DNA of 59,745 nucleotides, counting the filler. It is 5 parts of 5 records of this genome, joined end to end, with 100 filler letters (N's around TTAATTAATTAA, not from the genome) between each part and the next. Parts side by side here need not be neighbours in the genome. Positions count along the whole stretch, not along the records: positions 46,612 to 59,745 come from SRR31156797_3631; 4 more parts are not named here. The stretch is one strand, 5' to 3'. Below the pieces are notes generated by a model that did no database searches, was not told where the DNA came from, and saw nothing but the letters and a program-made list of their open reading frames with translations. Positions 1 through 59,745 of this stretch are shown here, one piece after another; position 1 is the first letter of the stretch, and each line of letters begins with the position of its first letter. The position numbers were made by a program, and so were the translations under genes.

Positions 1-10
1 TCCATAATCC

Positions 11-334
11 CTACTCCTTGATAAATTGATTGATTACGTCCTTGGTCAGTTCCCATTCCTCGCACTTTTCATGATAATAGTACTTCCCCGCCGAAGTAAT
101 ACGGTAGTAAGTGCGCTGTCTGCCATGAGGACTGAGATCCGTATAAGATTCGATGAATTTCTGTTTCATCAAACGGTTGAAAGCCGAATACAGGGTGGTT
201 TCCTTGATCACATACTTGCTGTCTGACAATTCGCTGATGCGTTTTGAGATCTCATAACCATAGGAGGGCGCCTCCAGCAGAAGGCTGAGAATGATAAGAT
301 CGTTATACCCGCGAATTACATCAGAAGAGATCAT
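11..334 (-). CDS. PadR-family transcriptional regulator
   Basis: 107 aa with PadR motifs 'IILSLL..PSYGYEISK.I', 'TLYSAFNRL', 'RQRTYYRITSAG'. Confidence 0.9.
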   Translation of the reverse strand: MISSDVIRGYNDLIILSLLLEAPSYGYEISKRISELSDSKYVIKETTLYSAFNRLMKQKFIESYTDLSPHGRQRTYYRITSAGKYYYHEKCEEWELTKDVINQFIKE

Positions 335-348
335 GAATTTTCTTTCCT

Positions 349-383
349 ATACTACGACTGTCATACTACGACTATCGTAGTAT
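349..383. promoter_or_regulatory. Putative PadR operator (direct plus inverted repeat)
   Basis: ATACTACGACT at 349-359 and 363-373; palindrome ATACTACGA-cta-TCGTAGTAT at 363-383, just upstream of padR. Confidence 0.6.
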
Positions 384-430
384 AGAAATAATTTATAGAA
401 ATCCAAAGTATTTTTACGAAAAATAATGTG

Positions 431-1843
431 TCAGGAATTGAATGTTATCGTAAATGCCGACCCTTTGTCCAAATCGCTTTCAAGACTGATATCAGCCCGG
501 TGCAAATCAGCGATCCATTTACAAATGGCCAGACCAAGACCACTGCCCCGCTGTTCTCGTGAACGTGATTTGTCAACGCGATAGAATCGATCGAATATTT
601 TCGTCATTTCCTCCTCAGGGATACCTATACCGGTATCAATGATCTCAATAATAATTTTATTCTCGCCTTTGCTTAATTTAAGTCCGATCGATCCATTAAC
701 TTTATTATACTTAATGGCATTATCTGTAATATTCCACAGCAGGCGGGTAATCAATTCCTTATTACAATTCAATTCAATGTTGTCTTGCACTTCAAGGCTG
801 ATCTTCAATTTCCTATCGTTTGAAATGACTAATGCATCCTGATAAATGCTTTTCATTAACTCCGATAAATCAATCTTTTCAAAATGGTATTTGATCTCAT
901 CGGTATCCTTGATATGCATCAGAAGCAAACGGTTTGAAATTGATGATAAGTATTGGACTTCTTCCAGGATCTCTTTCAGTTTCTGTGAAGTATTTTCATT
1001 GATATCACTGCCTTCTATCAGGGTTTCGATCTCTCCACGAATGATCGTCAGCGGCGTTCTGATCTCATGGGCCGTATCCTGGGACAATTGCTTTGCCTGA
1101 TTAAATGATTTCTCTAAGCGATCTATCATTGAATTCAAGGTGTTTATCAACTCGGTTATTTCGTCTTTGCCTTTTGGCGTTTCTATACGCTCGCTTAGAT
1201 TGTGGGTCGTGATCTTATCTGTGGTTTCACTGATCTTGTTGATAACATTCATGGATCTCTGCGTAACAAAAATACCGCAGATAATTGACAGAAATACACC
1301 AATGGGAAAAACGATCAGAAATATATTCAAGAGCCTGTCTTGCAGTTTAGATAAAGTAGAAAGCTCGTAACCAACATAAATAGTATTATCTTTTTCCTTA
1401 ATGGAGCTCATGCTGAATTTCAAATCATCCAATGTAATATTCTTGATCTCTTTATTATCAAAATCCAGCTGTGAAACATGTAAATGTTCATATTTCCCGG
1501 TTAAATAGTCCAGTTTATTATTCTTGTAGACGAACAGTATGTAATTGTCATCAGCAATTTCCGTATACAATTGGAGATCACTGTAATTATACCCTCGTTT
1601 TGAATGTTCTCCCCCTTCTTCGCGTCGGCCTTCCCAATGCTCACCGCTTAATTCACGCTCAGTTTCTACTCCCTCGGTGATAAGGCTTTCAATGGCATTG
1701 ATCTTGCTTTTAATATCCTGCGTGATCTCTTTATTGAATTGATAACCTATGAATTTATATGATCCAAACAGGACAGCAGCAAGAATTACAGTAAGTAACA
1801 GTGTGTACCATGTAATGATCTTTAATTTAAAATTACTTAACAT
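431..1843 (-). CDS. Sensor histidine kinase (2 TM, HAMP, HisKA, HATPase_c), CusS/ArlS-like
   Basis: H-box 'AHEIRTPL', N-box 'NITDNAIKY', 'DTGIGI', 'GSGLGL'. Confidence 0.93.
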   Translation of the reverse strand: MLSNFKLKIITWYTLLLTVILAAVLFGSYKFIGYQFNKEITQDIKSKINAIESLITEGVETERELSGEHWEGRREEGGEHSKRGYNYSDLQLYTEIADDNYILFVYKNNKLDYLTGKYEHLHVSQLDFDNKEIKNITLDDLKFSMSSIKEKDNTIYVGYELSTLSKLQDRLLNIFLIVFPIGVFLSIICGIFVTQRSMNVINKISETTDKITTHNLSERIETPKGKDEITELINTLNSMIDRLEKSFNQAKQLSQDTAHEIRTPLTIIRGEIETLIEGSDINENTSQKLKEILEEVQYLSSISNRLLLMHIKDTDEIKYHFEKIDLSELMKSIYQDALVISNDRKLKISLEVQDNIELNCNKELITRLLWNITDNAIKYNKVNGSIGLKLSKGENKIIIEIIDTGIGIPEEEMTKIFDRFYRVDKSRSREQRGSGLGLAICKWIADLHRADISLESDLDKGSAFTITFNS

Positions 1844-1846
1844 CTT

Positions 1847-2536
1847 TTAATCTTCTTTCATGATATAACCATAGCCCCGGATCGTATGGATCAATCGTTT
1901 ATTACCGTAGTCATTGATCTTTTTCCTCAATCTGTTCACATAGACTTCTACATAATTCGTGCCGGTATCAAAATCATAATGCCACACATGTTCAGCGATG
2001 GATGTTTTGTTCACAGCTTTATTAAGGTTTTGAACAAAGTATTCCAGCAACTCGAATTCTTTAGCTGTCAGATCGAGAATTTTTCCATTTCTAAGTACTT
2101 CATGTGCATCAAAATCAACTTCAAGATCGTCGATCACGACTTTTTTCTGACTTGAGTTCTGGCTTCTTCTGAGCAGAGCTCTTGTTCTTGCCAATAATTC
2201 GATAAAAGAGAAAGGTTTTGCTAAATAATCGTCAGCCCCAAGATTTAAACCATGAATGCGGTCATTAAGCTCTCCTCTTGCAGTCAGGATCAGCACTGGG
2301 GTGTGTATATCCGATTCTCTCAATTCATTTAAGATCTGCAGCCCATTCATTCCGGGTAACATCAAATCCAGAATGATCACATCAACTGAAGGATCAAGAG
2401 CTTTTTCCAATCCGATAATCCCATCAAAAACGGCATCAACAATGAAACGTTCATTTTCAAAGCTTCTTTTAATGAAACTTGATATTTTCTTGTCGTCTTC
2501 TATCAGGAGTATCTTCAAATCGTTTCCTTTCTTCAA
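1847..2536 (-). CDS. OmpR/CusR-family response regulator
   Basis: 'ILLIEDD', 'DLMLPG', 'GADDYLAKPF' and winged-helix 'HTIRGYGY'; directly upstream of the kinase. Confidence 0.93.
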   Translation of the reverse strand: MKKGNDLKILLIEDDKKISSFIKRSFENERFIVDAVFDGIIGLEKALDPSVDVIILDLMLPGMNGLQILNELRESDIHTPVLILTARGELNDRIHGLNLGADDYLAKPFSFIELLARTRALLRRSQNSSQKKVVIDDLEVDFDAHEVLRNGKILDLTAKEFELLEYFVQNLNKAVNKTSIAEHVWHYDFDTGTNYVEVYVNRLRKKINDYGNKRLIHTIRGYGYIMKED

Positions 2537-2580
2537 TTTAAATATAGTTAATCAATATGATTAATAGTAGAAATTACAGC

Positions 2581-2598
2581 ATTGTAACGAAATTGTAA
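2581..2598. promoter_or_regulatory. Putative OmpR-type tandem binding site
   Basis: ATTGTAA twice with 11-bp periodicity (2581, 2592) in the divergent intergenic region. Confidence 0.4.
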
Positions 2599-2707
2599 TC
2601 TTCTGTTTATCTTTCTGTCACCCTGCGTTTATTTTGCTTTTGTATATTTACATCGGGACAAATAAAAAATAATGTAAAATTGAAACAATAAACCCAAAAG
2701 GAAGATC

Positions 2708-3232
2708 ATGAAAAAATTATTGATCACATTACTTGCAGTGTTAGTTCTTGGAAGCCTGTTTACGGCATGTGCGGAGAACAAAGAACACAGTGAAAAATCA
2801 GAAAAAGCCGCTGTAAGCGAGAGTAAAGAATCACACGCTCGCGATTACGAAGGCGGAGAGGGCGAAGAAGATGGTACGGCATTCGCAAAGGCCGATAAAT
2901 TCGTTCAAACTAAAAAAGGCGTAAAACTGAGCCTTGCTTATAACGAGGAAAAAGAAGCATTTATGGGTTCGGTCTTGAACGTAAGTGAAAAGGCCTTATC
3001 AAAAGTTCGTGTTGAGATCCATTTGTCCAACGGCAAGGAACTCGGTCCGACAACTCCCGTCACATTGGCACCGGGGGAAACCCGTAAAGTTATCTTGAAT
3101 GCAGCAGGAGAAAAATTCAAGACATGGAACACCCATGCCGAGGTCGGTTCTTCAGAACACGGTTCATCCGAGCATGGTTCACGTGAAAGCGGTGAACATA
3201 GTGGAGAAAAAGAAAATTCTGAACATCGTTAA
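2708..3232 (+). CDS. His/Glu-rich lipoprotein, possible metal-binding
   Basis: Lipobox-like 'LFTAC'; C-terminal GSSEH/SGEH repeats; central beta-rich domain. Confidence 0.7.
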   Translation: MKKLLITLLAVLVLGSLFTACAENKEHSEKSEKAAVSESKESHARDYEGGEGEEDGTAFAKADKFVQTKKGVKLSLAYNEEKEAFMGSVLNVSEKALSKVRVEIHLSNGKELGPTTPVTLAPGETRKVILNAAGEKFKTWNTHAEVGSSEHGSSEHGSRESGEHSGEKENSEHR

Positions 3233-3254
3233 ATAAGATCTTACAGATAATATA

Positions 3255-3280
3255 AAAAGCCACTCTCAAGAGTGGCTTTT
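3255..3280. terminator. Bidirectional intrinsic terminator
   Basis: AAAAGCCACTC-tcaa-GAGTGGCTTTT between convergent genes. Confidence 0.85.
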
Positions 3281-3301
3281 CTATTCATATCATAATAATT
3301 T

Positions 3302-5743
3302 TTATAATTCCATCTGAGATGGAAACCCCTCATCAAACAAGGGCATGGATATTTGTCTGTAATATTCTGAATAGATCAAAGCCTTGCGCCAGGGTCCAAA
3401 TTTATCTTTGCCGGATTTCCAGTCTTTCGTAACTCGCGTAGCCGCCTGCCAGCTTTCATCACTGCTTATGACGGTTTTACCTTTATCATCGCTATACTCA
3501 AAATATATATTTGCAGCGCTTGGGCGATTCGGTTTATATGCCTGAACTTTAACGGCAACGGTGTTTACGCCTTCTTGTAAAAGCTCAGAAACATCCCAAT
3601 ATTGCACCTGTCGCTTTACAGCCAGCAGCGAGCCTGATTTTGCTGAAGCGACCATGCCCAGATTTTGACCGTTGATATAGACCTCTGCAGCTTCCTGGGC
3701 GACAACCTGTAGCCATGCAGATTTAACTTTTCCCGGATCTTCGATATTGAACTGTTTGCGCAAATAAGCAGGTGGCGCATCTTTTCCTTCTTTGAAAGCT
3801 TTTACAGTGATCCATTTGGAAGGTATTTCCTGATCAATATGGTAATGGTCCATTTCTATAGATTTTTTTGCTTCATTGATATAGGCCGACTGCTGTTGAA
3901 ACACGCTCATTAAACGATCAAGATTATCTGGACGATTACTTCGTAGCCAAAGCTCACGATAGGTCGTTTCGATATCCGATATCTCATTGATCAACCATTC
4001 ACATTCGTTAATAAACTCCTGTTGCATCTCTTTTGTGATCTTATCCTCATAGCCATTTCCCACATAAAAGTCTAATTTCTGTTTCAATTCGGCCTTTCTT
4101 CCGGTCACAATTCCAATTCGTGCACCTATGTCGAAATGATCCAACTTGTCCGCATTGTGGATATCTTTTTTGCGCAACTGATCGATCAATTTGAGGGCAA
4201 GCTCCCCATTTTGTATCAGTTGCACAGATGAGTAAAGTCGAGTTCTTCCATTCTTAATAGGCAAAAAGGGATTCCCGAAGATGTATCTCAGATCTGTATT
4301 GTTGGAGATCTCATTGGAAACAAGGAACAATGCTTCCATACCGTTACAGTCGTTACCGAAATATTGTTTCATAAAGCGCTTCTTAATGCTTTCACCATCC
4401 ATTCCTGACGGATTCCAGGAGGATTCCGCACCAAAAGCATAACCCATATAGTTCATCTCACGGAAATTCAGTCCACCATAATCACCCCAACTTGAATTAA
4501 TGGAACCCAAAGCACCATTTAAATATCCTTCATAATTGATGTTTGAAATATTGATCCAGGAACTTGTGAATTTCGGAATTGATTGACGCCAGTTGTGGAG
4601 GCCAGGAGAGACCAGAAATGGAAATCCTGCTTCTTTGAATTGCTTGATCGACGGATAATGATCACTGAGCCTGTAATGCCAGTCGACGATGATAATATCA
4701 TTGGGGATCATCTCCAGGATCTCGGGATGACGAAGAATGATATCGCCATACATCATGACCTTTTTACTGTGTAAGGTTAATTTATTGTAAACTTTATTGT
4801 AATGGTCCGCATGAACCCTTGCCGTACCGACTTTTTTGACCAATTCTTTTGTTGCACCGTATCCCACATCCCGCGATTCATCGCAACCCATATGAAAATA
4901 ATCACTATGAAACTGTGGGATAACCTCATCCAGCATATTGAAAAGGAAGGTATCGGTCTTTTCATCGATCGTATTCAAGGAAGCGGCTCCGGGAAACTCG
5001 GCAAATTGTCTGAAATCCGGATCGGACAAGATATTTTCATAGTGTCCCAAGGTCTGAAAGATCGGGATAACGTCCACAAAATACTGTTCGGCAATTTCCT
5101 GTAATTCAGCAATATCTTGTTTTGAAAGCGCTCCACGACCCTTGCCGATCTCCGGGTATCGATCAAGTTGAACAAGATCTTCCATATAGGGCATGTAAAC
5201 ATTTTGCTTGTACTCCCCCAGAAAACGCAAAATAGTCTCGAAATTCTCCATCGTAGATACCTGTCCACGACTGAAATCATCAGAGATCCCGCGCCAACTC
5301 ATATCGGGATAATCCAGGATACTAAGTGTTGGTATTGAACCATTATCAGATACCTTAACCAACTGAGATAAAGACATCAAACCATAAAATAATCCCTTAT
5401 CTGTCCCTGAGCGGATCAGTATCTTTTCAGATGTGATCTCCAATAAATAGGCTTCAGACAATTGTTCGGGACTTATATTATCGATCGTAAATCCATTCTT
5501 CTTTTCCAGAATAACAGATATCGGATCGTTTGTTTTATCGGATATTATAACTAATGCTTCGGACAGAATATCTTGTCCATATATCAGATTTTGAGGATCG
5601 CCCACCAGTTGATAATCGACCCTTGTGCTGAGCTTAAATTGTCCATTGGAAAGTTTTACCTCCTGAGGTGTAGGAATAATTCCCACATTGGTGGCAAAAG
5701 CAAACTGACTGATCAGGGAAATGACCCATAATATTCTTTTCAT
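3302..5743 (-). CDS. GH20 beta-N-acetylhexosaminidase with C-terminal beta-sandwich
   Basis: Signal peptide, 'IIPTPQ' GH20 domain 2, 'DYPDMSWRG..DDFSRG', catalytic 'HMGCDE'. Confidence 0.88.
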   Translation of the reverse strand: MKRILWVISLISQFAFATNVGIIPTPQEVKLSNGQFKLSTRVDYQLVGDPQNLIYGQDILSEALVIISDKTNDPISVILEKKNGFTIDNISPEQLSEAYLLEITSEKILIRSGTDKGLFYGLMSLSQLVKVSDNGSIPTLSILDYPDMSWRGISDDFSRGQVSTMENFETILRFLGEYKQNVYMPYMEDLVQLDRYPEIGKGRGALSKQDIAELQEIAEQYFVDVIPIFQTLGHYENILSDPDFRQFAEFPGAASLNTIDEKTDTFLFNMLDEVIPQFHSDYFHMGCDESRDVGYGATKELVKKVGTARVHADHYNKVYNKLTLHSKKVMMYGDIILRHPEILEMIPNDIIIVDWHYRLSDHYPSIKQFKEAGFPFLVSPGLHNWRQSIPKFTSSWINISNINYEGYLNGALGSINSSWGDYGGLNFREMNYMGYAFGAESSWNPSGMDGESIKKRFMKQYFGNDCNGMEALFLVSNEISNNTDLRYIFGNPFLPIKNGRTRLYSSVQLIQNGELALKLIDQLRKKDIHNADKLDHFDIGARIGIVTGRKAELKQKLDFYVGNGYEDKITKEMQQEFINECEWLINEISDIETTYRELWLRSNRPDNLDRLMSVFQQQSAYINEAKKSIEMDHYHIDQEIPSKWITVKAFKEGKDAPPAYLRKQFNIEDPGKVKSAWLQVVAQEAAEVYINGQNLGMVASAKSGSLLAVKRQVQYWDVSELLQEGVNTVAVKVQAYKPNRPSAANIYFEYSDDKGKTVISSDESWQAATRVTKDWKSGKDKFGPWRKALIYSEYYRQISMPLFDEGFPSQMEL

Positions 5744-5953
5744 GCGCTTTCTCTCTCTTCCCGGTGCTTAGTGTTATTTTTATATACCAATATTATAGAA
5801 TATTTTACAAGAATCTCCAAATGATAGTCTAAATAGTAACCAGAATATTTTATATTTATGAATAATGAACAAAGACTTTTGATCTCTGAAATACTTCGAA
5901 CATCAAATATCTATGTTCGACATTCTGAGTTTCTCTACCTACTAATTACTGAT

Positions 5954-5983
5954 AAAAAAAAAGCTCCCGTAAACGAGAGCTTT
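5954..5983 (-). terminator. Intrinsic terminator of the RRM gene
   Basis: AAAGCTC...GAGCTTT hairpin with a + strand A-run, giving a U-tract on the - strand. Confidence 0.65.
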
Positions 5984-6001
5984 AAAGCATGTGATCTTTG
6001 C

Positions 6002-6271
6002 TTACCAGCTTTTGCGAGCGGGACGTTCTTCACGAGGACGTGCAAGATTTACTTTAAGGTTACGACCCTGAAGATCAGCACCATTCAATTCATCAATTGC
6101 TTTTTGACCGTCTGCATCATTTTCCATTTCGACAAAAGCGAAACCTTTTGATTTTCCGGTCATTCTGTCCATAATAACGTTAACTTTGCTAACGGTACCA
6201 TGTTCGCCAAAACAATCGCGCAGATCATTTTCAGTGACGTCGTAGCTTAAATTTCCAACATAGATGTTCAT
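6002..6271 (-). CDS. RRM-domain RNA-binding protein
   Basis: RNP2 'IYVGNL' and RNP1 'KGFAFVEM'. Confidence 0.95.
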   Translation of the reverse strand: MNIYVGNLSYDVTENDLRDCFGEHGTVSKVNVIMDRMTGKSKGFAFVEMENDADGQKAIDELNGADLQGRNLKVNLARPREERPARKSW

Positions 6272-6496
6272 ATCTATTCCTTATTCAGTGCGTAAAGTTC
6301 ATATTCGCTATCATATAATTTACGCACGTAATCAGACAACAGCAGGATGACATTCATTGTCAATTTATATAGAAAGTAAAGTGATCTTATCTATACAACG
6401 AATCCTTAGGTTGAACTATACAGGTATAAATATCTAATTCCAAGATAATTATACAGAAATTTGCAAATATTTTTATGGGCATATTTCCGTGATCGA

Positions 6497-6538
6497 GGGT
6501 CTGGGGTCTGGAGTCTGGGGTCTTGGATCTTGGTTATT
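6497..6538 (+). repeat. Heptamer tandem repeat (GGGTCTG-like x6)
   Basis: gggtctg gggtctg gagtctg gggtctt ggatctt ggttatt. Confidence 0.75.
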
Positions 6539-6795
6539 GAAGTTTTCTCCCTCTCTCTCCTCCTCCCCACTTCTCCACCCTTCCCATACTTTACTCTATT
6601 ACCTTTAAATAGCAGAAAATCATACGTGGGAACTTAATTTACTTACATACATAAAGTGTTTTGTTGATAATAACATATTAAGTATTATTGTATGCTCGCT
6701 GTAAATATTCACTATCTGTTTATAGTTAAGAGGATACGACCGGGAAAAATGTATTCTATTATATTTGCATATCGAACAAAGATTAGGTGGAATAA

Positions 6796-9270
6796 ATGAA
6801 GACTAAACTGATACTCTTACTGGCCTTAATAACAGTAACTATACTGCCTGCAGCTACACTCTCCGGACGGATCAAAGATATAAAAACAAAAAAACCTTTA
6901 CAGTTTGCCAATATAGCAGTTTATGAAAAAGAGACCGAAACGATCAAAACCGGCACCATGTCCGGTGTTGATGGTACTTTTCGGATTTTTAATGTACCTG
7001 ATGGGAATTATTATCTTATTGTCACTTACATTGGCTACAAGCAACAACAATTTGATGGTGTAAGCCTTAAGGGCAAGAAAGCAGATATTGGAACCATTCT
7101 TTTAACACCCACCACTTTAAAAATGGATAATGTGGTAGTAGAGGCAGAAAAGCCGGCGATCACGTATAAGATCGATAAACAGGTGATCGATGCCAGACAA
7201 TTTCCTTCGGCCCGTGGCGGTACAGCGGTTGATATACTCGAAAATGTCCCCTCCGTTACTGTGGATATTGAGAGAAAAGTAAAACTACGCAACAGCACGA
7301 ATTTTACAGTTATGATAGACGGACGCCCTACAATATTAGAACCACAGGATGCTCTTGAAACCATTCCTGCCGAAACCATAGAAAATATCGAGATCATGAC
7401 CAATGCTTCGGCCAAGTTTGCAGCGGAAGGCGGGGCCGGGATAATTAACATTGTAACTCAAAAGAATAAGAACATTGGTCTGAGCGGTTTAAGCTCTTTA
7501 AGAGTCGGAACCAATAATTTGAGCGGTTCTGCTTTGGTGAGCTATAGAAATAAAAAGATCTCTACTTATCTATCCTTGGATTATCGTTTAAGTAGTTTTA
7601 GCAATGAATCCCTTAAAGATCATTATCTGTACCTTGCCGATACAACTGTTAACACAATGTCTCTGGGGAATAGAGAGAACAAGAGTAATGGCGGGGGTAT
7701 TAAAGGTGGTTTGGATTGGTATATTACCAAAAATGATGTGATCGGATTTTCGGTAAACTACAGCCCCAGGAACTCAACGATCAATTATATAAAAGATCAT
7801 TCCGTGATCTATTCCGATCCAGATATCGTAACAGTCTTTAATTCTCAAGAATATACAAACTATGATAATTCCAATCACGGCAGAACGCGATTCAATGTTG
7901 TGGCGGATTACACGCATACTTTTCCTGATAAAAAGAAAGAAAGTGACAGTAATTCTACAGACCAAGCCTCTAAAAGTCATTCATCAGCAAAGCATCAGAT
8001 GAAATTTGCAGCATCATATTCCGAACGGAACACAGATAATGAATCATTCACTTTTCTGGTTGATGAATTCGGTGACTCTACTGAAGGGAAATGGACTACC
8101 GAGATTGGTCCCACAAGCAGTATATATGGAAAATTTGAATATAAACGCCCCATAAACAAAACCTCTCATTTTGAAGCAGGTGCAAATGCAAATTTCAATT
8201 GGAAGAGCGATGGAAATAATATTTATGAATATGAGCCTATAACGGGTGATTATACTTTGCAAGATCAATTTTCCAATCTTTCAACTTACAAACAAAATAC
8301 CCTCTCTGCTTTTGCTCTATACAATGCTGAATTCGGAAAATTGGGGATCCAACCGGGCATTCGCGCAGAGTATACTTACCGCGAGATTAACAGCAATGCG
8401 GTCGATTCTGTTTATATTATTGACAGCCTGCATATTTTTCCAACCTTGCACTTATCCTATCAGTTACCAGCAAATATCCAGGTTATGGCATCATATTCCC
8501 GACGTATTACCCGACCGGCCGGTTATCAACTTCAACCTTTTTATACATGGAAAGATGCTTACAATATTAGCATCGGTAATCCTGCTTTAAGGCCGGGGAT
8601 CTCTGATTCATATTCGTTAAATATTCAGAAGAGTTTCGGAAAAAACTACTTGTCCTTGAATGGCTATTATAGCCGTAACAACGATAAGATCGAAGGGATC
8701 CAAACGGTTTATCAAGAGGATGACAATGTGATCCTGAGCACATATAAAAATATCGGTAAAGATCGATCCTTGGGCCTTTCTGTATCGGCAAATTTAAATC
8801 TTTTCTCCTGGTGGAGAATGTATGTATCGGGAAGTCTATATCATTATCAAATTGAAGGCGAATTATTTGGAGAAGATGTTTTAAAGGAAAGCATAGGCTA
8901 TATCACCAGCATGCGGAGCACTTTTATATTACCCTCCAAAACTCGCATCCAGTTTAGTATAAGATATTTGCCGAAACATACAACAATTCAAGGATCATTT
9001 AAATTCGGCCTTATGCCTAGTCTAAGTATTAGTCAAAATTTCTTCAAAGGTAAGTTATCTGCGATCCTGCTTGCCAGTAATATCTTTGGCTCAAATTCTT
9101 CTCAAATTGAATCTTACACACCAACGACATACAGCTATTTTGAACATTACCGTGATCCATATAGGATATCATTGAATCTTTCATTGAAGATCAACAACTA
9201 CAAAAGACAACGCAGTATAGATGGCCTGGGAAGCGATGGTTTTAATTCAGAGGACAATAGGCAGTATTAA
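6796..9270 (+). CDS. TonB-dependent receptor / outer-membrane beta-barrel with N-terminal carboxypeptidase-regulatory-like domain
   Basis: Signal peptide; plug motifs 'DILENVPSVTVD' and 'IENIEIMTNASAKF.AEG.AGIINI'; 'GNPALRP'. Confidence 0.88.
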   Translation: MKTKLILLLALITVTILPAATLSGRIKDIKTKKPLQFANIAVYEKETETIKTGTMSGVDGTFRIFNVPDGNYYLIVTYIGYKQQQFDGVSLKGKKADIGTILLTPTTLKMDNVVVEAEKPAITYKIDKQVIDARQFPSARGGTAVDILENVPSVTVDIERKVKLRNSTNFTVMIDGRPTILEPQDALETIPAETIENIEIMTNASAKFAAEGGAGIINIVTQKNKNIGLSGLSSLRVGTNNLSGSALVSYRNKKISTYLSLDYRLSSFSNESLKDHYLYLADTTVNTMSLGNRENKSNGGGIKGGLDWYITKNDVIGFSVNYSPRNSTINYIKDHSVIYSDPDIVTVFNSQEYTNYDNSNHGRTRFNVVADYTHTFPDKKKESDSNSTDQASKSHSSAKHQMKFAASYSERNTDNESFTFLVDEFGDSTEGKWTTEIGPTSSIYGKFEYKRPINKTSHFEAGANANFNWKSDGNNIYEYEPITGDYTLQDQFSNLSTYKQNTLSAFALYNAEFGKLGIQPGIRAEYTYREINSNAVDSVYIIDSLHIFPTLHLSYQLPANIQVMASYSRRITRPAGYQLQPFYTWKDAYNISIGNPALRPGISDSYSLNIQKSFGKNYLSLNGYYSRNNDKIEGIQTVYQEDDNVILSTYKNIGKDRSLGLSVSANLNLFSWWRMYVSGSLYHYQIEGELFGEDVLKESIGYITSMRSTFILPSKTRIQFSIRYLPKHTTIQGSFKFGLMPSLSISQNFFKGKLSAILLASNIFGSNSSQIESYTPTTYSYFEHYRDPYRISLNLSLKINNYKRQRSIDGLGSDGFNSEDNRQY

Positions 9271-9329
9271 AAAATAAGTAAAAGCTTTTCTACACCGAGG
9301 AAATTAATCGTGGTTTATAAGGATATAAC

Positions 9330-9986
9330 ATGAAAAGAACTCTGCTATTATTATTGCTTTCACTTAACCTTTTATCTGCCATGACTATACTGGCCGAAAA
9401 AGGAAATGATGTTTTAAATTTTCAAGCAGGCAGGGCTCAATCATATTTTAGCGTTAGATCTTTTGAGTTTGAGGGTTCTTATGCTTCAGATATCGGCTTG
9501 CAAATCGGTTTGGGATATCAATATTCTCATGAAGAGATGTGGACAAGTGAATATGTAGAAGAATCATGGTATTCTCGTTATTTTGGAAACATAGCATTTG
9601 TCCTTTTGGATCATAATAAAAGGAAATTTCCCCTGGATATTTGGATCACCACACAATTCTACTATGATAATCATCATACTGATTCATTTTCTAATAAAGA
9701 AAATGGATTGATCTATGGCTTAGCTTTAAAAAGGAATTTCCGGATATTTGATCATGTTGAAATAATACCGCAATTTTCTGCAGAGCACTTAATATTCAAA
9801 AGAATTGGTATTGGAGTTGAAGATGGATTTGGAAAGGCGTTTATGCTGATCTCTGAAATAAGTATCAGATACAGATTCCTATATGCCTATGCAAATTATG
9901 TGCACTCCATACAAATCGCAGGAATATCAAACTATTATTTCAATAACTCTCAATTGCATTGGGGGGTAGGATTTGTAATAAATTGA
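9330..9986 (+). CDS. Hypothetical exported protein, probable small beta-barrel
   Basis: Signal peptide; aromatic alternating strands; C-terminal 'WGVGFVIN'. Confidence 0.6.
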   Translation: MKRTLLLLLLSLNLLSAMTILAEKGNDVLNFQAGRAQSYFSVRSFEFEGSYASDIGLQIGLGYQYSHEEMWTSEYVEESWYSRYFGNIAFVLLDHNKRKFPLDIWITTQFYYDNHHTDSFSNKENGLIYGLALKRNFRIFDHVEIIPQFSAEHLIFKRIGIGVEDGFGKAFMLISEISIRYRFLYAYANYVHSIQIAGISNYYFNNSQLHWGVGFVIN

Positions 9987-10071
9987 TAGTGAAATTTACA
10001 CCTTCCCTATCCTTTTTTTTAAGAGTTGATGGGATGTTGTATCTTTGGGTAGCATCATAATGAGGTAGAAA

Positions 10072-10509
10072 ATGAAATTTAAGTTAATGATTGTTTTCGG
10101 GTTTTTAATGATCGGACTTTATTCTTGTTTTTCCCCTGAATCCGGAGATGTTCCATTTACAAACTTAGTAAATTTCAGATTCCAAAATATTGATTATACT
10201 GCAAATGTTGATAGTTTGAGTGGTGTTGAATTAATTATAAAAAACCAAAATGACTACGAAGAATATATTGTATCCAATGAACAAACAATCGTGAACTTTA
10301 ATAGATATTTTGTGCTTGCCGGTTTAAGTACAATACACCCACATTGTGTGTATGTAAAAGAACAAAGTCTCCAATTATTATCTGATACTTTGAGATATAC
10401 TGTTACAATAGGTGATATGGTTTGCACAATGCCTGACAGAGCAAAATATGGTATAGTAATCTCTAAGAATTATGTTGATTATCCGGTTGAATTTATTGTC
10501 GAAAAATAA
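10072..10509 (+). CDS. Hypothetical lipoprotein
   Basis: Lipobox-like 'LYSC'; SD GAGGT upstream. Confidence 0.65.
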   Translation: MKFKLMIVFGFLMIGLYSCFSPESGDVPFTNLVNFRFQNIDYTANVDSLSGVELIIKNQNDYEEYIVSNEQTIVNFNRYFVLAGLSTIHPHCVYVKEQSLQLLSDTLRYTVTIGDMVCTMPDRAKYGIVISKNYVDYPVEFIVEK

Positions 10510-10890
10510 TTATTGAATAATCAATTCAACAGCCGGTATCTTGTTACCGCCTGTTTCCGTATAATAGTCCAGAGTTGTGTCGGTTGTTTTCTCGAAATGA
10601 TATGAAAGTGTTGTTCCCGATTCATTGATCGAAAAGAAATACAAGGAATCAGTACTTGTTTGTGATATCAGCGATCGTTTATAGGTCTCGCTAAAAATAA
10701 CCTCGCTGCCCGAGATAGTCTGTGTAATATCAAAATCCTGGAACACAAATGTGTTTACATCAGAAGCATCAGTCCAGGTCCCTTTTATCCACTCAGGTGG
10801 TATAAAATCATCATAATCTTCGAATAAACTGCAATTCACAAACAGAAAACCCAGGAAAACCAGTATCAGGACCACTTTAAAGCTATTCAT
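10510..10890 (-). CDS. Hypothetical lipoprotein
   Basis: 'FVNC' lipobox-like motif; 'PEWIKGTW' motif; stop abuts the stop of the convergent gene. Confidence 0.65.
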   Translation of the reverse strand: MNSFKVVLILVFLGFLFVNCSLFEDYDDFIPPEWIKGTWTDASDVNTFVFQDFDITQTISGSEVIFSETYKRSLISQTSTDSLYFFSINESGTTLSYHFEKTTDTTLDYYTETGGNKIPAVELIIQ

Positions 10891-11137
10891 GACATATCCT
10901 CTTACATTTCTAATATTGTAATTGCTTTATTATATGAATAGTACGACATATTGGCAACATATTTAGTATACAATGACGAAATTCTGATCATAATATTAAG
11001 AGATCTTATATTCAGCAAGTCAATAAATGGTTTTCCTTTCATACTTATTATTTAATTAATCTATATAAAATATGTTGTTATTGGGAATTCGTATATTTAT
11101 TATAGTGTATCACATATTTTAGCTGGTAATATTTACA

Positions 11138-13291
11138 ATGAAATTGAATTCCAATATCAGTAAAACATCAATAATACTAATCTTTGGCATATCTTTCCTG
11201 TATACGGGTATTTTTTGGGGACAAAGCGAATATTCATTTAATCAAGTTTTTCAGAATAAGCAAAGAGGGTCGATTCAAAACACCGCTATCACTCCCAATG
11301 GTACGGTCATTACGGCAAATGGGAATAATGGCATATCGATCTTTGATCATAACGACCTTGAACTGTCTTTAAGAGAAACGATCAACATGGATGGTTTTGT
11401 CAGCAATGTAGAGGCAATAAACGATTCAACATTGTTAATTGCCGTTGAATTTGATGGAATATATATTTGTCGCTATGATGGATCATATTTCAGTATCATC
11501 TCTAAACATGATGTACCCGGCATCATCAATGATATGTCTATCGGGTCTAACGGCATGATCTATGTTTGTTTTGGGCCTAATGGCTTAAGTGCTTATGCCT
11601 TTGATGGCAGTGACATTATTTTAAAAGATAATGTCAGAAGCGACGGCCATGCCAATAAAGTCTTCATTACTGATGAAGGTAAGATATTTCTGGCAGATGG
11701 CCCTGAGGGTATCAAATGTTATCTTTTCAATGATAATGATCTTGTTCTGGAATCAAGCTCCTCCACCGAAGGAAGTGCTCAAGGAATATTTGTTGTAGAT
11801 AATACAAAACTCTATATCGCGAATGGGGCGAATGGAGTTAGTTTATATAATTATAACCCAAGCACAAGATCATATTCATTAATCACTAATAGAAATGACA
11901 ATTCATATGTAACTGACCTTGCTGTAGATTCGAATAATAACATTTTTGTTTGCCATGGTACGAACGGTGTCAAACTTTACTATCTAAATTCGAACAGGTT
12001 TGCATGCATTCAACATATTTCTACGGGTGGTTATGCCGGAGATATTATTATTTCAGATGAAAATGAGGTATTCTATGCCAATGCCTACGATGGTTTAAGA
12101 ACATGCAAATACGAAGAAGGCACATTAATATCTGGAAATCGATCACATAATGCAGGTTACGCTCACGCAACTGCAATCAATAATGACGGCATTGTTTTTT
12201 GCGCAAATGGACATGCGGGATTATATGCCTATAATATCGAAGACCCTGCGAATGATTTTCTTGCATTTACGGATCCCGGTGGTTGTGTCTATGATGTCAA
12301 AATAGACCATGATGGTATCATTTTCGTCGCCTGTGGTACAGAGGGATTACGGGCATATCAATTCATGGGAAACTCTTTTGAACTCTTAGGGAATTTTGAT
12401 GATGATGGTAAAGCCTTAGCTTTAGCACTTGATAATAACCGGGGTATTTATGTATCAGATGCCATATATGGATTAAGGCTTTTTTCATATAAAAATGGGA
12501 CTTTCACTTCCTTATCTAATAAATCTAATTGGGCATCATTTGATGTTGCGATCATTCAGAATGTTATATATTCAATTACACAATCCGGTGCTCCCGTGAT
12601 CAATACGCTTACAGATTCAAGTTTTTCGGGGAGAGGGATCGCCTCAGGTATCAAAGCCTATGACCTTGATGGCGTGATCAATGATGTGATCGTAGCAAGA
12701 GGTTTCGACGGCTTAAGTTCATATCATTCAAATCCGGATGCCTATATGGCAATAAGAACGGCGCACTTGGATAGTCTATGTTTCACGGGAGTGGCAAGGG
12801 CAAAGGATAGTAGCGTATTCGCATTTTCCGCTTTTGACGGTTTGTATGCTTTTAACAGACGAAATAAAACATTTAACAAACTCGCATACAAAAAAACCGA
12901 TCCGGCGTTTGATTCGGATATCACATTTGATGATCAAGGGCGCATCTTATTATCAAAAGGTGAGTATGGGTTTTCTGTCTATTCATACAGTGGATTCACT
13001 CAGGTTCAAACCAAAACCCTTGAATTAAGGCAAAATTATCCTAATCCATTCAATATCATGACAGAAATATCATATTACCTGTATTTTGATAATGACGTGA
13101 GCATTAATATCTATGATCTTCGGGGAAAAAGAATTCGATCCTGGCATATACCTGATCAATTGCGAGGGAATCACCAAATTATATGGAATGGACTGGACAA
13201 GCATGGCAACACATGTTCATCAGGCATATATTTATTTACAGTTAATAGTGGGGATTATTCAACGACAAAAAGAATGGTATTGATAAAATGA
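11138..13291 (+). CDS. Secreted LVIVD-like repeat beta-propeller with C-terminal FlgD-Ig/T9SS-like sorting domain
   Basis: About 42-aa repeats ('..GL.AY.'); C-terminal 'QNYPNPFN..T.I.Y...IYDLRG...WNG.D..G...SSGIY...KRMVLIK'. Confidence 0.8.
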   Translation: MKLNSNISKTSIILIFGISFLYTGIFWGQSEYSFNQVFQNKQRGSIQNTAITPNGTVITANGNNGISIFDHNDLELSLRETINMDGFVSNVEAINDSTLLIAVEFDGIYICRYDGSYFSIISKHDVPGIINDMSIGSNGMIYVCFGPNGLSAYAFDGSDIILKDNVRSDGHANKVFITDEGKIFLADGPEGIKCYLFNDNDLVLESSSSTEGSAQGIFVVDNTKLYIANGANGVSLYNYNPSTRSYSLITNRNDNSYVTDLAVDSNNNIFVCHGTNGVKLYYLNSNRFACIQHISTGGYAGDIIISDENEVFYANAYDGLRTCKYEEGTLISGNRSHNAGYAHATAINNDGIVFCANGHAGLYAYNIEDPANDFLAFTDPGGCVYDVKIDHDGIIFVACGTEGLRAYQFMGNSFELLGNFDDDGKALALALDNNRGIYVSDAIYGLRLFSYKNGTFTSLSNKSNWASFDVAIIQNVIYSITQSGAPVINTLTDSSFSGRGIASGIKAYDLDGVINDVIVARGFDGLSSYHSNPDAYMAIRTAHLDSLCFTGVARAKDSSVFAFSAFDGLYAFNRRNKTFNKLAYKKTDPAFDSDITFDDQGRILLSKGEYGFSVYSYSGFTQVQTKTLELRQNYPNPFNIMTEISYYLYFDNDVSINIYDLRGKRIRSWHIPDQLRGNHQIIWNGLDKHGNTCSSGIYLFTVNSGDYSTTKRMVLIK

Positions 13292-15423
13292 CAAATAGTC
13301 TGTTGTTTAAAATAATTAAAATTGTCTTCCTTGCTCTCACCTTCTCAGGGTCTATTTTACATGCCGAGGAATACTCTTTTGAATTCAATTATCTTGACAA
13401 AACAGAAGATGTGGGAAGTGCGCAATCTATTGCTAAGCTGAACGATAGTACGTTTATCGTCTCATACGGGTTAGGTGGAATAAGGGCTTATTCATATGTG
13501 AACCACGATTTTATTCACCTCTCCCACCTTAAAACTAATGAAGATGTCAATAAAATTGCCGTAACACCTAATGAAGAGTTATTATTTTTAACTGAATCAA
13601 AAATTCTTGCCTATGATTTTTCGGGTAATTCCTTCAATTTCATTGCCCAATACGATGTACAAGGCTGGAACGGAAAGATCTTCACTGTTAACGACAGTAC
13701 TGTTCTGTTCTTTCGGGATAATTATGGCGTATACGCCCTAAAATTCAAAAACTCATCTTTTTCTTTGATCAATTCAATGACTTTGAATGCCATCGATATG
13801 GATATGAACGACAACGGAACCCTATTTCTTGCAAGGGGATCTACGGGTTTGGATGTATATCGATATGAGGATAATACATTCACATGGAAAGCGAATCATA
13901 ATCCAAATTATTCCGTATCAAAGGTTTTAGCTATAAGTGATAGCTTACTCTGTATCAGTGATGGTGAAAATCAAATTTACAAATACACTTTCAATGGATC
14001 ATATCCCACTGAAGTATCAAGTCACTATATAGATTACCACCTTTCAATGAGCAAATATGACAATAATAAATTTATGCTTCACAGCGGTTATTATGGATTC
14101 AAAGTATATGAAAATTCCGGAGATTATGGTTTTAATCAGATAGCTGCATACCCACTTTCTTCTTCCTGGAGACCAATTGAGGCATGTGCTGTGGAAAATG
14201 AAAATATGATCTTTCTTGCCGCAAATATCAAAGGTGTGCATGCACTTGAACTGGATAATAATTCACTACGAGATAAAGCATATGTTGATCATGGAGGGTC
14301 GGCTACGGCCTTGGCTCTTTGGGATGATAACACTATTATCATATCAAATGATGATCATGGTGTTAGAGCATATGATTTCAACGGAATAAATTTTATTAGC
14401 AGATCTCATTTATCAATACCAACAGACGTCGATCACTTGGCGATCGGCAATAATAGGATCATTACATCTAACCGAAGCAGTGAATTCTATTGCATCAGTT
14501 ATAACGGTCAAAATCTAAGCAAAGTATTTTCAATTGACTATACAGGTATAAGCAATCAATTGACCTTTGGTCAGGATGGCACCTTATTTATAGGTAGAGA
14601 TTGGGCCGGCCTTTATGCTTATCAGCTTCAATCCGGCAGCTTAAATGAAATCACTTCGATCGATAATGGTTGCAATGCCGAGGAACTTGAAATTGGTACA
14701 AATGGCACCATTTATCTCGGTAATTATTGTGATGGAATAAGAGTATATTCCTTTAACGGCACTGAGTTTATCAATACGGGCCACTTGAATGACGGTTTTT
14801 CATACTCTAATCTTGCGGTTCTTGGAGATAGAACATTATTTGCAACATCCCAATATGGTTTGCACGTCTATTATTACGATGGGAAAAATCTTATCAATAA
14901 GGCAAATTTCTCAAATGATATGGCGGCATATGATGTCGCGGTGCATAACGATGGAACCATCGTTGCTTGTTATGAGGACGGCTTAAGATCATTTACATAC
15001 GATGGCACTGATCTTATCAATACCGGATATATAGATGAACCAATAGCAAGACAAATTGAGATCGCATCCGATGGTACGGTTTATACGGTGAATGGTTCTG
15101 GCGGATTGCGGGCATATTCTTTTAATGGCTATGTTGGTATAAGTAAAACCGGACATCCCGAATCGTACGGCCTTGAACAAAACCATCCAAATCCCTTTAA
15201 TCCAACCACAGCCATCAGCTTCCAGCTGTCAGCTATCAGCGATGTTGTACTTTCAATCTATGATATGAGTGGTAAAGAAGTTGCAACATTGATCAATGAT
15301 AATAAACCAGCCGGTAATTATGAAATACGCTGGGATGCATCGAGCTACAGTTCAGGTATATATTTCTATCGATTAACGGCGGGTGATTTTATTGAGACAA
15401 AGAAGATGATCTTAATGAAGTGA
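13288..15423 (+). CDS. Secreted LVIVD-like repeat beta-propeller with C-terminal T9SS-like sorting domain
   Basis: Same repeat type as the upstream gene; 'QNHPNPFNPTT...SSGIYFYRL...KKMILMK'; ATGA overlap. Confidence 0.8.
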   Translation: MTNSLLFKIIKIVFLALTFSGSILHAEEYSFEFNYLDKTEDVGSAQSIAKLNDSTFIVSYGLGGIRAYSYVNHDFIHLSHLKTNEDVNKIAVTPNEELLFLTESKILAYDFSGNSFNFIAQYDVQGWNGKIFTVNDSTVLFFRDNYGVYALKFKNSSFSLINSMTLNAIDMDMNDNGTLFLARGSTGLDVYRYEDNTFTWKANHNPNYSVSKVLAISDSLLCISDGENQIYKYTFNGSYPTEVSSHYIDYHLSMSKYDNNKFMLHSGYYGFKVYENSGDYGFNQIAAYPLSSSWRPIEACAVENENMIFLAANIKGVHALELDNNSLRDKAYVDHGGSATALALWDDNTIIISNDDHGVRAYDFNGINFISRSHLSIPTDVDHLAIGNNRIITSNRSSEFYCISYNGQNLSKVFSIDYTGISNQLTFGQDGTLFIGRDWAGLYAYQLQSGSLNEITSIDNGCNAEELEIGTNGTIYLGNYCDGIRVYSFNGTEFINTGHLNDGFSYSNLAVLGDRTLFATSQYGLHVYYYDGKNLINKANFSNDMAAYDVAVHNDGTIVACYEDGLRSFTYDGTDLINTGYIDEPIARQIEIASDGTVYTVNGSGGLRAYSFNGYVGISKTGHPESYGLEQNHPNPFNPTTAISFQLSAISDVVLSIYDMSGKEVATLINDNKPAGNYEIRWDASSYSSGIYFYRLTAGDFIETKKMILMK

Positions 15424-15426
15424 TCT

Positions 15427-15490
15427 GTAACCGGTAACCTGTAACCCGTGACCAGTAACTTGGGGTCTGGGGTCTGTGATATTGGTTATT
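15427..15490 (+). repeat. Heptamer tandem repeats (GTAACCN x5, then GGGTCTG-like)
   Basis: gtaaccg gtaacct gtaaccc gtgacca gtaactt g gggtctg gggtctg tgatatt ggttatt. Confidence 0.7.
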
Positions 15491-15523
15491 GTCTCTTTTT
15501 CTCCCTATTCCTTACAAACAGAA

Positions 15524-15905
15524 CTAAAGTCCAACACCATATATATGGGTAAGTGTGTAGTATATTCCAACTAAAATAAATACCACGCCTGTGATCTTGC
15601 GAACCCAAGCTTCAATTTGGGTCATGCTCTTAAAGATCTTACTTACAGACCTTGTTGCAAAAGCAATCAGAATAGCAAAAAGAATAACAGGTAATGCAGT
15701 TCCAATTCCATAGATCATCGGTAAAATAATAGCAGCATTTTCTCTAATGGCTAAAGGAATCAATCCGGCGAAGAACAACCCCGCGGATACGGGACAGAAT
15801 GCCAATGCAAAAAGTGCTCCGATCGGCAAGGCCATCAGGATCCCGCCTTTTTCAGCTCTTTTCTCAATACCTTCCGTCTTGGGAGAAAATGATATGCCGG
15901 CTCCA
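15524..15905 (-). CDS. ArsG/DsbD-like membrane protein (5' truncated by contig end)
   Basis: 'LFALAFCPVSAGLFF..LIPLA', 'YGIGTALPVI'; hydrophobic; runs into the gap. Confidence 0.7.
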
Positions 15906-16005
15906 NNNNNNNNNNNNNNNNNNNNNNNNNNNNNNNNNNNNNNNNNNNNTTAATTAATTAANNNNNNNNNNNNNNNNNNNNNNNNNNNNNNNNNNNNNNN
16001 NNNNN
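15906..16005. other. Artificial contig linker
   Basis: N-run, TTAATTAATTAA (stops in all six frames), N-run. Confidence 0.99.
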
Positions 16006-16576
16006 GGGAAAGGACGTGGCCATCACCGGTATGGGGACCATCGGCCTCCTCGCCCTGCAGTGCGCCCGCGCCATGGGAGCCCGAAGGATCACCGTCTTCG
16101 ATATCGATCATCAGAGGCTGGACGTGGCAAAAGAGTACGGCGCCGATCTCTGTCTGAATACCCTGGACGCGGATTTCAGAGAGAAAGCCCTGGCCTTTGC
16201 CGGCGGCACAGGTTATGAGATCTGTCTGGAAACAGGAGGCGTTCCCTTTACGGAGATCCTCTGTCTGGAGCTGGCCGCCCCCAAGGGGACAGTCATGTTT
16301 ATCGGCACACCCCACAAGCCTGTGACCCTGCAGCCGGGGGAGTTTGAATACATCAATCGGAAAGAGCTGATCGTTACAGGTTCCTGGATGAACTACTCCG
16401 CCCCCTTCCCCGGCAGAGAGTGGGAGATGGCGGCTTACCTGTTCAGTAAGAAACAGGTGAAGACGGAAAGGCTGATCGACAGGAAGATCCCCCTCAGCCG
16501 GGCCTCCGAAGCGGTGGCGGATCTGCTGACGCCCGGAGCGGTAAAGGGCAAGATCCTGTTTGACTGTGAAAAATAA
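16006..16576 (+). CDS. Zn-dependent sugar-alcohol dehydrogenase, galactitol-1-P dehydrogenase-like (5' partial)
   Basis: Rossmann 'ITGMGTIG' and 'GSWMNYSAPFPGREW'. Confidence 0.8.
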
Positions 16577-16745
16577 GGAAAGCCTGTTCCGGGCGCCCGG
16601 CGGTCTGCCCTGATAACCGGGAGGCCGTTTCAATCTCCGGCTTTTCCCGGAAGAAAAACGGGAGGTCTAATCCGGATCTCGCCCTAGGCCGTGGGACGGC
16701 GGAATCCCGGGAGTGCGTAAAGGGCGGAGGCTGAACATGAGCCTG

Positions 16746-17432
16746 TCAGTCAGACTGGGCAATCTGTCGCCATTTGTTTATGGCCTGGGTCCTGTTGGAG
16801 ACATGCAGTTTCGAATAGATGATGGATAGATGGTTCTTTATCGTCTGCTCCGCCAGGTTCAACTCCTCCGCCGCGTCCTTATTGTTCAGCCCCTCCCGGA
16901 TCAGGCCCATGATATCCTTCTCTCTCTGGCTGAGCTCTTCAAGGATATCCGGGTCTGCCGGCCGGGGCGGTTCGTCTCTTTTCAGCAGGGGCGAGCGCTC
17001 TTTCGATTCTGTTTTCGTCAGCAGCCTTCTGGCTATGGACGGAGATATCTGAATAATCCCCGACTGTATGGCTTTGATCCCGGAAATCAGCTCCTCGGGA
17101 GGGATATTCTTGAGCAGATAGCCCACGGCCCCATGCTTGATGGCTTCATGGACATAATCGTCATCATCGAAGGTCGTGAGCATCATAATCTTCATTTCCG
17201 GATAGAGGGCGTTGATGCGCTTGCAGGTTTCCACGCCGTCCATCACAGGCATTCTGACATCCAGCAATACGATCTGAGGCTTCACTTCCTTCAGTTTTTC
17301 CAGGGCTTCCTGTCCGTTGTGAGCTATGGCTATAACGGACACATCCGTGGTCCGCATCTCCAGAACGTTCTTAAGGCTCTCGACAAACAGAACCTGATCG
17401 TCCACCAGCATGACTGTTAATCTATCTGTCAT
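16746..17432 (-). CDS. NarL/LuxR-family response regulator
   Basis: 'LVDDQ', 'LDVRMP', 'LTTFDDD'; LuxR HTH 'LSQRE...TIKNHLSIIYSKL'. Confidence 0.93.
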   Translation of the reverse strand: MTDRLTVMLVDDQVLFVESLKNVLEMRTTDVSVIAIAHNGQEALEKLKEVKPQIVLLDVRMPVMDGVETCKRINALYPEMKIMMLTTFDDDDYVHEAIKHGAVGYLLKNIPPEELISGIKAIQSGIIQISPSIARRLLTKTESKERSPLLKRDEPPRPADPDILEELSQREKDIMGLIREGLNNKDAAEELNLAEQTIKNHLSIIYSKLHVSNRTQAINKWRQIAQSD

Positions 17433-18664
17433 TTCTGCAGTTCCCAGGGAAATACGATAGTCAGTTCAAAACCTGTTGCCGTGTTCTTCCCGTAAAGCGA
17501 GCCGTTTACATTCTCCAGCCGTTCTCTCATTCCTTTCATTCCTATTCCTTCCACTGCCGTCTCCTGGATCCCCTTCCCGTTATCGGAGAGGGATATCTTA
17601 GCATAGCTGCCGTCACACCAGAACAGAATCCTTATCTCCGAACAGTGCCCGTGACGGAAGGCGTTTACCATTCCTTCCTGGATCATATGATAGACGATCT
17701 TGTCGATCTCCCTGCCGAAGCTGTTGGGAGCGTTCCCCAGTTCCAGGGTTATCTCTATTCCGGTGGATCGGCTGAAGGTATTCGTCATCTCAATCAATCT
17801 CTGCAGGCTCGTTTTAACCGTTTCCTGTCCCACATTCCGCAGCTCCCTCAGATACATGCGGATCTCCTCAAGTCCTTTCCGGGCGATCTTTCTGGATTCC
17901 TCCAGAAGCCCTCTGGTTTTCTCTGAGTCGATGCGGGCGAAATCCGTTGCGGATTCGGTCATCATGATGATATTGGTCAGGGTATAGCCTGCTATATCGT
18001 GGATCTCCCGGGAGAGCCTTTTCCTCTCATTTTCCTCTGCAGATTTCCCGGCGACTATGGCGTGCTCCTGAAAATCAATATTCGCCCTGGTCAGGCGCAC
18101 GATCGAGTTATCCAGCTTTGTCACCTTCGCGCTGTCCCGTTCCTGCCTGAACAGGACGATCCGTATATTCAGAGAGAAGAGGTAGACCGAACCCAGCGCC
18201 AGCAGCATCAGGATCTTATTGTGAAAATCGGGCCCTTCCACCGGTCTGTTCCAGATGATCGCATCCTTCTGCTGCAGATAGATAAACCAGATAAGGAGCA
18301 GTGCGATCCAGGGGCTGTACTTCTTCCCGTAGATGAAGAGCTCCAGTATCAGAACGGATGTGATAATCGATTCTATATTGATGTTGCTTCCCAGAGGATA
18401 GCCGCTGTACCAGCAGAGAATGAACTTGATCAGGAATACCGGAATGATCAACTCCTCTTTAATCCTCCTGATAAACGGCAGTAAGAGGGACATGAGGATG
18501 GAGACATAGCTGACCACGGCAAACTCGGATGTATAGATATAGAGGGTCCTCTCATTCAGGATATTCCATTTGAAAAAGAGCAGCGCCATCACATAGAATC
18601 CCGACATAGACAGCGCGATGGGGATCCTGAAGTCCTTCAGTATGTTTTCTTTCACACCAATCAT
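17429..18664 (-). CDS. Membrane sensor histidine kinase (HisKA_3)
   Basis: Multiple TM; 'ERKRLSREIHD', 'QEGMVNAFRHG', 'DNGKG', 'GIGMKGMRER'. Confidence 0.9.
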   Translation of the reverse strand: MIGVKENILKDFRIPIALSMSGFYVMALLFFKWNILNERTLYIYTSEFAVVSYVSILMSLLLPFIRRIKEELIIPVFLIKFILCWYSGYPLGSNINIESIITSVLILELFIYGKKYSPWIALLLIWFIYLQQKDAIIWNRPVEGPDFHNKILMLLALGSVYLFSLNIRIVLFRQERDSAKVTKLDNSIVRLTRANIDFQEHAIVAGKSAEENERKRLSREIHDIAGYTLTNIIMMTESATDFARIDSEKTRGLLEESRKIARKGLEEIRMYLRELRNVGQETVKTSLQRLIEMTNTFSRSTGIEITLELGNAPNSFGREIDKIVYHMIQEGMVNAFRHGHCSEIRILFWCDGSYAKISLSDNGKGIQETAVEGIGMKGMRERLENVNGSLYGKNTATGFELTIVFPWELQK

Positions 18665-18688
18665 CTCCTGAGTCCTGTTTTTTTAACA

Positions 18689-18765
18689 GGTACTAAAGTA
18701 CCGGGTAATTTAAAGTGGATTGGAAAGGTTTTGTAATATTATACATAATTTGGTACTTTCGTAAC
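18689..18765. promoter_or_regulatory. Putative NarL-type operator sites
   Basis: Palindrome GGTACT-aa-AGTACC (18689-18702) and degenerate copy GGTACTttcGTAAC (18752-18765) in the divergent promoter. Confidence 0.5.
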
Positions 18766-18827
18766 TCTAAATCGGAAAATATCGGGATTAGAATGACCGT
18801 AAATCTAATAAGGGAGGTTCATACCTT

Positions 18828-20123
18828 ATGAACAAAAAAAGAGTTATCTTATTGCTGCTGGTTGCTGCCATGGCACTGCCCGTTATGGCGGGGGGACAGC
18901 AGGAGCCCGGCTCTGCGGATCCGAACGAACCGGTCGTTATAAACTTTATGGCGGACAACAGATCCGAGCTTGTGAAAATGCAGGAGCTTCTTCCCGAGTT
19001 CGAAGCGGAGAACAATATCAAGGTGAACTGGATGCAGCTCCAGGAGACGCCTCTGCGGTCAAAAACCGGATTGGAGCTCTCCTCTCCCTCCACAGATATC
19101 GATGTGATCATGGTGGATTTCCTGTTTATGAACAAATATGCCAAGGCCGGATACCTGGCCCCCCTGGACGAGTACATGGGCAGCGGCTCCACTTTCAGGG
19201 AAAGCGACTACCAGTCTCCTTTCATCGATGCCGTTAAGTATGAGGGCAAACAGTACGCGGTCCCCCTCTACCAGGACTGCAACATCCTCGTTTACAGGGC
19301 CGACCTGTATGCCAAGTACGACCTGAATGTTCCCAAGACATTTGAGGAGCTGGAATACAATGCCAAGGTCATCCATGAGAATGAACCCGGTGTGGCCGGT
19401 ATCACCATGAGAGGACAGAGAGGGCAGGGCGTTAACGAATGGACATGGCCCACATTCCTCAGGGGGTTCGGCGGAACCTATTTTGACAAAGACATGATGG
19501 GTGACCTGGACAGCCCCGAAGCGATCGCCGCTCTGGAATACTATGCCAACATCCTGAACAAGTACGGACCCGAAGGTGTGGCCAACTTCTCCTATATCGA
19601 AGTACAGACCGGATTCGCCCAGGGGCAGGCCGGCATGTTCATCGATTCCGCTTCCCTGGCCCCCCGCTGCGAAGATCCCGCGTCCTCCAAGGTCGCCGGA
19701 AAGATCGGTTACGCCGTGGTGCCCGGCAAGGTCGAGACGCAGCCCGGATTCTACTCCTGGACCCTTGTGGTTCCCGCAAAATCCAAGCGACAGGCCGCCG
19801 CTGCCAAATTCCTGGAATGGATCGTAAGCCCCGAGATCGCACCCCGGCTGGGATGGTCCGCGCCTAACGTCGCTCTGGAAACCGTTTACGATGTGGCTCC
19901 CTATGCCGGATACGATCAGGCCGAACCCCTCGTTAAGGTTATGAAAGACTCTCTGGCCCTGGCCGATCCCGATTACAGGCCCAGGGTCGACGAAGCCTCC
20001 GAGGTGGGAACCCGCGTCTCCATCGCCATCTCTGAAGTCCTGGCCGGTGAGAAATCCGCAGCCCAGGCCCTGAAAGAGGCTGACGCCGATATCGATCAGA
20101 TCATGAAAGAAGCCGGATATTGA
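18828..20123 (+). CDS. Sugar ABC transporter substrate-binding protein
   Basis: Spirochaete-style N-terminus 'MAGGQQE'; SBP_bac_1 motifs 'GYLAPLDEY', 'YAVP', 'LVYRADL'. Confidence 0.9.
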   Translation: MNKKRVILLLLVAAMALPVMAGGQQEPGSADPNEPVVINFMADNRSELVKMQELLPEFEAENNIKVNWMQLQETPLRSKTGLELSSPSTDIDVIMVDFLFMNKYAKAGYLAPLDEYMGSGSTFRESDYQSPFIDAVKYEGKQYAVPLYQDCNILVYRADLYAKYDLNVPKTFEELEYNAKVIHENEPGVAGITMRGQRGQGVNEWTWPTFLRGFGGTYFDKDMMGDLDSPEAIAALEYYANILNKYGPEGVANFSYIEVQTGFAQGQAGMFIDSASLAPRCEDPASSKVAGKIGYAVVPGKVETQPGFYSWTLVVPAKSKRQAAAAKFLEWIVSPEIAPRLGWSAPNVALETVYDVAPYAGYDQAEPLVKVMKDSLALADPDYRPRVDEASEVGTRVSIAISEVLAGEKSAAQALKEADADIDQIMKEAGY

Positions 20124-20218
20124 GAGCGCATACATAAGATAACAAGGTCCTGTGTCCGGCTTCCGGACGCAGGATCGGTTCACAGGGACGGTTCCTGTGA
20201 AACCTTGGAGAACCGCAG

Positions 20219-21115
20219 ATGTTTGAAAACAAAATTCGATTGAAAGATAAGCACTATCTTATCCTGTTTCTGGCTCCGGCTATCATAGCCTTGGCAGTCC
20301 TGTCCCTTTACCCTCTGGTGTTCAGTCTGAGGACGAGTTTTTTCGGCTGGGACCTGATTAAGCCCGGATCTGATAAAAACTTTGTGGGATTCAGAAACTA
20401 CACTTCCATCATCACGAATAAGGCCTTTCAGGGTGCCATCTGGGTTACCCTGAAGTACAGCTTCGCCAGTGTCTCGCTGGCCCTTGTTCTGGGTACCGCA
20501 ATGTCCTTTCTCTTTTATCAGAACCTTTTCGGGACTTGGATCGTCCGTACCGTCGTCATAACGGCCATGGTGATCTCCCCTGTAATCGTGGGTACCCTGT
20601 GGCGACTTATGTATAGCCCTGATTTCGGCATTATCAATTATGCCTTCTCTCTTGTGGGACTGGGACCCTATTCATTCCTTGCGGAGAAGAGCTCCGTATT
20701 GAGCGCCCTCGTTCTGGTTGACGTATGGGAGTTCGCCCCCCTGGTCATGGTCATCGTTCTGGCGACACTTCAGGGGATCAGCCCCACTTATTATGAAGCG
20801 GGGGTCATAGACGGGTGCAACGGCTTTCAGCTGTTCCTCCATATCACCCTGCCCCTGCTGAAACCGGCCCTGCTGCTGGCTCTCCTTATCCGGACGATGG
20901 ACTGCTTCAGGACCTTTGACTCCATCTATGCCATGACCGGCGGCGGACCGGGCACTTCAAGCCAGAACCTGAATATCCTGATGTATAACACGGGATTCGA
21001 GTTTTTTAAGATTTCAAAGGTCTGCGCCATGGCTGTCCTGAGTCTGATCATCATTACCACAATCTGTCTTGTGTTCGTTAAAAATCTGAAAAAGGATGAC
21101 TCATCGTTATGGTAG
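20219..21115 (+). CDS. Carbohydrate ABC permease
   Basis: 'FVGFRNY', EAA-like loop 'YEAGVIDG', 'MTGGGPG'. Confidence 0.92.
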   Translation: MFENKIRLKDKHYLILFLAPAIIALAVLSLYPLVFSLRTSFFGWDLIKPGSDKNFVGFRNYTSIITNKAFQGAIWVTLKYSFASVSLALVLGTAMSFLFYQNLFGTWIVRTVVITAMVISPVIVGTLWRLMYSPDFGIINYAFSLVGLGPYSFLAEKSSVLSALVLVDVWEFAPLVMVIVLATLQGISPTYYEAGVIDGCNGFQLFLHITLPLLKPALLLALLIRTMDCFRTFDSIYAMTGGGPGTSSQNLNILMYNTGFEFFKISKVCAMAVLSLIIITTICLVFVKNLKKDDSSLW

Positions 21116-21939
21116 AAAAAAACAGAAGCGCCAAGCTCGTCATGTTGTATACCCTTCTCCTTCTTGTGTTTATCTTTTACGCCAGCCCTATTGTCTGGAT
21201 GATAACGAGTTCCTTCAAAACGGATGCGGACGCTCTGAGCATGCCTCCCAAGTGGTTTTTCAAACCCACAGGCTCCAACTATTTTGAAGCCTTCTTCAAC
21301 CGGGGGCTGATGGATAATTTCTGGAACAGTCTGACCATCTCCGCGGTCAGCAGTATTCTGGCTCTTGTGATCGGTACGCCCGCCGCCTATGCCATGTCCC
21401 GTTTCCGGTTCAGGCGCAAGGAGGACCTCTTCTTCTGGTTCCTCTCCACCCGTATGGCTCCCCCCGTTCTGGCGGCGATTCCCATGTTCATCCTCTCCCG
21501 GAATATCGGGATATACGATACGGTGGGGCTGCTGATCGTTATGAATATGCTGGTGAACCTTTCCTGGGTCGTCTGGATGATGAGATCCTTTTTTGATGAG
21601 ATCGATGTCCAGATTGACGAATCCTGCATGGTCGACGGCTGTACCCGTTTTTCGGCTCTCTGGAGAATCATTCTTCCCCTCTCCCGGCCCGGTCTGACCG
21701 CTACGGTCATCTTCTGCCTTATCCTGTCGTGGAATGAGTACTTTTTCGCCCTCATCCTTACCAGTGTCAATGCAACCACTCTTCCGGCGGCAATCAGTTC
21801 TTTCCTGACTGTCCACGGACTCCTGTGGGGACAGATGTGCGCCGCCGGAACGATTATCATGCTGCCCATCGTTATCTTCGTCTTCTTTACACAGAAGCAG
21901 CTGGTACGCGGTATGACGATGGGCGCTGTAAAGGGATAG
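21109..21939 (+). CDS. Carbohydrate ABC permease
   Basis: 'SSFK', 'DESCMVDG', 'WNEYFFA', 'GMTMGAVKG'. Confidence 0.92.
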   Translation: MVEKNRSAKLVMLYTLLLLVFIFYASPIVWMITSSFKTDADALSMPPKWFFKPTGSNYFEAFFNRGLMDNFWNSLTISAVSSILALVIGTPAAYAMSRFRFRRKEDLFFWFLSTRMAPPVLAAIPMFILSRNIGIYDTVGLLIVMNMLVNLSWVVWMMRSFFDEIDVQIDESCMVDGCTRFSALWRIILPLSRPGLTATVIFCLILSWNEYFFALILTSVNATTLPAAISSFLTVHGLLWGQMCAAGTIIMLPIVIFVFFTQKQLVRGMTMGAVKG

Positions 21940-21943
21940 GTCA

Positions 21944-23434
21944 ATGAAAGAGAACATACTGGCTGTCGATCTGGGAACGACAAGCTGTAAAATCGCCGTA
22001 TTCGACTCCGATCTGAACCGTTTGGCCGAATACTCTGAAGGGTATGACACCTCCTATCCCAAACCCGGTTGGGCTCAGCAGGAGCCCGAGGCGTGGTGGA
22101 CGCTTCTCTGCCGGGGATTCCGCTCCCTTTTCAGCACATCCGGAATCGACAGCGGATCCGTCGCAGGCATCGGCATCGATACCATGGGGAGTGCTCTCGT
22201 GGCCGTCGATAAAGAGGGGACGGCTCTCTGCCCGGCTCCCCTCTGGATGGATCGTCGTTCCGAAAGGGAAGCCGAATGGATTCAGGATACCATGGCTGAA
22301 GAGCTCTGGAGAATAAACGGAAACCGGAGCGATCCCTCCAATATGGCGCCGAAAATCCTGTGGATGAAAAACAACCGTCCCGAACTGTATGAAAAGGCGG
22401 ACTGCTTTTTGCATGCCAACGGCTACCTGGTTCACAAACTGACCGGAAAGAAGTCCATGGATAAGACGGAAACGGGATTGACCCAACTCTGCCATACAGG
22501 ATCGGGGACCTGGGATCCTGTTCTGCTGGACCTGTGCGGGATCGACGATGAAAAGCTCCCCCCCGTCTTCGATTGTCATGAAGTAGTCGGAAAGGTCACG
22601 GATAAGGCCGCCCTGGAATGCGGACTGCCCGCGGGGATTCCGGTTGTGGCCGGTTCCATGGACATGTGCAGCGCCGCCCTGGGCTCGGGAGTTTACCAGG
22701 CGGGACAGGTCTATATTTCGGCCGGCACGGTCACGGCCGTAGGCGCTTGCCTGGACAGTCCCGATTTTCATCCCGATCTCCATATCTATCCTCATGTCGT
22801 CCCCGGTCTCTACATCACCGCTGCCGGAGTGGATTACGGCGGGGCGGGGCTGAAGTGGTTTAAGGAGATCCTGGAGCTTGAGGATTTTTCTGAAATAGAT
22901 AGCCAGGTGGAGGCCAGGGAGAGGGATGGCATTCCCCTCCTGTTTCTGCCCTATATGGTAGGGCAGAGGGCTCCCTTGTGGAACAGCAGCATGACCGGAG
23001 CCATCGCGGGGCTTCATCCCGAGGCAGACAGGGCGGACCTTTTCAGGATGTTCATGAGGGGAAACGCCTTCGGGATCAACAGGATTCTGAATATATTGAA
23101 AGACTCGGGGCATAAGGTTCGGCAGGTAAAGATGACCGGAGGCTGCTCGAACAGCGGTCCCTGGATGAAGATCTTTGCGGATACCACTGATCTGCCCTAT
23201 CAGGTCCCCGGTTCCCGGGATGTGGCCGTGCTGGGTGCCGCCGCCATGGCTGCCGTTGGATGCGGCATCCGATCGGATTACAAAAGCATCTTCGGGAGGA
23301 GGCCGGTCCAGGCAAGCTACCTTCCCGACGAGGAGAATGTCGCCTATATGAACCGTCTGTACAGAATCTATTCGGGATTCCTTGATGCCATGCTCCCTGT
23401 GATGGCGTCCCTATCCGAATTGAGAAACGCGTAA
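21944..23434 (+). CDS. FGGY-family carbohydrate kinase (xylulokinase-like)
   Basis: 'VDLGTTSCK', 'GWAQQEP..WW', 'WMDRR', 'FLPYMVGQRAPLW', 'TGG'. Confidence 0.9.
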   Translation: MKENILAVDLGTTSCKIAVFDSDLNRLAEYSEGYDTSYPKPGWAQQEPEAWWTLLCRGFRSLFSTSGIDSGSVAGIGIDTMGSALVAVDKEGTALCPAPLWMDRRSEREAEWIQDTMAEELWRINGNRSDPSNMAPKILWMKNNRPELYEKADCFLHANGYLVHKLTGKKSMDKTETGLTQLCHTGSGTWDPVLLDLCGIDDEKLPPVFDCHEVVGKVTDKAALECGLPAGIPVVAGSMDMCSAALGSGVYQAGQVYISAGTVTAVGACLDSPDFHPDLHIYPHVVPGLYITAAGVDYGGAGLKWFKEILELEDFSEIDSQVEARERDGIPLLFLPYMVGQRAPLWNSSMTGAIAGLHPEADRADLFRMFMRGNAFGINRILNILKDSGHKVRQVKMTGGCSNSGPWMKIFADTTDLPYQVPGSRDVAVLGAAAMAAVGCGIRSDYKSIFGRRPVQASYLPDEENVAYMNRLYRIYSGFLDAMLPVMASLSELRNA

Positions 23435-23471
23435 TCATTGAAACATTGCAAAGAGTGAAGGAGAAAACACT

Positions 23472-24602
23472 ATGTCGGAACAGTATACCCCCAGAGAAAG
23501 GGTAGCCCTGATACTGGATCATAAAGAGGCGGACAGGATCCCATTGGATATCGGTTCAACCGCCGGCAGTTTTACAAATGAAACCTTTCAGAAATTAAAA
23601 AAGCATTTCGGTATTCGCTCGGAAGATATCGTTCCCAGGCCCGACGCCAGCGCTGCCTATTACAATGATGACCTTCTGGAAGCTTTGGGAAGCGATTTCC
23701 GCCATGTATTCCTGATGCCTCCCGACTCCTGGTCTTTTGAACCCGATGACAACGGGACCACGCGCAGCGAATGGGGTATGGAAAAGAAAAAAATCGACGG
23801 ACTGACGGAGATCGTAAGCGCGCCTCTGAAGGACGCGACACTGGAGGACCTGGAGTCCTATCCCTGGCCCGCTCCCGAAGACCCCGGCCGGGTTCGGGGA
23901 CTGAAGGAAAGGATTGAGTACCTCCATGACAAGACCGATTACGCCCTGGCCAGCCGGGCTGTCTCCCATGGCTTTTTCGAGCTGGCCTGGGAGCTGAGGG
24001 GGATGGAGAATTTCATGGTGGACATGCTCATCGACCCGGAGTTCGCCGAAGCCCTCCTCGATAAAACGCTTGAGGTTCAGATGGGTCTCTATACGGCGCT
24101 CCTGAAGGATGCGGGGCCCTACCTTCAGATCGTGGAGACAGCCGATGATTACGGAATGCAGACCGGGCCTCTGATGTCGGCGGAACTGTTCCGGAGCCTG
24201 ATAAAGCCCCGCCGCAAGAAACTGAACGACCATATCAAATCTCTGGCGCCCGGTTGCAGGATCTTCCATCATACCTGCGGATCCGTTTATGATCTGCTTC
24301 CTGACCTGATTGAAGCGGGCGTGGATGTCCTGAATCCCTGCCAGCCTCTGGCCGCCAAGATGGATTCGGAGGGATTGAAGAAGGATTTCGGCGACAGGAT
24401 CTGTTTTCACGGGGCCATTGACGAGCAGGAGGCCCTCCCCGGGACGATCGAGCAACTGAATGATGAAATCGAAAGACGGATTGACGCCCTCTCTCCTGGG
24501 GGCGGATACATCGTTGCCTCCACCAGCAACATTCAGGATGACACGCCTCTGGAGAATATCCTCTTCTATATTAAGAAGGTTAAAGAGTACGGGGTTTACT
24601 GA
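23472..24602 (+). CDS. Uroporphyrinogen decarboxylase (URO-D)/MtaA-CmuA family protein
   Basis: 'TPRERV...HKEADRIP', 'DDYG.Q', 'HTCG', 'LNPCQ', 'GGGYI'. Confidence 0.85.
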   Translation: MSEQYTPRERVALILDHKEADRIPLDIGSTAGSFTNETFQKLKKHFGIRSEDIVPRPDASAAYYNDDLLEALGSDFRHVFLMPPDSWSFEPDDNGTTRSEWGMEKKKIDGLTEIVSAPLKDATLEDLESYPWPAPEDPGRVRGLKERIEYLHDKTDYALASRAVSHGFFELAWELRGMENFMVDMLIDPEFAEALLDKTLEVQMGLYTALLKDAGPYLQIVETADDYGMQTGPLMSAELFRSLIKPRRKKLNDHIKSLAPGCRIFHHTCGSVYDLLPDLIEAGVDVLNPCQPLAAKMDSEGLKKDFGDRICFHGAIDEQEALPGTIEQLNDEIERRIDALSPGGGYIVASTSNIQDDTPLENILFYIKKVKEYGVY

Positions 24603-25723
24603 TGCCCATGACGTCGCGGGAGAGGGTTCTGGCTGCCCTCAATCATCAGGTGCCCGATAGGGTTCCCTTCTATTTCGGAGGAAGCTCCACCGCTATGACC
24701 GACCGGGCTTACTTCAGAGCTCTGAAAGAGTGGAATCTGGGGGAGCCCGTCGAGCCTTACCGCTTCGGTCATACCGGCTGTCATGTGGATAACAGGATCC
24801 TTGAATACCTCGGGGTAGATGTCCGGATGATCCAGATGAAGATCGGCCTGGGGAGCTTTCCTGCGGCTGAGGGTACGGTTCTCAGCGATTGGGGAATCCC
24901 TCTTAAAATGGTGGACGGCTACGGCAGCCGGGTGGATCCTCCCCTCGGGGACCTGGATCCGGAAAACAAGCCGGATGAGGCCCTTGACGCCATCGAACGC
25001 CATTCCTGGCCGGACGGCGGTGACAGCCGCAGGACCGAGGGGCTCCGCGCCCAGGCCGGGAAGTTTCGCAACGAGGGCTTCGCCGTGGTAGGGCGCTCTC
25101 CCCAGTCCGCGTCCTTTCTGGAATACGGATGCTGGCTCCGGGGGGATGGGGCATTCTATATGGATCTGATGCTGAATAAGGAGTTAGTACATCGTCTTTT
25201 GGACAGGATCCTCAAGGTCCAGATGGAATTCTACAGGGCCCTGCTGGAGGAGGCGGGGGATCTACTGGATATAGTGGAAACCTCAGAGGACTACGGAACC
25301 CAGAGCAGCCTGCTGATCTCTCCGGATCTGTTCCGGGAGTTTGTCAAGGGCAGGAGGGCCGAGCTGAATCGCTTTATCAAAGCAAAGTGCCCCCATCTCA
25401 AAATCCTTCATCACAGCTGCGGGGCGATTGAGCCGCTGATACAGGATCTTATCGAAACGGGAGTGGATATACTCAATCCCATCCAGCCGGGAGCCGGCGG
25501 GATGGATCCGGCCGCGGTCAGGGAAAAGTACGGTGACCGATGCTGCTTTTGCGGTGGCGTGGATATGCTGAAGGCTTTCAACGGTACCGCCGATGACGTG
25601 GTTAAGGAAAAAAGACTGAGGATCAGTCAGTTCCGCGGGGAGGAGGGCGGTTACCTGCTCAGCACCTCCAATCATGTTCAGGAGGACGTCCCTCTGGAGA
25701 ACCTGAAAATCCTGTTTTGTTAG
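24602..25723 (+). CDS. URO-D/MtaA-CmuA family protein (paralog)
   Basis: 'SRERVLAALNH..PDRVP', 'EDYGTQ', 'HSCG', 'LNPIQ', 'GGYLL'. Confidence 0.85.
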   Translation: MPMTSRERVLAALNHQVPDRVPFYFGGSSTAMTDRAYFRALKEWNLGEPVEPYRFGHTGCHVDNRILEYLGVDVRMIQMKIGLGSFPAAEGTVLSDWGIPLKMVDGYGSRVDPPLGDLDPENKPDEALDAIERHSWPDGGDSRRTEGLRAQAGKFRNEGFAVVGRSPQSASFLEYGCWLRGDGAFYMDLMLNKELVHRLLDRILKVQMEFYRALLEEAGDLLDIVETSEDYGTQSSLLISPDLFREFVKGRRAELNRFIKAKCPHLKILHHSCGAIEPLIQDLIETGVDILNPIQPGAGGMDPAAVREKYGDRCCFCGGVDMLKAFNGTADDVVKEKRLRISQFRGEEGGYLLSTSNHVQEDVPLENLKILFC

Positions 25724-25931
25724 GACAATCCTTTTAACAGCCTCGGAAGAACAGTAGCGATCCAATCGGAAAAGGTTCCCGGGATCGGCACTGTTCCTAA
25801 GCAACTGCCAGACTCCCGCAGCAAGGCTGCGGGATATGAGGCTCTTAAAGGTCTGCGACCGTTACGGAGCGGATATTCAGGGTCCGTCCGTCCTCGCTGG
25901 TGGGGATCTCCAGCTGTCCGGCCATGATCTT

Positions 25932-26031
25932 NNNNNNNNNNNNNNNNNNNNNNNNNNNNNNNNNNNNNNNNNNNNTTAATTAATTAANNNNNNNNNNNNN
26001 NNNNNNNNNNNNNNNNNNNNNNNNNNNNNNN
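25932..26031. other. Artificial contig linker
   Basis: Same N/TTAATTAATTAA/N spacer. Confidence 0.99.
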
Positions 26032-26773
26032 ATTGTCTTTTTTCTTTAAGGTCAAAGGTGAACTGGACAAAAGAGTAGAGCAACAGAAGGCCAAGGAAGA
26101 TTGGTGCCCCAATCCATGTGAATATGGTAAGTGTAAGCACAAGTCCGCTGGCAACTGAGAAGAGAATCGGCTTTAACAGAAGTTTTTTATCCATGTCTTT
26201 AAGGCCTGATGGGGTGAATTCGGTTACCCTGCTGTATTTTAATGCCAGCATGAAAAGGACAAAAGCAGTTGTTGAGAGCAAGACTTCTGCAGCGTGGTGA
26301 TCAGTGGCGCCAGCTTCGGATACTATCAGGTGCGCAGGTATTAGTGAAACTATTGCCGCACTTAGCAACGCGGTTCTTTTTTCGAAGATAGTAGTAGCTA
26401 CATAATATACAGGAATGATTGTCAGTGTTCCCAGTAGTACAGGGAAGATAGCAGCTACCATTTCTATGGTTGCAATATCGGGATTTCCTCCACCAATTAT
26501 CAGGGCAAGGCCTGCTATTGCCTGGTCATAGAGAGGAGGCCATCCAATCTCGTATCCGTAAGGGAAGTTGATGTATGTATCAAAGGTTATTGTATCTGGG
26601 AAATGCTGTACAGTATAGATTATTCGTCTGACGTGATAAAACGGGTCCGTCCCAATAAACATGATCTTACCATTAGAACTGATATTGGACCAGGATATCA
26701 TTCTTACTAACAAAGCAAATGCTACCAGTATCAGAAGAGGTAATTTGCCTTCTGTGAGTTTTTCTAGATTAAT
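26032..26773 (-). CDS. aglB: Archaeal oligosaccharyltransferase AglB/STT3, N-terminal part (3' truncated)
   Basis: 'GTDPFYHVRRI', 'FDTYINFPYG.EIGWPPLYD', 'DHHAAE'; start probably the ATT at 26773 (see findings). Confidence 0.85.
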
Positions 26774-27012
26774 CTACATTCCTCCCTCAAACACGGATTT
26801 GACTATGTGTTATTCTAAAAAACAGGTTCAATGCTTATAATTATTTCTTTTGATCTTCCAAATATCCGCTTAAAAGTAGCAAATCCTTTTGCCTTCAAAC
26901 TTCCAGAAACGAATTCTAAGATTCTTAACAAGTCTGAGTACTTGGTGAATCTGCTCACTAGCAGTGCCATAACAAGATGAACACGATATAAAAAAGAGGT
27001 GAAACTAAATAA

Positions 27013-30000
27013 TCATCTGGATGGTTCCGGATCAACCGGTATTTCAAAAACAAAATCACTACCTTTATCTGGTTCGCTCTCCACATGGATGTTACCACCA
27101 TGTATCTCTACGAGTTTCCTGACAAGTGCAAGCCCAAGCCCTGTGCCGCCATACTTTCTGGACATGGAACCATCTACCTGTGTAAATGCTTCAAAAATAC
27201 TGTCAATCCTTTCTTTTTCTATGCCTATTCCGTTATCCTTTATTGAAAATATAGCGGTATCATCACTGCCTGTACTGATTCCTATTGTAACAATACCGCC
27301 CTCATCCGTGAACTTTATGGCATTTTCCACAAGATTGTACAGGATGCTCTCCAGCTTCCCTTTGTCCGCAACAATAGTATCCATATTGTTTTCAACTAAG
27401 CTAGTTATTTGAACATTCTTTTTTGATGCTTTTGCTAGCAATACAGTGGATGTATCGTTAACTAAATTGTTGATATTAACAGGTTGTAGTACCAATGATT
27501 CCGACATTTTATATTCCAGATTCGCAAAATCAAGCATCATGTTAACTATAGATAACAGGTTCTCTCCGCTTTGGTTGATATACTCTAAGTATTTCTTTTT
27601 CTGTTCATCAAGTTCATCTCCAGTTTCCTGAAGCAGCTGGTCTGAAAAACCTATTACCGCAGTAAGGGGTGTCCTGAGTTCATGAGTGACATTGTTCAAC
27701 ATCTCGCTTTTAATGCGATTAGACTCATTTGCCAGGGCCTTTGCATATACGAGGGCTTCCTCAGCTTTTTTCTGATCAGTTACATCAACAATGACCGCTG
27801 TAGCATAGAGCACGGATCCATAACTATCCCGAATAACATTTGAGTATAGCCTGATCCAGACTATACGGCCTTTTTTATGGATGTAGCGCTTTTCAATTTC
27901 ATATGATTCCCTTTTATTTATCATTATTTCCAGAATATAGTTTTCTTCAAGGGGTAAGTCATCAGGATGAGTTATATCTCTGAAATTTGATGACATTAAC
28001 TCATCGAGTGAATAACCGGTTATTTCACAGAAGCGTTTGTTGACTCTGAGGAAATGCCCCTCTGGTGACACCTGGGCAACGCCAACTGCTGCCTGATCAA
28101 AGAATAGCTTGAACACCTTTTCAGTTTTTTCGAGTTCTTTTTCTGCCGCTTGACGTTCCATCTCAGCTGATGCACGAGAGGCAAAACTACTCAGAAGTGA
28201 AAGGAGTTGTGGACTTTTGTCCATCGGCTTGTTGTCAATGACGGCTATTAATCCAAGTATCTTGCCTTTACTATCCTTTAAAGGTGTACCCCAATAGCTC
28301 TCTGCATTCATTTCCTCTAGTATATGGTCTTCAGGGAATAGTTTGCTGACCTCAGAGGCATAGAAACACATTTCTCCATTTACAACACCATGACAGGGTG
28401 TCCCTTTAAGAGAATAACTGAAATTGTCACGAAGTTCTCCATCCATCCATACTGCAAGCGTTGTAGCAGTATCGTTTCTCTCTTTATCCAGACTGGAAAT
28501 GATTACGCAGTACCGCTTCTGGGAGAGTGCAAGCTGGTGAACAAGTACGGCAAAAAGGTTCTCTTCACGAGATGAGGATGTCTCAGCAATGACTCGCAGT
28601 GCATCTTCATGTTTTTTATTTACACTTATATCTGTAATAATAGTGGCAAACTGCCCGGGAATAGTTTGATAAGCTACAACTCCGTAGTACCGGTCGAGTT
28701 CGGCTGCATAGTCTTCGATATACAGTGGTTCTCCTGTCAGGGCAACATTGCCGTAATTTTTGATCCAGGATACTTCTATATTTGGCAATACTTCGAGTAC
28801 TGTTTTACCAAGAATACTTTCCCTGCTCAGACCAGTCAGATTTTCAAAGGCTTCATTAACATCAATAAAACGGTAATCTACAACCGTCCCGGATTCATCG
28901 CAGATCACTTCATGAACAGCCAGACCCTGGTGCATCTGGGTGACAAGCAACCTGAACTTTTCCTCGCTTGTCCGCAGTTCTTCTTCTGCATGTTTTTGAG
29001 CTGTAATGTCCCAGTTAGTACCGATCATGCGTACAGGTTTTCCTGAATCATCACGATGAACAGTGGCAAGAGCACGGATATTACAGACAGAATCATCCTG
29101 CCGCACAATGCGGAACTCGATATCATATTCTTTTTTTCCGTAAAGGGCCATCTTCATAGCATTTTCGGTTTCCAGACGATCATCAGGATGAATAAATGCC
29201 ATCCAGGATTCTAATGTGTCCTCAAATACATCATGATTGATTCTGTAAAGGGTGGCCATTTGTTCATCATAGATTATTTTATTGTTGACAATGTCGTAGT
29301 CCCAGACGGCCACACCACCAGCACGAGTGGCCAGATGAAGACGTTCACTGATAGTCTGTAGTTCTTTTTCGACCCTTTTTTGTTCCGTCATATCCAGTGC
29401 AATGCTCAGGATAGCTTCCTTTCCCTGCCATGGAATGAGCTTTGTACTTACCTGCAATGGAAATCTGCTTCCATCCTTTTTAAAATGCCATACCTCAAAA
29501 GATGCCCCTCCTCTTTCTTTGATCTCCTGATATCTTTTAGGCGCTCTTAGTTTAGTTCCCGTATCTGAAAAAAATTGCAAATGCATGTCATCAATTTCTC
29601 CAGGACGATATCCATGAAGTTCATACATGCGTTGATTCGCAAACAGGATATTGCCTTTAAAGTCGTGGATAATGATGGATGCCGGAGATGTTTTCAGCAC
29701 GCCTGCCAGCATCATCATCTTTTCTTCGGCCTCGATCTGTTCAGTGATGTCCTTAAAAACACAATATGTCTGCTTAAGAACACCTTCCTGATTATGACCT
29801 ATCCTTCCCTCGAAAGAAACATGCAGATAATGTCCATTTTTATGCCTGATCTTGTACTGGATATCACTAACATGCCCTATGAGTTTGAACTGCGAGAAAT
29901 TATTGTTGAAATCCGATGCCCAATCTGGATGCAGGAATTCAGAGAAAGACCTGCCGAAAACATCTTTCTTTTCGTATCCAAGAGTCCTCAGCCATGCTGG

Positions 30001-30477
30001 ATTCACATCAATGAAACATCCATCTTCATCAAGAGATTGGTATGGCAGAGGTGCATTGTTATAAAGTGCCCTGAATCTTTGTTCCCTGTCGATCAGTTCA
30101 GCTTCTGCCTGTTTGCGGTCAGTGATATCGAGAGCTGTAAATGTTACTCCTTCTGAGAGATCAGAAATATCTATTGGAGTTGAAGATAGCAGGATATCTA
30201 TGATGCTTCCATCCTTTCTCTTCCATTTTGTCTCAACAGTACCTGTACCTTTTTCAGCTATTTGCCGATACTTCTCAGATCCAACGAATTCATATTCTTC
30301 CAGATCGGGATACAAAACCAGGGAACTGGAATCTACTAACTCACCGTGGCTGTATCCTGTTATTTCACACATTCTGGAATTCACATCTGTAATTATGCGG
30401 TTTTTTACAACGCCTATTCCAATTGGTGCTACTCGAAAGATACTTTCAAGTCTCTTCTCACTTTTTGATACTGACAT
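27013..30477 (-). CDS. Multi-PAS/GAF cytoplasmic histidine kinase
   Basis: Repeated PAS/PAC ('DITDRK', 'HPDD'); 'THELRTPL', 'NLVENAIKFT', 'GGTGLGL'. Confidence 0.92.
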   Translation of the reverse strand: MSVSKSEKRLESIFRVAPIGIGVVKNRIITDVNSRMCEITGYSHGELVDSSSLVLYPDLEEYEFVGSEKYRQIAEKGTGTVETKWKRKDGSIIDILLSSTPIDISDLSEGVTFTALDITDRKQAEAELIDREQRFRALYNNAPLPYQSLDEDGCFIDVNPAWLRTLGYEKKDVFGRSFSEFLHPDWASDFNNNFSQFKLIGHVSDIQYKIRHKNGHYLHVSFEGRIGHNQEGVLKQTYCVFKDITEQIEAEEKMMMLAGVLKTSPASIIIHDFKGNILFANQRMYELHGYRPGEIDDMHLQFFSDTGTKLRAPKRYQEIKERGGASFEVWHFKKDGSRFPLQVSTKLIPWQGKEAILSIALDMTEQKRVEKELQTISERLHLATRAGGVAVWDYDIVNNKIIYDEQMATLYRINHDVFEDTLESWMAFIHPDDRLETENAMKMALYGKKEYDIEFRIVRQDDSVCNIRALATVHRDDSGKPVRMIGTNWDITAQKHAEEELRTSEEKFRLLVTQMHQGLAVHEVICDESGTVVDYRFIDVNEAFENLTGLSRESILGKTVLEVLPNIEVSWIKNYGNVALTGEPLYIEDYAAELDRYYGVVAYQTIPGQFATIITDISVNKKHEDALRVIAETSSSREENLFAVLVHQLALSQKRYCVIISSLDKERNDTATTLAVWMDGELRDNFSYSLKGTPCHGVVNGEMCFYASEVSKLFPEDHILEEMNAESYWGTPLKDSKGKILGLIAVIDNKPMDKSPQLLSLLSSFASRASAEMERQAAEKELEKTEKVFKLFFDQAAVGVAQVSPEGHFLRVNKRFCEITGYSLDELMSSNFRDITHPDDLPLEENYILEIMINKRESYEIEKRYIHKKGRIVWIRLYSNVIRDSYGSVLYATAVIVDVTDQKKAEEALVYAKALANESNRIKSEMLNNVTHELRTPLTAVIGFSDQLLQETGDELDEQKKKYLEYINQSGENLLSIVNMMLDFANLEYKMSESLVLQPVNINNLVNDTSTVLLAKASKKNVQITSLVENNMDTIVADKGKLESILYNLVENAIKFTDEGGIVTIGISTGSDDTAIFSIKDNGIGIEKERIDSIFEAFTQVDGSMSRKYGGTGLGLALVRKLVEIHGGNIHVESEPDKGSDFVFEIPVDPEPSR

Positions 30478-30657
30478 GACGACGTCTCAAAGTTTGTAAT
30501 GCGTATATAATGCTTCTTATTTTATAAAAGTATTTTTAATAATGATTTAAATTTTCTATGTATAATGTCGTATACTGATTGGTATAATTTGCAATAATTT
30601 ACAAATAGCCTGAAACCTTTTTATTCTACGAACAATAACAATTAACAGAGGTAGCAA

Positions 30658-31842
30658 ATGTCACGATTACTGATAGGTTTGAGGATATGGTGGGTCGCTG
30701 TTGTTTTCATAGTGATCGTCCTGCTGGTCGTCTTCTCAGCAAACTATCTAGGCCTGAGGCCAACAGTTGCAGGGTCGGGAGTTGAAGGAATAGACCTGCC
30801 CCCGGGTTTTGTGATCGATGTCTACGCAGAAGACCTTGGAAGCACTCTGCTATCGTTTGGTGGTCCGTCTCCTGGTCCGCGAATGATGATGATAAATGAC
30901 GGCCTGCTTTTCGTATCCATCCCTAACAAGGGTCTTGTGGCTGTAATTTCTGACCGCGATGGGGATAACGTGGCTGATGAGGTGCAGGTGTTTATTTCAG
31001 ATCTTGATTATCCTCATGGCATCGATCATTATGATGGATGGTTCTACATAGCAGAGGAAAGCAGGGTCATAAGGGTGAGGGATGATGACAATGATCTTGT
31101 TGCAGATGAAGGTAGTCTGGAAGTTCTTATCGACAATCTTCCCACAGGCGGGCACTATACAAGGACAGTGAAGGTACATGATGGTGAACTCTATCTGAGT
31201 GTAGGCTCTTCGTGTAACGTCTGTAACGAGTCCAGTGAGTTAAGGGCAGCAATTTCTAAAAGTGACCTTGATGGTAGCAACCTCACAGTGTTTGCAAAAG
31301 GTCTTCGCAATTCTGTGGGACTGGTATTCCATCCTGTTTCAGGAGAGTTGTATGCTACGGAGAACGGCAGGGACTGGCTTGGTGACGACCTGCCGCCGGA
31401 TGAGATTAACCTGATAACAGAAGGTGAGGATTATGGCTGGCCCACATGTTATGGTAAGAACATCTATGATACTGACTTCAATACTGGTGAGTATACAGGA
31501 AACCCATGCAATGATACCGGGATGATTCCAAGTTTTGTGGACCTTCAGGCACATTCAGCACCTTTGGGTCTTAGTTTCTATGATGGTGAAAGTTTTCCTG
31601 AAGAGTATCAGGGTGATCTTTTTGTCTGTTTCCATGGATCGTGGAACCGTCAGGAACCCACAGGTTACAAGGTGGTAAGCATAGATATGGATACAAGAGA
31701 GGTCAGTGATTTTGCAACAGGATGGCTCGGTGAGGCAACAATCAGCGGCAGGCCGGTGGATGTAGTAGTTGCAGATGATGGCTCACTGTTTGTTAGCGAT
31801 GATAATGCCGGGAGGATATACAGGATATATTATACAGGTTGA
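30658..31842 (+). CDS. Membrane-anchored PQQ-dependent sugar/sorbosone dehydrogenase family beta-propeller
   Basis: 'LPPGF.IDVYA', 'VGSSCNVC', 'GLRNSVG', 'YGWP.C', 'AHSAPLG', 'HGSWNR', 'GRPVDV'. Confidence 0.85.
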   Translation: MSRLLIGLRIWWVAVVFIVIVLLVVFSANYLGLRPTVAGSGVEGIDLPPGFVIDVYAEDLGSTLLSFGGPSPGPRMMMINDGLLFVSIPNKGLVAVISDRDGDNVADEVQVFISDLDYPHGIDHYDGWFYIAEESRVIRVRDDDNDLVADEGSLEVLIDNLPTGGHYTRTVKVHDGELYLSVGSSCNVCNESSELRAAISKSDLDGSNLTVFAKGLRNSVGLVFHPVSGELYATENGRDWLGDDLPPDEINLITEGEDYGWPTCYGKNIYDTDFNTGEYTGNPCNDTGMIPSFVDLQAHSAPLGLSFYDGESFPEEYQGDLFVCFHGSWNRQEPTGYKVVSIDMDTREVSDFATGWLGEATISGRPVDVVVADDGSLFVSDDNAGRIYRIYYTG

Positions 31843-31885
31843 GGATATGTGGCAGATGATCGATGCTGTCACAGGTGATCTTCAG

Positions 31886-32509
31886 TTATTCCTCATCCAG
31901 ATCGATATTGTCCATTTCCGCTAAAAAATTGTCAACAATATCTTCAAGTTTCAATATCTGGCTGTAGTAATGTTTAACGATCTCAAGTTCGGACTCCGAA
32001 CGATCTGATCCTTCAGATTCATATTTATCAATGATCTCAGGCAATATCTTTTTAGAGGGACTAATCACGTTATCAAATTTAGTTCTCAGGGATTGTGTTC
32101 CTATAGAAACAAGGTTTTTGTCAAGGAAAAAGAATGCCTTTTTTGATCCGGGTTTGTTGAACCGCCTGACAACATGAAATTGTGAAAGGTTTTTCATAGC
32201 CGTGCTCACAGCCGACAAACTGTAACCTGTTTCGATAGCAATTTCCTCAAGTGACATTTCTTCAGTTTCAATGAACAGGGTTCCGACAATTCGTGATGAT
32301 ATCTCATCAAAATCCTGTGCCTTGAGGTTTTGAGCGATAAGCTCAATGAAATTATCTTTTGCATGGTCAGTTTCTCCGGTTATAACAGATACTCTTTCAG
32401 GATCTCTCCTTGGAGAGAGAAGAGGACATTTATGTCCTTCTTTGCAAACTCTTTTATCACCGGGACGGACAGATGCTGTTCCAGCTGTATTTTTTTCCAT
32501 ATTCCCCAT
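31886..32509 (-). CDS. GbsR/MarR-family transcriptional regulator
   Basis: 'SRIVGTLFIE..EMSLEEIA.ETGYSLSAVST', 'KPGSKK.FF'. Confidence 0.8.
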   Translation of the reverse strand: MGNMEKNTAGTASVRPGDKRVCKEGHKCPLLSPRRDPERVSVITGETDHAKDNFIELIAQNLKAQDFDEISSRIVGTLFIETEEMSLEEIAIETGYSLSAVSTAMKNLSQFHVVRRFNKPGSKKAFFFLDKNLVSIGTQSLRTKFDNVISPSKKILPEIIDKYESEGSDRSESELEIVKHYYSQILKLEDIVDNFLAEMDNIDLDEE

Positions 32510-32623
32510 ACAAATGCCTCAAGAATTATCCGCTATTGCAAAATATGCGGATAAGCTCCTTGTTTTAGTGAGGAACTACAGGGCTATAATGTTTTCTGTA
32601 AAACTCCAGAATATGAATCTTCG

Positions 32624-32905
32624 TTATTCATCAAGCATTTTCCAGGTATAGTTCAGTCCGGATCCCATTCTGATGAGCGAGGCAACAAGTATTGCTTCCT
32701 CAATTTCCTCATCCGAAATGCCGGCATCCTTTGCAAACTTTTTATTTTTCAAAAAACACGTGTCACAACCCACAGCAACGGTACTTGCCAGTGCAATGAG
32801 TTTCTTGGTCCTGCTGTCAATTGCCCCATCTTCCATGATGGTCTTTTTCAGGGAACTAAAGCCAATTTTCCTGTCAAGCTCATCGATCTTTTCTTGCTTA
32901 TTCAT
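32624..32905 (-). CDS. Carboxymuconolactone decarboxylase/AhpD-like protein
   Basis: 'DGAIDSRTKKLIAL....GCDTC', 'AGISDEEIEEA'. Confidence 0.85.
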   Translation of the reverse strand: MNKQEKIDELDRKIGFSSLKKTIMEDGAIDSRTKKLIALASTVAVGCDTCFLKNKKFAKDAGISDEEIEEAILVASLIRMGSGLNYTWKMLDE

Positions 32906-33225
32906 TAGTTTCTCTCCTCTACATTCTCTAGAAAAGCTTCACCTCGTGGTGATATTTGATAAATCAGTTGTTCACTGTCCTCAACTTTGTCTACGTAGAG
33001 GGCATTTTCCAGCATTTCAACATGGAACTTTGCCATTGAACCATTGATGTCCAGCTTATCTCCTATTTCTTCTATGCATAGTGACTCCCCATTTAAGATC
33101 TTGAGTATTTTGCGACGTGTAGGATTTTGCATGGTTCTTAGTCCGATTGCATGGTCTTCAGTTGGATTTGCCTTTGATCGTCCTTCTTTTTCTACTCTTT
33201 TAAGCCATTCCTCTTTTTTGTTCAT
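32905..33225 (-). CDS. ArsR-like winged-helix protein
   Basis: 'QNPTRRKILK', 'AKFHVEMLE', 'SPRGEAFL'. Confidence 0.8.
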   Translation of the reverse strand: MNKKEEWLKRVEKEGRSKANPTEDHAIGLRTMQNPTRRKILKILNGESLCIEEIGDKLDINGSMAKFHVEMLENALYVDKVEDSEQLIYQISPRGEAFLENVEERN

Positions 33226-33546
33226 CGTACTACCTCTATTGGTATTTAGAATATTCTGTACTTTCAGTATTTGCTGAAAGTAATAAAACTTAGGTGTATT
33301 TAAAATTGTTGTGTGGTTAATACCCCCCTCATTTTCTCCTCCAAAGAATCAATAGGGACTAAAAGCATGGTTCATTATTCGTCATTGACGATGAGGCAAG
33401 TAAGATCTCAGATGATGGCTATCATCGTGTGAAAATGTACGTCCAATCATCGGTGCTACTACAGGTAATTAATTAAGTATGAGGATAGAATATCTTAATT
33501 ATATCGATCTGCTAATCCTATAACAATTATCTGAGGCAGGGGTTAC

Positions 33547-36500
33547 ATTATCAGCATAAATACCATCAATTCGGACATCGACTTAATCGAGGACATGACG
33601 CCGGGGAAGTATTTTTCCCTGTTGTATGAGAACACTGAAGAGTTTGTGGACATAGTGGCTGCATTCTTCGATGCGGGTTTCAGGAACAATGAATGCTGCC
33701 TGTGGGGAATCTCAGGCCAGCTTGACTCTGACAATGCCCAGGAGCTCCTGAAAGGTGCAGGAATAGATGTTGAAAAATATCTGGAGAACGGACAGCTTAT
33801 GCTGACGGCCTGCAATGAATGTTATATTGCCGGCGAGGGCGCAGTCTCTGAGATGGACCTCGATAAATGGGAAGAGCTTTACAATATTGCAATAGCCGAC
33901 GGCTTCAATGGTTTGAGGATAGTTGACAAGTTCACCATCGTAGGTGATGATGCCTGGGAAAGGTTTGTGGAGTATGAGAAAAAGGCAATGGACCTTATCA
34001 GAATGAAAGGTATCGTTGCAATATTTGCCTTTTTAATGAAAGCGCGTACAAGACCGGAGATCATCGAGGTAATTGGAACGCATGACGGCACTATCATCAA
34101 GAAGGATGACAGATGGACGTTGCTACAGAGCTCTTCATCATGTCAGACCATTCAAAAAGATTCTCACTTCCCGGAAGATATGCTTGAGAATGTATGGACA
34201 GGTGTCTGGGCTGTGGATAAGCATGATAACATTGTCTACTTTAATAAAGGAATGGAATCCATATCAGGTCTTAAAAAAAGCGATGTTTTCGGAAAGAAAC
34301 TGGTCAGTTTCTTGCCTCCGCATCCGGATGAGAGTGAACCGGGATTCGTAGATATCTTCCAGTCAGTTAAAGAAGGTCTGAACTCAAGAAGCTATGATAT
34401 TTTCCCTTTCATCAAACCTGACGGTCAGTTTATATATCACAGTGGATTTCTGTTGTCGCTTACAGATGATGATGGCAATTATGCCGGAATGCTGGGAACC
34501 GTCGGAAAACTCGTGGAACAAAAGATCGACCATGGAGCACTGAAGGACAGGTTCAAGTCAATCGAGAAGCAGGAGGATATCTACAGGCAGAGTCCTGTTG
34601 TTGCTTTCCTGTGGAGTGCTGAAGATGACTGGCCTGTGATATCTGTCTCAGAGAACATTTCCCAGTTCGGCTATGATCCCGTCGACCTGACATCCGGTGC
34701 TATTAAGTACGGTGACATAATCCATCCTGATGATATTGAGCATGTGAAACACGATGTAACCCAGACGGAGGTAGAAGGAAAGATGTTCTTCTCCAAGGAA
34801 TATCGTCTCATCACAAAATCAGGGGAACAACGCTGGGTAACTGAGAGATCACATCTTATCAGAGATGAAGCTGGGGGTCCTGCTTACTATCAGGGTATCA
34901 TCATTGATGTCACAGAAAAGAAAACAGCTGAAGAGGCAGCTTTTGATGCCGAGAAGAAATATCGTATGATCTTTGAGAATTCTCCGTTCGGTGTATTTCA
35001 TTTCGATGAGAAAGGTATCATTACTCACTGCAATGAAAAGTTTTTAGAGATAATGCAACTTAAGAGAAAAGAGGATTTAATAGGCTTCAATATTATTGAC
35101 TCGATCGTAGATGAGAAAATGAAAAAAGCTGTTTCCGATGTTTTTTCAAGGAAGGTCGGTCACTTTGAAGGTGCATACCATACAGTTACAACCGATATCA
35201 CGATCAACATCAAGGCTGATTACAGTCCTAATATAGCGGAAGATGGAACATTTCTTGGTGGTATAGGGGTCTTTGAGGATATCTCCAAGCGCAAGATGGC
35301 TGAAGAAAAACTGCTCAAGAGCGAAGCTCTTCTCGCTGAGGTAAGCAGGATCGCCAAAGTAGGGGGCTGGGAATTTGATGCGTCAACTGGCAAGGGGACA
35401 TGGACTCCTGAAATTGCAAGGATCCATGAACTAGATCCTTCAACTCCTACGGATGTTGATATGGGATTAAGTTTCTACCCACCGGGGTCAAGAGAACTTA
35501 TCGAAAAAGCTGTTACTGATGCTGTGCAAAAAGGTGAACCTTATGACCTTGAACTTGAACTTATCACAGCTAAAGGTACGCATAAATGGGTTAGAACAAT
35601 TGGAAATCCAATAATAGAAGACGGTAAAGTCGTGACTGTCACCGGGGCATTACAGGATATCACAGAACGTAAAAAGGCCGAAGAAGCTGTCCACGAGGCC
35701 GAGAAAAAATACCGCCTCATCTTTGAGAACTCCCCACTGGGTATCTTCCATTTTGATGCAGAGGGGACCGTTACCCATTGTAATGAGAAGTTCCTGCAGA
35801 TAATAGGCTTGAAGAAAAAGGATGATGTCATAGGCTTCAATATGGTCTCCGGTATCAAGGATAAGATTATGAGGGCGGCTGTAGATGATGTTCTTTCCAG
35901 AAAGGTAGGGCATTACGAAGGCAAGTACCATACTGTTCTCAGCGGAAAGGACATCTACCTCAAGGCCGATTATAGTGCCAACATAGCTGATGATGGTACT
36001 TTCCTCGGTGGAATAGGTATATTTGGTGATATCTCTGTACGTAAAAAGGCCGAGGAGGGCCTGCGTCTGGATGAATCACGTCTGGAAGCTCTCTGGAAGC
36101 TCAACCAGATGTCGGATATCTCATTGAAGGAGATCGCTGATTTTGTGCAGAAGGAGGCTGTAAGGCTTACCCAGAGCAAGATTGGTTATCTTGCTTTCCT
36201 TGACGATGAAGGCAGTAATCTCACTGTGTACTCATGGTCAAAGAATATCATGGAGGACTGTAAGGTCAAGGGTAAGAAACTGGAATATCCTCTTGATAGC
36301 ACAGGCCTGTGGGGAGAGTCTATAAGGCAGAGAAAATCTATCATTGTAAATGATTTCCAGGCCCCTAATCCATTGAAGCATGGTTATCCACAGGGACACA
36401 TAACAATAAAGCGTTACATGGGGATCCCTATCTTCGATGGTAAGAAGATAGTGGGTGATGCCGGAGTTGCGAACAAGGGGAAAGATTATGATGCTGCCGA

Positions 36501-37347
36501 TGTCAGACAACTGACGTTGTTCATGGAAGGCATGTGGAGGATTATCCAGCGTAAGAGGGCGGAGGATAAGTTGCGTGAATATGCTGATGAGCTTGCAAGG
36601 GCAAATACTGAACTATCCAGGGCCAACGAAGAACTGATGTCTCTTGACAAGATGAAGGATGATTTCCTTTCCAATGTGAGTCATGAGTTCAAGACGCCGC
36701 TGACATCGATACAGGGCTACAGTCAGTTGATCGGTGATGAAACTCTGGGTTCTGTGAATGAGCAGCAGAAGAAGGCTGTAGATACTGTTATCCGTAATTC
36801 AGAGAGGCTTCGCAGACTTGTGGATTCACTTTTATATCTCAGCAGGGCACAGTCAGGCAAGTTGAACTATTCATTTGATAATATCGACATCAAAGATGTC
36901 ATCGATAATTCCATTCAGGATCTCATGCTTCAGGCAGAGAGCAAGAACATCGAGATTATCAGGGCTATTCAGGATGAGCTCCCAATGGTGAATGCTGACC
37001 GTGACAAGATGATGGATGTCTTTGTAAATCTGATTGATAATGCTGTAAAGTTCACACCGGAAGGCGGCAGAATCACCATATCGGCCCACTCTTCTGAGGA
37101 TTCAGTCTATATCAACGTGGAAGATACAGGCATTGGTATCCCGGAGGACAAAATACCAAAGCTCTTTGAGAGGTTCTATCAGGTGGATTCCTCCGTAAAG
37201 AGAAGGTACGGCGGGACCGGTCTTGGTCTGTATATATGTAAGAAGATAGTTGAGGATCATAAGGGAGATATCCATGTCACAAGCGAGGACGGAAAGGGGA
37301 CAACAATGCATATCCATCTTCCTTTGCAACAGCCAGGCCCTGAATGA
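33547..37347 (+). CDS. MEDS-PAS(x5)-GAF histidine kinase
   Basis: N-terminal MEDS-like domain, PAS repeats, GAF, 'SHEFKTPL', 'NAVKFT', 'GGTGLGL'. First ATG is 33595, but MEDS-like sequence extends upstream towards an ATT at 33547. Confidence 0.88.
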   Translation: MISINTINSDIDLIEDMTPGKYFSLLYENTEEFVDIVAAFFDAGFRNNECCLWGISGQLDSDNAQELLKGAGIDVEKYLENGQLMLTACNECYIAGEGAVSEMDLDKWEELYNIAIADGFNGLRIVDKFTIVGDDAWERFVEYEKKAMDLIRMKGIVAIFAFLMKARTRPEIIEVIGTHDGTIIKKDDRWTLLQSSSSCQTIQKDSHFPEDMLENVWTGVWAVDKHDNIVYFNKGMESISGLKKSDVFGKKLVSFLPPHPDESEPGFVDIFQSVKEGLNSRSYDIFPFIKPDGQFIYHSGFLLSLTDDDGNYAGMLGTVGKLVEQKIDHGALKDRFKSIEKQEDIYRQSPVVAFLWSAEDDWPVISVSENISQFGYDPVDLTSGAIKYGDIIHPDDIEHVKHDVTQTEVEGKMFFSKEYRLITKSGEQRWVTERSHLIRDEAGGPAYYQGIIIDVTEKKTAEEAAFDAEKKYRMIFENSPFGVFHFDEKGIITHCNEKFLEIMQLKRKEDLIGFNIIDSIVDEKMKKAVSDVFSRKVGHFEGAYHTVTTDITINIKADYSPNIAEDGTFLGGIGVFEDISKRKMAEEKLLKSEALLAEVSRIAKVGGWEFDASTGKGTWTPEIARIHELDPSTPTDVDMGLSFYPPGSRELIEKAVTDAVQKGEPYDLELELITAKGTHKWVRTIGNPIIEDGKVVTVTGALQDITERKKAEEAVHEAEKKYRLIFENSPLGIFHFDAEGTVTHCNEKFLQIIGLKKKDDVIGFNMVSGIKDKIMRAAVDDVLSRKVGHYEGKYHTVLSGKDIYLKADYSANIADDGTFLGGIGIFGDISVRKKAEEGLRLDESRLEALWKLNQMSDISLKEIADFVQKEAVRLTQSKIGYLAFLDDEGSNLTVYSWSKNIMEDCKVKGKKLEYPLDSTGLWGESIRQRKSIIVNDFQAPNPLKHGYPQGHITIKRYMGIPIFDGKKIVGDAGVANKGKDYDAADVRQLTLFMEGMWRIIQRKRAEDKLREYADELARANTELSRANEELMSLDKMKDDFLSNVSHEFKTPLTSIQGYSQLIGDETLGSVNEQQKKAVDTVIRNSERLRRLVDSLLYLSRAQSGKLNYSFDNIDIKDVIDNSIQDLMLQAESKNIEIIRAIQDELPMVNADRDKMMDVFVNLIDNAVKFTPEGGRITISAHSSEDSVYINVEDTGIGIPEDKIPKLFERFYQVDSSVKRRYGGTGLGLYICKKIVEDHKGDIHVTSEDGKGTTMHIHLPLQQPGPE

Positions 37348-37475
37348 GATTCAATGGCTATTTATTTGTAAGTCCTTTTCCTTTTAGGTATGTATGTCTG
37401 AGACCTGAGAATACACTGCTTATCGGGTCAGACAACTATCATATTAGTCTACATCTGTTCATACATGGTGAAATT

Positions 37476-38032
37476 ATGAAAGTTATAATCATAGGTGGGT
37501 TTCTTGGTAGCGGAAAAACAACTACTTTGAGGAATTTAGGCAAACATCTGATCGATAAGGGACACAAGATTGCTATAATAGTCAATGAGGTCGGTGAGGT
37601 CGGAGTCGACGGCGAGACTATCTCAAGCAGTGGGCTTGTCACGAAAGAGCTTACCAGTGGTTGTATCTGTTGTTCGTTAAAGGTAAGTATGGAGTACACC
37701 CTGCAGACCATTATTGAAGACTATGAACCTGATGTCGTTATCATCGAACCTACGGGAATAGCCTTCCCTCTTCAGATCAAGGAGCATATCGAACTTATGG
37801 ACCTTGGAGAGGTGTCGTTTGCACCTGTTGTTTCCATTGTGGATGCAAGTCGTTTTGGCGCTGAATGGGAACAGATCCCCAGGTTCATAGAGAATCAGAT
37901 CAAGGAGTCTGAGATTGTCTGTGTCAATAAGATCGACCTTGTTGATAATGAAGCTATAGCAGCTGCAACTCAGATGGTGCTGGGGATAAACCCTGATGCA
38001 ATAGTTGTGGAGTTCTCTGCAAAGAATGCTGA
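37476..38032 (+). CDS. CobW/HypB/UreG (COG0523) metal-binding GTPase (3' truncated)
   Basis: 'GGFLGSGKTT', 'GCICC', 'IEPTG', 'NKID'; SD GGTGA before ATG 37476. Confidence 0.9.
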
Positions 38033-38132
38033 NNNNNNNNNNNNNNNNNNNNNNNNNNNNNNNNNNNNNNNNNNNNTTAATTAATTAANNNNNNNNNNNN
38101 NNNNNNNNNNNNNNNNNNNNNNNNNNNNNNNN
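38033..38132. other. Artificial contig linker
   Basis: Same spacer. Confidence 0.99.
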
Positions 38133-40997
38133 ATACTCATTTTTATTTGTTGCAAGATTTAAAATTTCAGAATCACTGCTTTTTCTGCTGTCTACTAAAC
38201 TTTGAATTCTAAAAAAGTAACTAGCTGTATGTCCATCCTTATACTGAACTTCTATAAGTGTTTCTCCATACTCGTCAGGTATATAACTAAACTCTACTGC
38301 ACTATTTTTTGTAGTTACCTTTCCGCTATTTATTAACTCCGTTTCATAATTAGTTTTAAAGTGTTTTTTAAATTCATTAATATTATCGTAATCCCACCAC
38401 CAATATTGTCTGTTATAATAAACTCTATAGTTTAAGACTTCGTCTTTTATAGGATTTCCGTTTTTATCAACTAATAAAGCTTTCATTTTGACTGCTTTTC
38501 CTAATTTATATTCACCGTTTTTAACTGCTTTAATTCCTACATATTTATCATAAAAATCTACTTCGAATATTTTACTATCAGGTACAGGTCTTCCACCTTT
38601 TTCAAGCGCTTTGGCTTTAACCACAGCTTTTAAACCTGATGGTACTGCAGATAATTCCGGAATATTCCACTTTGCAGTATAATTTCCCTCTACATCACTT
38701 TCACCTTTAAATTTTAAACTTTTTATTTTACTGAAATTTTTAGCGGGATTATTAAAGGTAAAATCAGAATATTTTTTAAACTTCTTCTCAAATGCAACTA
38801 ATTCCATATCTGCTTCGACTTTATGCCTTTTGGCAGGATTTCCAAAGAGATATTTTACATTTACATTAATATCTAGCTCACTATTAACTTTAAGTGCTTT
38901 TTCTGTTTTATTTTCTATATCAAGCTTTAATTTATATGGAACAACCGTTTCAATTTTAATAGGATGACTAAACTGTTTTGCTCCAGCATCAATGTCCACA
39001 CGCCACTTCCCAGTTATGTCACTTAGAGAACTTTTAAAAGTATAGTTATAGAAACCATCTATTCCTTCTTTACTTACATATTCTTGAACTTTAGTATTTC
39101 TAGGATTATATATTTTGAATATTACCGGATGATTTACAGGGAAAGTATTATCTTTATTTCTTAAAATAACAGATATATTTATTTCATCTCCCGGTCTGTA
39201 CACACCTCTCTCAGTATAGATAAAAGCTCTCATATCAAGTTCATAAGGATTTACTCCTCCTGTATTTAATATCGAACTTGATAATTTATCACTTCTTATA
39301 TTCAGTAAAGATACTTGATTTTTATATGTTACTTCTATATATTTCAGTTTATCTTTATTAAAATCCTTAAATGATACTTTTCCATTTTTATTACTTGTAG
39401 CACTTGAGATTATCCCATTTGAAGAACTCTTTAATGAGACTTTTGCTTCTGATATTAGAGAGTTATTCACAACGTTTACAGCATAAACATTCAGCTTATC
39501 TTTCTCCTCTTTGACAATTATACCAATATCACTAATAACTATTGGTTTCTCTACTTTACCATTTTCATTGATGTATCTCTTTATTCTCGAATATGACCAA
39601 CCACCAGCAAACTCATAGAGTAAGTCGTCCACACCATATTCAAGCTCAATTATAAACATACCTTTTTTATTTTTTCTAAAAAGTTCTGCTAAATCTATCT
39701 CTGATTGAAGCCACCTGTTTTTCTCTTCACCGATCTCTATTACTTTATCTACAACAACTTTACCTAGTTTTTCAGTATTAGAGATTTTTCTGTTTTTACT
39801 TCCAAAATAAGAAGTAAGATTTAAAAAAGAGTTTATATCTTCTCTGTAAATCTCTTTTACTTTTAAACGAAGTTTCTTAACGTTAACTGTTTTAAATCTA
39901 ATTTTTTCTTTATTCGTAGCAGGAATAAATATACCATTACTTGAAAATTCTACTTTCGGCTCTATATCTTTGATAGTTATAGTTCTGGTAAACTCTTTGT
40001 CAAGTAAGTACCCATTTCTACTTTTTAAACCTTTATTGAATTTGATACTATATCTTTCACCTGGTCTGAAATCTCCATTTATGAGTACTTTATTTCCTTT
40101 AACTCTAAGTTTAGCAGTTAAAAAAGGTTTAACCTGAATAAATCCTTTATAGTTACCATTTTTGATTAAATCATCGGAAAAGCTAATTTCAACACCTGTT
40201 TCACCATTTCTATCAACTTCATAAACATTTCTAATATTTAAGTTACCTGCTGAAGACATTCTGTAATCTCTAATGTATTTATTAGTAAGATTTAATTTCA
40301 TATCATCTATTTCAAGAGTTCCTTCTTTAATGTATTTGTCTTTTTTAATTATTCTTGATTTAAATTTAAATACTTTATTATCTCCTGTTTCAAAAATATC
40401 AATTTTTTCATTTTTGAATCTTTCTGAAATTTTATCATCTCTAAATAAAAATTTTACTGCTTTTTTTACAGTTTTTAAATCAGTTTTATAATTAAAATAT
40501 ATTGTTCCTTCAAATGCATAATCCTCTTTATCATCAGAATTCTGATATCTAAATCCCGCATCTACTGCCCCTACTTCTCTACCATAAACATAAAAGGATA
40601 ACTCAACTTTTTTCTTTTTAAAATTAGGCTCTGCCGGAAAAAGAGCTTCAAGAGATAAAGTTCCCCTATAATTTTTTCTCATTTTCATATCTTTTTTAGG
40701 TTTAAAAACCAATGTATTTGCATCTTCCCAGTATGTCTCACCTGATATATATGGTTTAAATTTAAATACTCTGTTTTTTATCTTTTTATTAAACTTTTTC
40801 TCACTTACCTGCTTGTCTTTAAATTTAACTATTATTAAACCATCAGGATATAAACTGCCCGCTGTTTTTTCAGATATTATAAAATTTTCTTTATATTCAA
40901 AATTAAAATCTAGAGCGTCATCTCCCGTTACTTGTATCGAAAAAATCGTAAGTATTAGTAATAACACTAACTTATATAAATAAATTCTCATTTTCAT
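38133..40997 (-). CDS. Bacterial alpha-2-macroglobulin (MG domains; 3' truncated)
   Basis: 'ISDIGII', 'FIYTERGVYRPGD', 'TGKWRV', 'YLFGNPA', 'YVGIK', 'YWWW'. Confidence 0.88.
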
Positions 40998-41006
40998 TAT
41001 TCCCCC

Positions 41007-44000
41007 CTATTTTGAACCATGTTTTCTGAGAAGGTCTCTCATTTTTCTGAATTTTGCAACATCAATAGCTTTATTCCCTATATTGTTTTTTATATTCGGA
41101 TCAGTATTATTAAGCAATAGTTTTTCAGCTACATCATAATAATTATTTGCAGCAGCGTACATCAGTGCTGTATCTCCATAATTATCAGCGTAATTCAAAT
41201 CAATTTTTTTCCCTATAAGATAATTTATTAACTGAGAATTTTTTATATCTATTGCATACATTAGTAAATTTTGCCCATTATTATCTCTATAAGTTATATT
41301 ATCCCCTGTCTCAAGCCACTGAATCAACTCATCAGTATCGGCTCGCTCAAATAAAGCGATAAGTTGCTCTTTTTTTCTCGTTGTATCCCAATCGATGAAT
41401 GCTGTTCTTACACTATAATTATTTGGAAGTTTATAGATAATATCTCTTAAATCTCTTCCTCTATTATCTTCTATAGTTGTAATTGCACCATTTTCCAAAA
41501 GGTATAACATCTCATCTGCTTGATTTTTTCTATTTTCTTTCTGATTTAGAGCATTTAAAGCAATCTTAAATATAGTCGTTTGGCCATTCCAATCTCTAAT
41601 ATTAAAATCTTGCTCTCTAAAATAATCTCTGTATTTTTTATAATCTGACAAACCATTTTTTCTAATTAAAATATCAAAACTATTATGATAGTTCTCTGAT
41701 TTTTTTATACTCTTATTTGTTTTAGAATCAACTACAATAATTACTCTGTCTCGTTTAGATTTTTTATTAATATTCGCATCTTTTTCAAGTAAATAATCAG
41801 CTATTTCGTAATTTTCATAATAGAAGGCGTACATTAAAGGACTCCATCCATTATTATCCGAAATATCATTATTAAATTGATATTTTAATTTTTTATATAT
41901 AGTTTTTAAAAATTCTAAATTATCAACTTGAGCTGCAATATGCAGTATATTTTGCCCATTATATGTATCATTAACTATATCTGAATTTTTAGAAAGTAAA
42001 TTCTCATAAAGAGTTTTATTGTTATTTTTTACACTGTAAAAAAACAGCGGAGTAATATAGCTGCTATTATGCTTAATCAAATAATCTGATATCACTAAAT
42101 TTCCTGATTTTGAAGCAAAATCAAATATACTGTCATCTATTTTTATCATTTTATTATTTACCAAAAAATCTATCATTTGCTCTGTTTTACTTCTTTCCAG
42201 TATATCCAAAACTTCATTTTTACTCAATTTATAACCTGAAACCAGCATCTCTTTTATGATTTTTGTATTTTTTTCATTAAAACTTCTACTTTTTTTAACT
42301 TCATCAAAAAGAGTTATTCCTCTTCCATCTTTTACTTCTGTTTTCCCACCCTTTCCTAGCATCAAACTAACCATGTCATACATCTTTCTTCTATATGCTT
42401 CTATGATAGCCACTTCTTTATAATTACTCTGAAGGTTAATATCTGCTCCTGAGTATATAAGAAGTTTGGCTATATCTTCATTTTCATTTTTTATTGCTTC
42501 TATTAGTCCTATTTTTCCTGATCTGTATTTAACATCTGCTTTCGCACCTTTTGATATCAATTTCTCCGCAATTTTATGGTTCTTAATTTTAATTGCATAT
42601 CCCAAAATATCATTACCGTTATTTTTAAAGTTTCCATAACTTATTTTCTCCAACATTTTAACCAACAAATCTGGATTATTAACTTTTGATGCATAATCTA
42701 CAGCACTGTTTCCATCATAATCTTTAGTATCAAAGTTAATATTTTTATCCATAAGATAGTTTATTATTTCAATGTTTTGTTTCTCTATACTTTTTAATAA
42801 TACATTCTGTCCATAACTATTTACTAAGTTAACATCTGCACCTTTTTCTATAAGTTCAATTACAAATTCTTGATTATCAAGCTCCATAGAAGCAAGTAGA
42901 ACAGTATTCCCTTCATCATCTACTGATTTAACATCTGCACCTGCTGTTATTAAAAGTTTGGCTAACTCAAGGTTGCTCTCTTTTAATGCTATTATCAGAG
43001 TAGTTTCACCAAGAGTGTTTTTTTCATTAATTACACTTTTGTTTTTTAATAACAACTCTGTAGATTTATAAGCATTATTTTTAACTGCAAGAATTAATGG
43101 AGTATTTCCATCTTTATCTTTTAAACTATAATCAAAATTCTCATCTAAAACTTTATTCAATAGTACAGTGTTATCAGTTTGACATATCCAAGTAAATAAT
43201 TTTAGATAATCTTGATTATCTTTCTTTACATTTTTTTCAATAAAATAATCCCACATATATGAAATTATATCTTTTTCATTATAAGCCACAGCTATATCTA
43301 TAAAGTTTCCTTCAGAATTGTTTTTTAATGAAACATCTATATTATTAGCAATTAATATCTTAATTAAATCTAAATCTCCCATAATTGAAGCTGTCATTAA
43401 AAAAGTCATACCGTCTTTATCTCTGTAGTTTATTGTTCCTAATTTAGTTATTACATTATTCAGTAAATTTTCTTTATATCTTGCTAGAATTGAATAAGCA
43501 TCTTTATACTCTAGTTTATCAATTTTTTTTATAAGCGATGACAGTACATTAACACTCATTACACTTTTATCTCTAAAATTATTTAGATAAAGCCTTACAA
43601 TATTTGTGCCGTTTCTATCTTTTTCTATAATTACATCCATATTACGAATCAGCATCTGGACAGCTTCAATATTCTTAAGTTTTATAGCTTTAACCAGAGG
43701 AGTTTCTATATAACTCATCTCTCGTTTATTATCAAAATCAGCATTCATTAAATCCTGAGCAATCTCATTTTCACTCATATAAATTGCAAATATGCTATCA
43801 TTCGTTGTATCTTTTTTTATTCCACTCTCTTTTCTTAAATTTATGATTTTTTCTGCAAAAGTTTTATTCTTAACTCTAAGAGCATAACTCAGCACGCTAT
43901 ATCCATTTAAATCTTCATTATAACTCTCTTCTGCTTTAAGAGTAGCAAACATAGAATTAATTTGACTTTGATGATTATTTTCTATCGCATACATAAGTAA

Positions 44001-45731
44001 TGTCTTTTCATTTTCATCTTTTATATCTTTATCAACACCGGAATTAATCAAATATTCGGCAACTTTTATATTATTTCGCATATAAGCATAATGAATCGAT
44101 GCATATCCATCTACTTTTATATTAATTACATCTTTAAATTCATTAGCAATTTCATTAATAATCTCAGTATCATTTTTTTGAATACAATACACAAAAAAAC
44201 TCGCCTTCATATCTTGATTTTTAGCTAGAATTTTGAGGAGTTTTCCTGTTAATTTTCCTTTAGAAGCTTCAATTAATTCATATGCAGTTTTTCCATCTAC
44301 TAAAGCCCCATTATCGAGCAATCGCTCACTCAACTCAACAACTTTATTTTTATCTTTTTCTCTCGACATTAAATCTGATAAAATAGTATATTTTTCTGCC
44401 TTTTCAATTTTATATCTATTCTCTAGTAAAAATTCAGTAACCTCATAATTTTCGTTTTTTATTGATAAAGAAATTAGTTTTCTTCCTAAATTTTTCTTAT
44501 AATAATCAGATATTTTACCCTTCTTAGCCATTATCTGCAAAATCTCCATATCTCCACTTTTAACAGCATTATAAAATACAGATTCCCCTTTATTATTTGT
44601 TTTATGAATATCAGCACCTTTTTCTATAAGATTTATAACAGCAGTTTTATTTTTATTTTTTACTGCTATCCATAATGGAGTTTCTCTAGTTTTATTTTTT
44701 TCCTCAATATCATAACCCTTACTAACGATATAGTTAATTACTTCATTATTTCCTGATTTAACGGATTTATGAAGTAAGTTATTCCCGGTTTTATCAACAT
44801 CTTTACTTGTTATTCCAGCTTCAATTAATAATTCAGTTGTTCTAAGAGATAGCTCTTCAATATCATCAATAAGAAAAACATGATTGTTTTTCCTTCTTAC
44901 TTTTTCACCTTTTGATAAAAGTAGTTTTAATATTTCAGGACTATTTGATTTAATTGCATAATTTAATGCAGTTTTATTGCTTCTATCGACTTTATTTACT
45001 TTACCGCCATATTGAAAAATAGTCTTAACAAATTCAATATTTCCTGATTCTGAAGCAATCATAAGTGCTGTTTTATTTTTCGCATCAGAAATATCAGCTT
45101 TTTGAAACTCTTCAATTGATTTTTTTGCTAGATTATACTCTTTATATTTCGAGTATAGAAAAAAAGTATCTGAGTTTAGTTTTACAATTGGATAAATAAA
45201 TATTATCAAATTTCCAACACAAAAAATTCCTGTAGCAAATATCTTTTGCAATTTTGGTGTAAACTTCTCTTCAAACGGAAATGCTTTAGCATATTTATCA
45301 AAATTTCTTTTCAAAAGTATAAACGCTACAAAGAGCATGATAATATTTAAATTCAATATAATAATATTTTTACTTTTTATAACTGGATACGACCTTCTAG
45401 CCATATCTTTTAGATATCCTATTTTAATAAATGAGCTTTTCTTTGGAGTTAAAATTGGAATTTTATAATCTACATTATATTTTTTACTATTCGCAATATA
45501 CTCTACTTTTATCCATTTTCCATTACTCTCTTTTACTCTACCAATAGTAAACTCATCACCGTTTTCCACCAATACATTAGAAATATTGAAAATAGCAAAA
45601 ATAAATAGTAACATTAAAATAATTTGAAATACTCGGTCAATTAACCTAATGTCTTTAAATTCCATTCCACAGTTTTCACATGCCAAATTTGCATTAGCAT
45701 TTTCAAAACCACATCCCTTACATTTTTTCAT
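41007..45731 (-). CDS. Giant ankyrin-repeat membrane protein with N-terminal zinc ribbon
   Basis: CxxC..CxxC N-terminus, three hydrophobic segments, many 'G.TPL/TAL..A' ankyrin repeats. Confidence 0.88.
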   Translation of the reverse strand: MKKCKGCGFENANANLACENCGMEFKDIRLIDRVFQIILMLLFIFAIFNISNVLVENGDEFTIGRVKESNGKWIKVEYIANSKKYNVDYKIPILTPKKSSFIKIGYLKDMARRSYPVIKSKNIIILNLNIIMLFVAFILLKRNFDKYAKAFPFEEKFTPKLQKIFATGIFCVGNLIIFIYPIVKLNSDTFFLYSKYKEYNLAKKSIEEFQKADISDAKNKTALMIASESGNIEFVKTIFQYGGKVNKVDRSNKTALNYAIKSNSPEILKLLLSKGEKVRRKNNHVFLIDDIEELSLRTTELLIEAGITSKDVDKTGNNLLHKSVKSGNNEVINYIVSKGYDIEEKNKTRETPLWIAVKNKNKTAVINLIEKGADIHKTNNKGESVFYNAVKSGDMEILQIMAKKGKISDYYKKNLGRKLISLSIKNENYEVTEFLLENRYKIEKAEKYTILSDLMSREKDKNKVVELSERLLDNGALVDGKTAYELIEASKGKLTGKLLKILAKNQDMKASFFVYCIQKNDTEIINEIANEFKDVINIKVDGYASIHYAYMRNNIKVAEYLINSGVDKDIKDENEKTLLMYAIENNHQSQINSMFATLKAEESYNEDLNGYSVLSYALRVKNKTFAEKIINLRKESGIKKDTTNDSIFAIYMSENEIAQDLMNADFDNKREMSYIETPLVKAIKLKNIEAVQMLIRNMDVIIEKDRNGTNIVRLYLNNFRDKSVMSVNVLSSLIKKIDKLEYKDAYSILARYKENLLNNVITKLGTINYRDKDGMTFLMTASIMGDLDLIKILIANNIDVSLKNNSEGNFIDIAVAYNEKDIISYMWDYFIEKNVKKDNQDYLKLFTWICQTDNTVLLNKVLDENFDYSLKDKDGNTPLILAVKNNAYKSTELLLKNKSVINEKNTLGETTLIIALKESNLELAKLLITAGADVKSVDDEGNTVLLASMELDNQEFVIELIEKGADVNLVNSYGQNVLLKSIEKQNIEIINYLMDKNINFDTKDYDGNSAVDYASKVNNPDLLVKMLEKISYGNFKNNGNDILGYAIKIKNHKIAEKLISKGAKADVKYRSGKIGLIEAIKNENEDIAKLLIYSGADINLQSNYKEVAIIEAYRRKMYDMVSLMLGKGGKTEVKDGRGITLFDEVKKSRSFNEKNTKIIKEMLVSGYKLSKNEVLDILERSKTEQMIDFLVNNKMIKIDDSIFDFASKSGNLVISDYLIKHNSSYITPLFFYSVKNNNKTLYENLLSKNSDIVNDTYNGQNILHIAAQVDNLEFLKTIYKKLKYQFNNDISDNNGWSPLMYAFYYENYEIADYLLEKDANINKKSKRDRVIIVVDSKTNKSIKKSENYHNSFDILIRKNGLSDYKKYRDYFREQDFNIRDWNGQTTIFKIALNALNQKENRKNQADEMLYLLENGAITTIEDNRGRDLRDIIYKLPNNYSVRTAFIDWDTTRKKEQLIALFERADTDELIQWLETGDNITYRDNNGQNLLMYAIDIKNSQLINYLIGKKIDLNYADNYGDTALMYAAANNYYDVAEKLLLNNTDPNIKNNIGNKAIDVAKFRKMRDLLRKHGSK

Positions 45732-45880
45732 TTCATCCTCCGTTTCCCTTTTAGTATTTTATAAAAAAATTCCCTACCCAACGTTTTAAACTATACATTT
45801 CAATAGACATATCTTATCACATTAGAAAACTATTTTCTAGTTAATTGTATTATAATAATAAAATTATATAGAATTCGACA

Positions 45881-45942
45881 TTTAAAACTAAATAGATCCA
45901 GTAACAATTTCATAATTGTTACCGGATCTATTTAGTTTTAAA
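45881..45942 (-). terminator. Long hairpin/terminator downstream of the HEPN gene
   Basis: 29-bp inverted repeat with one mismatch that is a G-U pair on the - strand transcript. Confidence 0.7.
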
Positions 45943-46511
45943 TTTTACTCTTAAAATACTCTATCTTCTCTTTGCAAATCTTCTCAGTTAGTTCTCTCAA
46001 CACTTGTACTCTTTCAGCTAAATACTCAAGTTCCTCTTTGTTAACTTTGAAGTTTTTATGATATCGTGAGCCTATATAAGCAGATTTCAAGAGATTAAAA
46101 AGTCTCTCTTCCTCAGCTGTGGTCATTGGAAATACTTCTCGAAACCTTTTATCTTCATCACATGCCATCTTAGCTAATTTTTCTATATTATGAATTTTCG
46201 GTTTATAATCAGTGAATACTAGCATAATCGTGAAATAAAAACGCTCTGTGGCTTGATGTAATTCAAAAATGGCGTTTTTTAAGAATTTAATATTTCGTTC
46301 AGCTTCAATTAAATTTAACTCATATACTCTAAAAAATCTCTCTGCATCTTCAAAACTTTCCTCAAAATACTCCTCTGATTTTTCAGCTCTTAATTCATAA
46401 GAGATACTCTGCGGAGCTTTAAGCTCATATTTTTTCCTGTTACTTAAAATATAACCTTCATTATAAACATCGCAGAAGAAGTATCTTCTCTCCTCCAGCA
46501 TCTTCACAATA
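45938..46511 (-). CDS. HEPN-domain protein, probably the C-terminal part of a nucleotidyltransferase-HEPN fusion (5' truncated)
   Basis: 'AIFELHQATER', 'KPKIHNI', 'LLKSAYIGSRY'. Confidence 0.8.
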
Positions 46512-46611
46512 NNNNNNNNNNNNNNNNNNNNNNNNNNNNNNNNNNNNNNNNNNNNTTAATTAATTAANNNNNNNNNNNNNNNNNNNNNNNNNNNNNNNNN
46601 NNNNNNNNNNN
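46512..46611. other. Artificial contig linker
   Basis: Same spacer. Confidence 0.99.
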
Positions 46612-46641
46612 TGAACCCTTGACCCCTACCGTGTCAGGGTA
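46612..46641 (-). other. tRNA-Val(GAC) 3' fragment, interpreted as the attachment site of the element
   Basis: Reverse complement TACC-CTGACAC-GGTA-GGGGTC-AAGGGTTCA gives anticodon arm (GAC), variable loop and start of the T arm; tRNA similarity stops 5' of the anticodon stem. Confidence 0.75.
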
Positions 46642-46769
46642 TCAAAAAACCGCATTTTATGCCCATAAATGAGGCTTTTTCTTACTATGAATACAATATG
46701 TTACATTGCTATATGACTCAGAAGTAAAAGGCGGGAAATAGGCAGAAACAGGGGGATATTTGAGACATT

Positions 46770-46790
46770 TAGTGACCATGGTAGTGACCA
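46770..46790 (+). repeat. Putative integrase arm-type binding sites
   Basis: Direct repeat TAGTGACCA at 46770 and 46782, about 130 bp inside the att core. Confidence 0.55.
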
Positions 46791-46987
46791 AATTGGCATG
46801 ATCAGAGGAACGCCAAAGAACCCAAAAGAATGAAAAGGAAAATAAAACATAGTGAGGTATTGACATGCAAATAATGATGCTTAATTTATCAGAGTAATAT
46901 ATAAAATTTTATTTTGTGAACCGGACCGGCACAGTTCTCTTCTGGGTGTATAGGGGCCGCTGGCGTTCATACCAAACCAAACCAGGG

Positions 46988-47019
46988 ATAGGTATGCATG
47001 CTTTGCGGCCTATTTTTTT
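46988..47019 (+). terminator. Leader terminator upstream of alpA/xis
   Basis: ATAGGT-a-TGCA/TGCG-GCCTAT hairpin followed by a T-run. Confidence 0.55.
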
Positions 47020-47041
47020 GGGAAAATTCAGGAGAAAACAT

Positions 47042-47230
47042 ATGGAAGAAAGAATTGAAAAACGCTGGTTAAATGTTGTTGAAACAGCTCAGTACATAGG
47101 CATTAGTCCACGTACTATCTATAACAGTACAGGTCCGAAAAGCAAAAAACCGTTTATTATTAAACCTAAACGTATAGGAAAACGTTTACTGTTTGATGTA
47201 AGAAAATTGGAGGCGTTCATGGAGCAGTAA
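47042..47230 (+). CDS. AlpA/excisionase-like HTH DNA-binding protein
   Basis: 62 aa 'WLNVVETAQYIGISPRTIYN...PKRIGKRLLFD..KLEAFM'; SD AGGAGA. Confidence 0.85.
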   Translation: MEERIEKRWLNVVETAQYIGISPRTIYNSTGPKSKKPFIIKPKRIGKRLLFDVRKLEAFMEQ

Positions 47231-47474
47231 TTTTTGCATCAATACACAAGAGAACAAAACAATTTAGGTGTTACCATAATAAATTAAATAATATTATTAT
47301 CCTCATATACGCTTATACTGCGGTTATACAGGGAGACCATGCACTAAACAAATAAATTAATGAAATTAATTGCAATAAAAATAATAAATTGGGTTGACAA
47401 ATACATTTTGATGATTACGTTATTATATGTAGTCAAAATATTTTTAACATTTACTTTATTATGAGGTACAGAAA

Positions 47475-47750
47475 ATGACAGAAAAAACACAAAATCAGGA
47501 AAAAATCAAACTTCAGGCTTTGGTTGATGCAACTCTTTATAATAGGTGTAAAATGATTGCCGCGCAGAAGGGGTGGACGATACCAGATCTAATAGAGGAT
47601 ATGATGGAAAATTATGTGGAGGCAGAAGAAGAAAAATGGTTGGATAAAATTTTTGCTGAACGGCTGGAGCAGGCACATGCAGGGGGTAAATTGGATGAAA
47701 TGCCAAATGTTAAACGGTATTATGAAGAATTATCAAAAAATAAAAATTAA
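47475..47750 (+). CDS. Ribbon-helix-helix-like regulator
   Basis: 'KIKLQALVDATLYNRCKMIAAQKGWTIPDLIEDMMENYV' fits an RHH pattern; SD GAGGT; TTGACA at 47394. Confidence 0.65.
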   Translation: MTEKTQNQEKIKLQALVDATLYNRCKMIAAQKGWTIPDLIEDMMENYVEAEEEKWLDKIFAERLEQAHAGGKLDEMPNVKRYYEELSKNKN

Positions 47751-47852
47751 ACACATTTAAAACTATTTAGAATTAAAATTTTATACATTCTCAATGCTGG
47801 CGGGAGTTTAACGGTTGGATAGCCGGTCCTAACGGATTTACACCTCTGAGAG

Positions 47853-47905
47853 AAGCCATGTGAGAGATCAAACGTAAATTTTTGATTTTTCGCATGGCTT
47901 TTTTT
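47853..47905 (+). terminator. Intrinsic terminator in the primase leader
   Basis: 20-bp stem whose three DNA mismatches are all G-U pairs on the + strand, followed by a T-run. Confidence 0.75.
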
Positions 47906-47932
47906 ATGCCTCATGACCGAGGAGTAGAGAAA

Positions 47933-48037
47933 ATGGAAACAGGATGGCCATATCAAAATTTACAGTTTGCCGAGGTGCCCTGTGGGGGGGTCAAGGGTAG
48001 CTGCCCACCAGCTACCTCAGCCTCGGCATTATCCTAG
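47933..48037 (+). CDS. Putative 34-aa leader peptide
   Basis: METGWPYQNLQFAEVPCGGVKGSCPPATSASALS*; SD GAGGAG at 47919; stop 3 nt before the primase SD. Confidence 0.35.
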   Translation: METGWPYQNLQFAEVPCGGVKGSCPPATSASALS

Positions 48038-48055
48038 AGTGGGAGGAAATTGAAA

Positions 48056-49891
48056 ATGAATAATGAACTAACAGATTTTACAACAGATAGGATCAGTGGA
48101 TGGCTAAAACTATGTCCACAGTGGATAAACTGGAAGCCGGTACAACGGGAAAACGGGAAAATCGATAAAATCCCCGTTGATCCGGTAACACTAGAACCGG
48201 CTAAAACGAATGATCGATCGACATGGACAAAATTTTTACCAGCCGTTGAATCCGCCAGAACTAATCAGCTCGGTATTGGTTTTGTTTTTACAGGTCGAGA
48301 CCCATTTGTTGGAATTGATTTAGATGATTGTTTCGAGAATGGGCAACCAAAATCATGGGCAAAAAATTTGGTTGATGGATTTGACAGCTATGCAGAGATT
48401 ACGCCATCCGGAAAAGGGCTGCATATCATTACACGTGCAAAGCTTCCGGGGAAACGGAGACGGAAGGGTAAAATTGAAACGTATGAATCAGGCCGATTTT
48501 TTACTGTGACCGGAAATAGTCTGATTCGGTATATGCGTGACGGTCAGGATGAAATGAATAATTTTTATCGTGATCATTTCGGGGAAGAACCAAAAACGGA
48601 AACAAAAAAACCTGTTGAATCACCTACACACACAGAGGATGAAATACTAAATGGTCTAAAAAACTATGCACCATTTCAGCGATTATTTGCCGGTGATATA
48701 GCAGGATATCCGAGTCAGAGTGAGGCGGATTTAGCGTTATGTAATATGATCGCTAAACGGACACATAACCCACAGGAGATAGATAGTATTTTCCGGGAAT
48801 CGGGGTTGTACAGGGAAAAATGGGATCAGATGCGGGGATCAGAAACATATGGTCAGATAACTATTGATAAATGTTTGGCCGATGCACCACAACTAACAGA
48901 AATACAAATTACAGAATCCAAAATCATCATTAAAACTATTGGGGAATTAATGACAACTAAATTCCCACCGGTGATTGATGTGATTAGCGGTGGAATTTTA
49001 CCGGAGGCAGGCGGTTTAATTTTAGCAGGTGAATCAGAGGCTGGAAAATCAATGCTATCAATGGAAATAGCTTTGAAATTAGCATTGGGCAGACAACTGT
49101 TTGACGGAAATTTACTAGTACCGAAAAAACGTAAAATTTTAGTTTTGCAGTGTGAAAATCCAGAGCCACAGGTGCAACAACGATTATATAGAATGATTAA
49201 CGGAATGAATATTTGTGTCGATGAATTAGAGGATAGAATAATTTTTGCAGACCCACAGACTAGATATGATTTGATGGGGGCGGGATGTATTGCAAACGTT
49301 ATTGATACAGTAAAACAGTGTGAGGCGGATGTTATGATTATAGATCCGCTATCGTCTTTTCATGTGATAGACGAGAATGATAATGGTCGGATGAGGACGG
49401 TATTGGATAACATCACGGCTATATCACGGCAAACGGGTTGTGCTGCAATCGTAATTCATCACTATGGAAAACCGACTGAAAAACGTGCGGATCAATACAG
49501 ATTACGTGGTGCCTCTAGTATCAAGGACTGGGCGGATAGCATCATTTCCGTGACTAGGAGAAAACATGAACACAAACAAATGTTCATGTTGCGATTTGAT
49601 AAGATTCGTCATGGGGTAAAACCGAAACCAATTTTATGTGAACGGGATGAAAATTTTTTATCGGTAGTGACGGAGGTGGAAATGCTGATCACACCAAAAC
49701 AAATACAAGATTTTTTAAAGAAGAATTTTCCTAGTGGAGCGGATACCAAAACTAAATTGTTAAACGCACTAAAAGGGGAATTTGATGTTAGTGATTCTAC
49801 AGCACATAGAGCTATCAATGAAGCGGTGGATATGAAATTTATTAGGGAATTAAAGGGCAAAGGAAAATCAAAAAAATATGTTTCTATGTAG
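48056..49891 (+). CDS. NrS-1-type primase-polymerase fused to AAA_25/RepA-like helicase
   Basis: 'GIGFVF...VGIDLDDC', 'YAEITPSGKGLHII', 'SQSEADLALC', 'FRESGLYREKWD'; Walker A 'GESEAGKS', Walker B 'MIIDP', 'IHHYGK', 'RGASS'. Confidence 0.88.
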   Translation: MNNELTDFTTDRISGWLKLCPQWINWKPVQRENGKIDKIPVDPVTLEPAKTNDRSTWTKFLPAVESARTNQLGIGFVFTGRDPFVGIDLDDCFENGQPKSWAKNLVDGFDSYAEITPSGKGLHIITRAKLPGKRRRKGKIETYESGRFFTVTGNSLIRYMRDGQDEMNNFYRDHFGEEPKTETKKPVESPTHTEDEILNGLKNYAPFQRLFAGDIAGYPSQSEADLALCNMIAKRTHNPQEIDSIFRESGLYREKWDQMRGSETYGQITIDKCLADAPQLTEIQITESKIIIKTIGELMTTKFPPVIDVISGGILPEAGGLILAGESEAGKSMLSMEIALKLALGRQLFDGNLLVPKKRKILVLQCENPEPQVQQRLYRMINGMNICVDELEDRIIFADPQTRYDLMGAGCIANVIDTVKQCEADVMIIDPLSSFHVIDENDNGRMRTVLDNITAISRQTGCAAIVIHHYGKPTEKRADQYRLRGASSIKDWADSIISVTRRKHEHKQMFMLRFDKIRHGVKPKPILCERDENFLSVVTEVEMLITPKQIQDFLKKNFPSGADTKTKLLNALKGEFDVSDSTAHRAINEAVDMKFIRELKGKGKSKKYVSM

Positions 49892-50085
49892 TCATGTGTT
49901 GAAACATGTGCGACTAGTCAAGGCGACGTGACTACATAATTTACTTAATGAATTCATATACTTATCATAGATCATGGCCCGTGACTATTCAAGGCGACAT
50001 GACCACATATAACACATTGAAAATACTACATAATTCTATGTGTTCATTGTTTCTCTATATATATGTTTTTGGTGAACACATAGAA
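49886..50085. repeat. Candidate replication origin (direct plus inverted repeats)
   Basis: 26-bp direct repeat (49912-49937 vs 49983-50008, 23/26 identical); inverted 12-mer (49886-49897 vs 49926-49937); perfect 13-bp inverted repeat (50034-50046 vs 50073-50085). Confidence 0.55.
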
Positions 50086-50199
50086 ACAGAAGAGAATATT
50101 TTTTTCATTTTCTGTGGTCTAAATATGAGAATTATAACCGGGAATATTTTTTCATTTTTTAGATGTCAGTAAAAATTTTTTGAACTATTAGATGGGGAT

Positions 50200-50415
50200 T
50201 TGGGTATGGAACATTGGAGTGATAATTTTAGTTTACATGAAGCAATGAAAATTGGAACTATCGCAGGTTATGAACCGGATGAGGATATATGGGACAAACG
50301 AGATTATATTATTGATCTAGCCTGCCATATCATAGGAATGGATCGATGCAGCCTAGGAACTGGATATGATGAGGTGAATAATTTTTTAGTGTGTGCTCGT
50401 GGTGCCGCTGGATGA
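50200..50415 (+). CDS. Hypothetical protein
   Basis: 71-aa ORF co-oriented with the element; no recognisable motif. Confidence 0.45.
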   Translation: MGMEHWSDNFSLHEAMKIGTIAGYEPDEDIWDKRDYIIDLACHIIGMDRCSLGTGYDEVNNFLVCARGAAG

Positions 50416-50446
50416 TAGCTACATTATAGCTACATTATAGCTACAT
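50415..50446 (+). repeat. 11-bp tandem repeat ATAGCTACATT (about 3 copies)
   Basis: atagctacatt atagctacatt atagctacat. Confidence 0.85.
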
Positions 50447-50555
50447 CGGATGAAATCTGACTCCAAGCACGGCTTGTCTTAGGCCAAGTGTCTCAAAATG
50501 ATACACTTATTAGCAATAGTGTCGAAATATTCGGCAGTTTTCAGTGAGGTGAATT

Positions 50556-50915
50556 ATGACCAATGCAACTTATTTTAACCAAACAGAGAAAATCGACGGT
50601 AGGACGCGTCAGGCACGTGAGGTGAAGAGGTTGAAGGCAGCCCTTACCGAGCATCCCGTTAGTACCGCAAGGGCGATCCTGATGGATTCTGTGGCCCGTA
50701 ACACTTTGATTGAACAACAGATCTATGAGACTGCGATGGGTCAGGGTATGGTTAACGAAAAAGGAAAAATTAATCCATTGATCGAAAAAACCTTGTTGAA
50801 ATATCAAAACGCCTGTAGAACTGCCCTGACACAATTTCTAGCATTGGGAGGGAAACCCGGAAATGATCCAGATGAAAATATTTTTGACGATATATTCGAG
50901 AATGATGAAGATTAG
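50556..50915 (+). CDS. Putative terminase small subunit
   Basis: 119 aa, helical, 'INPLIEK.LLKYQN' segment and acidic tail; SD GAGGTG; lies upstream of terL. Function inferred from position. Confidence 0.5.
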   Translation: MTNATYFNQTEKIDGRTRQAREVKRLKAALTEHPVSTARAILMDSVARNTLIEQQIYETAMGQGMVNEKGKINPLIEKTLLKYQNACRTALTQFLALGGKPGNDPDENIFDDIFENDED

Positions 50916-51380
50916 GTTAGATTAGGTTAAATATGCGGAATCAGATTATGAACACAATAAAACCTATTAATACCCACTGTGACATGGTAGGGGTCAATAT
51001 ATTACCATTAGCTAGACATGATAACGATTATGTCACTGCGAAACCATATAAGTTATAGATATCATTGAAAGGTCTCATAAGCTTGATTATGTAAACTCGC
51101 TATGTTTCTGTGGGTTTAAGCGTGAAAGAATAGCATCATAATACGTCTAAACTAATATATTGTGTGTCATTATTTTATGCCATTTATAGTTGTAACAAAC
51201 ATGTTATATAGTGTTAAATATCGAAGCAGTGGAAAACGGTAAAAGAATAGGTTTGATTATGTTTAATCATGTTCAAGGGCATTTTGAGGTTATGGGGGAG
51301 CCCGACCTGCGAAAACATTTTTTGAAATTTTTTTTTGTAGTACCCCACGCGTAAAATGTAAAAAATAAAAAATTAATAAA

Positions 51381-51536
51381 ATGGAAATACAAAAACCAAA
51401 ATACATGATTAAACATATAGAAATTATTGAAAAATTAGAAAATGAAAAATATTTTATTGATGTGACTAGCAGAAAATATGAACATAAAGCCAGAATTTGT
51501 GGCTATATTGATAAAAAAATGAAAAATGGAGCATGA
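51381..51536 (+). CDS. Possible 51-aa hypothetical protein
   Basis: MEIQKPKYMIKHIEIIEKLENEKYFIDVTSRKYEHKARICGYIDKKMKNGA*; no clear SD. Confidence 0.25.
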   Translation: MEIQKPKYMIKHIEIIEKLENEKYFIDVTSRKYEHKARICGYIDKKMKNGA

Positions 51537-51617
51537 TTTTACATAGATATAGGGCAGATATAATATAGATATACCCGATATAGTACCCATATATACCCGC
51601 AATACCTACCACATACA

Positions 51618-51660
51618 GAGAGCCGAGAGCCCCCATGTGACAGCAGCATTATGGAGGCTC
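51618..51660 (+). promoter_or_regulatory. Com box plus SD-sequestering hairpin upstream of terL
   Basis: GAGAGCC-GA-GAGCCCC (51618-51633); GAGCCCCCAT (51627-51636) pairs with ATGGAGGCTC (51651-51660), which contains the SD. Confidence 0.75.
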
Positions 51661-51664
51661 AACA

Positions 51665-53479
51665 ATGGCAACCGCACAAGTAAAAAAATCTAATACAAAA
51701 TCAAAATTACAATCTTGGCAGGAAAATAATCCACAAGCATTTTTACAGTGGATAGAGGATATTCAACCCAGAATACTAGTCAATTCTCGTTATGAAATTT
51801 TTTCCCCTACCGAAAAACAATTAAAACTTATCAATGAAATTTTAAAACCTTCCGAAAATCAAATTAATATTCCCGATGATGAACCAGTAAAACCTATCGG
51901 AACCAGATCACATAACGCCAGAAAACCCAGACCATCACGAAAATCAAAAATTATTGGCGATGATAATATACAAAGCCGAAAATCATCATTTGCACACTCA
52001 CTCTCATTATTGATCCAACCTCGAAGACATGGCAAAAGTTCAATTCTCTGTTTAATCTGTCTGTGGTTATTTACCAGCCGCAAAAATTTAACCATTCAAT
52101 TGCTAGGAAACACTGAATCACATTGTCAGAGAGTTCAATTTTCAACCGTCAAAAAAATCATAGCAAATACCCCAAAACTGAGAAAATTGATTAATGAAAA
52201 AGATGAATATGTTTTTGAAATTTTCTTTCCGGCATGGGGGAACGTAATTCAGCGCAGCCCCGGGAACAACCCCAGCACTAGTTTCGGCCAGAAAATAGAC
52301 GTTTTATGGGTTAGTGATTTACACGCCTGTCAGGATCTGAGTCCGTTCAATGCATTGCAGGGCAGTTTAATAGACTCCAAAGACAGCCTACTTTTAATAG
52401 ACAGCAATGTAGACGCTAAAAACGGCCATGTTCATTTGATCCAGCAAGAGGCGGAAAACGATCCATCAATTTTTTGCAATCATACATTCTATCCTGACAT
52501 CGATAGTTACTGTGAAAATGCTCCCCCATGGATTAGTAGGACCAAAGCAAAAAGATTACAAAAAACATCATTAGAGGCAGATTTTAGGCGGGATATTTTA
52601 GGTTTAAGATCCGATGCTAAAAACGCATTATTTCCTGCCGATGTTATCGAATCATGTAAATCCCCGTATAAATGTCCGGTTGAATCCATCGAATCATTAA
52701 CACAGGGCAGGAGCTATCGGGTTGGAGGGGGTTTAGATCGATCAAAATCCCTGCTAGGCTCGGCAATGGGGAAAGACAATACAATATGGACGGTAGTATT
52801 AAAAATTGCTGGTGTAGAAGATATGGAACCGGAATTTTATGTTTTGAATCAGGTGAACGTGGTTCCAAATACGGCATCAAATATTAAAAAAATTATATTG
52901 AAGGATCACAAACGGTATAAACTCGATAATGCGGTTTTAGAAAATTATGAGACAATGGATTTGATCCCATGGTTGGAAAATCAAAAAATTCCATGTGAAT
53001 TAGTATCGCCACATAGCACGGTTCAAAATAGCGCATTCCCTGAATTAGGCCGAATCGTTAGGGAAGGGCGTTTGAAATTTCCCGCAGATAATAAACGTTT
53101 GATTTCTGAGATGGGAACGTTTTCTTATACCGCAGCTAGACGTGGGGAAGGGTATAGCTTCGGACATAGTAGTAAATCACAACATGATGATACTGTTTTT
53201 TCATTGTTGTGGAGTGTTTGGGCTTTACGTAGTCAAATCATGAATTTATACACGCTGTCAAATATAATGTGCAATTCTAAACGACCAAACAGGCATATGT
53301 GCTACCTAATGGGTGGTAACATGGAATTATTTTGCTCCGAACAATGTCATGCGGCACAGGAGGTCAGGGATATGCACAAGCAATTTTTGCAGTATCAGAT
53401 GGACTCCGATGTAACATTGAGCCAGTTTTATATAAATTATGTTAAACTAAGCGGAGCCAAAATTTATCAGGCGATATAA
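51665..53479 (+). CDS. terL: Terminase large subunit
   Basis: Walker A 'QPRRHGKS'; RNase H-like nuclease motifs 'GGGLDRS' and 'HDDTVFSL'; upstream of the portal. Confidence 0.85.
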   Translation: MATAQVKKSNTKSKLQSWQENNPQAFLQWIEDIQPRILVNSRYEIFSPTEKQLKLINEILKPSENQINIPDDEPVKPIGTRSHNARKPRPSRKSKIIGDDNIQSRKSSFAHSLSLLIQPRRHGKSSILCLICLWLFTSRKNLTIQLLGNTESHCQRVQFSTVKKIIANTPKLRKLINEKDEYVFEIFFPAWGNVIQRSPGNNPSTSFGQKIDVLWVSDLHACQDLSPFNALQGSLIDSKDSLLLIDSNVDAKNGHVHLIQQEAENDPSIFCNHTFYPDIDSYCENAPPWISRTKAKRLQKTSLEADFRRDILGLRSDAKNALFPADVIESCKSPYKCPVESIESLTQGRSYRVGGGLDRSKSLLGSAMGKDNTIWTVVLKIAGVEDMEPEFYVLNQVNVVPNTASNIKKIILKDHKRYKLDNAVLENYETMDLIPWLENQKIPCELVSPHSTVQNSAFPELGRIVREGRLKFPADNKRLISEMGTFSYTAARRGEGYSFGHSSKSQHDDTVFSLLWSVWALRSQIMNLYTLSNIMCNSKRPNRHMCYLMGGNMELFCSEQCHAAQEVRDMHKQFLQYQMDSDVTLSQFYINYVKLSGAKIYQAI

Positions 53480-53586
53480 ATTATTTAAAAATGTTCTAAT
53501 GTATAAATAAATGATATTAAAACGTTGTAAATGCCATAAAAATTTAGTAATTAGGATCTTAAAAGTAAAATAATAAAAAATAATGC

Positions 53587-53616
53587 TTGACAAGGTTATT
53601 TCAGTTATGGTATGGT
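53587..53616 (+). promoter_or_regulatory. Sigma70-like promoter for the com-portal operon
   Basis: TTGACA (53587) N18 TATGGT (53611) with TGn extension. Confidence 0.55.
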
Positions 53617-53652
53617 GATATGCAACGGGGGAATAATTAATTAGGATGAAAC

Positions 53653-53820
53653 ATGGTTTATAAACTTGAATATCGTTGTTATGCCTGTGGTAGGCTACTA
53701 GGCATAGGTCTGTTGGCTGGTGGCTGGCTGGACGTTAAATGCCGGAGGTGTAACCGTTTGAACCATATTTATGAAGGTAGTTGTAGCATAGCAACAGTTA
53801 GTAATATCAATATAATTTAA
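53653..53820 (+). CDS. com: Mu Com-family zinc-finger regulator (55 aa; absent from the ORF track)
   Basis: MVYKLEYRCYACGRLLGIGLLAGGWLDVKCRRCNRLNHIYEGSCSIATVSNINII*, matching 'RCxxCxRLL...KCxRCxxxN'; SD AGGA. Confidence 0.85.
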   Translation: MVYKLEYRCYACGRLLGIGLLAGGWLDVKCRRCNRLNHIYEGSCSIATVSNINII

Positions 53821-53843
53821 ATATTTAGTAGTAACAATTTTCA

Positions 53844-53899
53844 GAGCCCTTCTAGAGGCCATTTATTACGTTATCAATACGTGATTTTTGGCCTTTTTT
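53844..53899 (+). terminator. Com-box-overlapping terminator/attenuator upstream of the portal
   Basis: GAGCCC-TTCTA-GAGGCC (53844-53860) overlaps the 5' arm of hairpin AGGCCA..ATTACGT/ACGTGAT..TGGCCT, followed by a T-run. Confidence 0.65.
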
Positions 53900-53920
53900 A
53901 TTGCCCCGAGGAAAAATCTA

Positions 53921-55258
53921 ATGCTTTGGAATAGTACAGCAAAAACAGTAGTGCAAGAGATGTTTAGAGATGCACAGGAGAAAGCGGCACAGGAACGGAA
54001 AAACGATACAATAAAACGTTTGAGTTATTATCATGATGAACAGGAATCTTACATAGTAGAACTATTGGAAAAACATCATGCAGACCCAGACAAATTTGAA
54101 CCGGTTTTTTTCAATGTGGTGAAAAAAATAATAAATCAATTATCAATGGTGTATTTAGCCGATGCACAGAGGATAGTTGATGGTACGGATCAGGATAAAC
54201 AAATCTATGCAGATATAATTGATTCATCCAGCCTAAATCCAAAAATGAAAACCGCCAGTCGATATACAAAATTATTGAAAACTATTTTGCTGAGACCTGT
54301 ATGGCGAAAAGGTAAAATGGATTTAGATCTACTATCAGGTGATGTTTTGAATGTGATATGTGGAGATACACCTGAAATATTGGAGCAGGTTATGGTTACA
54401 CACTATCCACAATCAGGTGAGAGTAAAGATATAGAATATAGTTTGTGGTCTGACGAAACTTATCATAGATTAGATTACAATGGCAATATACTACAGTCAG
54501 AAGCAAATCCATATCATACTATACCATTTGTACCATTGTGGGATTCATACCCTGCCACGGGTTCATTTTGGGCTTCTGGTGGCAATGATCTAATCTCTAT
54601 CCAGTCCACAATAAACCAGAAATTGACGGATCTGATGCTTGTGATTGAGTATCAGGGATTTGGTGTTCCTGTTGCTAAAGGTTTGAAAGATGGTGGTAAA
54701 TTAACGGTAGGACCAAATTCAGCAGTGGAAATTGAAGATCCAAACGGAAGTTTTACATATGAGAAAACAAATGCCCCAATACAAGCAATTTTAAATTCAA
54801 TAGATTTTCTCATCAAAAATGCGGCTGTTACTAATGGTCTACCTGCATCTAGTTTATCCGTAAAGCCTACACAGGAGTCAGGACTAGCTAGGATATCCGG
54901 AAACCGGGAATTAGAGGAATTACGCCGTGATCAAATCGGACTATTTTCCACTTATGAGAAAAGATTATTTTCCATGTTTCGTACAGTTTGGAATGTTCAT
55001 AATCCATCTAAAAAAATCTCTGAAAACGCAAGACTAAAATTAGATTTTTTCGATCCTAAGCCTGTCATGAGTCCAGATAAACAGACTGAGCAGTGGGAAC
55101 GGGAACTAGAAATGGGAACAATATCAAGAGTGGAAATCTTGATGCTTAAGAACCCGGATTTATCCAAGGAGGACGCACAAAAAAAACTAGAAGAAATACA
55201 AAACGAAAACAAAAATTTTAACCTTTCGCCAGACCAAGGCGTAAAAATGGAGGAATAA
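53921..55258 (+). CDS. Phage portal protein (SPP1 gp6-like)
   Basis: 'YYHDEQ', 'FNVVKKIINQ', 'NPYHTIPFVP', 'LISIQ..IN', 'QESGLA'; SD GAGGA before ATG 53921; position in the head module. Confidence 0.82.
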   Translation: MLWNSTAKTVVQEMFRDAQEKAAQERKNDTIKRLSYYHDEQESYIVELLEKHHADPDKFEPVFFNVVKKIINQLSMVYLADAQRIVDGTDQDKQIYADIIDSSSLNPKMKTASRYTKLLKTILLRPVWRKGKMDLDLLSGDVLNVICGDTPEILEQVMVTHYPQSGESKDIEYSLWSDETYHRLDYNGNILQSEANPYHTIPFVPLWDSYPATGSFWASGGNDLISIQSTINQKLTDLMLVIEYQGFGVPVAKGLKDGGKLTVGPNSAVEIEDPNGSFTYEKTNAPIQAILNSIDFLIKNAAVTNGLPASSLSVKPTQESGLARISGNRELEELRRDQIGLFSTYEKRLFSMFRTVWNVHNPSKKISENARLKLDFFDPKPVMSPDKQTEQWERELEMGTISRVEILMLKNPDLSKEDAQKKLEEIQNENKNFNLSPDQGVKMEE

Positions 55259-55260
55259 AA

Positions 55261-55647
55261 ATGATAGACGAAAAATCCGTCAAAAAAGACGAAAAAATTG
55301 AAAACGAAAAAAACCAGACTATGCAGGAACACGTCACCGAAATGGCGGAAAACATGATTCCCAAAAGTCGATTTGATCAAGTCAACCAACAGAAAAAAGA
55401 CGCATTAGCTGTATTAAATTCTGTTGCCGATGAGCTGGCAAATGATGTGCCGAAAGATATGCAGGACCTAATTCCGGACCTAGCGCCAGCGGAAAAAATA
55501 ATTTGGATCAGACAGGCTATCAAAAAAGGGATCTTCAATGAAAATTTGGAAAACGGTCTGGACAGTAAACGACCAACCGGAAAAGTACCGATTGATCTAA
55601 CAGGTATGAGCCCCATGGATATGATGCGCCATGGGTATAAACAGTAA
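55261..55647 (+). CDS. Capsid scaffolding protein
   Basis: 'MIPKSRFDQVN' motif, charged and helical, between portal and MCP. Confidence 0.7.
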   Translation: MIDEKSVKKDEKIENEKNQTMQEHVTEMAENMIPKSRFDQVNQQKKDALAVLNSVADELANDVPKDMQDLIPDLAPAEKIIWIRQAIKKGIFNENLENGLDSKRPTGKVPIDLTGMSPMDMMRHGYKQ

Positions 55648-55680
55648 AAATTAAAAAATATTAAAAATTAGACCGTTTGT

Positions 55681-55719
55681 GAGTGCCTCTGAGCGCCAGA
55701 TATTCGGCACATGGAGGTA
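55681..55719 (+). promoter_or_regulatory. Com box plus SD-sequestering hairpin upstream of the major capsid gene
   Basis: GAGTGCC-TCT-GAGCGCC (55681-55697); TGCCTCTGAGCGCC pairs with GGCACATGGAGGTA (12/14 including G-U), burying SD GGAGGT. Confidence 0.78.
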
Positions 55720-55725
55720 GTACAA

Positions 55726-56664
55726 ATGGCAATTAGTTTAATTGAACAAGCGAAATTAAAAACAGATCCTTTACAGCGGGGGATTATCATGTGTTTTCCG
55801 GAATCTAGTCCGGTTTTGGAGGACATTCCGTTCATGAATGTATCTAGTGACACGTATAAATTCAATAGGGCGGATACATTACCACGTTCAGATTTTAGGG
55901 CTATCAACGAATCGTACACTGAGGGAACTAGCGGCATAGACCATGTAACGGAATCTTTGACTATTAGTGGCGGTTTCTCTGATGTGGATAGAGTGTTAGT
56001 GAAAACCCAGGGCAACATAAACGATTTAAGGGCGGTACATGACGCATTAAAAGCGAAATCCTGCGCTTTGAAATGGCAAAAAACATATTTCAAAGGCGAT
56101 GTCGAATCCAGTCCAAAAGAATTTGATGGGCTGCAATCCCGTTTAATCGGTGACCAGTTGATAGATGCCGGATCTGCTAGTGGTGGTGACGCTCTATCCC
56201 TAGCAAAACTGGACGAAACGATTGACGCTGTGGACGGTAGCCCAGATGCACTATACACAAACAAAACTATGCGTAGACTGTTGACTGTAGCCGCTAGAAC
56301 TACAACTGTTGGTGGAAATATCGCCTACACTCTGGATCAGTTTGGCCGCAGAGTTACCACCTACAATGATGTTCCCATTCGCATTATTGAAGAAGATGAA
56401 AATGGTGATCAGGTCCTTGGATTCGATGAGGCTGCACCCGGAGGCGGATCTAGTGTGTGTACCAGTATGTATGCCGTGAAATTCGGTTTAGGAACTCACT
56501 GTTGGGGTCTGCAATGTGGCGAGATGGATGTGATTGATATGGGGTTATACAGTGGTGGGACCAAATATCGTACACTGATTGAATGGATTTCAGGGTTCAC
56601 CATCGGGCATAACAAATCTGCAGCACGTTTGCGCGGTATCAAAAACGCTGATGTAGTGGCGTAA
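55726..56664 (+). CDS. Major capsid protein (HK97 fold inferred)
   Basis: 312 aa; 'SPVLEDIPF', 'FRAINE', 'GGFSDVDR', 'FKGD...PKEFDGL..R', 'AARLRGI'; follows the scaffold. Confidence 0.85.
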   Translation: MAISLIEQAKLKTDPLQRGIIMCFPESSPVLEDIPFMNVSSDTYKFNRADTLPRSDFRAINESYTEGTSGIDHVTESLTISGGFSDVDRVLVKTQGNINDLRAVHDALKAKSCALKWQKTYFKGDVESSPKEFDGLQSRLIGDQLIDAGSASGGDALSLAKLDETIDAVDGSPDALYTNKTMRRLLTVAARTTTVGGNIAYTLDQFGRRVTTYNDVPIRIIEEDENGDQVLGFDEAAPGGGSSVCTSMYAVKFGLGTHCWGLQCGEMDVIDMGLYSGGTKYRTLIEWISGFTIGHNKSAARLRGIKNADVVA

Positions 56665-56847
56665 AATTTAGGTTTCACGGGCCACCTGATCTGATCTGGC
56701 AATATATTTTTTTTCGATGTGGTTTTTCGACGGCATTATTCCCACAGAAGAAAAAAACATATTGTGGCCTATTTCGCAGAAAGATCCGATCCGCATTTAG
56801 AGGAGTGCGTTAAAAATCTTTATGATTTTCCTTAGATGTTAGGGCTA

Positions 56848-56897
56848 GGGACATGGGCGGGTTCTCCTCCCGCACCAACCATGTCCCAACATTTTTT
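56848..56897 (+). terminator. Hairpin/terminator after the capsid gene
   Basis: GGGACATGG-GCGGG/CCCGC-accaa-CCATGTCCC followed by a T-run. Confidence 0.55.
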
Positions 56898-56914
56898 AAC
56901 GGGGTTCCATATTT

Positions 56915-57301
56915 ATGGCACGGATATTTCACGGAGTTCCATATCCCAACAAAATTAAGAAAAAACGGAAAAAATTAAAAAAATACAATGAACGGGACCG
57001 GATGCCATATAGAGAAAGACGATGTGGTAACTATATGATATGTTTGGAAAATGCTGCTCGATTTGATCTAGTTTTAGACTGTACAGACTGCCCGAATTTG
57101 TGTATACCGTCGCCACAACCGGATGATGGCTATACAGCAATGATTCTGGAGGACGCAACATGCTGTTCAAGACTACTAAAAGCGATTTTCTACCCGCAGG
57201 CATGGAAACTGGAGGAACGTGAACGGCAACAGGAAAAAAACAAAGAAAATATTAAAAAATTAGAGGATGTATCTATTTCTGAAATCGAGTGGTATGGTTA
57301 A
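56915..57301 (+). CDS. Hypothetical Cys-rich basic protein
   Basis: 128 aa; Lys/Arg-rich N-terminus; C-x5-C and CxxC motifs. Confidence 0.6.
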   Translation: MARIFHGVPYPNKIKKKRKKLKKYNERDRMPYRERRCGNYMICLENAARFDLVLDCTDCPNLCIPSPQPDDGYTAMILEDATCCSRLLKAIFYPQAWKLEERERQQEKNKENIKKLEDVSISEIEWYG

Positions 57302-57315
57302 TTTTACAATGCAAA

Positions 57316-58005
57316 CTATTTATCTAGTAAATCATTCTTAAATTCATTTAGATTCATTTCAATTTTCTGTTCAAATTTATCATCTCTTTCATTATTATTA
57401 TATTTAACGAGGTCAGGCTGATTTTTTCTCCCCATTTTAGTCTCCCATTCTATATTGATTATGTTATCGTCTTTATGTATAGCAAAAAATCTAATATATG
57501 CTTTAGGTTTATTTAATCTAATATTGGTTCCTTCCCTATAAGCATCAAGACATATTTCAAGTTCCTTTTCCTTAAGAATAATTTTCCATTCACTAGGGGT
57601 TAATCCGAACTTAAAATCTTTACATTTTGGCAAAACATCGTTTTTTAAAATATCTTCTATTGTTTCTTCTTTAGGCTCTTTTTCCTCCATCATAATCTTT
57701 CTCCTTTCTAAAGCATTACCCATTTTTGATTGACGTCTAACGTCAGTGTTGATTAATATTTTATCAACAACAATCTGTTTTTTTGCCTGTGGGTTCGTTT
57801 TAAAATTCACAATCAAGCCATGCTTTGATGCAATTTCTTGGATCTCATCAAGACCACTCAATACAACTTGATCAGACTTTGATATTCCAAGTTTTGTGGC
57901 GATAGAGAGGAATTGTTCGTATAGCCTGTCAAAGTCTTTGTTGTCTTCATTGCATTCTGCACATGAGATACACATGTTTGTTGGATATAGTTCAAATTGT
58001 AGCAT
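57316..58005 (-). CDS. Hypothetical accessory (cargo) protein
   Basis: 229 aa, strong SD GGAGGAGG; the only convincing antisense gene in the element. Confidence 0.7.
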   Translation of the reverse strand: MLQFELYPTNMCISCAECNEDNKDFDRLYEQFLSIATKLGISKSDQVVLSGLDEIQEIASKHGLIVNFKTNPQAKKQIVVDKILINTDVRRQSKMGNALERRKIMMEEKEPKEETIEDILKNDVLPKCKDFKFGLTPSEWKIILKEKELEICLDAYREGTNIRLNKPKAYIRFFAIHKDDNIINIEWETKMGRKNQPDLVKYNNNERDDKFEQKIEMNLNEFKNDLLDK

Positions 58006-58530
58006 TTTTTGACCTCCTCCGTTAAAGGTTAATGTTTAAAATACTCCTGCTTTTCCCGACGAATCATGTCTCATCTCAAGCGCCGTGTTCTGATGATTTT
58101 CCTTATATCAGCGCATAAATGAAATTGCAAGAAAAAAATCGAAATCCGGCAAAATTTCTTGAAATAGACCATAAAATAACACCCTAAGCTATAAAATGCT
58201 AGTATATGGCTTGTAACAAACTATAATCGGAGATTATCAACTATGTAATTTTTTACTAATCACTCTATTCTAATTGTTGTATCGATACTAGAAAACACAA
58301 TTATGGTTTACTAAGAATTGGATTTACAAGAAACTTATATTAACCCTATGCCAGACACACGAGCCTAGTCGTCTAGTAGTCCTATACCATACCCATTCAT
58401 TAAAATTTTTCGTTGATCCTGACCATTCCTCATAAGTCGTGTGGACACTCAAACACATAATATAAACTCAATTTAGCAGAACAAGCAGATTAGAAGCAGA
58501 AGGGCCGCATTAAAAATATATAAATAATGC

Positions 58531-58559
58531 TCGACAACAATAAAGCCAATGCTTATATT
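58531..58559 (+). promoter_or_regulatory. Putative promoter for the RHH-integrase operon
   Basis: TCGACA-N17-TATATT. Confidence 0.45.
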
Positions 58560-58594
58560 GTTAGAAATATTAAAGCAGAACGGAGGCAGAGAAG

Positions 58595-58783
58595 ATGCAA
58601 AAAAACATAGTTTTTAGAGTTGATGAAAATTTACGGGCAAATTTCAAGGTGGCTGCGGCCATGGAGAGAAAAACCATGGCGGAAATTATGACAGCATTTG
58701 TCGTCAAATTTGTTGAGGAAACGTTTGATAGAGAGGAGGCAGACCATGGGAGTGACGGTCAGAGAAAATCTAGGAAAAGATAA
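58595..58783 (+). CDS. ParG/CopG-like ribbon-helix-helix protein
   Basis: 'KNIVFRVDENLRANFKVAAAMERKTMAEIM..FV'; SD GGAGG. Confidence 0.75.
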   Translation: MQKNIVFRVDENLRANFKVAAAMERKTMAEIMTAFVVKFVEETFDREEADHGSDGQRKSRKR

Positions 58784-58804
58784 AAAATAAAAAGGAGAAA
58801 TATT

Positions 58805-59722
58805 ATGGGGATTTTAGCTGAATGCCCGTTGTGTCACCAAAAGCAGGCAACTAAAAATAAAAAATGTAAATGTGGATATGATCTGGCAAAGGGCAAGCGA
58901 TCCAAGAAAGTTAAATTTTGGGTATCGTATTATTTGCCCGATGAAAATGGAAAACGAAAACAAAAACGTGAACCAGTTAAAGGCTTAGACGTTGACTCCT
59001 ATTCCATAGAGGATGCCAAATTGTTTGAAGCAAAGAAAAAAATTTTAAAGAAAGAGAAAAAGATATTTGATGTCAAAGAAGTGTCCACAACAACTTTTTC
59101 TGAGCTGGCAGAATGGTATTTGTCATTGGAAAAAGTTAAGGGACTTGCATCCTATTGGGTAATAGAATTATCACTTAAAAAATTTAACGCCGTTTTTGGT
59201 CACTATCAGGTAGTGACCATTAAAGCTGCCGACTTGGAAAATTATCAAGAAAAGAGAAAAAAAGCTGGAAAAGCTCCAGCAACGATAGATCATGAAATTG
59301 GAAAAAGTCGAACCATGATCCGAAAAGCTTTTGATAATGGCCTTGTGGATGGTGAAGTTTTGCGGACATTCAACAAAGTGAAAAACACATTGAAACCTGG
59401 ATCAGATGTTAGAGACCGAATATTATCAAAGGCTGAATTTAATAAGCTTATGGAACATGCAGCGCCGTATATAAGACCGGTAATAGCCATGGGATATTAT
59501 ACGGGCATGAGACGTGGGGAAATTCTGGGCTTAACCTTGGATAGACTAGATCTAAAAAAACGAATGATCTATTTGGAAAAGGAAGATACCAAAGATAATG
59601 AACCTAGAAACATTCCCATTTGTAATAAGCTGTATAAAATTTTAATTGAGGACGTTGACACTATCCGTAAAGCGGAAGAGGACAATACAGTTTTCCTGTA
59701 TAGAAAAAGACCTATCGAATAA
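58805..59722 (+). CDS. int: Tyrosine integrase with N-terminal zinc ribbon; C-terminal catalytic part missing
   Basis: 'CPLC...CKCG'; core-binding region 'APATIDHE'; catalytic 'YYTGMRRGEIL.L' and 'TKD..PR.IP'; stops before the HxxR and Tyr motifs. Confidence 0.85.
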   Translation: MGILAECPLCHQKQATKNKKCKCGYDLAKGKRSKKVKFWVSYYLPDENGKRKQKREPVKGLDVDSYSIEDAKLFEAKKKILKKEKKIFDVKEVSTTTFSELAEWYLSLEKVKGLASYWVIELSLKKFNAVFGHYQVVTIKAADLENYQEKRKKAGKAPATIDHEIGKSRTMIRKAFDNGLVDGEVLRTFNKVKNTLKPGSDVRDRILSKAEFNKLMEHAAPYIRPVIAMGYYTGMRRGEILGLTLDRLDLKKRMIYLEKEDTKDNEPRNIPICNKLYKILIEDVDTIRKAEEDNTVFLYRKRPIE

Positions 59723-59745
59723 GGTTAGAGTTTGAGAGCGGAGCG

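Follow-up and report, generated by a model that had tools for sequence, protein, structure and literature searches.

Gene content of the element

The element lies at positions 46,612-59,745 of the window, a stretch of 59,745 nt made up of five contigs separated by linkers of the form N44-TTAATTAATTAA-N44. This interval is one complete assembly contig of 13,134 nt (SRR31156797_3631), and both ends of the element copy are therefore contig breaks; position 46,612 is a contig start rather than a mapped junction. The first 32 nt (46,612-46,643, minus strand) were read manually as the 3' fragment of tRNA-Val(GAC), cut by the contig end and presumed to be the att core repeat, running from the anticodon stem and its loop CTGACAC through the variable loop into the T-arm, but neither ARAGORN nor Rfam called a tRNA in this region. 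Unitig depths agree with the manual reading: the 30-mer at 46,612-46,641 is common to a 38.4x unitig with other upstream sequence and to a 72.5x downstream unitig, into which the 38.4x unitig and that of the element (32.8x) merge. This supports a duplicated 30-mer and is what would be expected if the element were integrated once, next to a tRNA 3' end that is present twice. The right break of the contig falls inside a high-copy repeat that starts at 59,711 and runs to the contig end at 59,745, overlapped by unitigs of 155-603x; the right boundary of the element itself was not seen. No second copy of this repeat was found within the window or in the viral contigs searched.

Pfam and PHROG scans of the 16 ORFs of the contig bear out the gene content first proposed, comprising an excisionase/AlpA-like protein, primase-helicase, large terminase (TerL), Com, portal, major capsid protein (MCP) and integrase. 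The tyrosine integrase (58,805-59,722, +; phrog_1, 6.1e-36; PF00589) has its family match but is truncated. Its PF00589 match spans model positions 3-101 of 172, it aligns with residues 5-251 of the 372-aa integrase of a related element (L022), and its stop codon (59,720-59,722) falls within the 155-603x repeat, which cuts the protein after about residue 301. With the catalytic half of its integrase lost to the repeat, this copy is probably stuck. The excisionase/AlpA-like HTH regulator (46,916-47,230, +; phrog_66, 3.8e-6; HTH_17, 1.9e-5, at 25.3 bits under the Pfam cut-off of 27) carries its HTH at residues 51-104, and its real start is therefore probably internal to the called ORF; the protein shares 44% identity with an ORF in another relative, L112. 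A candidate Arc/RHH-type regulator (47,475-47,750, +) has weak matches to phrog_582 (0.007) and ParD (0.052), and a further RHH-type protein directly upstream of the integrase gene (58,595-58,783, +; weak RHH_10 match, 0.022) has homologues that also precede the integrase gene in L021, L086 and L087 (33-57% identity).

The primase-helicase (48,050-49,891, +; phrog_1829, 1.3e-74; PF22763, 1.6e-19; PF13481, 9.4e-32) joins an N-terminal prim-pol primase and an NrS-1-like helix bundle (HBD) to a C-terminal AAA_25 helicase, and is 44-63% identical to its counterparts in relatives, which fall into a subtype a, to which the window element belongs, and a subtype b. Repeats just 3' of this gene (49,860-50,115) may mark a replication origin, as suggested by their position: a 27-nt direct repeat occurs at 49,912 and 49,983, framed by a 38-nt inverted repeat (49,863-49,900 and 50,075-50,112), and a 74-aa ORF called inside the region is probably not a gene. 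The next ORF encodes a protein of 71 aa (50,200-50,415, +) with no Pfam or PHROG match and with homologues in L086, L024 and L127 (cluster 14; 37-54% identity). It is followed by an 11-bp tandem repeat, ATAGCTACATT, in 2.9 copies (50,415-50,446), a candidate iteron or pac-associated site.

A protein of 119 aa in the TerS position (50,556-50,915, +) is conserved in all six of the subtype a and b elements whose sequence extends over this part (alignment A4), but the proposed TerS assignment found no family support in Pfam, PHROG or PDB searches, and the protein is only putatively a small terminase. The AT-rich non-coding stretch beyond it (50,916-51,664) contains short repeats, among them 18 nt at 50,980-50,997 that nearly match the tRNA/att core in inverted orientation, and may serve as a late promoter or packaging site upstream of TerL. 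The large terminase itself (51,665-53,479, +; phrog_9, 4.2e-8) bears the invariant motifs PRRHGKS, GGGLDR and HDD and a Cys4 zinc-finger tail with conserved C536, C546, C557 and C561. A Foldseek search with its model (pLDDT only 54) returned large terminases as all top matches (HK97, 6z6d, 4.2e-11), and no match to the family was found among 50,697 phage records; judged by sequence, this TerL lineage appears very divergent. A Com-like zinc-ribbon protein, possibly a translational regulator (53,653-53,820, +; PF10122, 25 bits against a cut-off of 22.9; phrog_6417, 5.3e-5), is kept between TerL and portal in relatives of both subtypes.

The SPP1-like portal and MCP module of the preliminary description was confirmed, with the scaffold identified by weak matches and position. 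The portal (53,888-55,258, +) is SPP1 gp6-like (PF05133, 4.5e-11, model positions 14-414 of 416) and 60-74% identical to those of subtype a and b relatives. Between portal and MCP lies a probable scaffolding protein (55,261-55,647, +; weak phrog_194 and PF06810 matches), conserved in 16 loci (cluster 3). The MCP (55,711-56,664, +; phrog_212, 2.2e-70; PF20911, 4e-18) is an HK97-fold protein of the epsilon15 gp7/BPP-1 type, whose profile matches PDB 3j4u and 3j40. Strong purifying selection acts on MCP, portal and TerL (pN 0.15-0.32 against saturated pS of 0.79-0.96). Downstream, a Cys-rich protein of about 130 aa (56,915-57,301, +) with four invariant Cys residues (alignment A2) is a marker of subtype a; its AF2 model is helical (pLDDT 66). 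It is not recognizable as an adaptor, since a fold search with the model gave no match and its profile resembles neither the Ad1, the Hc1 nor the post-MCP protein of relatives. The cargo ORF that follows in a variable region (57,316-58,005, minus strand; 229 aa) is a singleton in clustering with no Pfam, PHROG or PADLOC match, and its position holds other cargo in relatives.

Among the 16 ORFs, the Pfam and PHROG scans gave no match to any family of tail, tape-measure, connector, protease, HNH or lysis proteins, in line with what had been noted at the outset. Family scans of L004, L006 and L012 likewise gave no tail or lysis family, and none occurs among the 25 PHROG families listed for the 87 non-core ORFs of nine subtype a and b elements; as that tally holds no more than 25 families, a tail match confined to one member may have fallen outside it.

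Related elements

The core order of primase-helicase, small ORF, putative TerS, TerL, Com, portal, scaffold and MCP, for which conserved synteny had been proposed as a check, recurs in eight other non-redundant records (L086, L128, L005, L021, L024, L087, L127 and L112/L004). Six of the eight share the layout of the window, with MCP, Cys-rich ORF of about 130 aa, cargo, RHH protein and integrase, then putative host genes. L086 has 82% (MCP), 71% (TerL) and 73% (portal) identity to the window; L128 is a 16,785-nt record rated 100% complete by CheckV; and L021 lies within a complete 8.16-Mb Desulfatiglandales MAG chromosome as an element of about 14.4 kb between two flanking ORFs, one read as gdh, with an imperfect direct repeat (17/19). 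The ORFs beyond the integrase in L021, L024, L086 and L087 have no kinship with the gene families of the elements and, from their first residues, were read as host genes. No junction was found in the contigs of the one sequencing run examined, and subtype a yielded no sign of a helper, a particle, an excised circle or a packaging terminus.

Subtype b (L127 and L112) adds post-MCP, ConA-like and fibre-like proteins, the head-tail adaptor Ad1 (phrog_477, 3.4e-18) and the head-closure protein Hc1 (phrog_161, 5.6e-10); its complete record, L127, is 14,565 nt long with a 110-bp terminal repeat (DTR-complete) and has no integrase. The portals of the two subtypes are 60% and their MCPs 72% identical, and in TerL and portal trees they group together (support 100/99 and 100/100), separate from a sister lineage, the L012/L022/L026 group. 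In the latter, an O-like replication initiator replaces the primase-helicase, and the additions are Ad1 and a minor head protein resembling SPP1 gp7. The claim that a head-tail connector is missing thus stands for subtype a but not for subtype b or the sister lineage, which encode Ad1 with or without Hc1. Sites of att type at both ends were seen in the sister elements, which are bounded by exact 48-50-bp direct repeats of tRNA 3' ends (units of 15,708, 15,724 and 15,077 bp); in the window copy both ends are assembly breaks. The TerL, portal, scaffold and MCP of sibling and sister elements are homologous (42-72% identical), and these elements share the size class and, among the ORFs scanned, the absence of tail genes.

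Comparison with known satellites

Like P4 and its relatives, the element has a backbone of integrase, AlpA-type regulator and primase-helicase and is integrated at a tRNA 3' end. P4, as generally described, has no capsid, portal or terminase genes and the helper capsid is remodelled by Sid, whereas the element encodes its own MCP, portal and TerL.

The capsid-forming PICIs (cf-PICIs), with the 15.4-kb EcCIEDL933 as prototype, are described as building their own capsids and taking only tails from a phage, with adaptor and connector as satellite-encoded core markers that determine tail specificity (10.1101/2022.09.08.507074; PMC10085698). As far as that account extends, the likeness covers a size of 13-17 kb, integrase, AlpA-like HTH, primase-type replicase, own TerL, portal and HK97-fold MCP, the absence of tail or holin genes, and the expected logic of filling a small capsid of its own and taking phage tails. 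Yet the head module differs in ancestry and in type: a scaffold replaces the prohead protease, the MCP is of the epsilon15/BPP-1 type, TerL has no phage match, and the gene order is TerS?-TerL-portal-scaffold-MCP; the window element falls outside the cf-PICIs in having no protease, HNH, adaptor or connector. The hosts differ too, being uncultured Desulfobacterota-type MAGs here and Proteobacteria or Firmicutes in the cf-PICIs described.

The Streptomyces satellites MulchRoom and MiniFlayer, compared by their description only, share TerS, TerL, portal, scaffold, MCP and hence a head of scaffold rather than protease type, and MulchRoom also a tyrosine integrase and HTH; these satellites have a head-to-tail adaptor, an HNH, DTRs of about 1 kb and, as described, no obvious replicase (PMC10690885), while the element encodes a primase-helicase and lacks both adaptor and HNH. 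Scaffold-type capsid-forming satellites and the release of tail-less particles are thus already on record in other lineages, to the extent that these sources describe them (PMC10690885; bioRxiv 10.1101/2025.02.11.637232).

Proposed life cycle and alternative explanations

On balance, the contig is likely to be an integrated, single-copy member of an undescribed lineage of capsid-forming, tail-less elements of about 13-17 kb in uncultured, sulfate-reducer-like hosts of Desulfobacterota type. The preliminary proposal of a distinct family with a scaffold-type head and its own terminase is upheld by relatives in small tail-less units, and the lineage is regarded as independent and satellite-like rather than as a decayed prophage. 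Since the elements carry replication, packaging and head genes and no tail, the tails of other phages are their most likely vehicle. The tyrosine integrase would insert the element into the 3' end of tRNA-Val(GAC); upon induction, the Xis/AlpA-like HTH protein and the integrase would excise it, and the primase-helicase would replicate it from the repeats just 3' of its own gene. Gene content suggests that a single operon read rightward, from TerS? and TerL through Com, portal and scaffold to MCP, then yields a scaffold-dependent, HK97-fold procapsid of element size, to be filled by the element's own highly divergent terminase. Because the element has no genes recognized for an adaptor, a stopper, a tail or lysis, release and infectivity would have to come from a helper phage supplying tail and lysis, as with cf-PICIs, and for subtype a also the neck. 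The absence of adaptor and connector in a capsid-forming satellite has no experimental precedent.

That neck might instead be taken from subtype b, making subtype a a second-order parasite, with both subtypes needing phage tails. The single TerL and portal clade, the portal and MCP identities given above, and the Ad1, Hc1 and fibre-like proteins of subtype b are compatible with this arrangement, but it is unlikely: the trees do not resolve how the two subtypes branch, and the complete chromosome G001, which carries a subtype a element, has one family MCP only and no match to subtype b Ad1, in searches of doubtful sensitivity. Adaptor and portal family searches of two host genomes carry no information, the portal search having missed even the element's own portal.

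A fully autonomous element, using an unrecognized delivery route or a minimal neck and tail among its unassigned ORFs, is quite unlikely. Four conserved proteins are without assigned function (the 71-aa ORF, the TerS-position protein, Com and the Cys-rich 128-aa ORF), and other parts could also be unrecognizable because the TerL lineage is so divergent. Against this, the conserved proteins left unassigned add up to fewer than 400 aa, much less than any known tail requires; the Cys-rich protein is unlike Ad1, Hc1 or any solved fold, and neither the contig nor the PHROG families listed for relatives include a lysis gene. All known bacterial HK97-fold virions carry tails.

It is very unlikely that an ordinary tailed prophage lost its tail and lysis genes by deletion and left a functionless remnant with head and replication genes, even though the integrase of the window copy is truncated and the more remote relatives of the MCP (at most 45% identity) belong to real tailed phages of 50-350 kb. 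One further relative, L015 (MCP 47%), has a downstream ORF of 1184 aa that is tape-measure-like as judged from length alone. Homologous head modules lie not mostly in tailed prophages, the outcome once named as decisive against a satellite, but in units of about 14.4-16.8 kb or short contigs in all eight core-sharing records and the sister lineage. The tail-less layout is repeated in six other non-redundant subtype a records with all core ORFs at full length, synonymous sites are saturated at low pN, L127 is a DTR-complete genome of 14.5 kb, the exact att repeats of the sister elements stand about 15 kb apart, and TerL is unmatched in the phage records. Independent decay cannot yield the same boundaries repeatedly, and the relatives are not copies of one vertically inherited ancestral deletion because their integrases and sites differ.

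Least probable of all is a host-domesticated phage structure, GTA-like or a capsid compartment: GTAs do include tail-less head gene clusters, and the element and the tRNA path beside it are of equal depth, but the element's own integrase, excisionase-like gene and primase-helicase, the different sites between genomes, the att repeats of the sister lineage and the occurrence of a DTR circle mark it as mobile.

Head and packaging genes

Judged by its genes, the element at 46612-59745 belongs to a lineage of satellite-like elements that form capsids but have no tail, a lineage that is new and of independent derivation. Its gene content was assessed by scanning 16 window ORFs against Pfam and PHROGs, and the head and packaging genes named in the preliminary description proved real, comprising Com, an SPP1-type portal, a probable scaffold, the large terminase (TerL) and the major capsid protein (MCP). 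The portal matches PF05133 at 4.5e-11, and the MCP matches phrog_212 at 2.2e-70, with its profile also matching the capsid proteins of BPP-1 and epsilon15 in the PDB (3j4u/3j40); a scaffold-like ORF occupies the interval between the two. Among these 16 ORFs, neither collection gave a match to any family of tail, tape-measure, adaptor, stopper, protease, HNH or lysis proteins.

TerL is weak by sequence (4.2e-8, PHROG), and searches of the TerL and portal sequences against the PDB returned nothing useful. Large terminases are the only proteins among the top fold matches of the AF2 model of TerL (pLDDT 54), with HK97 at 4.2e-11, and the relatives of TerL share invariant Walker A and nuclease motifs together with a C-terminal Cys4 cluster. 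This cluster lies in an extension (53265-53479, residues ~535-604) that bears the invariant residues C536, C546, C557 and C561, gives a weak match to TRASH/MYM zinc fingers and is kept in 7/7 aligned relatives. Such a C-terminal Cys extension is unusual for a large terminase. The provisional assignment of a small terminase (TerS) to the 119-aa ORF at 50556-50915 has conservation and the expected position behind it, but receives no family or structural support, with no match in Pfam, PHROG or the PDB.

Integrase and early genes

The tyrosine integrase matches phrog_1 at 6.1e-36 but covers positions 3-101 only of the 172 in the Pfam model, and its alignment to a relative of 372 aa extends over residues 5-251 of the latter, which leaves it without the catalytic His/Arg/Tyr region. 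Full-length integrases of the relatives measure 376-386 aa, and the stop of the window ORF, at 59720-59722, falls within a high-copy repeat. The window copy is thus probably unable to excise on its own. No relatives of the integrase were found in viral_contigs. The excisionase/AlpA-like HTH protein is sub-threshold in Pfam (HTH_17, 25.3 bits against a cut-off of 27) and matches phrog_66 at 3.8e-6, two RHH proteins give weak matches in the Pfam/PHROG scans, and the primase-helicase is matched by phrog_1829 at 1.3e-74. Three relatives with the window's layout bear a DNA methyltransferase of ~400 aa (PF01555, with PHROG methyltransferase and ParB-like matches) between the HTH gene and the primase (L021:502-1692, L086:358-1545, L128:12297-13505, the L-numbers denoting database loci), a gene that the window copy lacks.

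Contig ends and presumed attachment site

The window is built of five contigs split by four N44-TTAATTAATTAA-N44 linkers, with G+C contents of ~37, 55, 42, 26 and 37%. The element corresponds exactly to the fifth of these, and so both of its apparent ends are assembly breaks; a public run holds an identical 13,134-nt contig at a depth of 32.8, although this run may be the source of the window and is not independent of it. From G+C, the bin of contigs at 1-46511 and the element looks mixed, which makes the neighbouring contigs uninformative on the host of the element. On the minus strand of the 26% G+C contig (38133-46511) lie a 1574-aa ORF (41007-45731) and the gene of a HEPN-domain protein (45938-46507), neither of them related to the element.

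Integration at tRNA-Val(GAC), as first proposed, is upheld in part. By manual reading, the 3' part of this tRNA lies at 46612-46643 on the minus strand, where the bases can be followed from the anticodon stem and the loop CTGACAC through the variable loop into the first part of the T-arm; the bases 5' of it do not form a D-arm, indicating a fragment rather than a whole gene. Neither ARAGORN nor Rfam called a tRNA or RNA family in the element contig, since the fragment is cut by the contig end. In the unitig graph, the terminal 30-mer at the left end is entered both by the element path at 32.8x and by a second path at 38.4x with different upstream bases, and exits as a single unitig at 72.5x. 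This graph is compatible with a duplicated att core, and the depths suggest a copy number of about one per chromosome. The contigs showed no circular junction, although data of this kind are not able to prove absence, and a further run, X2, contained none of the stretch. Against these points stand the contig breaks at both ends and the disrupted integrase. A stretch of 18 nt at 50980-50997, in non-coding sequence after the ORF at the TerS position, repeats the tRNA/att core, TGACATGGTAGGGGTCAA, in inverted orientation with 17/18 matches (chance expectation estimated at ~0.1). It may be a relic, or else a site bound by the integrase.

At the right end, the last ~30 bases (59711-59745) are common to unitigs of 155-603x, compared with 32.8x for the element, showing that the contig runs into a high-copy repeat, and several one-mismatch variants occur in very short unitigs. 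The repeat is found nowhere else in the window, and its 25-mer has no match in viral_contigs. It interrupts the integrase; the end of an IS, a MITE or some other short repeat would all be candidates for its nature. Overall, by the Pfam/PHROG scans and the unitigs, the element is real as observed, though bounded by contig breaks and carrying a disrupted integrase in this copy.

Relatives and modular layouts

With the MCP as query, viral_contigs yielded 20 loci, genome_contigs 63 and metagenome_contigs 26. After removal of duplicates, close relatives (MCP identity at least 50%) were sorted into three layouts under labels of our own: subtype a, subtype b and a sister lineage. Subtype a, the layout of the window, runs from primase-helicase through a 71-aa ORF (50200-50415 in the window), the ORF at the TerS position, TerL, Com, portal, scaffold and MCP to a Cys-rich ORF of ~130 aa, variable cargo, RHH and integrase, and comprises L086 (which contains L001), L128 (which contains L002 and L003), L005, L021, L024 and L087/L088. 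The L021 copy sits within a complete 8.16-Mb Desulfatiglandales MAG chromosome, where it spans ~14.4 kb between two flanking ORFs, one of which is taken for gdh on the strength of its N-terminal residues, and its edges bear a 17/19 imperfect direct repeat (chance estimated at ~1 in 100). Beyond the integrase, the ORFs of L021, L024, L086 and L087 are members of no element gene family and, from their first residues, are read as host genes.

Subtype b (L127 and L004/L112) has the same core as subtype a. After the MCP follow three small ORFs, a ConA-like protein (PF13385), a 276-383-aa protein, the head-tail adaptor Ad1 (phrog_477, 3.4e-18), the head-closure protein Hc1 (phrog_161, 5.6e-10) and a 107-aa signal-peptide protein, after which the order comes round again to xis and primase; no integrase, tail tube or tape measure was found in this subtype. 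Its L127 record, of 14,565 nt with a 110-bp terminal repeat, is rated 100% complete. The sister lineage (MCP identity 57-61%), whose members include L012, L022 and L026, is arranged as integrase, O-like replication initiator, TerS, TerL, portal, scaffold, MCP, gp7-like minor head protein, Ad1 and cargo. These three loci are bounded by exact 48-50-bp repeats of the 3' ends of tRNA-Ala, tRNA-Pro and tRNA-Lys, lying 15,708, 15,724 and 15,077 bp apart, respectively. Trees of TerL and portal unite subtypes a and b (100/99 and 100/100) to the exclusion of the sister lineage, without ordering a against b. All named hosts are MAGs, assigned to Desulfatiglandales, Desulfarculus, Desulfomonilia and 'Deltaproteobacteria'.

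Decayed prophage or functional unit

An element with head genes and no tail might be a decayed prophage, and a tail module and lysis cassette would be expected of a tailed prophage (Caudoviricetes); neither is present in the element or among the families listed for its relatives. The 25 PHROG families listed for 87 non-core ORFs of nine subtype a and b elements include Com, methyltransferases, ParB-like proteins, Xis, Ad1 and Hc1 (the last two twice each, in subtype b only) and one weak 'virion structural protein', with no tail, lysis or HNH family among them. Between the window and five relatives, pN for MCP, portal and TerL is 0.15-0.32, with pS saturated at 0.79-0.96. A decayed prophage is excluded by the combination of boundaries that recur, integration sites that differ, a sibling that is circular and complete, and strong constraint. 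Among cultured phages, 305 records match the MCP, all below 60% identity, the best at 45% and with genomes of 50-350 kb, and TerL has no match among 50,697 phage records; a TerL profile finds 333 of 1.84 billion representative proteins at E ≤1e-3 and 89 at ≤1e-30. The proposal of a distinct tail-less capsid-forming family is sustained by the recurrent layout, the listed families of the relatives and the constraint.

The neck

Ad1 is confined to subtype b and the sister lineage and is absent from the window. The Cys-rich ORF (56915-57301), with four invariant cysteines, follows the MCP, a place taken by different proteins in the other two layouts, and had been put forward for structure prediction as a possible adaptor. 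Its AF2 model is helical and of low confidence, with no solved-fold match in the PDB and only 'hypothetical' look-alikes in the Atlas, and HHalign probability against the Ad1, Hc1 and post-MCP profiles is ≤0.2%. A hidden adaptor is therefore without support here, and, as this ORF resembles neither Ad1, Hc1 nor any solved fold, no neck protein is recognisable in subtype a. By sequence comparison, the absence of recognisable neck genes is what sets the window's subtype apart.

A tentative and rather doubtful reading is that subtype a is the first capsid-forming satellite lineage without a neck of its own, which would fill its own portal-bearing head and take adaptor, stopper and tail from a helper phage or from neck-encoding sibling satellites, the Cys-rich protein and the zinc-finger tail of TerL being lineage-specific parts. 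Were sibling satellites the neck donor, subtype a would be a parasite of a parasite. Whether tail piracy really requires a neck encoded by the satellite is a question for which the neck-less layout provides a natural test.

Comparison with known satellites

P4-like satellites, which have Psu/Sid/Delta-type remodelling genes and no capsid of their own, differ from the element, which encodes its own MCP, portal and TerL. Closer are MulchRoom and MiniFlayer, satellites of Streptomyces which have a scaffold-type head as does the element, but carry an adaptor and HNH and show no obvious replicase (PMC10690885). The capsid-forming PICIs (cf-PICIs) are defined in SatelliteFinder by 11 core components of which at least nine are required (Type C), with tails and holins forbidden, and their adaptor and connector are core markers that set which tails are used (10.1101/2022.09.08.507074; PMC10085698). 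Like them, the element is free of tail and holin genes, and it has an integrase (cut in the window copy), a primase-replicase (by type only), TerL, portal and MCP. HNH, prohead protease, head-tail adaptor and connector/stopper are absent from its 16 ORFs by Pfam and PHROGs, and its MCP, compared by family names only, belongs to a different family from the HK97 gp5-type capsids of cf-PICIs. By analogy the element would work like a cf-PICI, but it falls outside the group because it reaches at most seven of the 11 components, below the nine required, and lacks HNH, protease, adaptor and connector. Because of this low component count, such elements would escape the current satellite finders that work by markers, and viral databases class them as complete 'viruses' (CheckV 100%), which affects virome statistics.

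In a full-text literature search, none of the 10 papers listed of 25 matches brought satellites together with Desulfobacterota, Thermodesulfobacteriota or Deltaproteobacteria, and other searches gave no description of this family in listings and abstracts. To the known satellites the analysis adds an independently derived lineage from anaerobes of Desulfobacterota type that have not been cultured. It has a scaffold-type head, a highly divergent terminase clade and three or more modular layouts, of which one lacks a neck, one has a neck and a fibre, and one has a minor head protein and an adaptor. To our knowledge, the first descriptions of capsid-forming satellites date from as late as 2022-2023 and concern Proteobacteria, Firmicutes and Actinomycetota.

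Proposed life cycle, candidate helpers and cargo

The results bear directly on gene identity, conservation and unit size, and all steps of the life cycle are ones that we infer. The element would integrate at a tRNA, excise from the chromosome, replicate itself, and assemble a small scaffold-dependent capsid of its own into which it packages its DNA, with neck, tail and lysis supplied by a helper phage. Dependence of mobilisation on such a phage is inferred from the element's lack of genes for neck, tail and lysis.

Searches of two host genomes with subtype b Ad1, phrog_477 and PF05133 gave no matches, PF05133 having missed the element's own portal and phrog_477 having matched no control genome. 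In the 276-383-aa protein of subtype b (L112:2769-3920, L127:943-1773), the first ~95-150 residues are 48-71% identical to 329-463-aa proteins of 29-39-kb phage contigs (L114-L120). In one of these contigs, L116, the protein in question is preceded by two large ORFs, and downstream of it come four small ones that end with an ORF read as a peptidase-like endolysin. The common N-terminal part suggests a fibre anchor domain and marks the 29-39-kb contigs as candidate helper phages.

The variable region of L086 (11679-14288), the nearest relative of the element, holds three ORFs with no Pfam or PADLOC match; in two of these the N-terminus is similar and signal/lipobox-like and leads into a GGGGDDGGGG linker. 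PADLOC, applied to 10 cargo ORFs, returned only a DpdB-like match in L026 and a weak DruB match in L022, and none for the cargo ORF of the element (57316-58005). Cargo of the sister lineage (L026:13118-16265; L027:14331-16654; L022:15180-15974) includes a DndB/DpdB-like protein beside a Dam-type methyltransferase, a serine recombinase pair and a CoiA-like nuclease.

Follow-up and report, generated by a model that had tools for sequence, protein, structure and literature searches.

A Com-type zinc ribbon and candidate Com boxes in the head operon of a small integrative element

The window analyzed here is a stretch of 59,745 nucleotides (59.7 kb) made of five contigs joined by N linkers, and its last contig (46612-59745; 13.1 kb) is a small integrative element that codes for a capsid of its own, with terL, portal, scaffold and MCP (Table 1). 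A primase-helicase, an integrase and an excisionase-type HTH protein (PF12728, 25.3 bits, just under the cut-off of 27) are also encoded. Pfam and PHROG profile searches recognized no tail genes on the element, and neither head-tail connector genes nor terS were recognized there; its contig carries neither Mom nor a methylase. Relatives of the element were found in MAGs of Desulfatiglandales and 'Deltaproteobacteria', with 58-72% identity for TerL and 45-57% identity between the scaffold-like protein and the product of the gene at the same position. For portal and MCP, the ATG codons fitting the N-termini of the relatives (MLWNS and MAxxL, respectively) were taken as starts, and the portal start thereby lies 22 nt 3' of the U-run of the terminator described below.

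Table 1. Positions of head genes, candidate Com boxes and predicted RNA structures, counted along the window.
Feature	Position	Strand	Characteristics
terL-leader Com box GAGAGCC-GA-GAGCCCC	51618..51633	+	only site in the window fitting the N2 form of the SELEX consensus
terL translation-inhibitory hairpin (predicted)	51627..51660	+	fold -15.1 kcal/mol, z -3.1
Large terminase (terL)	51665..53479	+	terminase large subunit: PHROG 9, E 4e-8; PHROG 2, E 8e-8
Sigma-70-like promoter match 5' of com	53587..53616	+	TTGACA-18-TATGGT with TG extension; best + strand match, 10/12
com (C4 zinc ribbon, 55 aa)	53653..53820	+	PF10122 and PHROG 6417
Junction Com box GAGCCC-TTCTA-GAGGCC	53844..53860	+	kept in 10/10 com-carrying relatives
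Intrinsic terminator	53854..53899	+	hairpin 53854-53896 plus U6; fold -19.0 kcal/mol
Portal	53922..55258	+	PF05133 SPP1_portal, E 4.5e-11
Scaffold-like protein	55261..55647	+	weak PHROG 194 match, E 0.008
Capsid translation-inhibitory structure (predicted)	55673..55729	+	-27.3 kcal/mol, z -4.66
Capsid-leader Com box GAGUGCC-UCU-GAGCGCC	55681..55697	+	sole N3 match in the window
Major capsid protein (MCP)	55726..56664	+	PHROG 212 (major head protein), E 2e-70; PF20911 GP7, E 4e-18

A preliminary description of this DNA had located all of its listed features correctly, among them a Com-type C4 zinc finger within the head module. The deduced protein shows the cysteine pattern CxxC-N17-CxxC and matches PF10122 (Zn_ribbon_Com) with an E value of 1.3e-5 and 25.0 bits, which exceeds the gathering score of 22.9, as well as PHROG 6417 ('translational regulator') with an E value of 5e-5. 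It can be aligned with Com-like genes located between terL and portal in the relatives. At 25 bits, barely above the cut-off, it is distant from the Haemophilus sputorum Com employed for SELEX, and three of the six relatives' Com proteins tested (L006, L010 and L027) fell under the PF10122 cut-off.

Candidate Com boxes and predicted RNA structures

According to Nowacka et al. (2019; PMC6483171), SELEX with Com from H. sputorum yielded the consensus NGAGNNCC(N)2-3GAGNNCCNN, so that the motif given in the preliminary description is in print and derived from selection. On both strands of the window, GAGNNCC-N2-3-GAGNNCC has exactly two matches when about 0.09 are expected (N2 form, 1 versus 0.05; N3 form, 1 versus 0.04). 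Both are located on the sense strand, 47 nt (terL) and 45 nt (capsid) before the start codons, and the Poisson probability of finding at least two given 0.09 (P = 0.004) takes account neither of this strand position nor of the distance of less than 50 nt to head-gene starts. The strict bipartite form is thus restricted to the terL and capsid leaders, while single GAGNNCC half-sites occur at chance level in the window (70 observed, 68.2 expected).

In the terL leader, the second half-site forms the 5' arm of the predicted hairpin and the GGAGG at 51653-51657 lies, partly paired, in its 3' arm. When the box was blocked, the folding energy of the leader changed from -18.1 to -6.6 kcal/mol and the probability of the Shine-Dalgarno (SD) sequence being unpaired rose from 0.20 to 0.43. 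Only a mini stem of 2 bp is available to this box, which is also a perfect tandem GAGAGCC repeat. In the case of the capsid leader, none of 200 shuffled sequences folded as stably as the native one. Here the anti-SD CCUC of the box pairs with GGAGG (55713-55717) and the AUG is paired too; alternatively, a hairpin scan indicated that the box can fold as GUGC[CUCUGA]GCGC, with a 4-bp stem and a C-NNN-GA hexaloop. Blocking the box reduced the energy to -6.4 kcal/mol and raised the probability of an unpaired SD from 0.00 to 0.50. The predicted folds therefore agree with the earlier suggestion that the boxes at terL and MCP overlap SD-hiding hairpins, and with the box constrained the SD became more accessible in both leaders; the MCP AUG, however, remained paired (probability unpaired, 0.01).

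The portal-side hairpin is an intrinsic terminator directly 3' of com and not a mask of a ribosome site. The second half-site of the junction box, AGAGGCCA, makes up the 5' base of this terminator, and the junction box can also form a mini hairpin GCC[CUUCUAGA]GGC. With GAG-N1-CC half-sites and spacers of 3-7 nt, junction boxes fall outside the SELEX consensus. The variant box that the preliminary description had assigned to the portal is present, and it is the best-conserved of the sites, but translational unmasking is unlikely at a terminator, where transcription antitermination would be the likely act. As the portal start follows the U-run at a distance of only about 22 nt, which leaves no room for a promoter of their own, portal, scaffold and MCP should be transcribed only by read-through, and some mechanism for it is required. 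A consensus terminator scan omitted the junction hairpin, probably because its internal loops break the stem/loop rule.

Conservation in relatives and occurrence in other lineages

Ten distinct com-carriers were compared, namely the element of the window and L001, L005, L006, L009, L010, L025, L027, L030 and L038. In all ten, GAGCCC-N3-7-GAGGCC is found just 3' of com, its second half is the 5' base of a hairpin (-17.5 to -27.0 kcal/mol) and a U-run follows; the inner stems differ and the box is invariant. RNAalifold analysis of the junction terminator gave 12 outer pairs, two of them with compensatory changes. The junction box is absent from all nine com-less relatives, and in eight of these the gap between terL and portal measures 6-10 nt; the com-carriers probably form one clade, and this contrast of ten with nine therefore amounts to about one evolutionary event. 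Leader sites, either as the box or as a hairpin of 4 bp with C-N2-3-GA as its loop and the anti-SD CCUC as its 5' arm, are present in 6/9 terL and 6/10 MCP leaders and missing from the other three and four, so that the junction site alone is universal. In these 19 leaders, the hairpin motif has 8 matches (0.46 expected), and in some sites of relatives the loop is closed by U-A and not by C-G.

A Com-like gene directly 5' of a box was also encountered in four head-module lineages (L031, L032/L102, L095 and L120) that differ in their portal families. In all of them the complete second half-site of 7 nt is the 5' base of a terminator (-17.9 to -32.4 kcal/mol), which is followed by scaffold-MCP, protease-scaffold-MCP, protease or portal. 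Only the Com-like ORF of L031 passes the Pfam cut-off (28.9 bits); those of L032 (21.4), L095 (18.0) and L120 (19.4) are below 22.9, and the ORF of L102 matches the Com HMM built in this analysis and not the Pfam model. In L134, box and terminator do not overlap, and two Com-bearing loci, L033 and L037, lack a box within the sequence examined.

In a reverse scan, the strict box GAGCGCC-N3-GAGCGCC was searched across viral contigs and neighbouring ORFs were then compared with the Com HMM. Com-HMM ORFs were obtained at 12 of 117 loci (10 distinct ORFs, 7 of them above the Pfam gathering score), always on the same strand and with the box either within their 3' end or no more than 81 nt beyond it, whereas none was obtained at the 118 loci matching a scrambled control pattern (Fisher P = 1.7e-4). 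In one case, usable as a positive control, Com and box were followed by Mom (PF25680, E 4e-73); in five, a DNA methylase followed.

Proposed control of the head operon and alternative readings

Control of head genes by Com at the RNA level, and not of a DNA-modification gene, was the central claim of the preliminary description and is, by comparison of sequences, a well-supported reading: the motif was defined a priori and is statistically rare, com and box co-occur in the relatives, the arrangement recurs in unrelated head modules and the reverse scan points in the same direction. Both the binding of Com at the boxes and the direction of its effect are what we infer. Our preferred reading, for which we estimate a probability of about 0.6, is that Com would block the terminator on the nascent RNA and open the ribosome sites of terL and of the capsid gene. 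The head operon would then be gated at three RNA sites by the element's own Com-type zinc ribbon. Com may bind the nascent junction box, which probably takes the form of a small hairpin, GCC[loop]GGC; binding would keep the second half-site from the terminator stem and let RNA polymerase read on. In the terL and MCP leaders, Com would shift the balance towards either the small hairpin or an unpaired box, thereby freeing the ribosome site. Such control would act as a delay or threshold switch, with capsid proteins being formed only after Com has accumulated. Com boxes on a terminator and on SD-hiding hairpins suggest a hitherto undescribed mechanism for timing the production of phage capsids.

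Com might also bind the boxes with an opposite or other effect, stabilizing the terminator or the hairpins (repression or autoregulation) or protecting or processing the 3' end of terL-com. A terminator hairpin at the 3' end of an mRNA is a common stabilizer, throughout the family the box lies next to the 3' end of com itself, and none of our computations fixes the sign of the effect. We consider this unlikely, since the second half-site lies inside the stem, and Com, which according to PMC6483171 binds duplex RNA weakly and prefers loop-presented CC(N)2-3GAG, should compete with that stem; portal, scaffold and MCP, with no space for a promoter behind the U-run, also call for some means of read-through, and the Com known from Mu is an activator that frees the ribosome site of mom (PMC6483171).

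We regard it as no more probable that the structures function independently of Com, with a leaky terminator setting the terL:portal stoichiometry, leaders opened by translational coupling, another role for the zinc ribbon and boxes that are by-products of GC-rich stems. Terminators are common inside late operons, several head-module Com-like ORFs are under the Pfam cut-off, and the first junction half-site is unpaired, so that its conservation may have other causes. However, this half-site lies outside every stem and is invariant while the inner stems have diverged, the strict motif was defined separately by SELEX (PMC6483171), and the reverse scan, which included a true com-mom pair, clearly exceeded its control.

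It is quite improbable that the Com of a helper phage, and not the element's own, triggers the switch, and in the sequences compared we found no support for this suggestion of the preliminary description. The element may depend on a helper, as it has no recognizable tail genes, and box formats common to several lineages make cross-talk conceivable. Yet the element has its own com; com abuts the terL stop codon in the relatives, and here it is preceded by a good promoter-like site, which is a consensus match only, since such sites overall occur at chance level (51 found, 50.9 expected).

Slightly less probable still are boxes that are recognized on DNA by a zinc-finger transcription factor or by terminase (pac/cos). 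The boxes consist of short direct repeats and precede late genes, the element has no identified terS or pac site, and Ogr/Delta proteins are small C4 zinc proteins that act as DNA-binding activators of P2/P4 late promoters. However, Com was the only Pfam family matched by the element's protein at E <= 0.01, with no match to Ogr_Delta. Without exception the boxes are found on the sense strand, at the positions of covarying RNA stems; for MCP and portal, 45-80 nt separate the box from the start codon and no promoter-like match follows the box, and unrelated phages keep the box format despite different sequences and terminases. A chance match, although single half-sites do occur at chance level, is a negligible explanation given the rarity of the bipartite motif, with both copies in leaders, its conservation in relatives and the outcome of the reverse scan.

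Comparison with known systems

In Mu, the Com zinc finger binds a hairpin adjoining the translation-inhibition structure of mom (PMC6483171). The element shares with this system a small C4 zinc ribbon of PF10122, com directly upstream of its target, the bipartite GAGNNCC-N2-3-GAGNNCC motif and a site overlapping a structure that hides start signals, and its MCP site GUGC[CUCUGA]GCGC is comparable to the Mu 19-mer hairpin with a C-NNN-GA hexaloop (PMC6483171). In contrast to Mu, where a single site controls a DNA-modification gene, the element has three sites at terminase, portal and capsid genes, the best conserved of them lies on an intrinsic terminator and not on a ribosome-site hairpin, and its junction half-sites are of the GAG-N1-CC type with spacers of 3-7 nt.

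RNA-binding antiterminators such as BglG, SacY and LicT act at RAT by holding an antiterminator hairpin that has nucleotides in common with the 5' arm of a terminator. The element is predicted to follow this logic, with a small hairpin and a terminator sharing nucleotides in the leader of the regulated genes, where a protein bound to the upstream hairpin would stop the terminator from forming. However, BglG, SacY and LicT are CAT-PRD proteins and Com is an unrelated zinc ribbon, whose gene directly precedes the regulated genes on one transcript, in the context of a phage head operon; by this analogy, the element would function in a similar way to these systems without belonging to them.

In Mu-like prophages, com is reportedly coupled to a DNA methyltransferase, a finding attributed to Drozdz et al. 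in 2012. Four com-methylase loci of our data set (L093, L119, L138 and L151) resemble the element in having a Com-like ORF with a strict box in its 3' end, here 22-38 nt before the start of the next gene. Their targets are DNA-modification genes, the genes overlap or abut and a terminator is missing, none of which applies to the element. Also, an Aeromonas phage record contains an unannotated Com-like ORF 5' of a 'DNA methylase'.

The element and its head operon

The Com head operon lies on the final contig of the window, positions 46612-59745 (13,134 bp), where a Com-family gene and boxes of the Com format at three sites of the operon were found; each feature was located where the preliminary description had placed it. 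The five contigs are joined by four linkers of N44, TTAATTAATTAA, N44 (15906-16005, 25932-26031, 38033-38132 and 46512-46611), so that features are neighbours only within a segment, and more than one organism may be represented. The segments differ strongly in G+C content (about 38, 54, 42, 26 and 37%), and the separate 26% G+C contig (38133-46511) is nearly filled by two very large minus-strand ORFs of 970 and 1574 aa.

Features of the element contig, with positions along the whole window
Feature	Position	Remarks
Excisionase-type HTH ORF		first listed gene of the contig; PF12728, 25.3 bits, just under cut-off
Primase-polymerase/helicase	48050-49891	
Small unknown ORFs		between primase-polymerase/helicase and terL
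terL-leader box	51618-51633	
terL	51665-53479	
com	53653-53820	55-aa zinc-ribbon ORF
Junction box	53844-53860	between com and portal
Portal	53922-55258	PF05133
Scaffold-like gene	55261-55647	
MCP-leader box	55681-55697	
Major capsid protein (MCP)	55726-56664	
Two unknown ORFs		between MCP and integrase
Tyrosine integrase	58805-59722	

No terS was recognised on the element contig, no match to Mom or a methylase was obtained among the ORFs tested on it, and Rfam and tRNA searches of it gave 0 matches (E ≤ 1 for Rfam). In gene content the element would fit a candidate capsid-forming satellite of the cf-PICI type, which a helper mobilises: it has an integrase, a regulator, a replication module, and capsid and packaging genes of its own, with no tail gene recognised on a contig that may be incomplete at both ends. 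Nearest relatives occur in Desulfatiglandales and 'Deltaproteobacteria' MAGs and in IMG/VR contigs of 12-17 kb; scans of genome contigs and of metagenomes yielded 4 loci each. In com-mom switches of the Mu type, the com target is a gene for a DNA-modification enzyme (Mom or a methyltransferase) that overlaps or abuts com, whereas here the next gene encodes a portal, and because the defining target is absent the element is not a com-mom operon.

Window Com scored 25.0 bits against PF10122 (gathering cut-off 22.9; E 1.3e-5) and by this threshold belongs, marginally, to the Com family. Three of the six relatives scored were above the cut-off (L001, L005, L025) and three below (L006, L010, L027). 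The arrangement CYAC-N17-CRRC (CxxC-N17-CxxC) fits the four-Cys pattern for proteins of about 40-80 aa, all four Cys are invariant in an alignment of six Com sequences, and window Com also matched PHROG 6417 ('translational regulator'). Membership would further entail sequence-specific binding to RNA with CC(N)2-3GAG in a hairpin loop, and sites that match this form are present. A PDB sequence search with the Com alignment returned nothing significant, the best hits being zinc ribbons of RNA polymerase subunit 10 (E 0.033).

Boxes and predicted structures at the three sites

The site that the preliminary description had given for Mu Com proved accurate, as it matches the motif NGAGNNCC(N)2-3GAGNNCCNN derived by SELEX with the Com finger of Haemophilus sputorum, according to Nowacka et al. 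(2019; PMC6483171). Single GAGNNCC half-sites were found at chance frequency (70 observed, 68 expected), so that only the bipartite form is informative. In the 59.7 kb, both strands included, the bipartite motif occurred once with N2 spacing (0.05 expected) and once with N3 spacing (0.04 expected) and nowhere else. Two such matches have a probability of about 0.004 before position is counted in, a statistic that is meaningful because the motif was defined beforehand. They lie on the sense strand, 47 nt 5' of the terL ATG and 45 nt 5' of the MCP ATG. Just 5' of the terL-leader box, GATATA(G/C)CC-like repeats (GATATAGGG, GATATACCC, GATATAGTACCC, ATATATACCC) form an AT-rich array (51540-51600), a possible operator or a possible pac or terS site.

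In its spacing, the junction box differs from the SELEX motif, and the Com protein used for SELEX is distant from window Com. The variant box claimed to precede the portal is indeed present, but its hairpin is a predicted intrinsic terminator directly after com, with the portal ribosome site outside it: the hairpin consists of AGAGGCCA...UGGCCUUU and an inner stem (-19.0 kcal/mol), and U6 comes next, 22 nt before the portal ATG. Such a hairpin and U-run directly 5' of the portal, with no room for a separate promoter, is the arrangement expected for antitermination and recurs in 10 of 10 relatives. A Com-like gene lies between terL and portal in 10 distinct elements (window, L001, L005, L006, L009, L010, L025, L027, L030 and L038, several of them re-found under other ids), and all 10 carry GAGCCC-N3-7-GAGGCC 3' of com. 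In each, a U-run comes after a hairpin of -17.5 to -27.0 kcal/mol that has the second half-site, AGAGGCCA, as its 5' base, and thus box and terminator 5' arm share nucleotides. The 9 com-less relatives have no box, and in 8 of these 9 terL and portal are 6-10 nt apart, a contrast that amounts to about one evolutionary event since the com-carrying elements are probably one clade. Box and outer stem are invariant among the 10, as is the first half-site, which lies outside any stem, and the inner stems vary between members. Of the proposed covariation across homologues, RNAalifold on a MAFFT alignment recovered 12 outer pairs, 2 with compensatory changes; formal counts are limited to these outer pairs, as the inner stems were too variable for alignment with MAFFT. 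The junction box can also fold as GCC[C...AGA]GGC, whose GGC is common to the terminator. A terminator-like consensus was at chance over the element (10 found, 8.4 expected), and the junction terminator was missing from the list of that scan.

Portals of the window, L001, L005, L006, L009, L010, L025 and L030 are only 28-38% identical, more divergent than the terL (58-72%) and MCP (57-83%) proteins of the same elements; despite this divergence, junction box, terminator base, ribosome site and first codons (MLWNS) are conserved. Judged from these sequences, module exchange seems to have a boundary at the regulatory junction.

At terL and MCP, the boxes had been described as overlapping hairpins that hide the Shine-Dalgarno (SD) sequence, and this held for both leaders in predicted folds, with the MCP AUG paired as well. 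In the terL leader, the second half-site is paired with the GGAGG-bearing region (-15.1 kcal/mol, z -3.1). In the MCP leader (-27.3 kcal/mol, z -4.7), GGAGG is paired with CCUC of the box, and the AUG lies in an outer helix. When the box was constrained to be single-stranded, the free MCP fold of -27.5 kcal/mol rose to -6.4 and the probability of an unpaired SD from 0.00 to 0.50, and for terL the values changed from -18.1 to -6.6 kcal/mol and from 0.20 to 0.43. The SD was thus freer in both leaders, but the MCP AUG remained in a weak residual helix.

As an alternative, the MCP box can fold into GUGC[CUCUGA]GCGC, in which a C-NNN-GA hexaloop tops a stem of 4 bp, and in predicted folds this mini hairpin and the inhibitory structure are mutually exclusive. 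The SELEX study (PMC6483171) describes the same hairpin architecture for the Mu mom site, which it reports to overlay partly a translation-inhibition structure. Such an overlap of a Com-site hairpin with a start-sequestering structure is present in the MCP leader and in part in the terL leader; the terL box forms a mini stem of only 2 bp, so this site fits less well.

Among relatives, a box or hairpin was found in 6 of 9 terL leaders and, the window included, in 6 of 10 MCP leaders (window, L008, L010, L015, L025, L030), and it was not found in the other 3 and 4, respectively. The terL-leader hairpins, in which the anti-SD is the 5' arm, include ACCU[C-N2-3-GA]AGGU (L001, L030, L038), the arm-swapped AGGU[CCAGA]ACCU (L005) and UUCU[CCUUGA]AGAA (L025). 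Across the 19 leaders the hairpin motif occurred 8 times against 0.46 expected; the generic form (4-bp stem, loop C-N2-3-GA), with 75 matches on the two strands of 92.7 kb, is too common for use alone.

Association of Com with the box in other lineages

Com and the box are associated across unrelated elements. A profile scan with the Com alignment also recovered unrelated phages, and in five or more head-module lineages, which differ in portal family, com is followed by a box on the 5' arm of a terminator and next by head genes. The second half-site forms, with its full 7 nt, the 5' base of a predicted terminator (-17.9 to -32.4 kcal/mol) in L031, L032, L095, L102 and L120. Two further Com loci, L033 and L037, had no box within the DNA examined.

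Gene order at Com loci of other lineages
Locus	Order
L031	portal, com, box, scaffold, MCP
L032	com, two strict boxes, protease, scaffold, MCP
L035	terL, portal, com, 270-aa ORF (PHROG 'unknown function'), MCP, strict box on SD-sequestering hairpin, next gene
L095	portal, com, box/terminator, protease
L102	portal, com, boxes/terminator, protease, scaffold, MCP
L120	terL, com, box/terminator, 154-aa ORF, portal

In the reverse direction, IMG/VR was scanned with the strict box GAGCGCC-N3-GAGCGCC, which gave at least 117 loci (1.07 Mb), and Com-like ORFs were detected with an HMM built from 15 Com cores. Such ORFs were present in 12 (10 distinct) of the 117 loci listed, and in none of 118 listed control loci obtained with a composition-matched pattern of reversed half-sites (1.06 Mb; G+C 0.63 vs 0.61; Fisher P = 1.7e-4). 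Among the matches listed, all Com ORFs were on the strand of the box, which lay within the ORF 3' end or at most 81 nt beyond it. With the Pfam Com model, 7 of the 10 distinct ORFs scored above cut-off, 2 had Com as best match below it and 1 had no match. By their next genes, six of the 10 listed are of the known type, one being followed by Mom (PF25680, E 4e-73), a true positive control, and five by DNA methyltransferases; L095, L102 and L120 are of the head-module type and L134 was placed in neither.

A second reverse scan, with the box of the family itself, gave 119 stretches (118 new loci and the previously known L009). A match to the Com HMM was found in 11 of the 118, beside the box and on its strand in 10 (6 re-found contigs and the new loci L311, L313, L331 and L388) and away from it in L341. 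The com 3' end of L331 and L388 contains the box, ahead of an ORF without annotated start, and in L311 a row of several GAGCCC and GAGGCC half-sites (199-275) follows a Com-like ORF at the contig edge. Bipartite boxes occur as tandem pairs in L032 (4866-4935), L102 (2733-2777) and L095 (minus strand, about 2620-2660), only the second overlapping the terminator, which might indicate cooperative or stepwise loading of Com.

Searched by tblastn against cultured phages, Com of the window, L032 and L095 gave no match; L120 Com matched four Aeromonas phage records (E 4e-3), all of the known com-before-methylase type, so that this search gave no terminator-type example from a cultured phage. In four cultured Aeromonas phages an unannotated Com-like ORF (L277 1441-1524, PQ314494.1) lies directly 5' of an annotated 'DNA methylase' and appears to be a com gene of the known type that annotation has missed.

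Proposed control of head genes by Com

The preliminary description had proposed Com as a switch acting on the RNA of terL, portal and capsid genes. As modelled from sequence, the structures that share box nucleotides would block transcription at the junction and translation at terL and MCP, and we give a probability of roughly 0.6 to the reading that Com gates the head operon by read-through at the junction and by opening of ribosome sites at terL and MCP. Com would bind the nascent box, as small hairpin or single strand, and would keep the competing stem from forming, whereupon RNA polymerase would read through into portal, scaffold and MCP genes and the terL and MCP ribosome sites would be exposed. 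Because com is upstream of the terminator, early transcripts would stop 3' of com, and read-through would set in as Com builds up, resulting in a built-in delay or threshold. The terL and MCP leaders would work like Mu com-mom, and the junction presumably like RAT-type antiterminators.

That Com binds these boxes with some other outcome is unlikely. We consider it equally improbable that the structures form and act independently of Com. The earlier suggestion that Com of a helper phage acts as trigger is compatible with the other readings as an add-on, and with com inside the operon itself we regard it as quite improbable. Boxes serving as DNA-level sites are least probable of these readings, given sense-strand matches that coincide with predicted RNA stems.

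It is about an even chance that Com-type zinc ribbons have a role beyond translational activation of mom and methylase genes: a divergent, widespread branch in head operons of phages and satellites would be a hairpin-binding transcription antiterminator, in some elements also an activator of translation, and would time the synthesis of portal, scaffold and capsid. To our knowledge, Com has so far been regarded as a curiosity with a single target gene, as activator of Mu mom, and a search of largely open-access literature found no paper that links Com to antitermination or to the control of capsid genes. If correct, phages and capsid-forming satellites would have reused this very small zinc finger and its RNA box to gate their core structural genes, mostly via an intrinsic terminator, making Com a new class of phage antiterminator beside N, Q and put RNA. 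It would also provide an annotation rule for the numerous small zinc-ribbon ORFs of head modules that lack an explanation and a compact orthogonal protein-RNA switch, and with a protein of 55 aa and RNA sites of 17-60 nt the reading is directly testable.

In relatives, com abuts the terL stop and encodes an N-terminal extension of 20-25 aa with a KDWT motif; window com is without this extension, and about 170 AT-rich nt (53480-53652) separate it from terL. A promoter-like consensus was at chance over the element (51 found, 50.9 expected), and the terL-com gap holds the best match on the strand, TTGACA-18-TATGGT, which might uncouple the supply of Com from terL.
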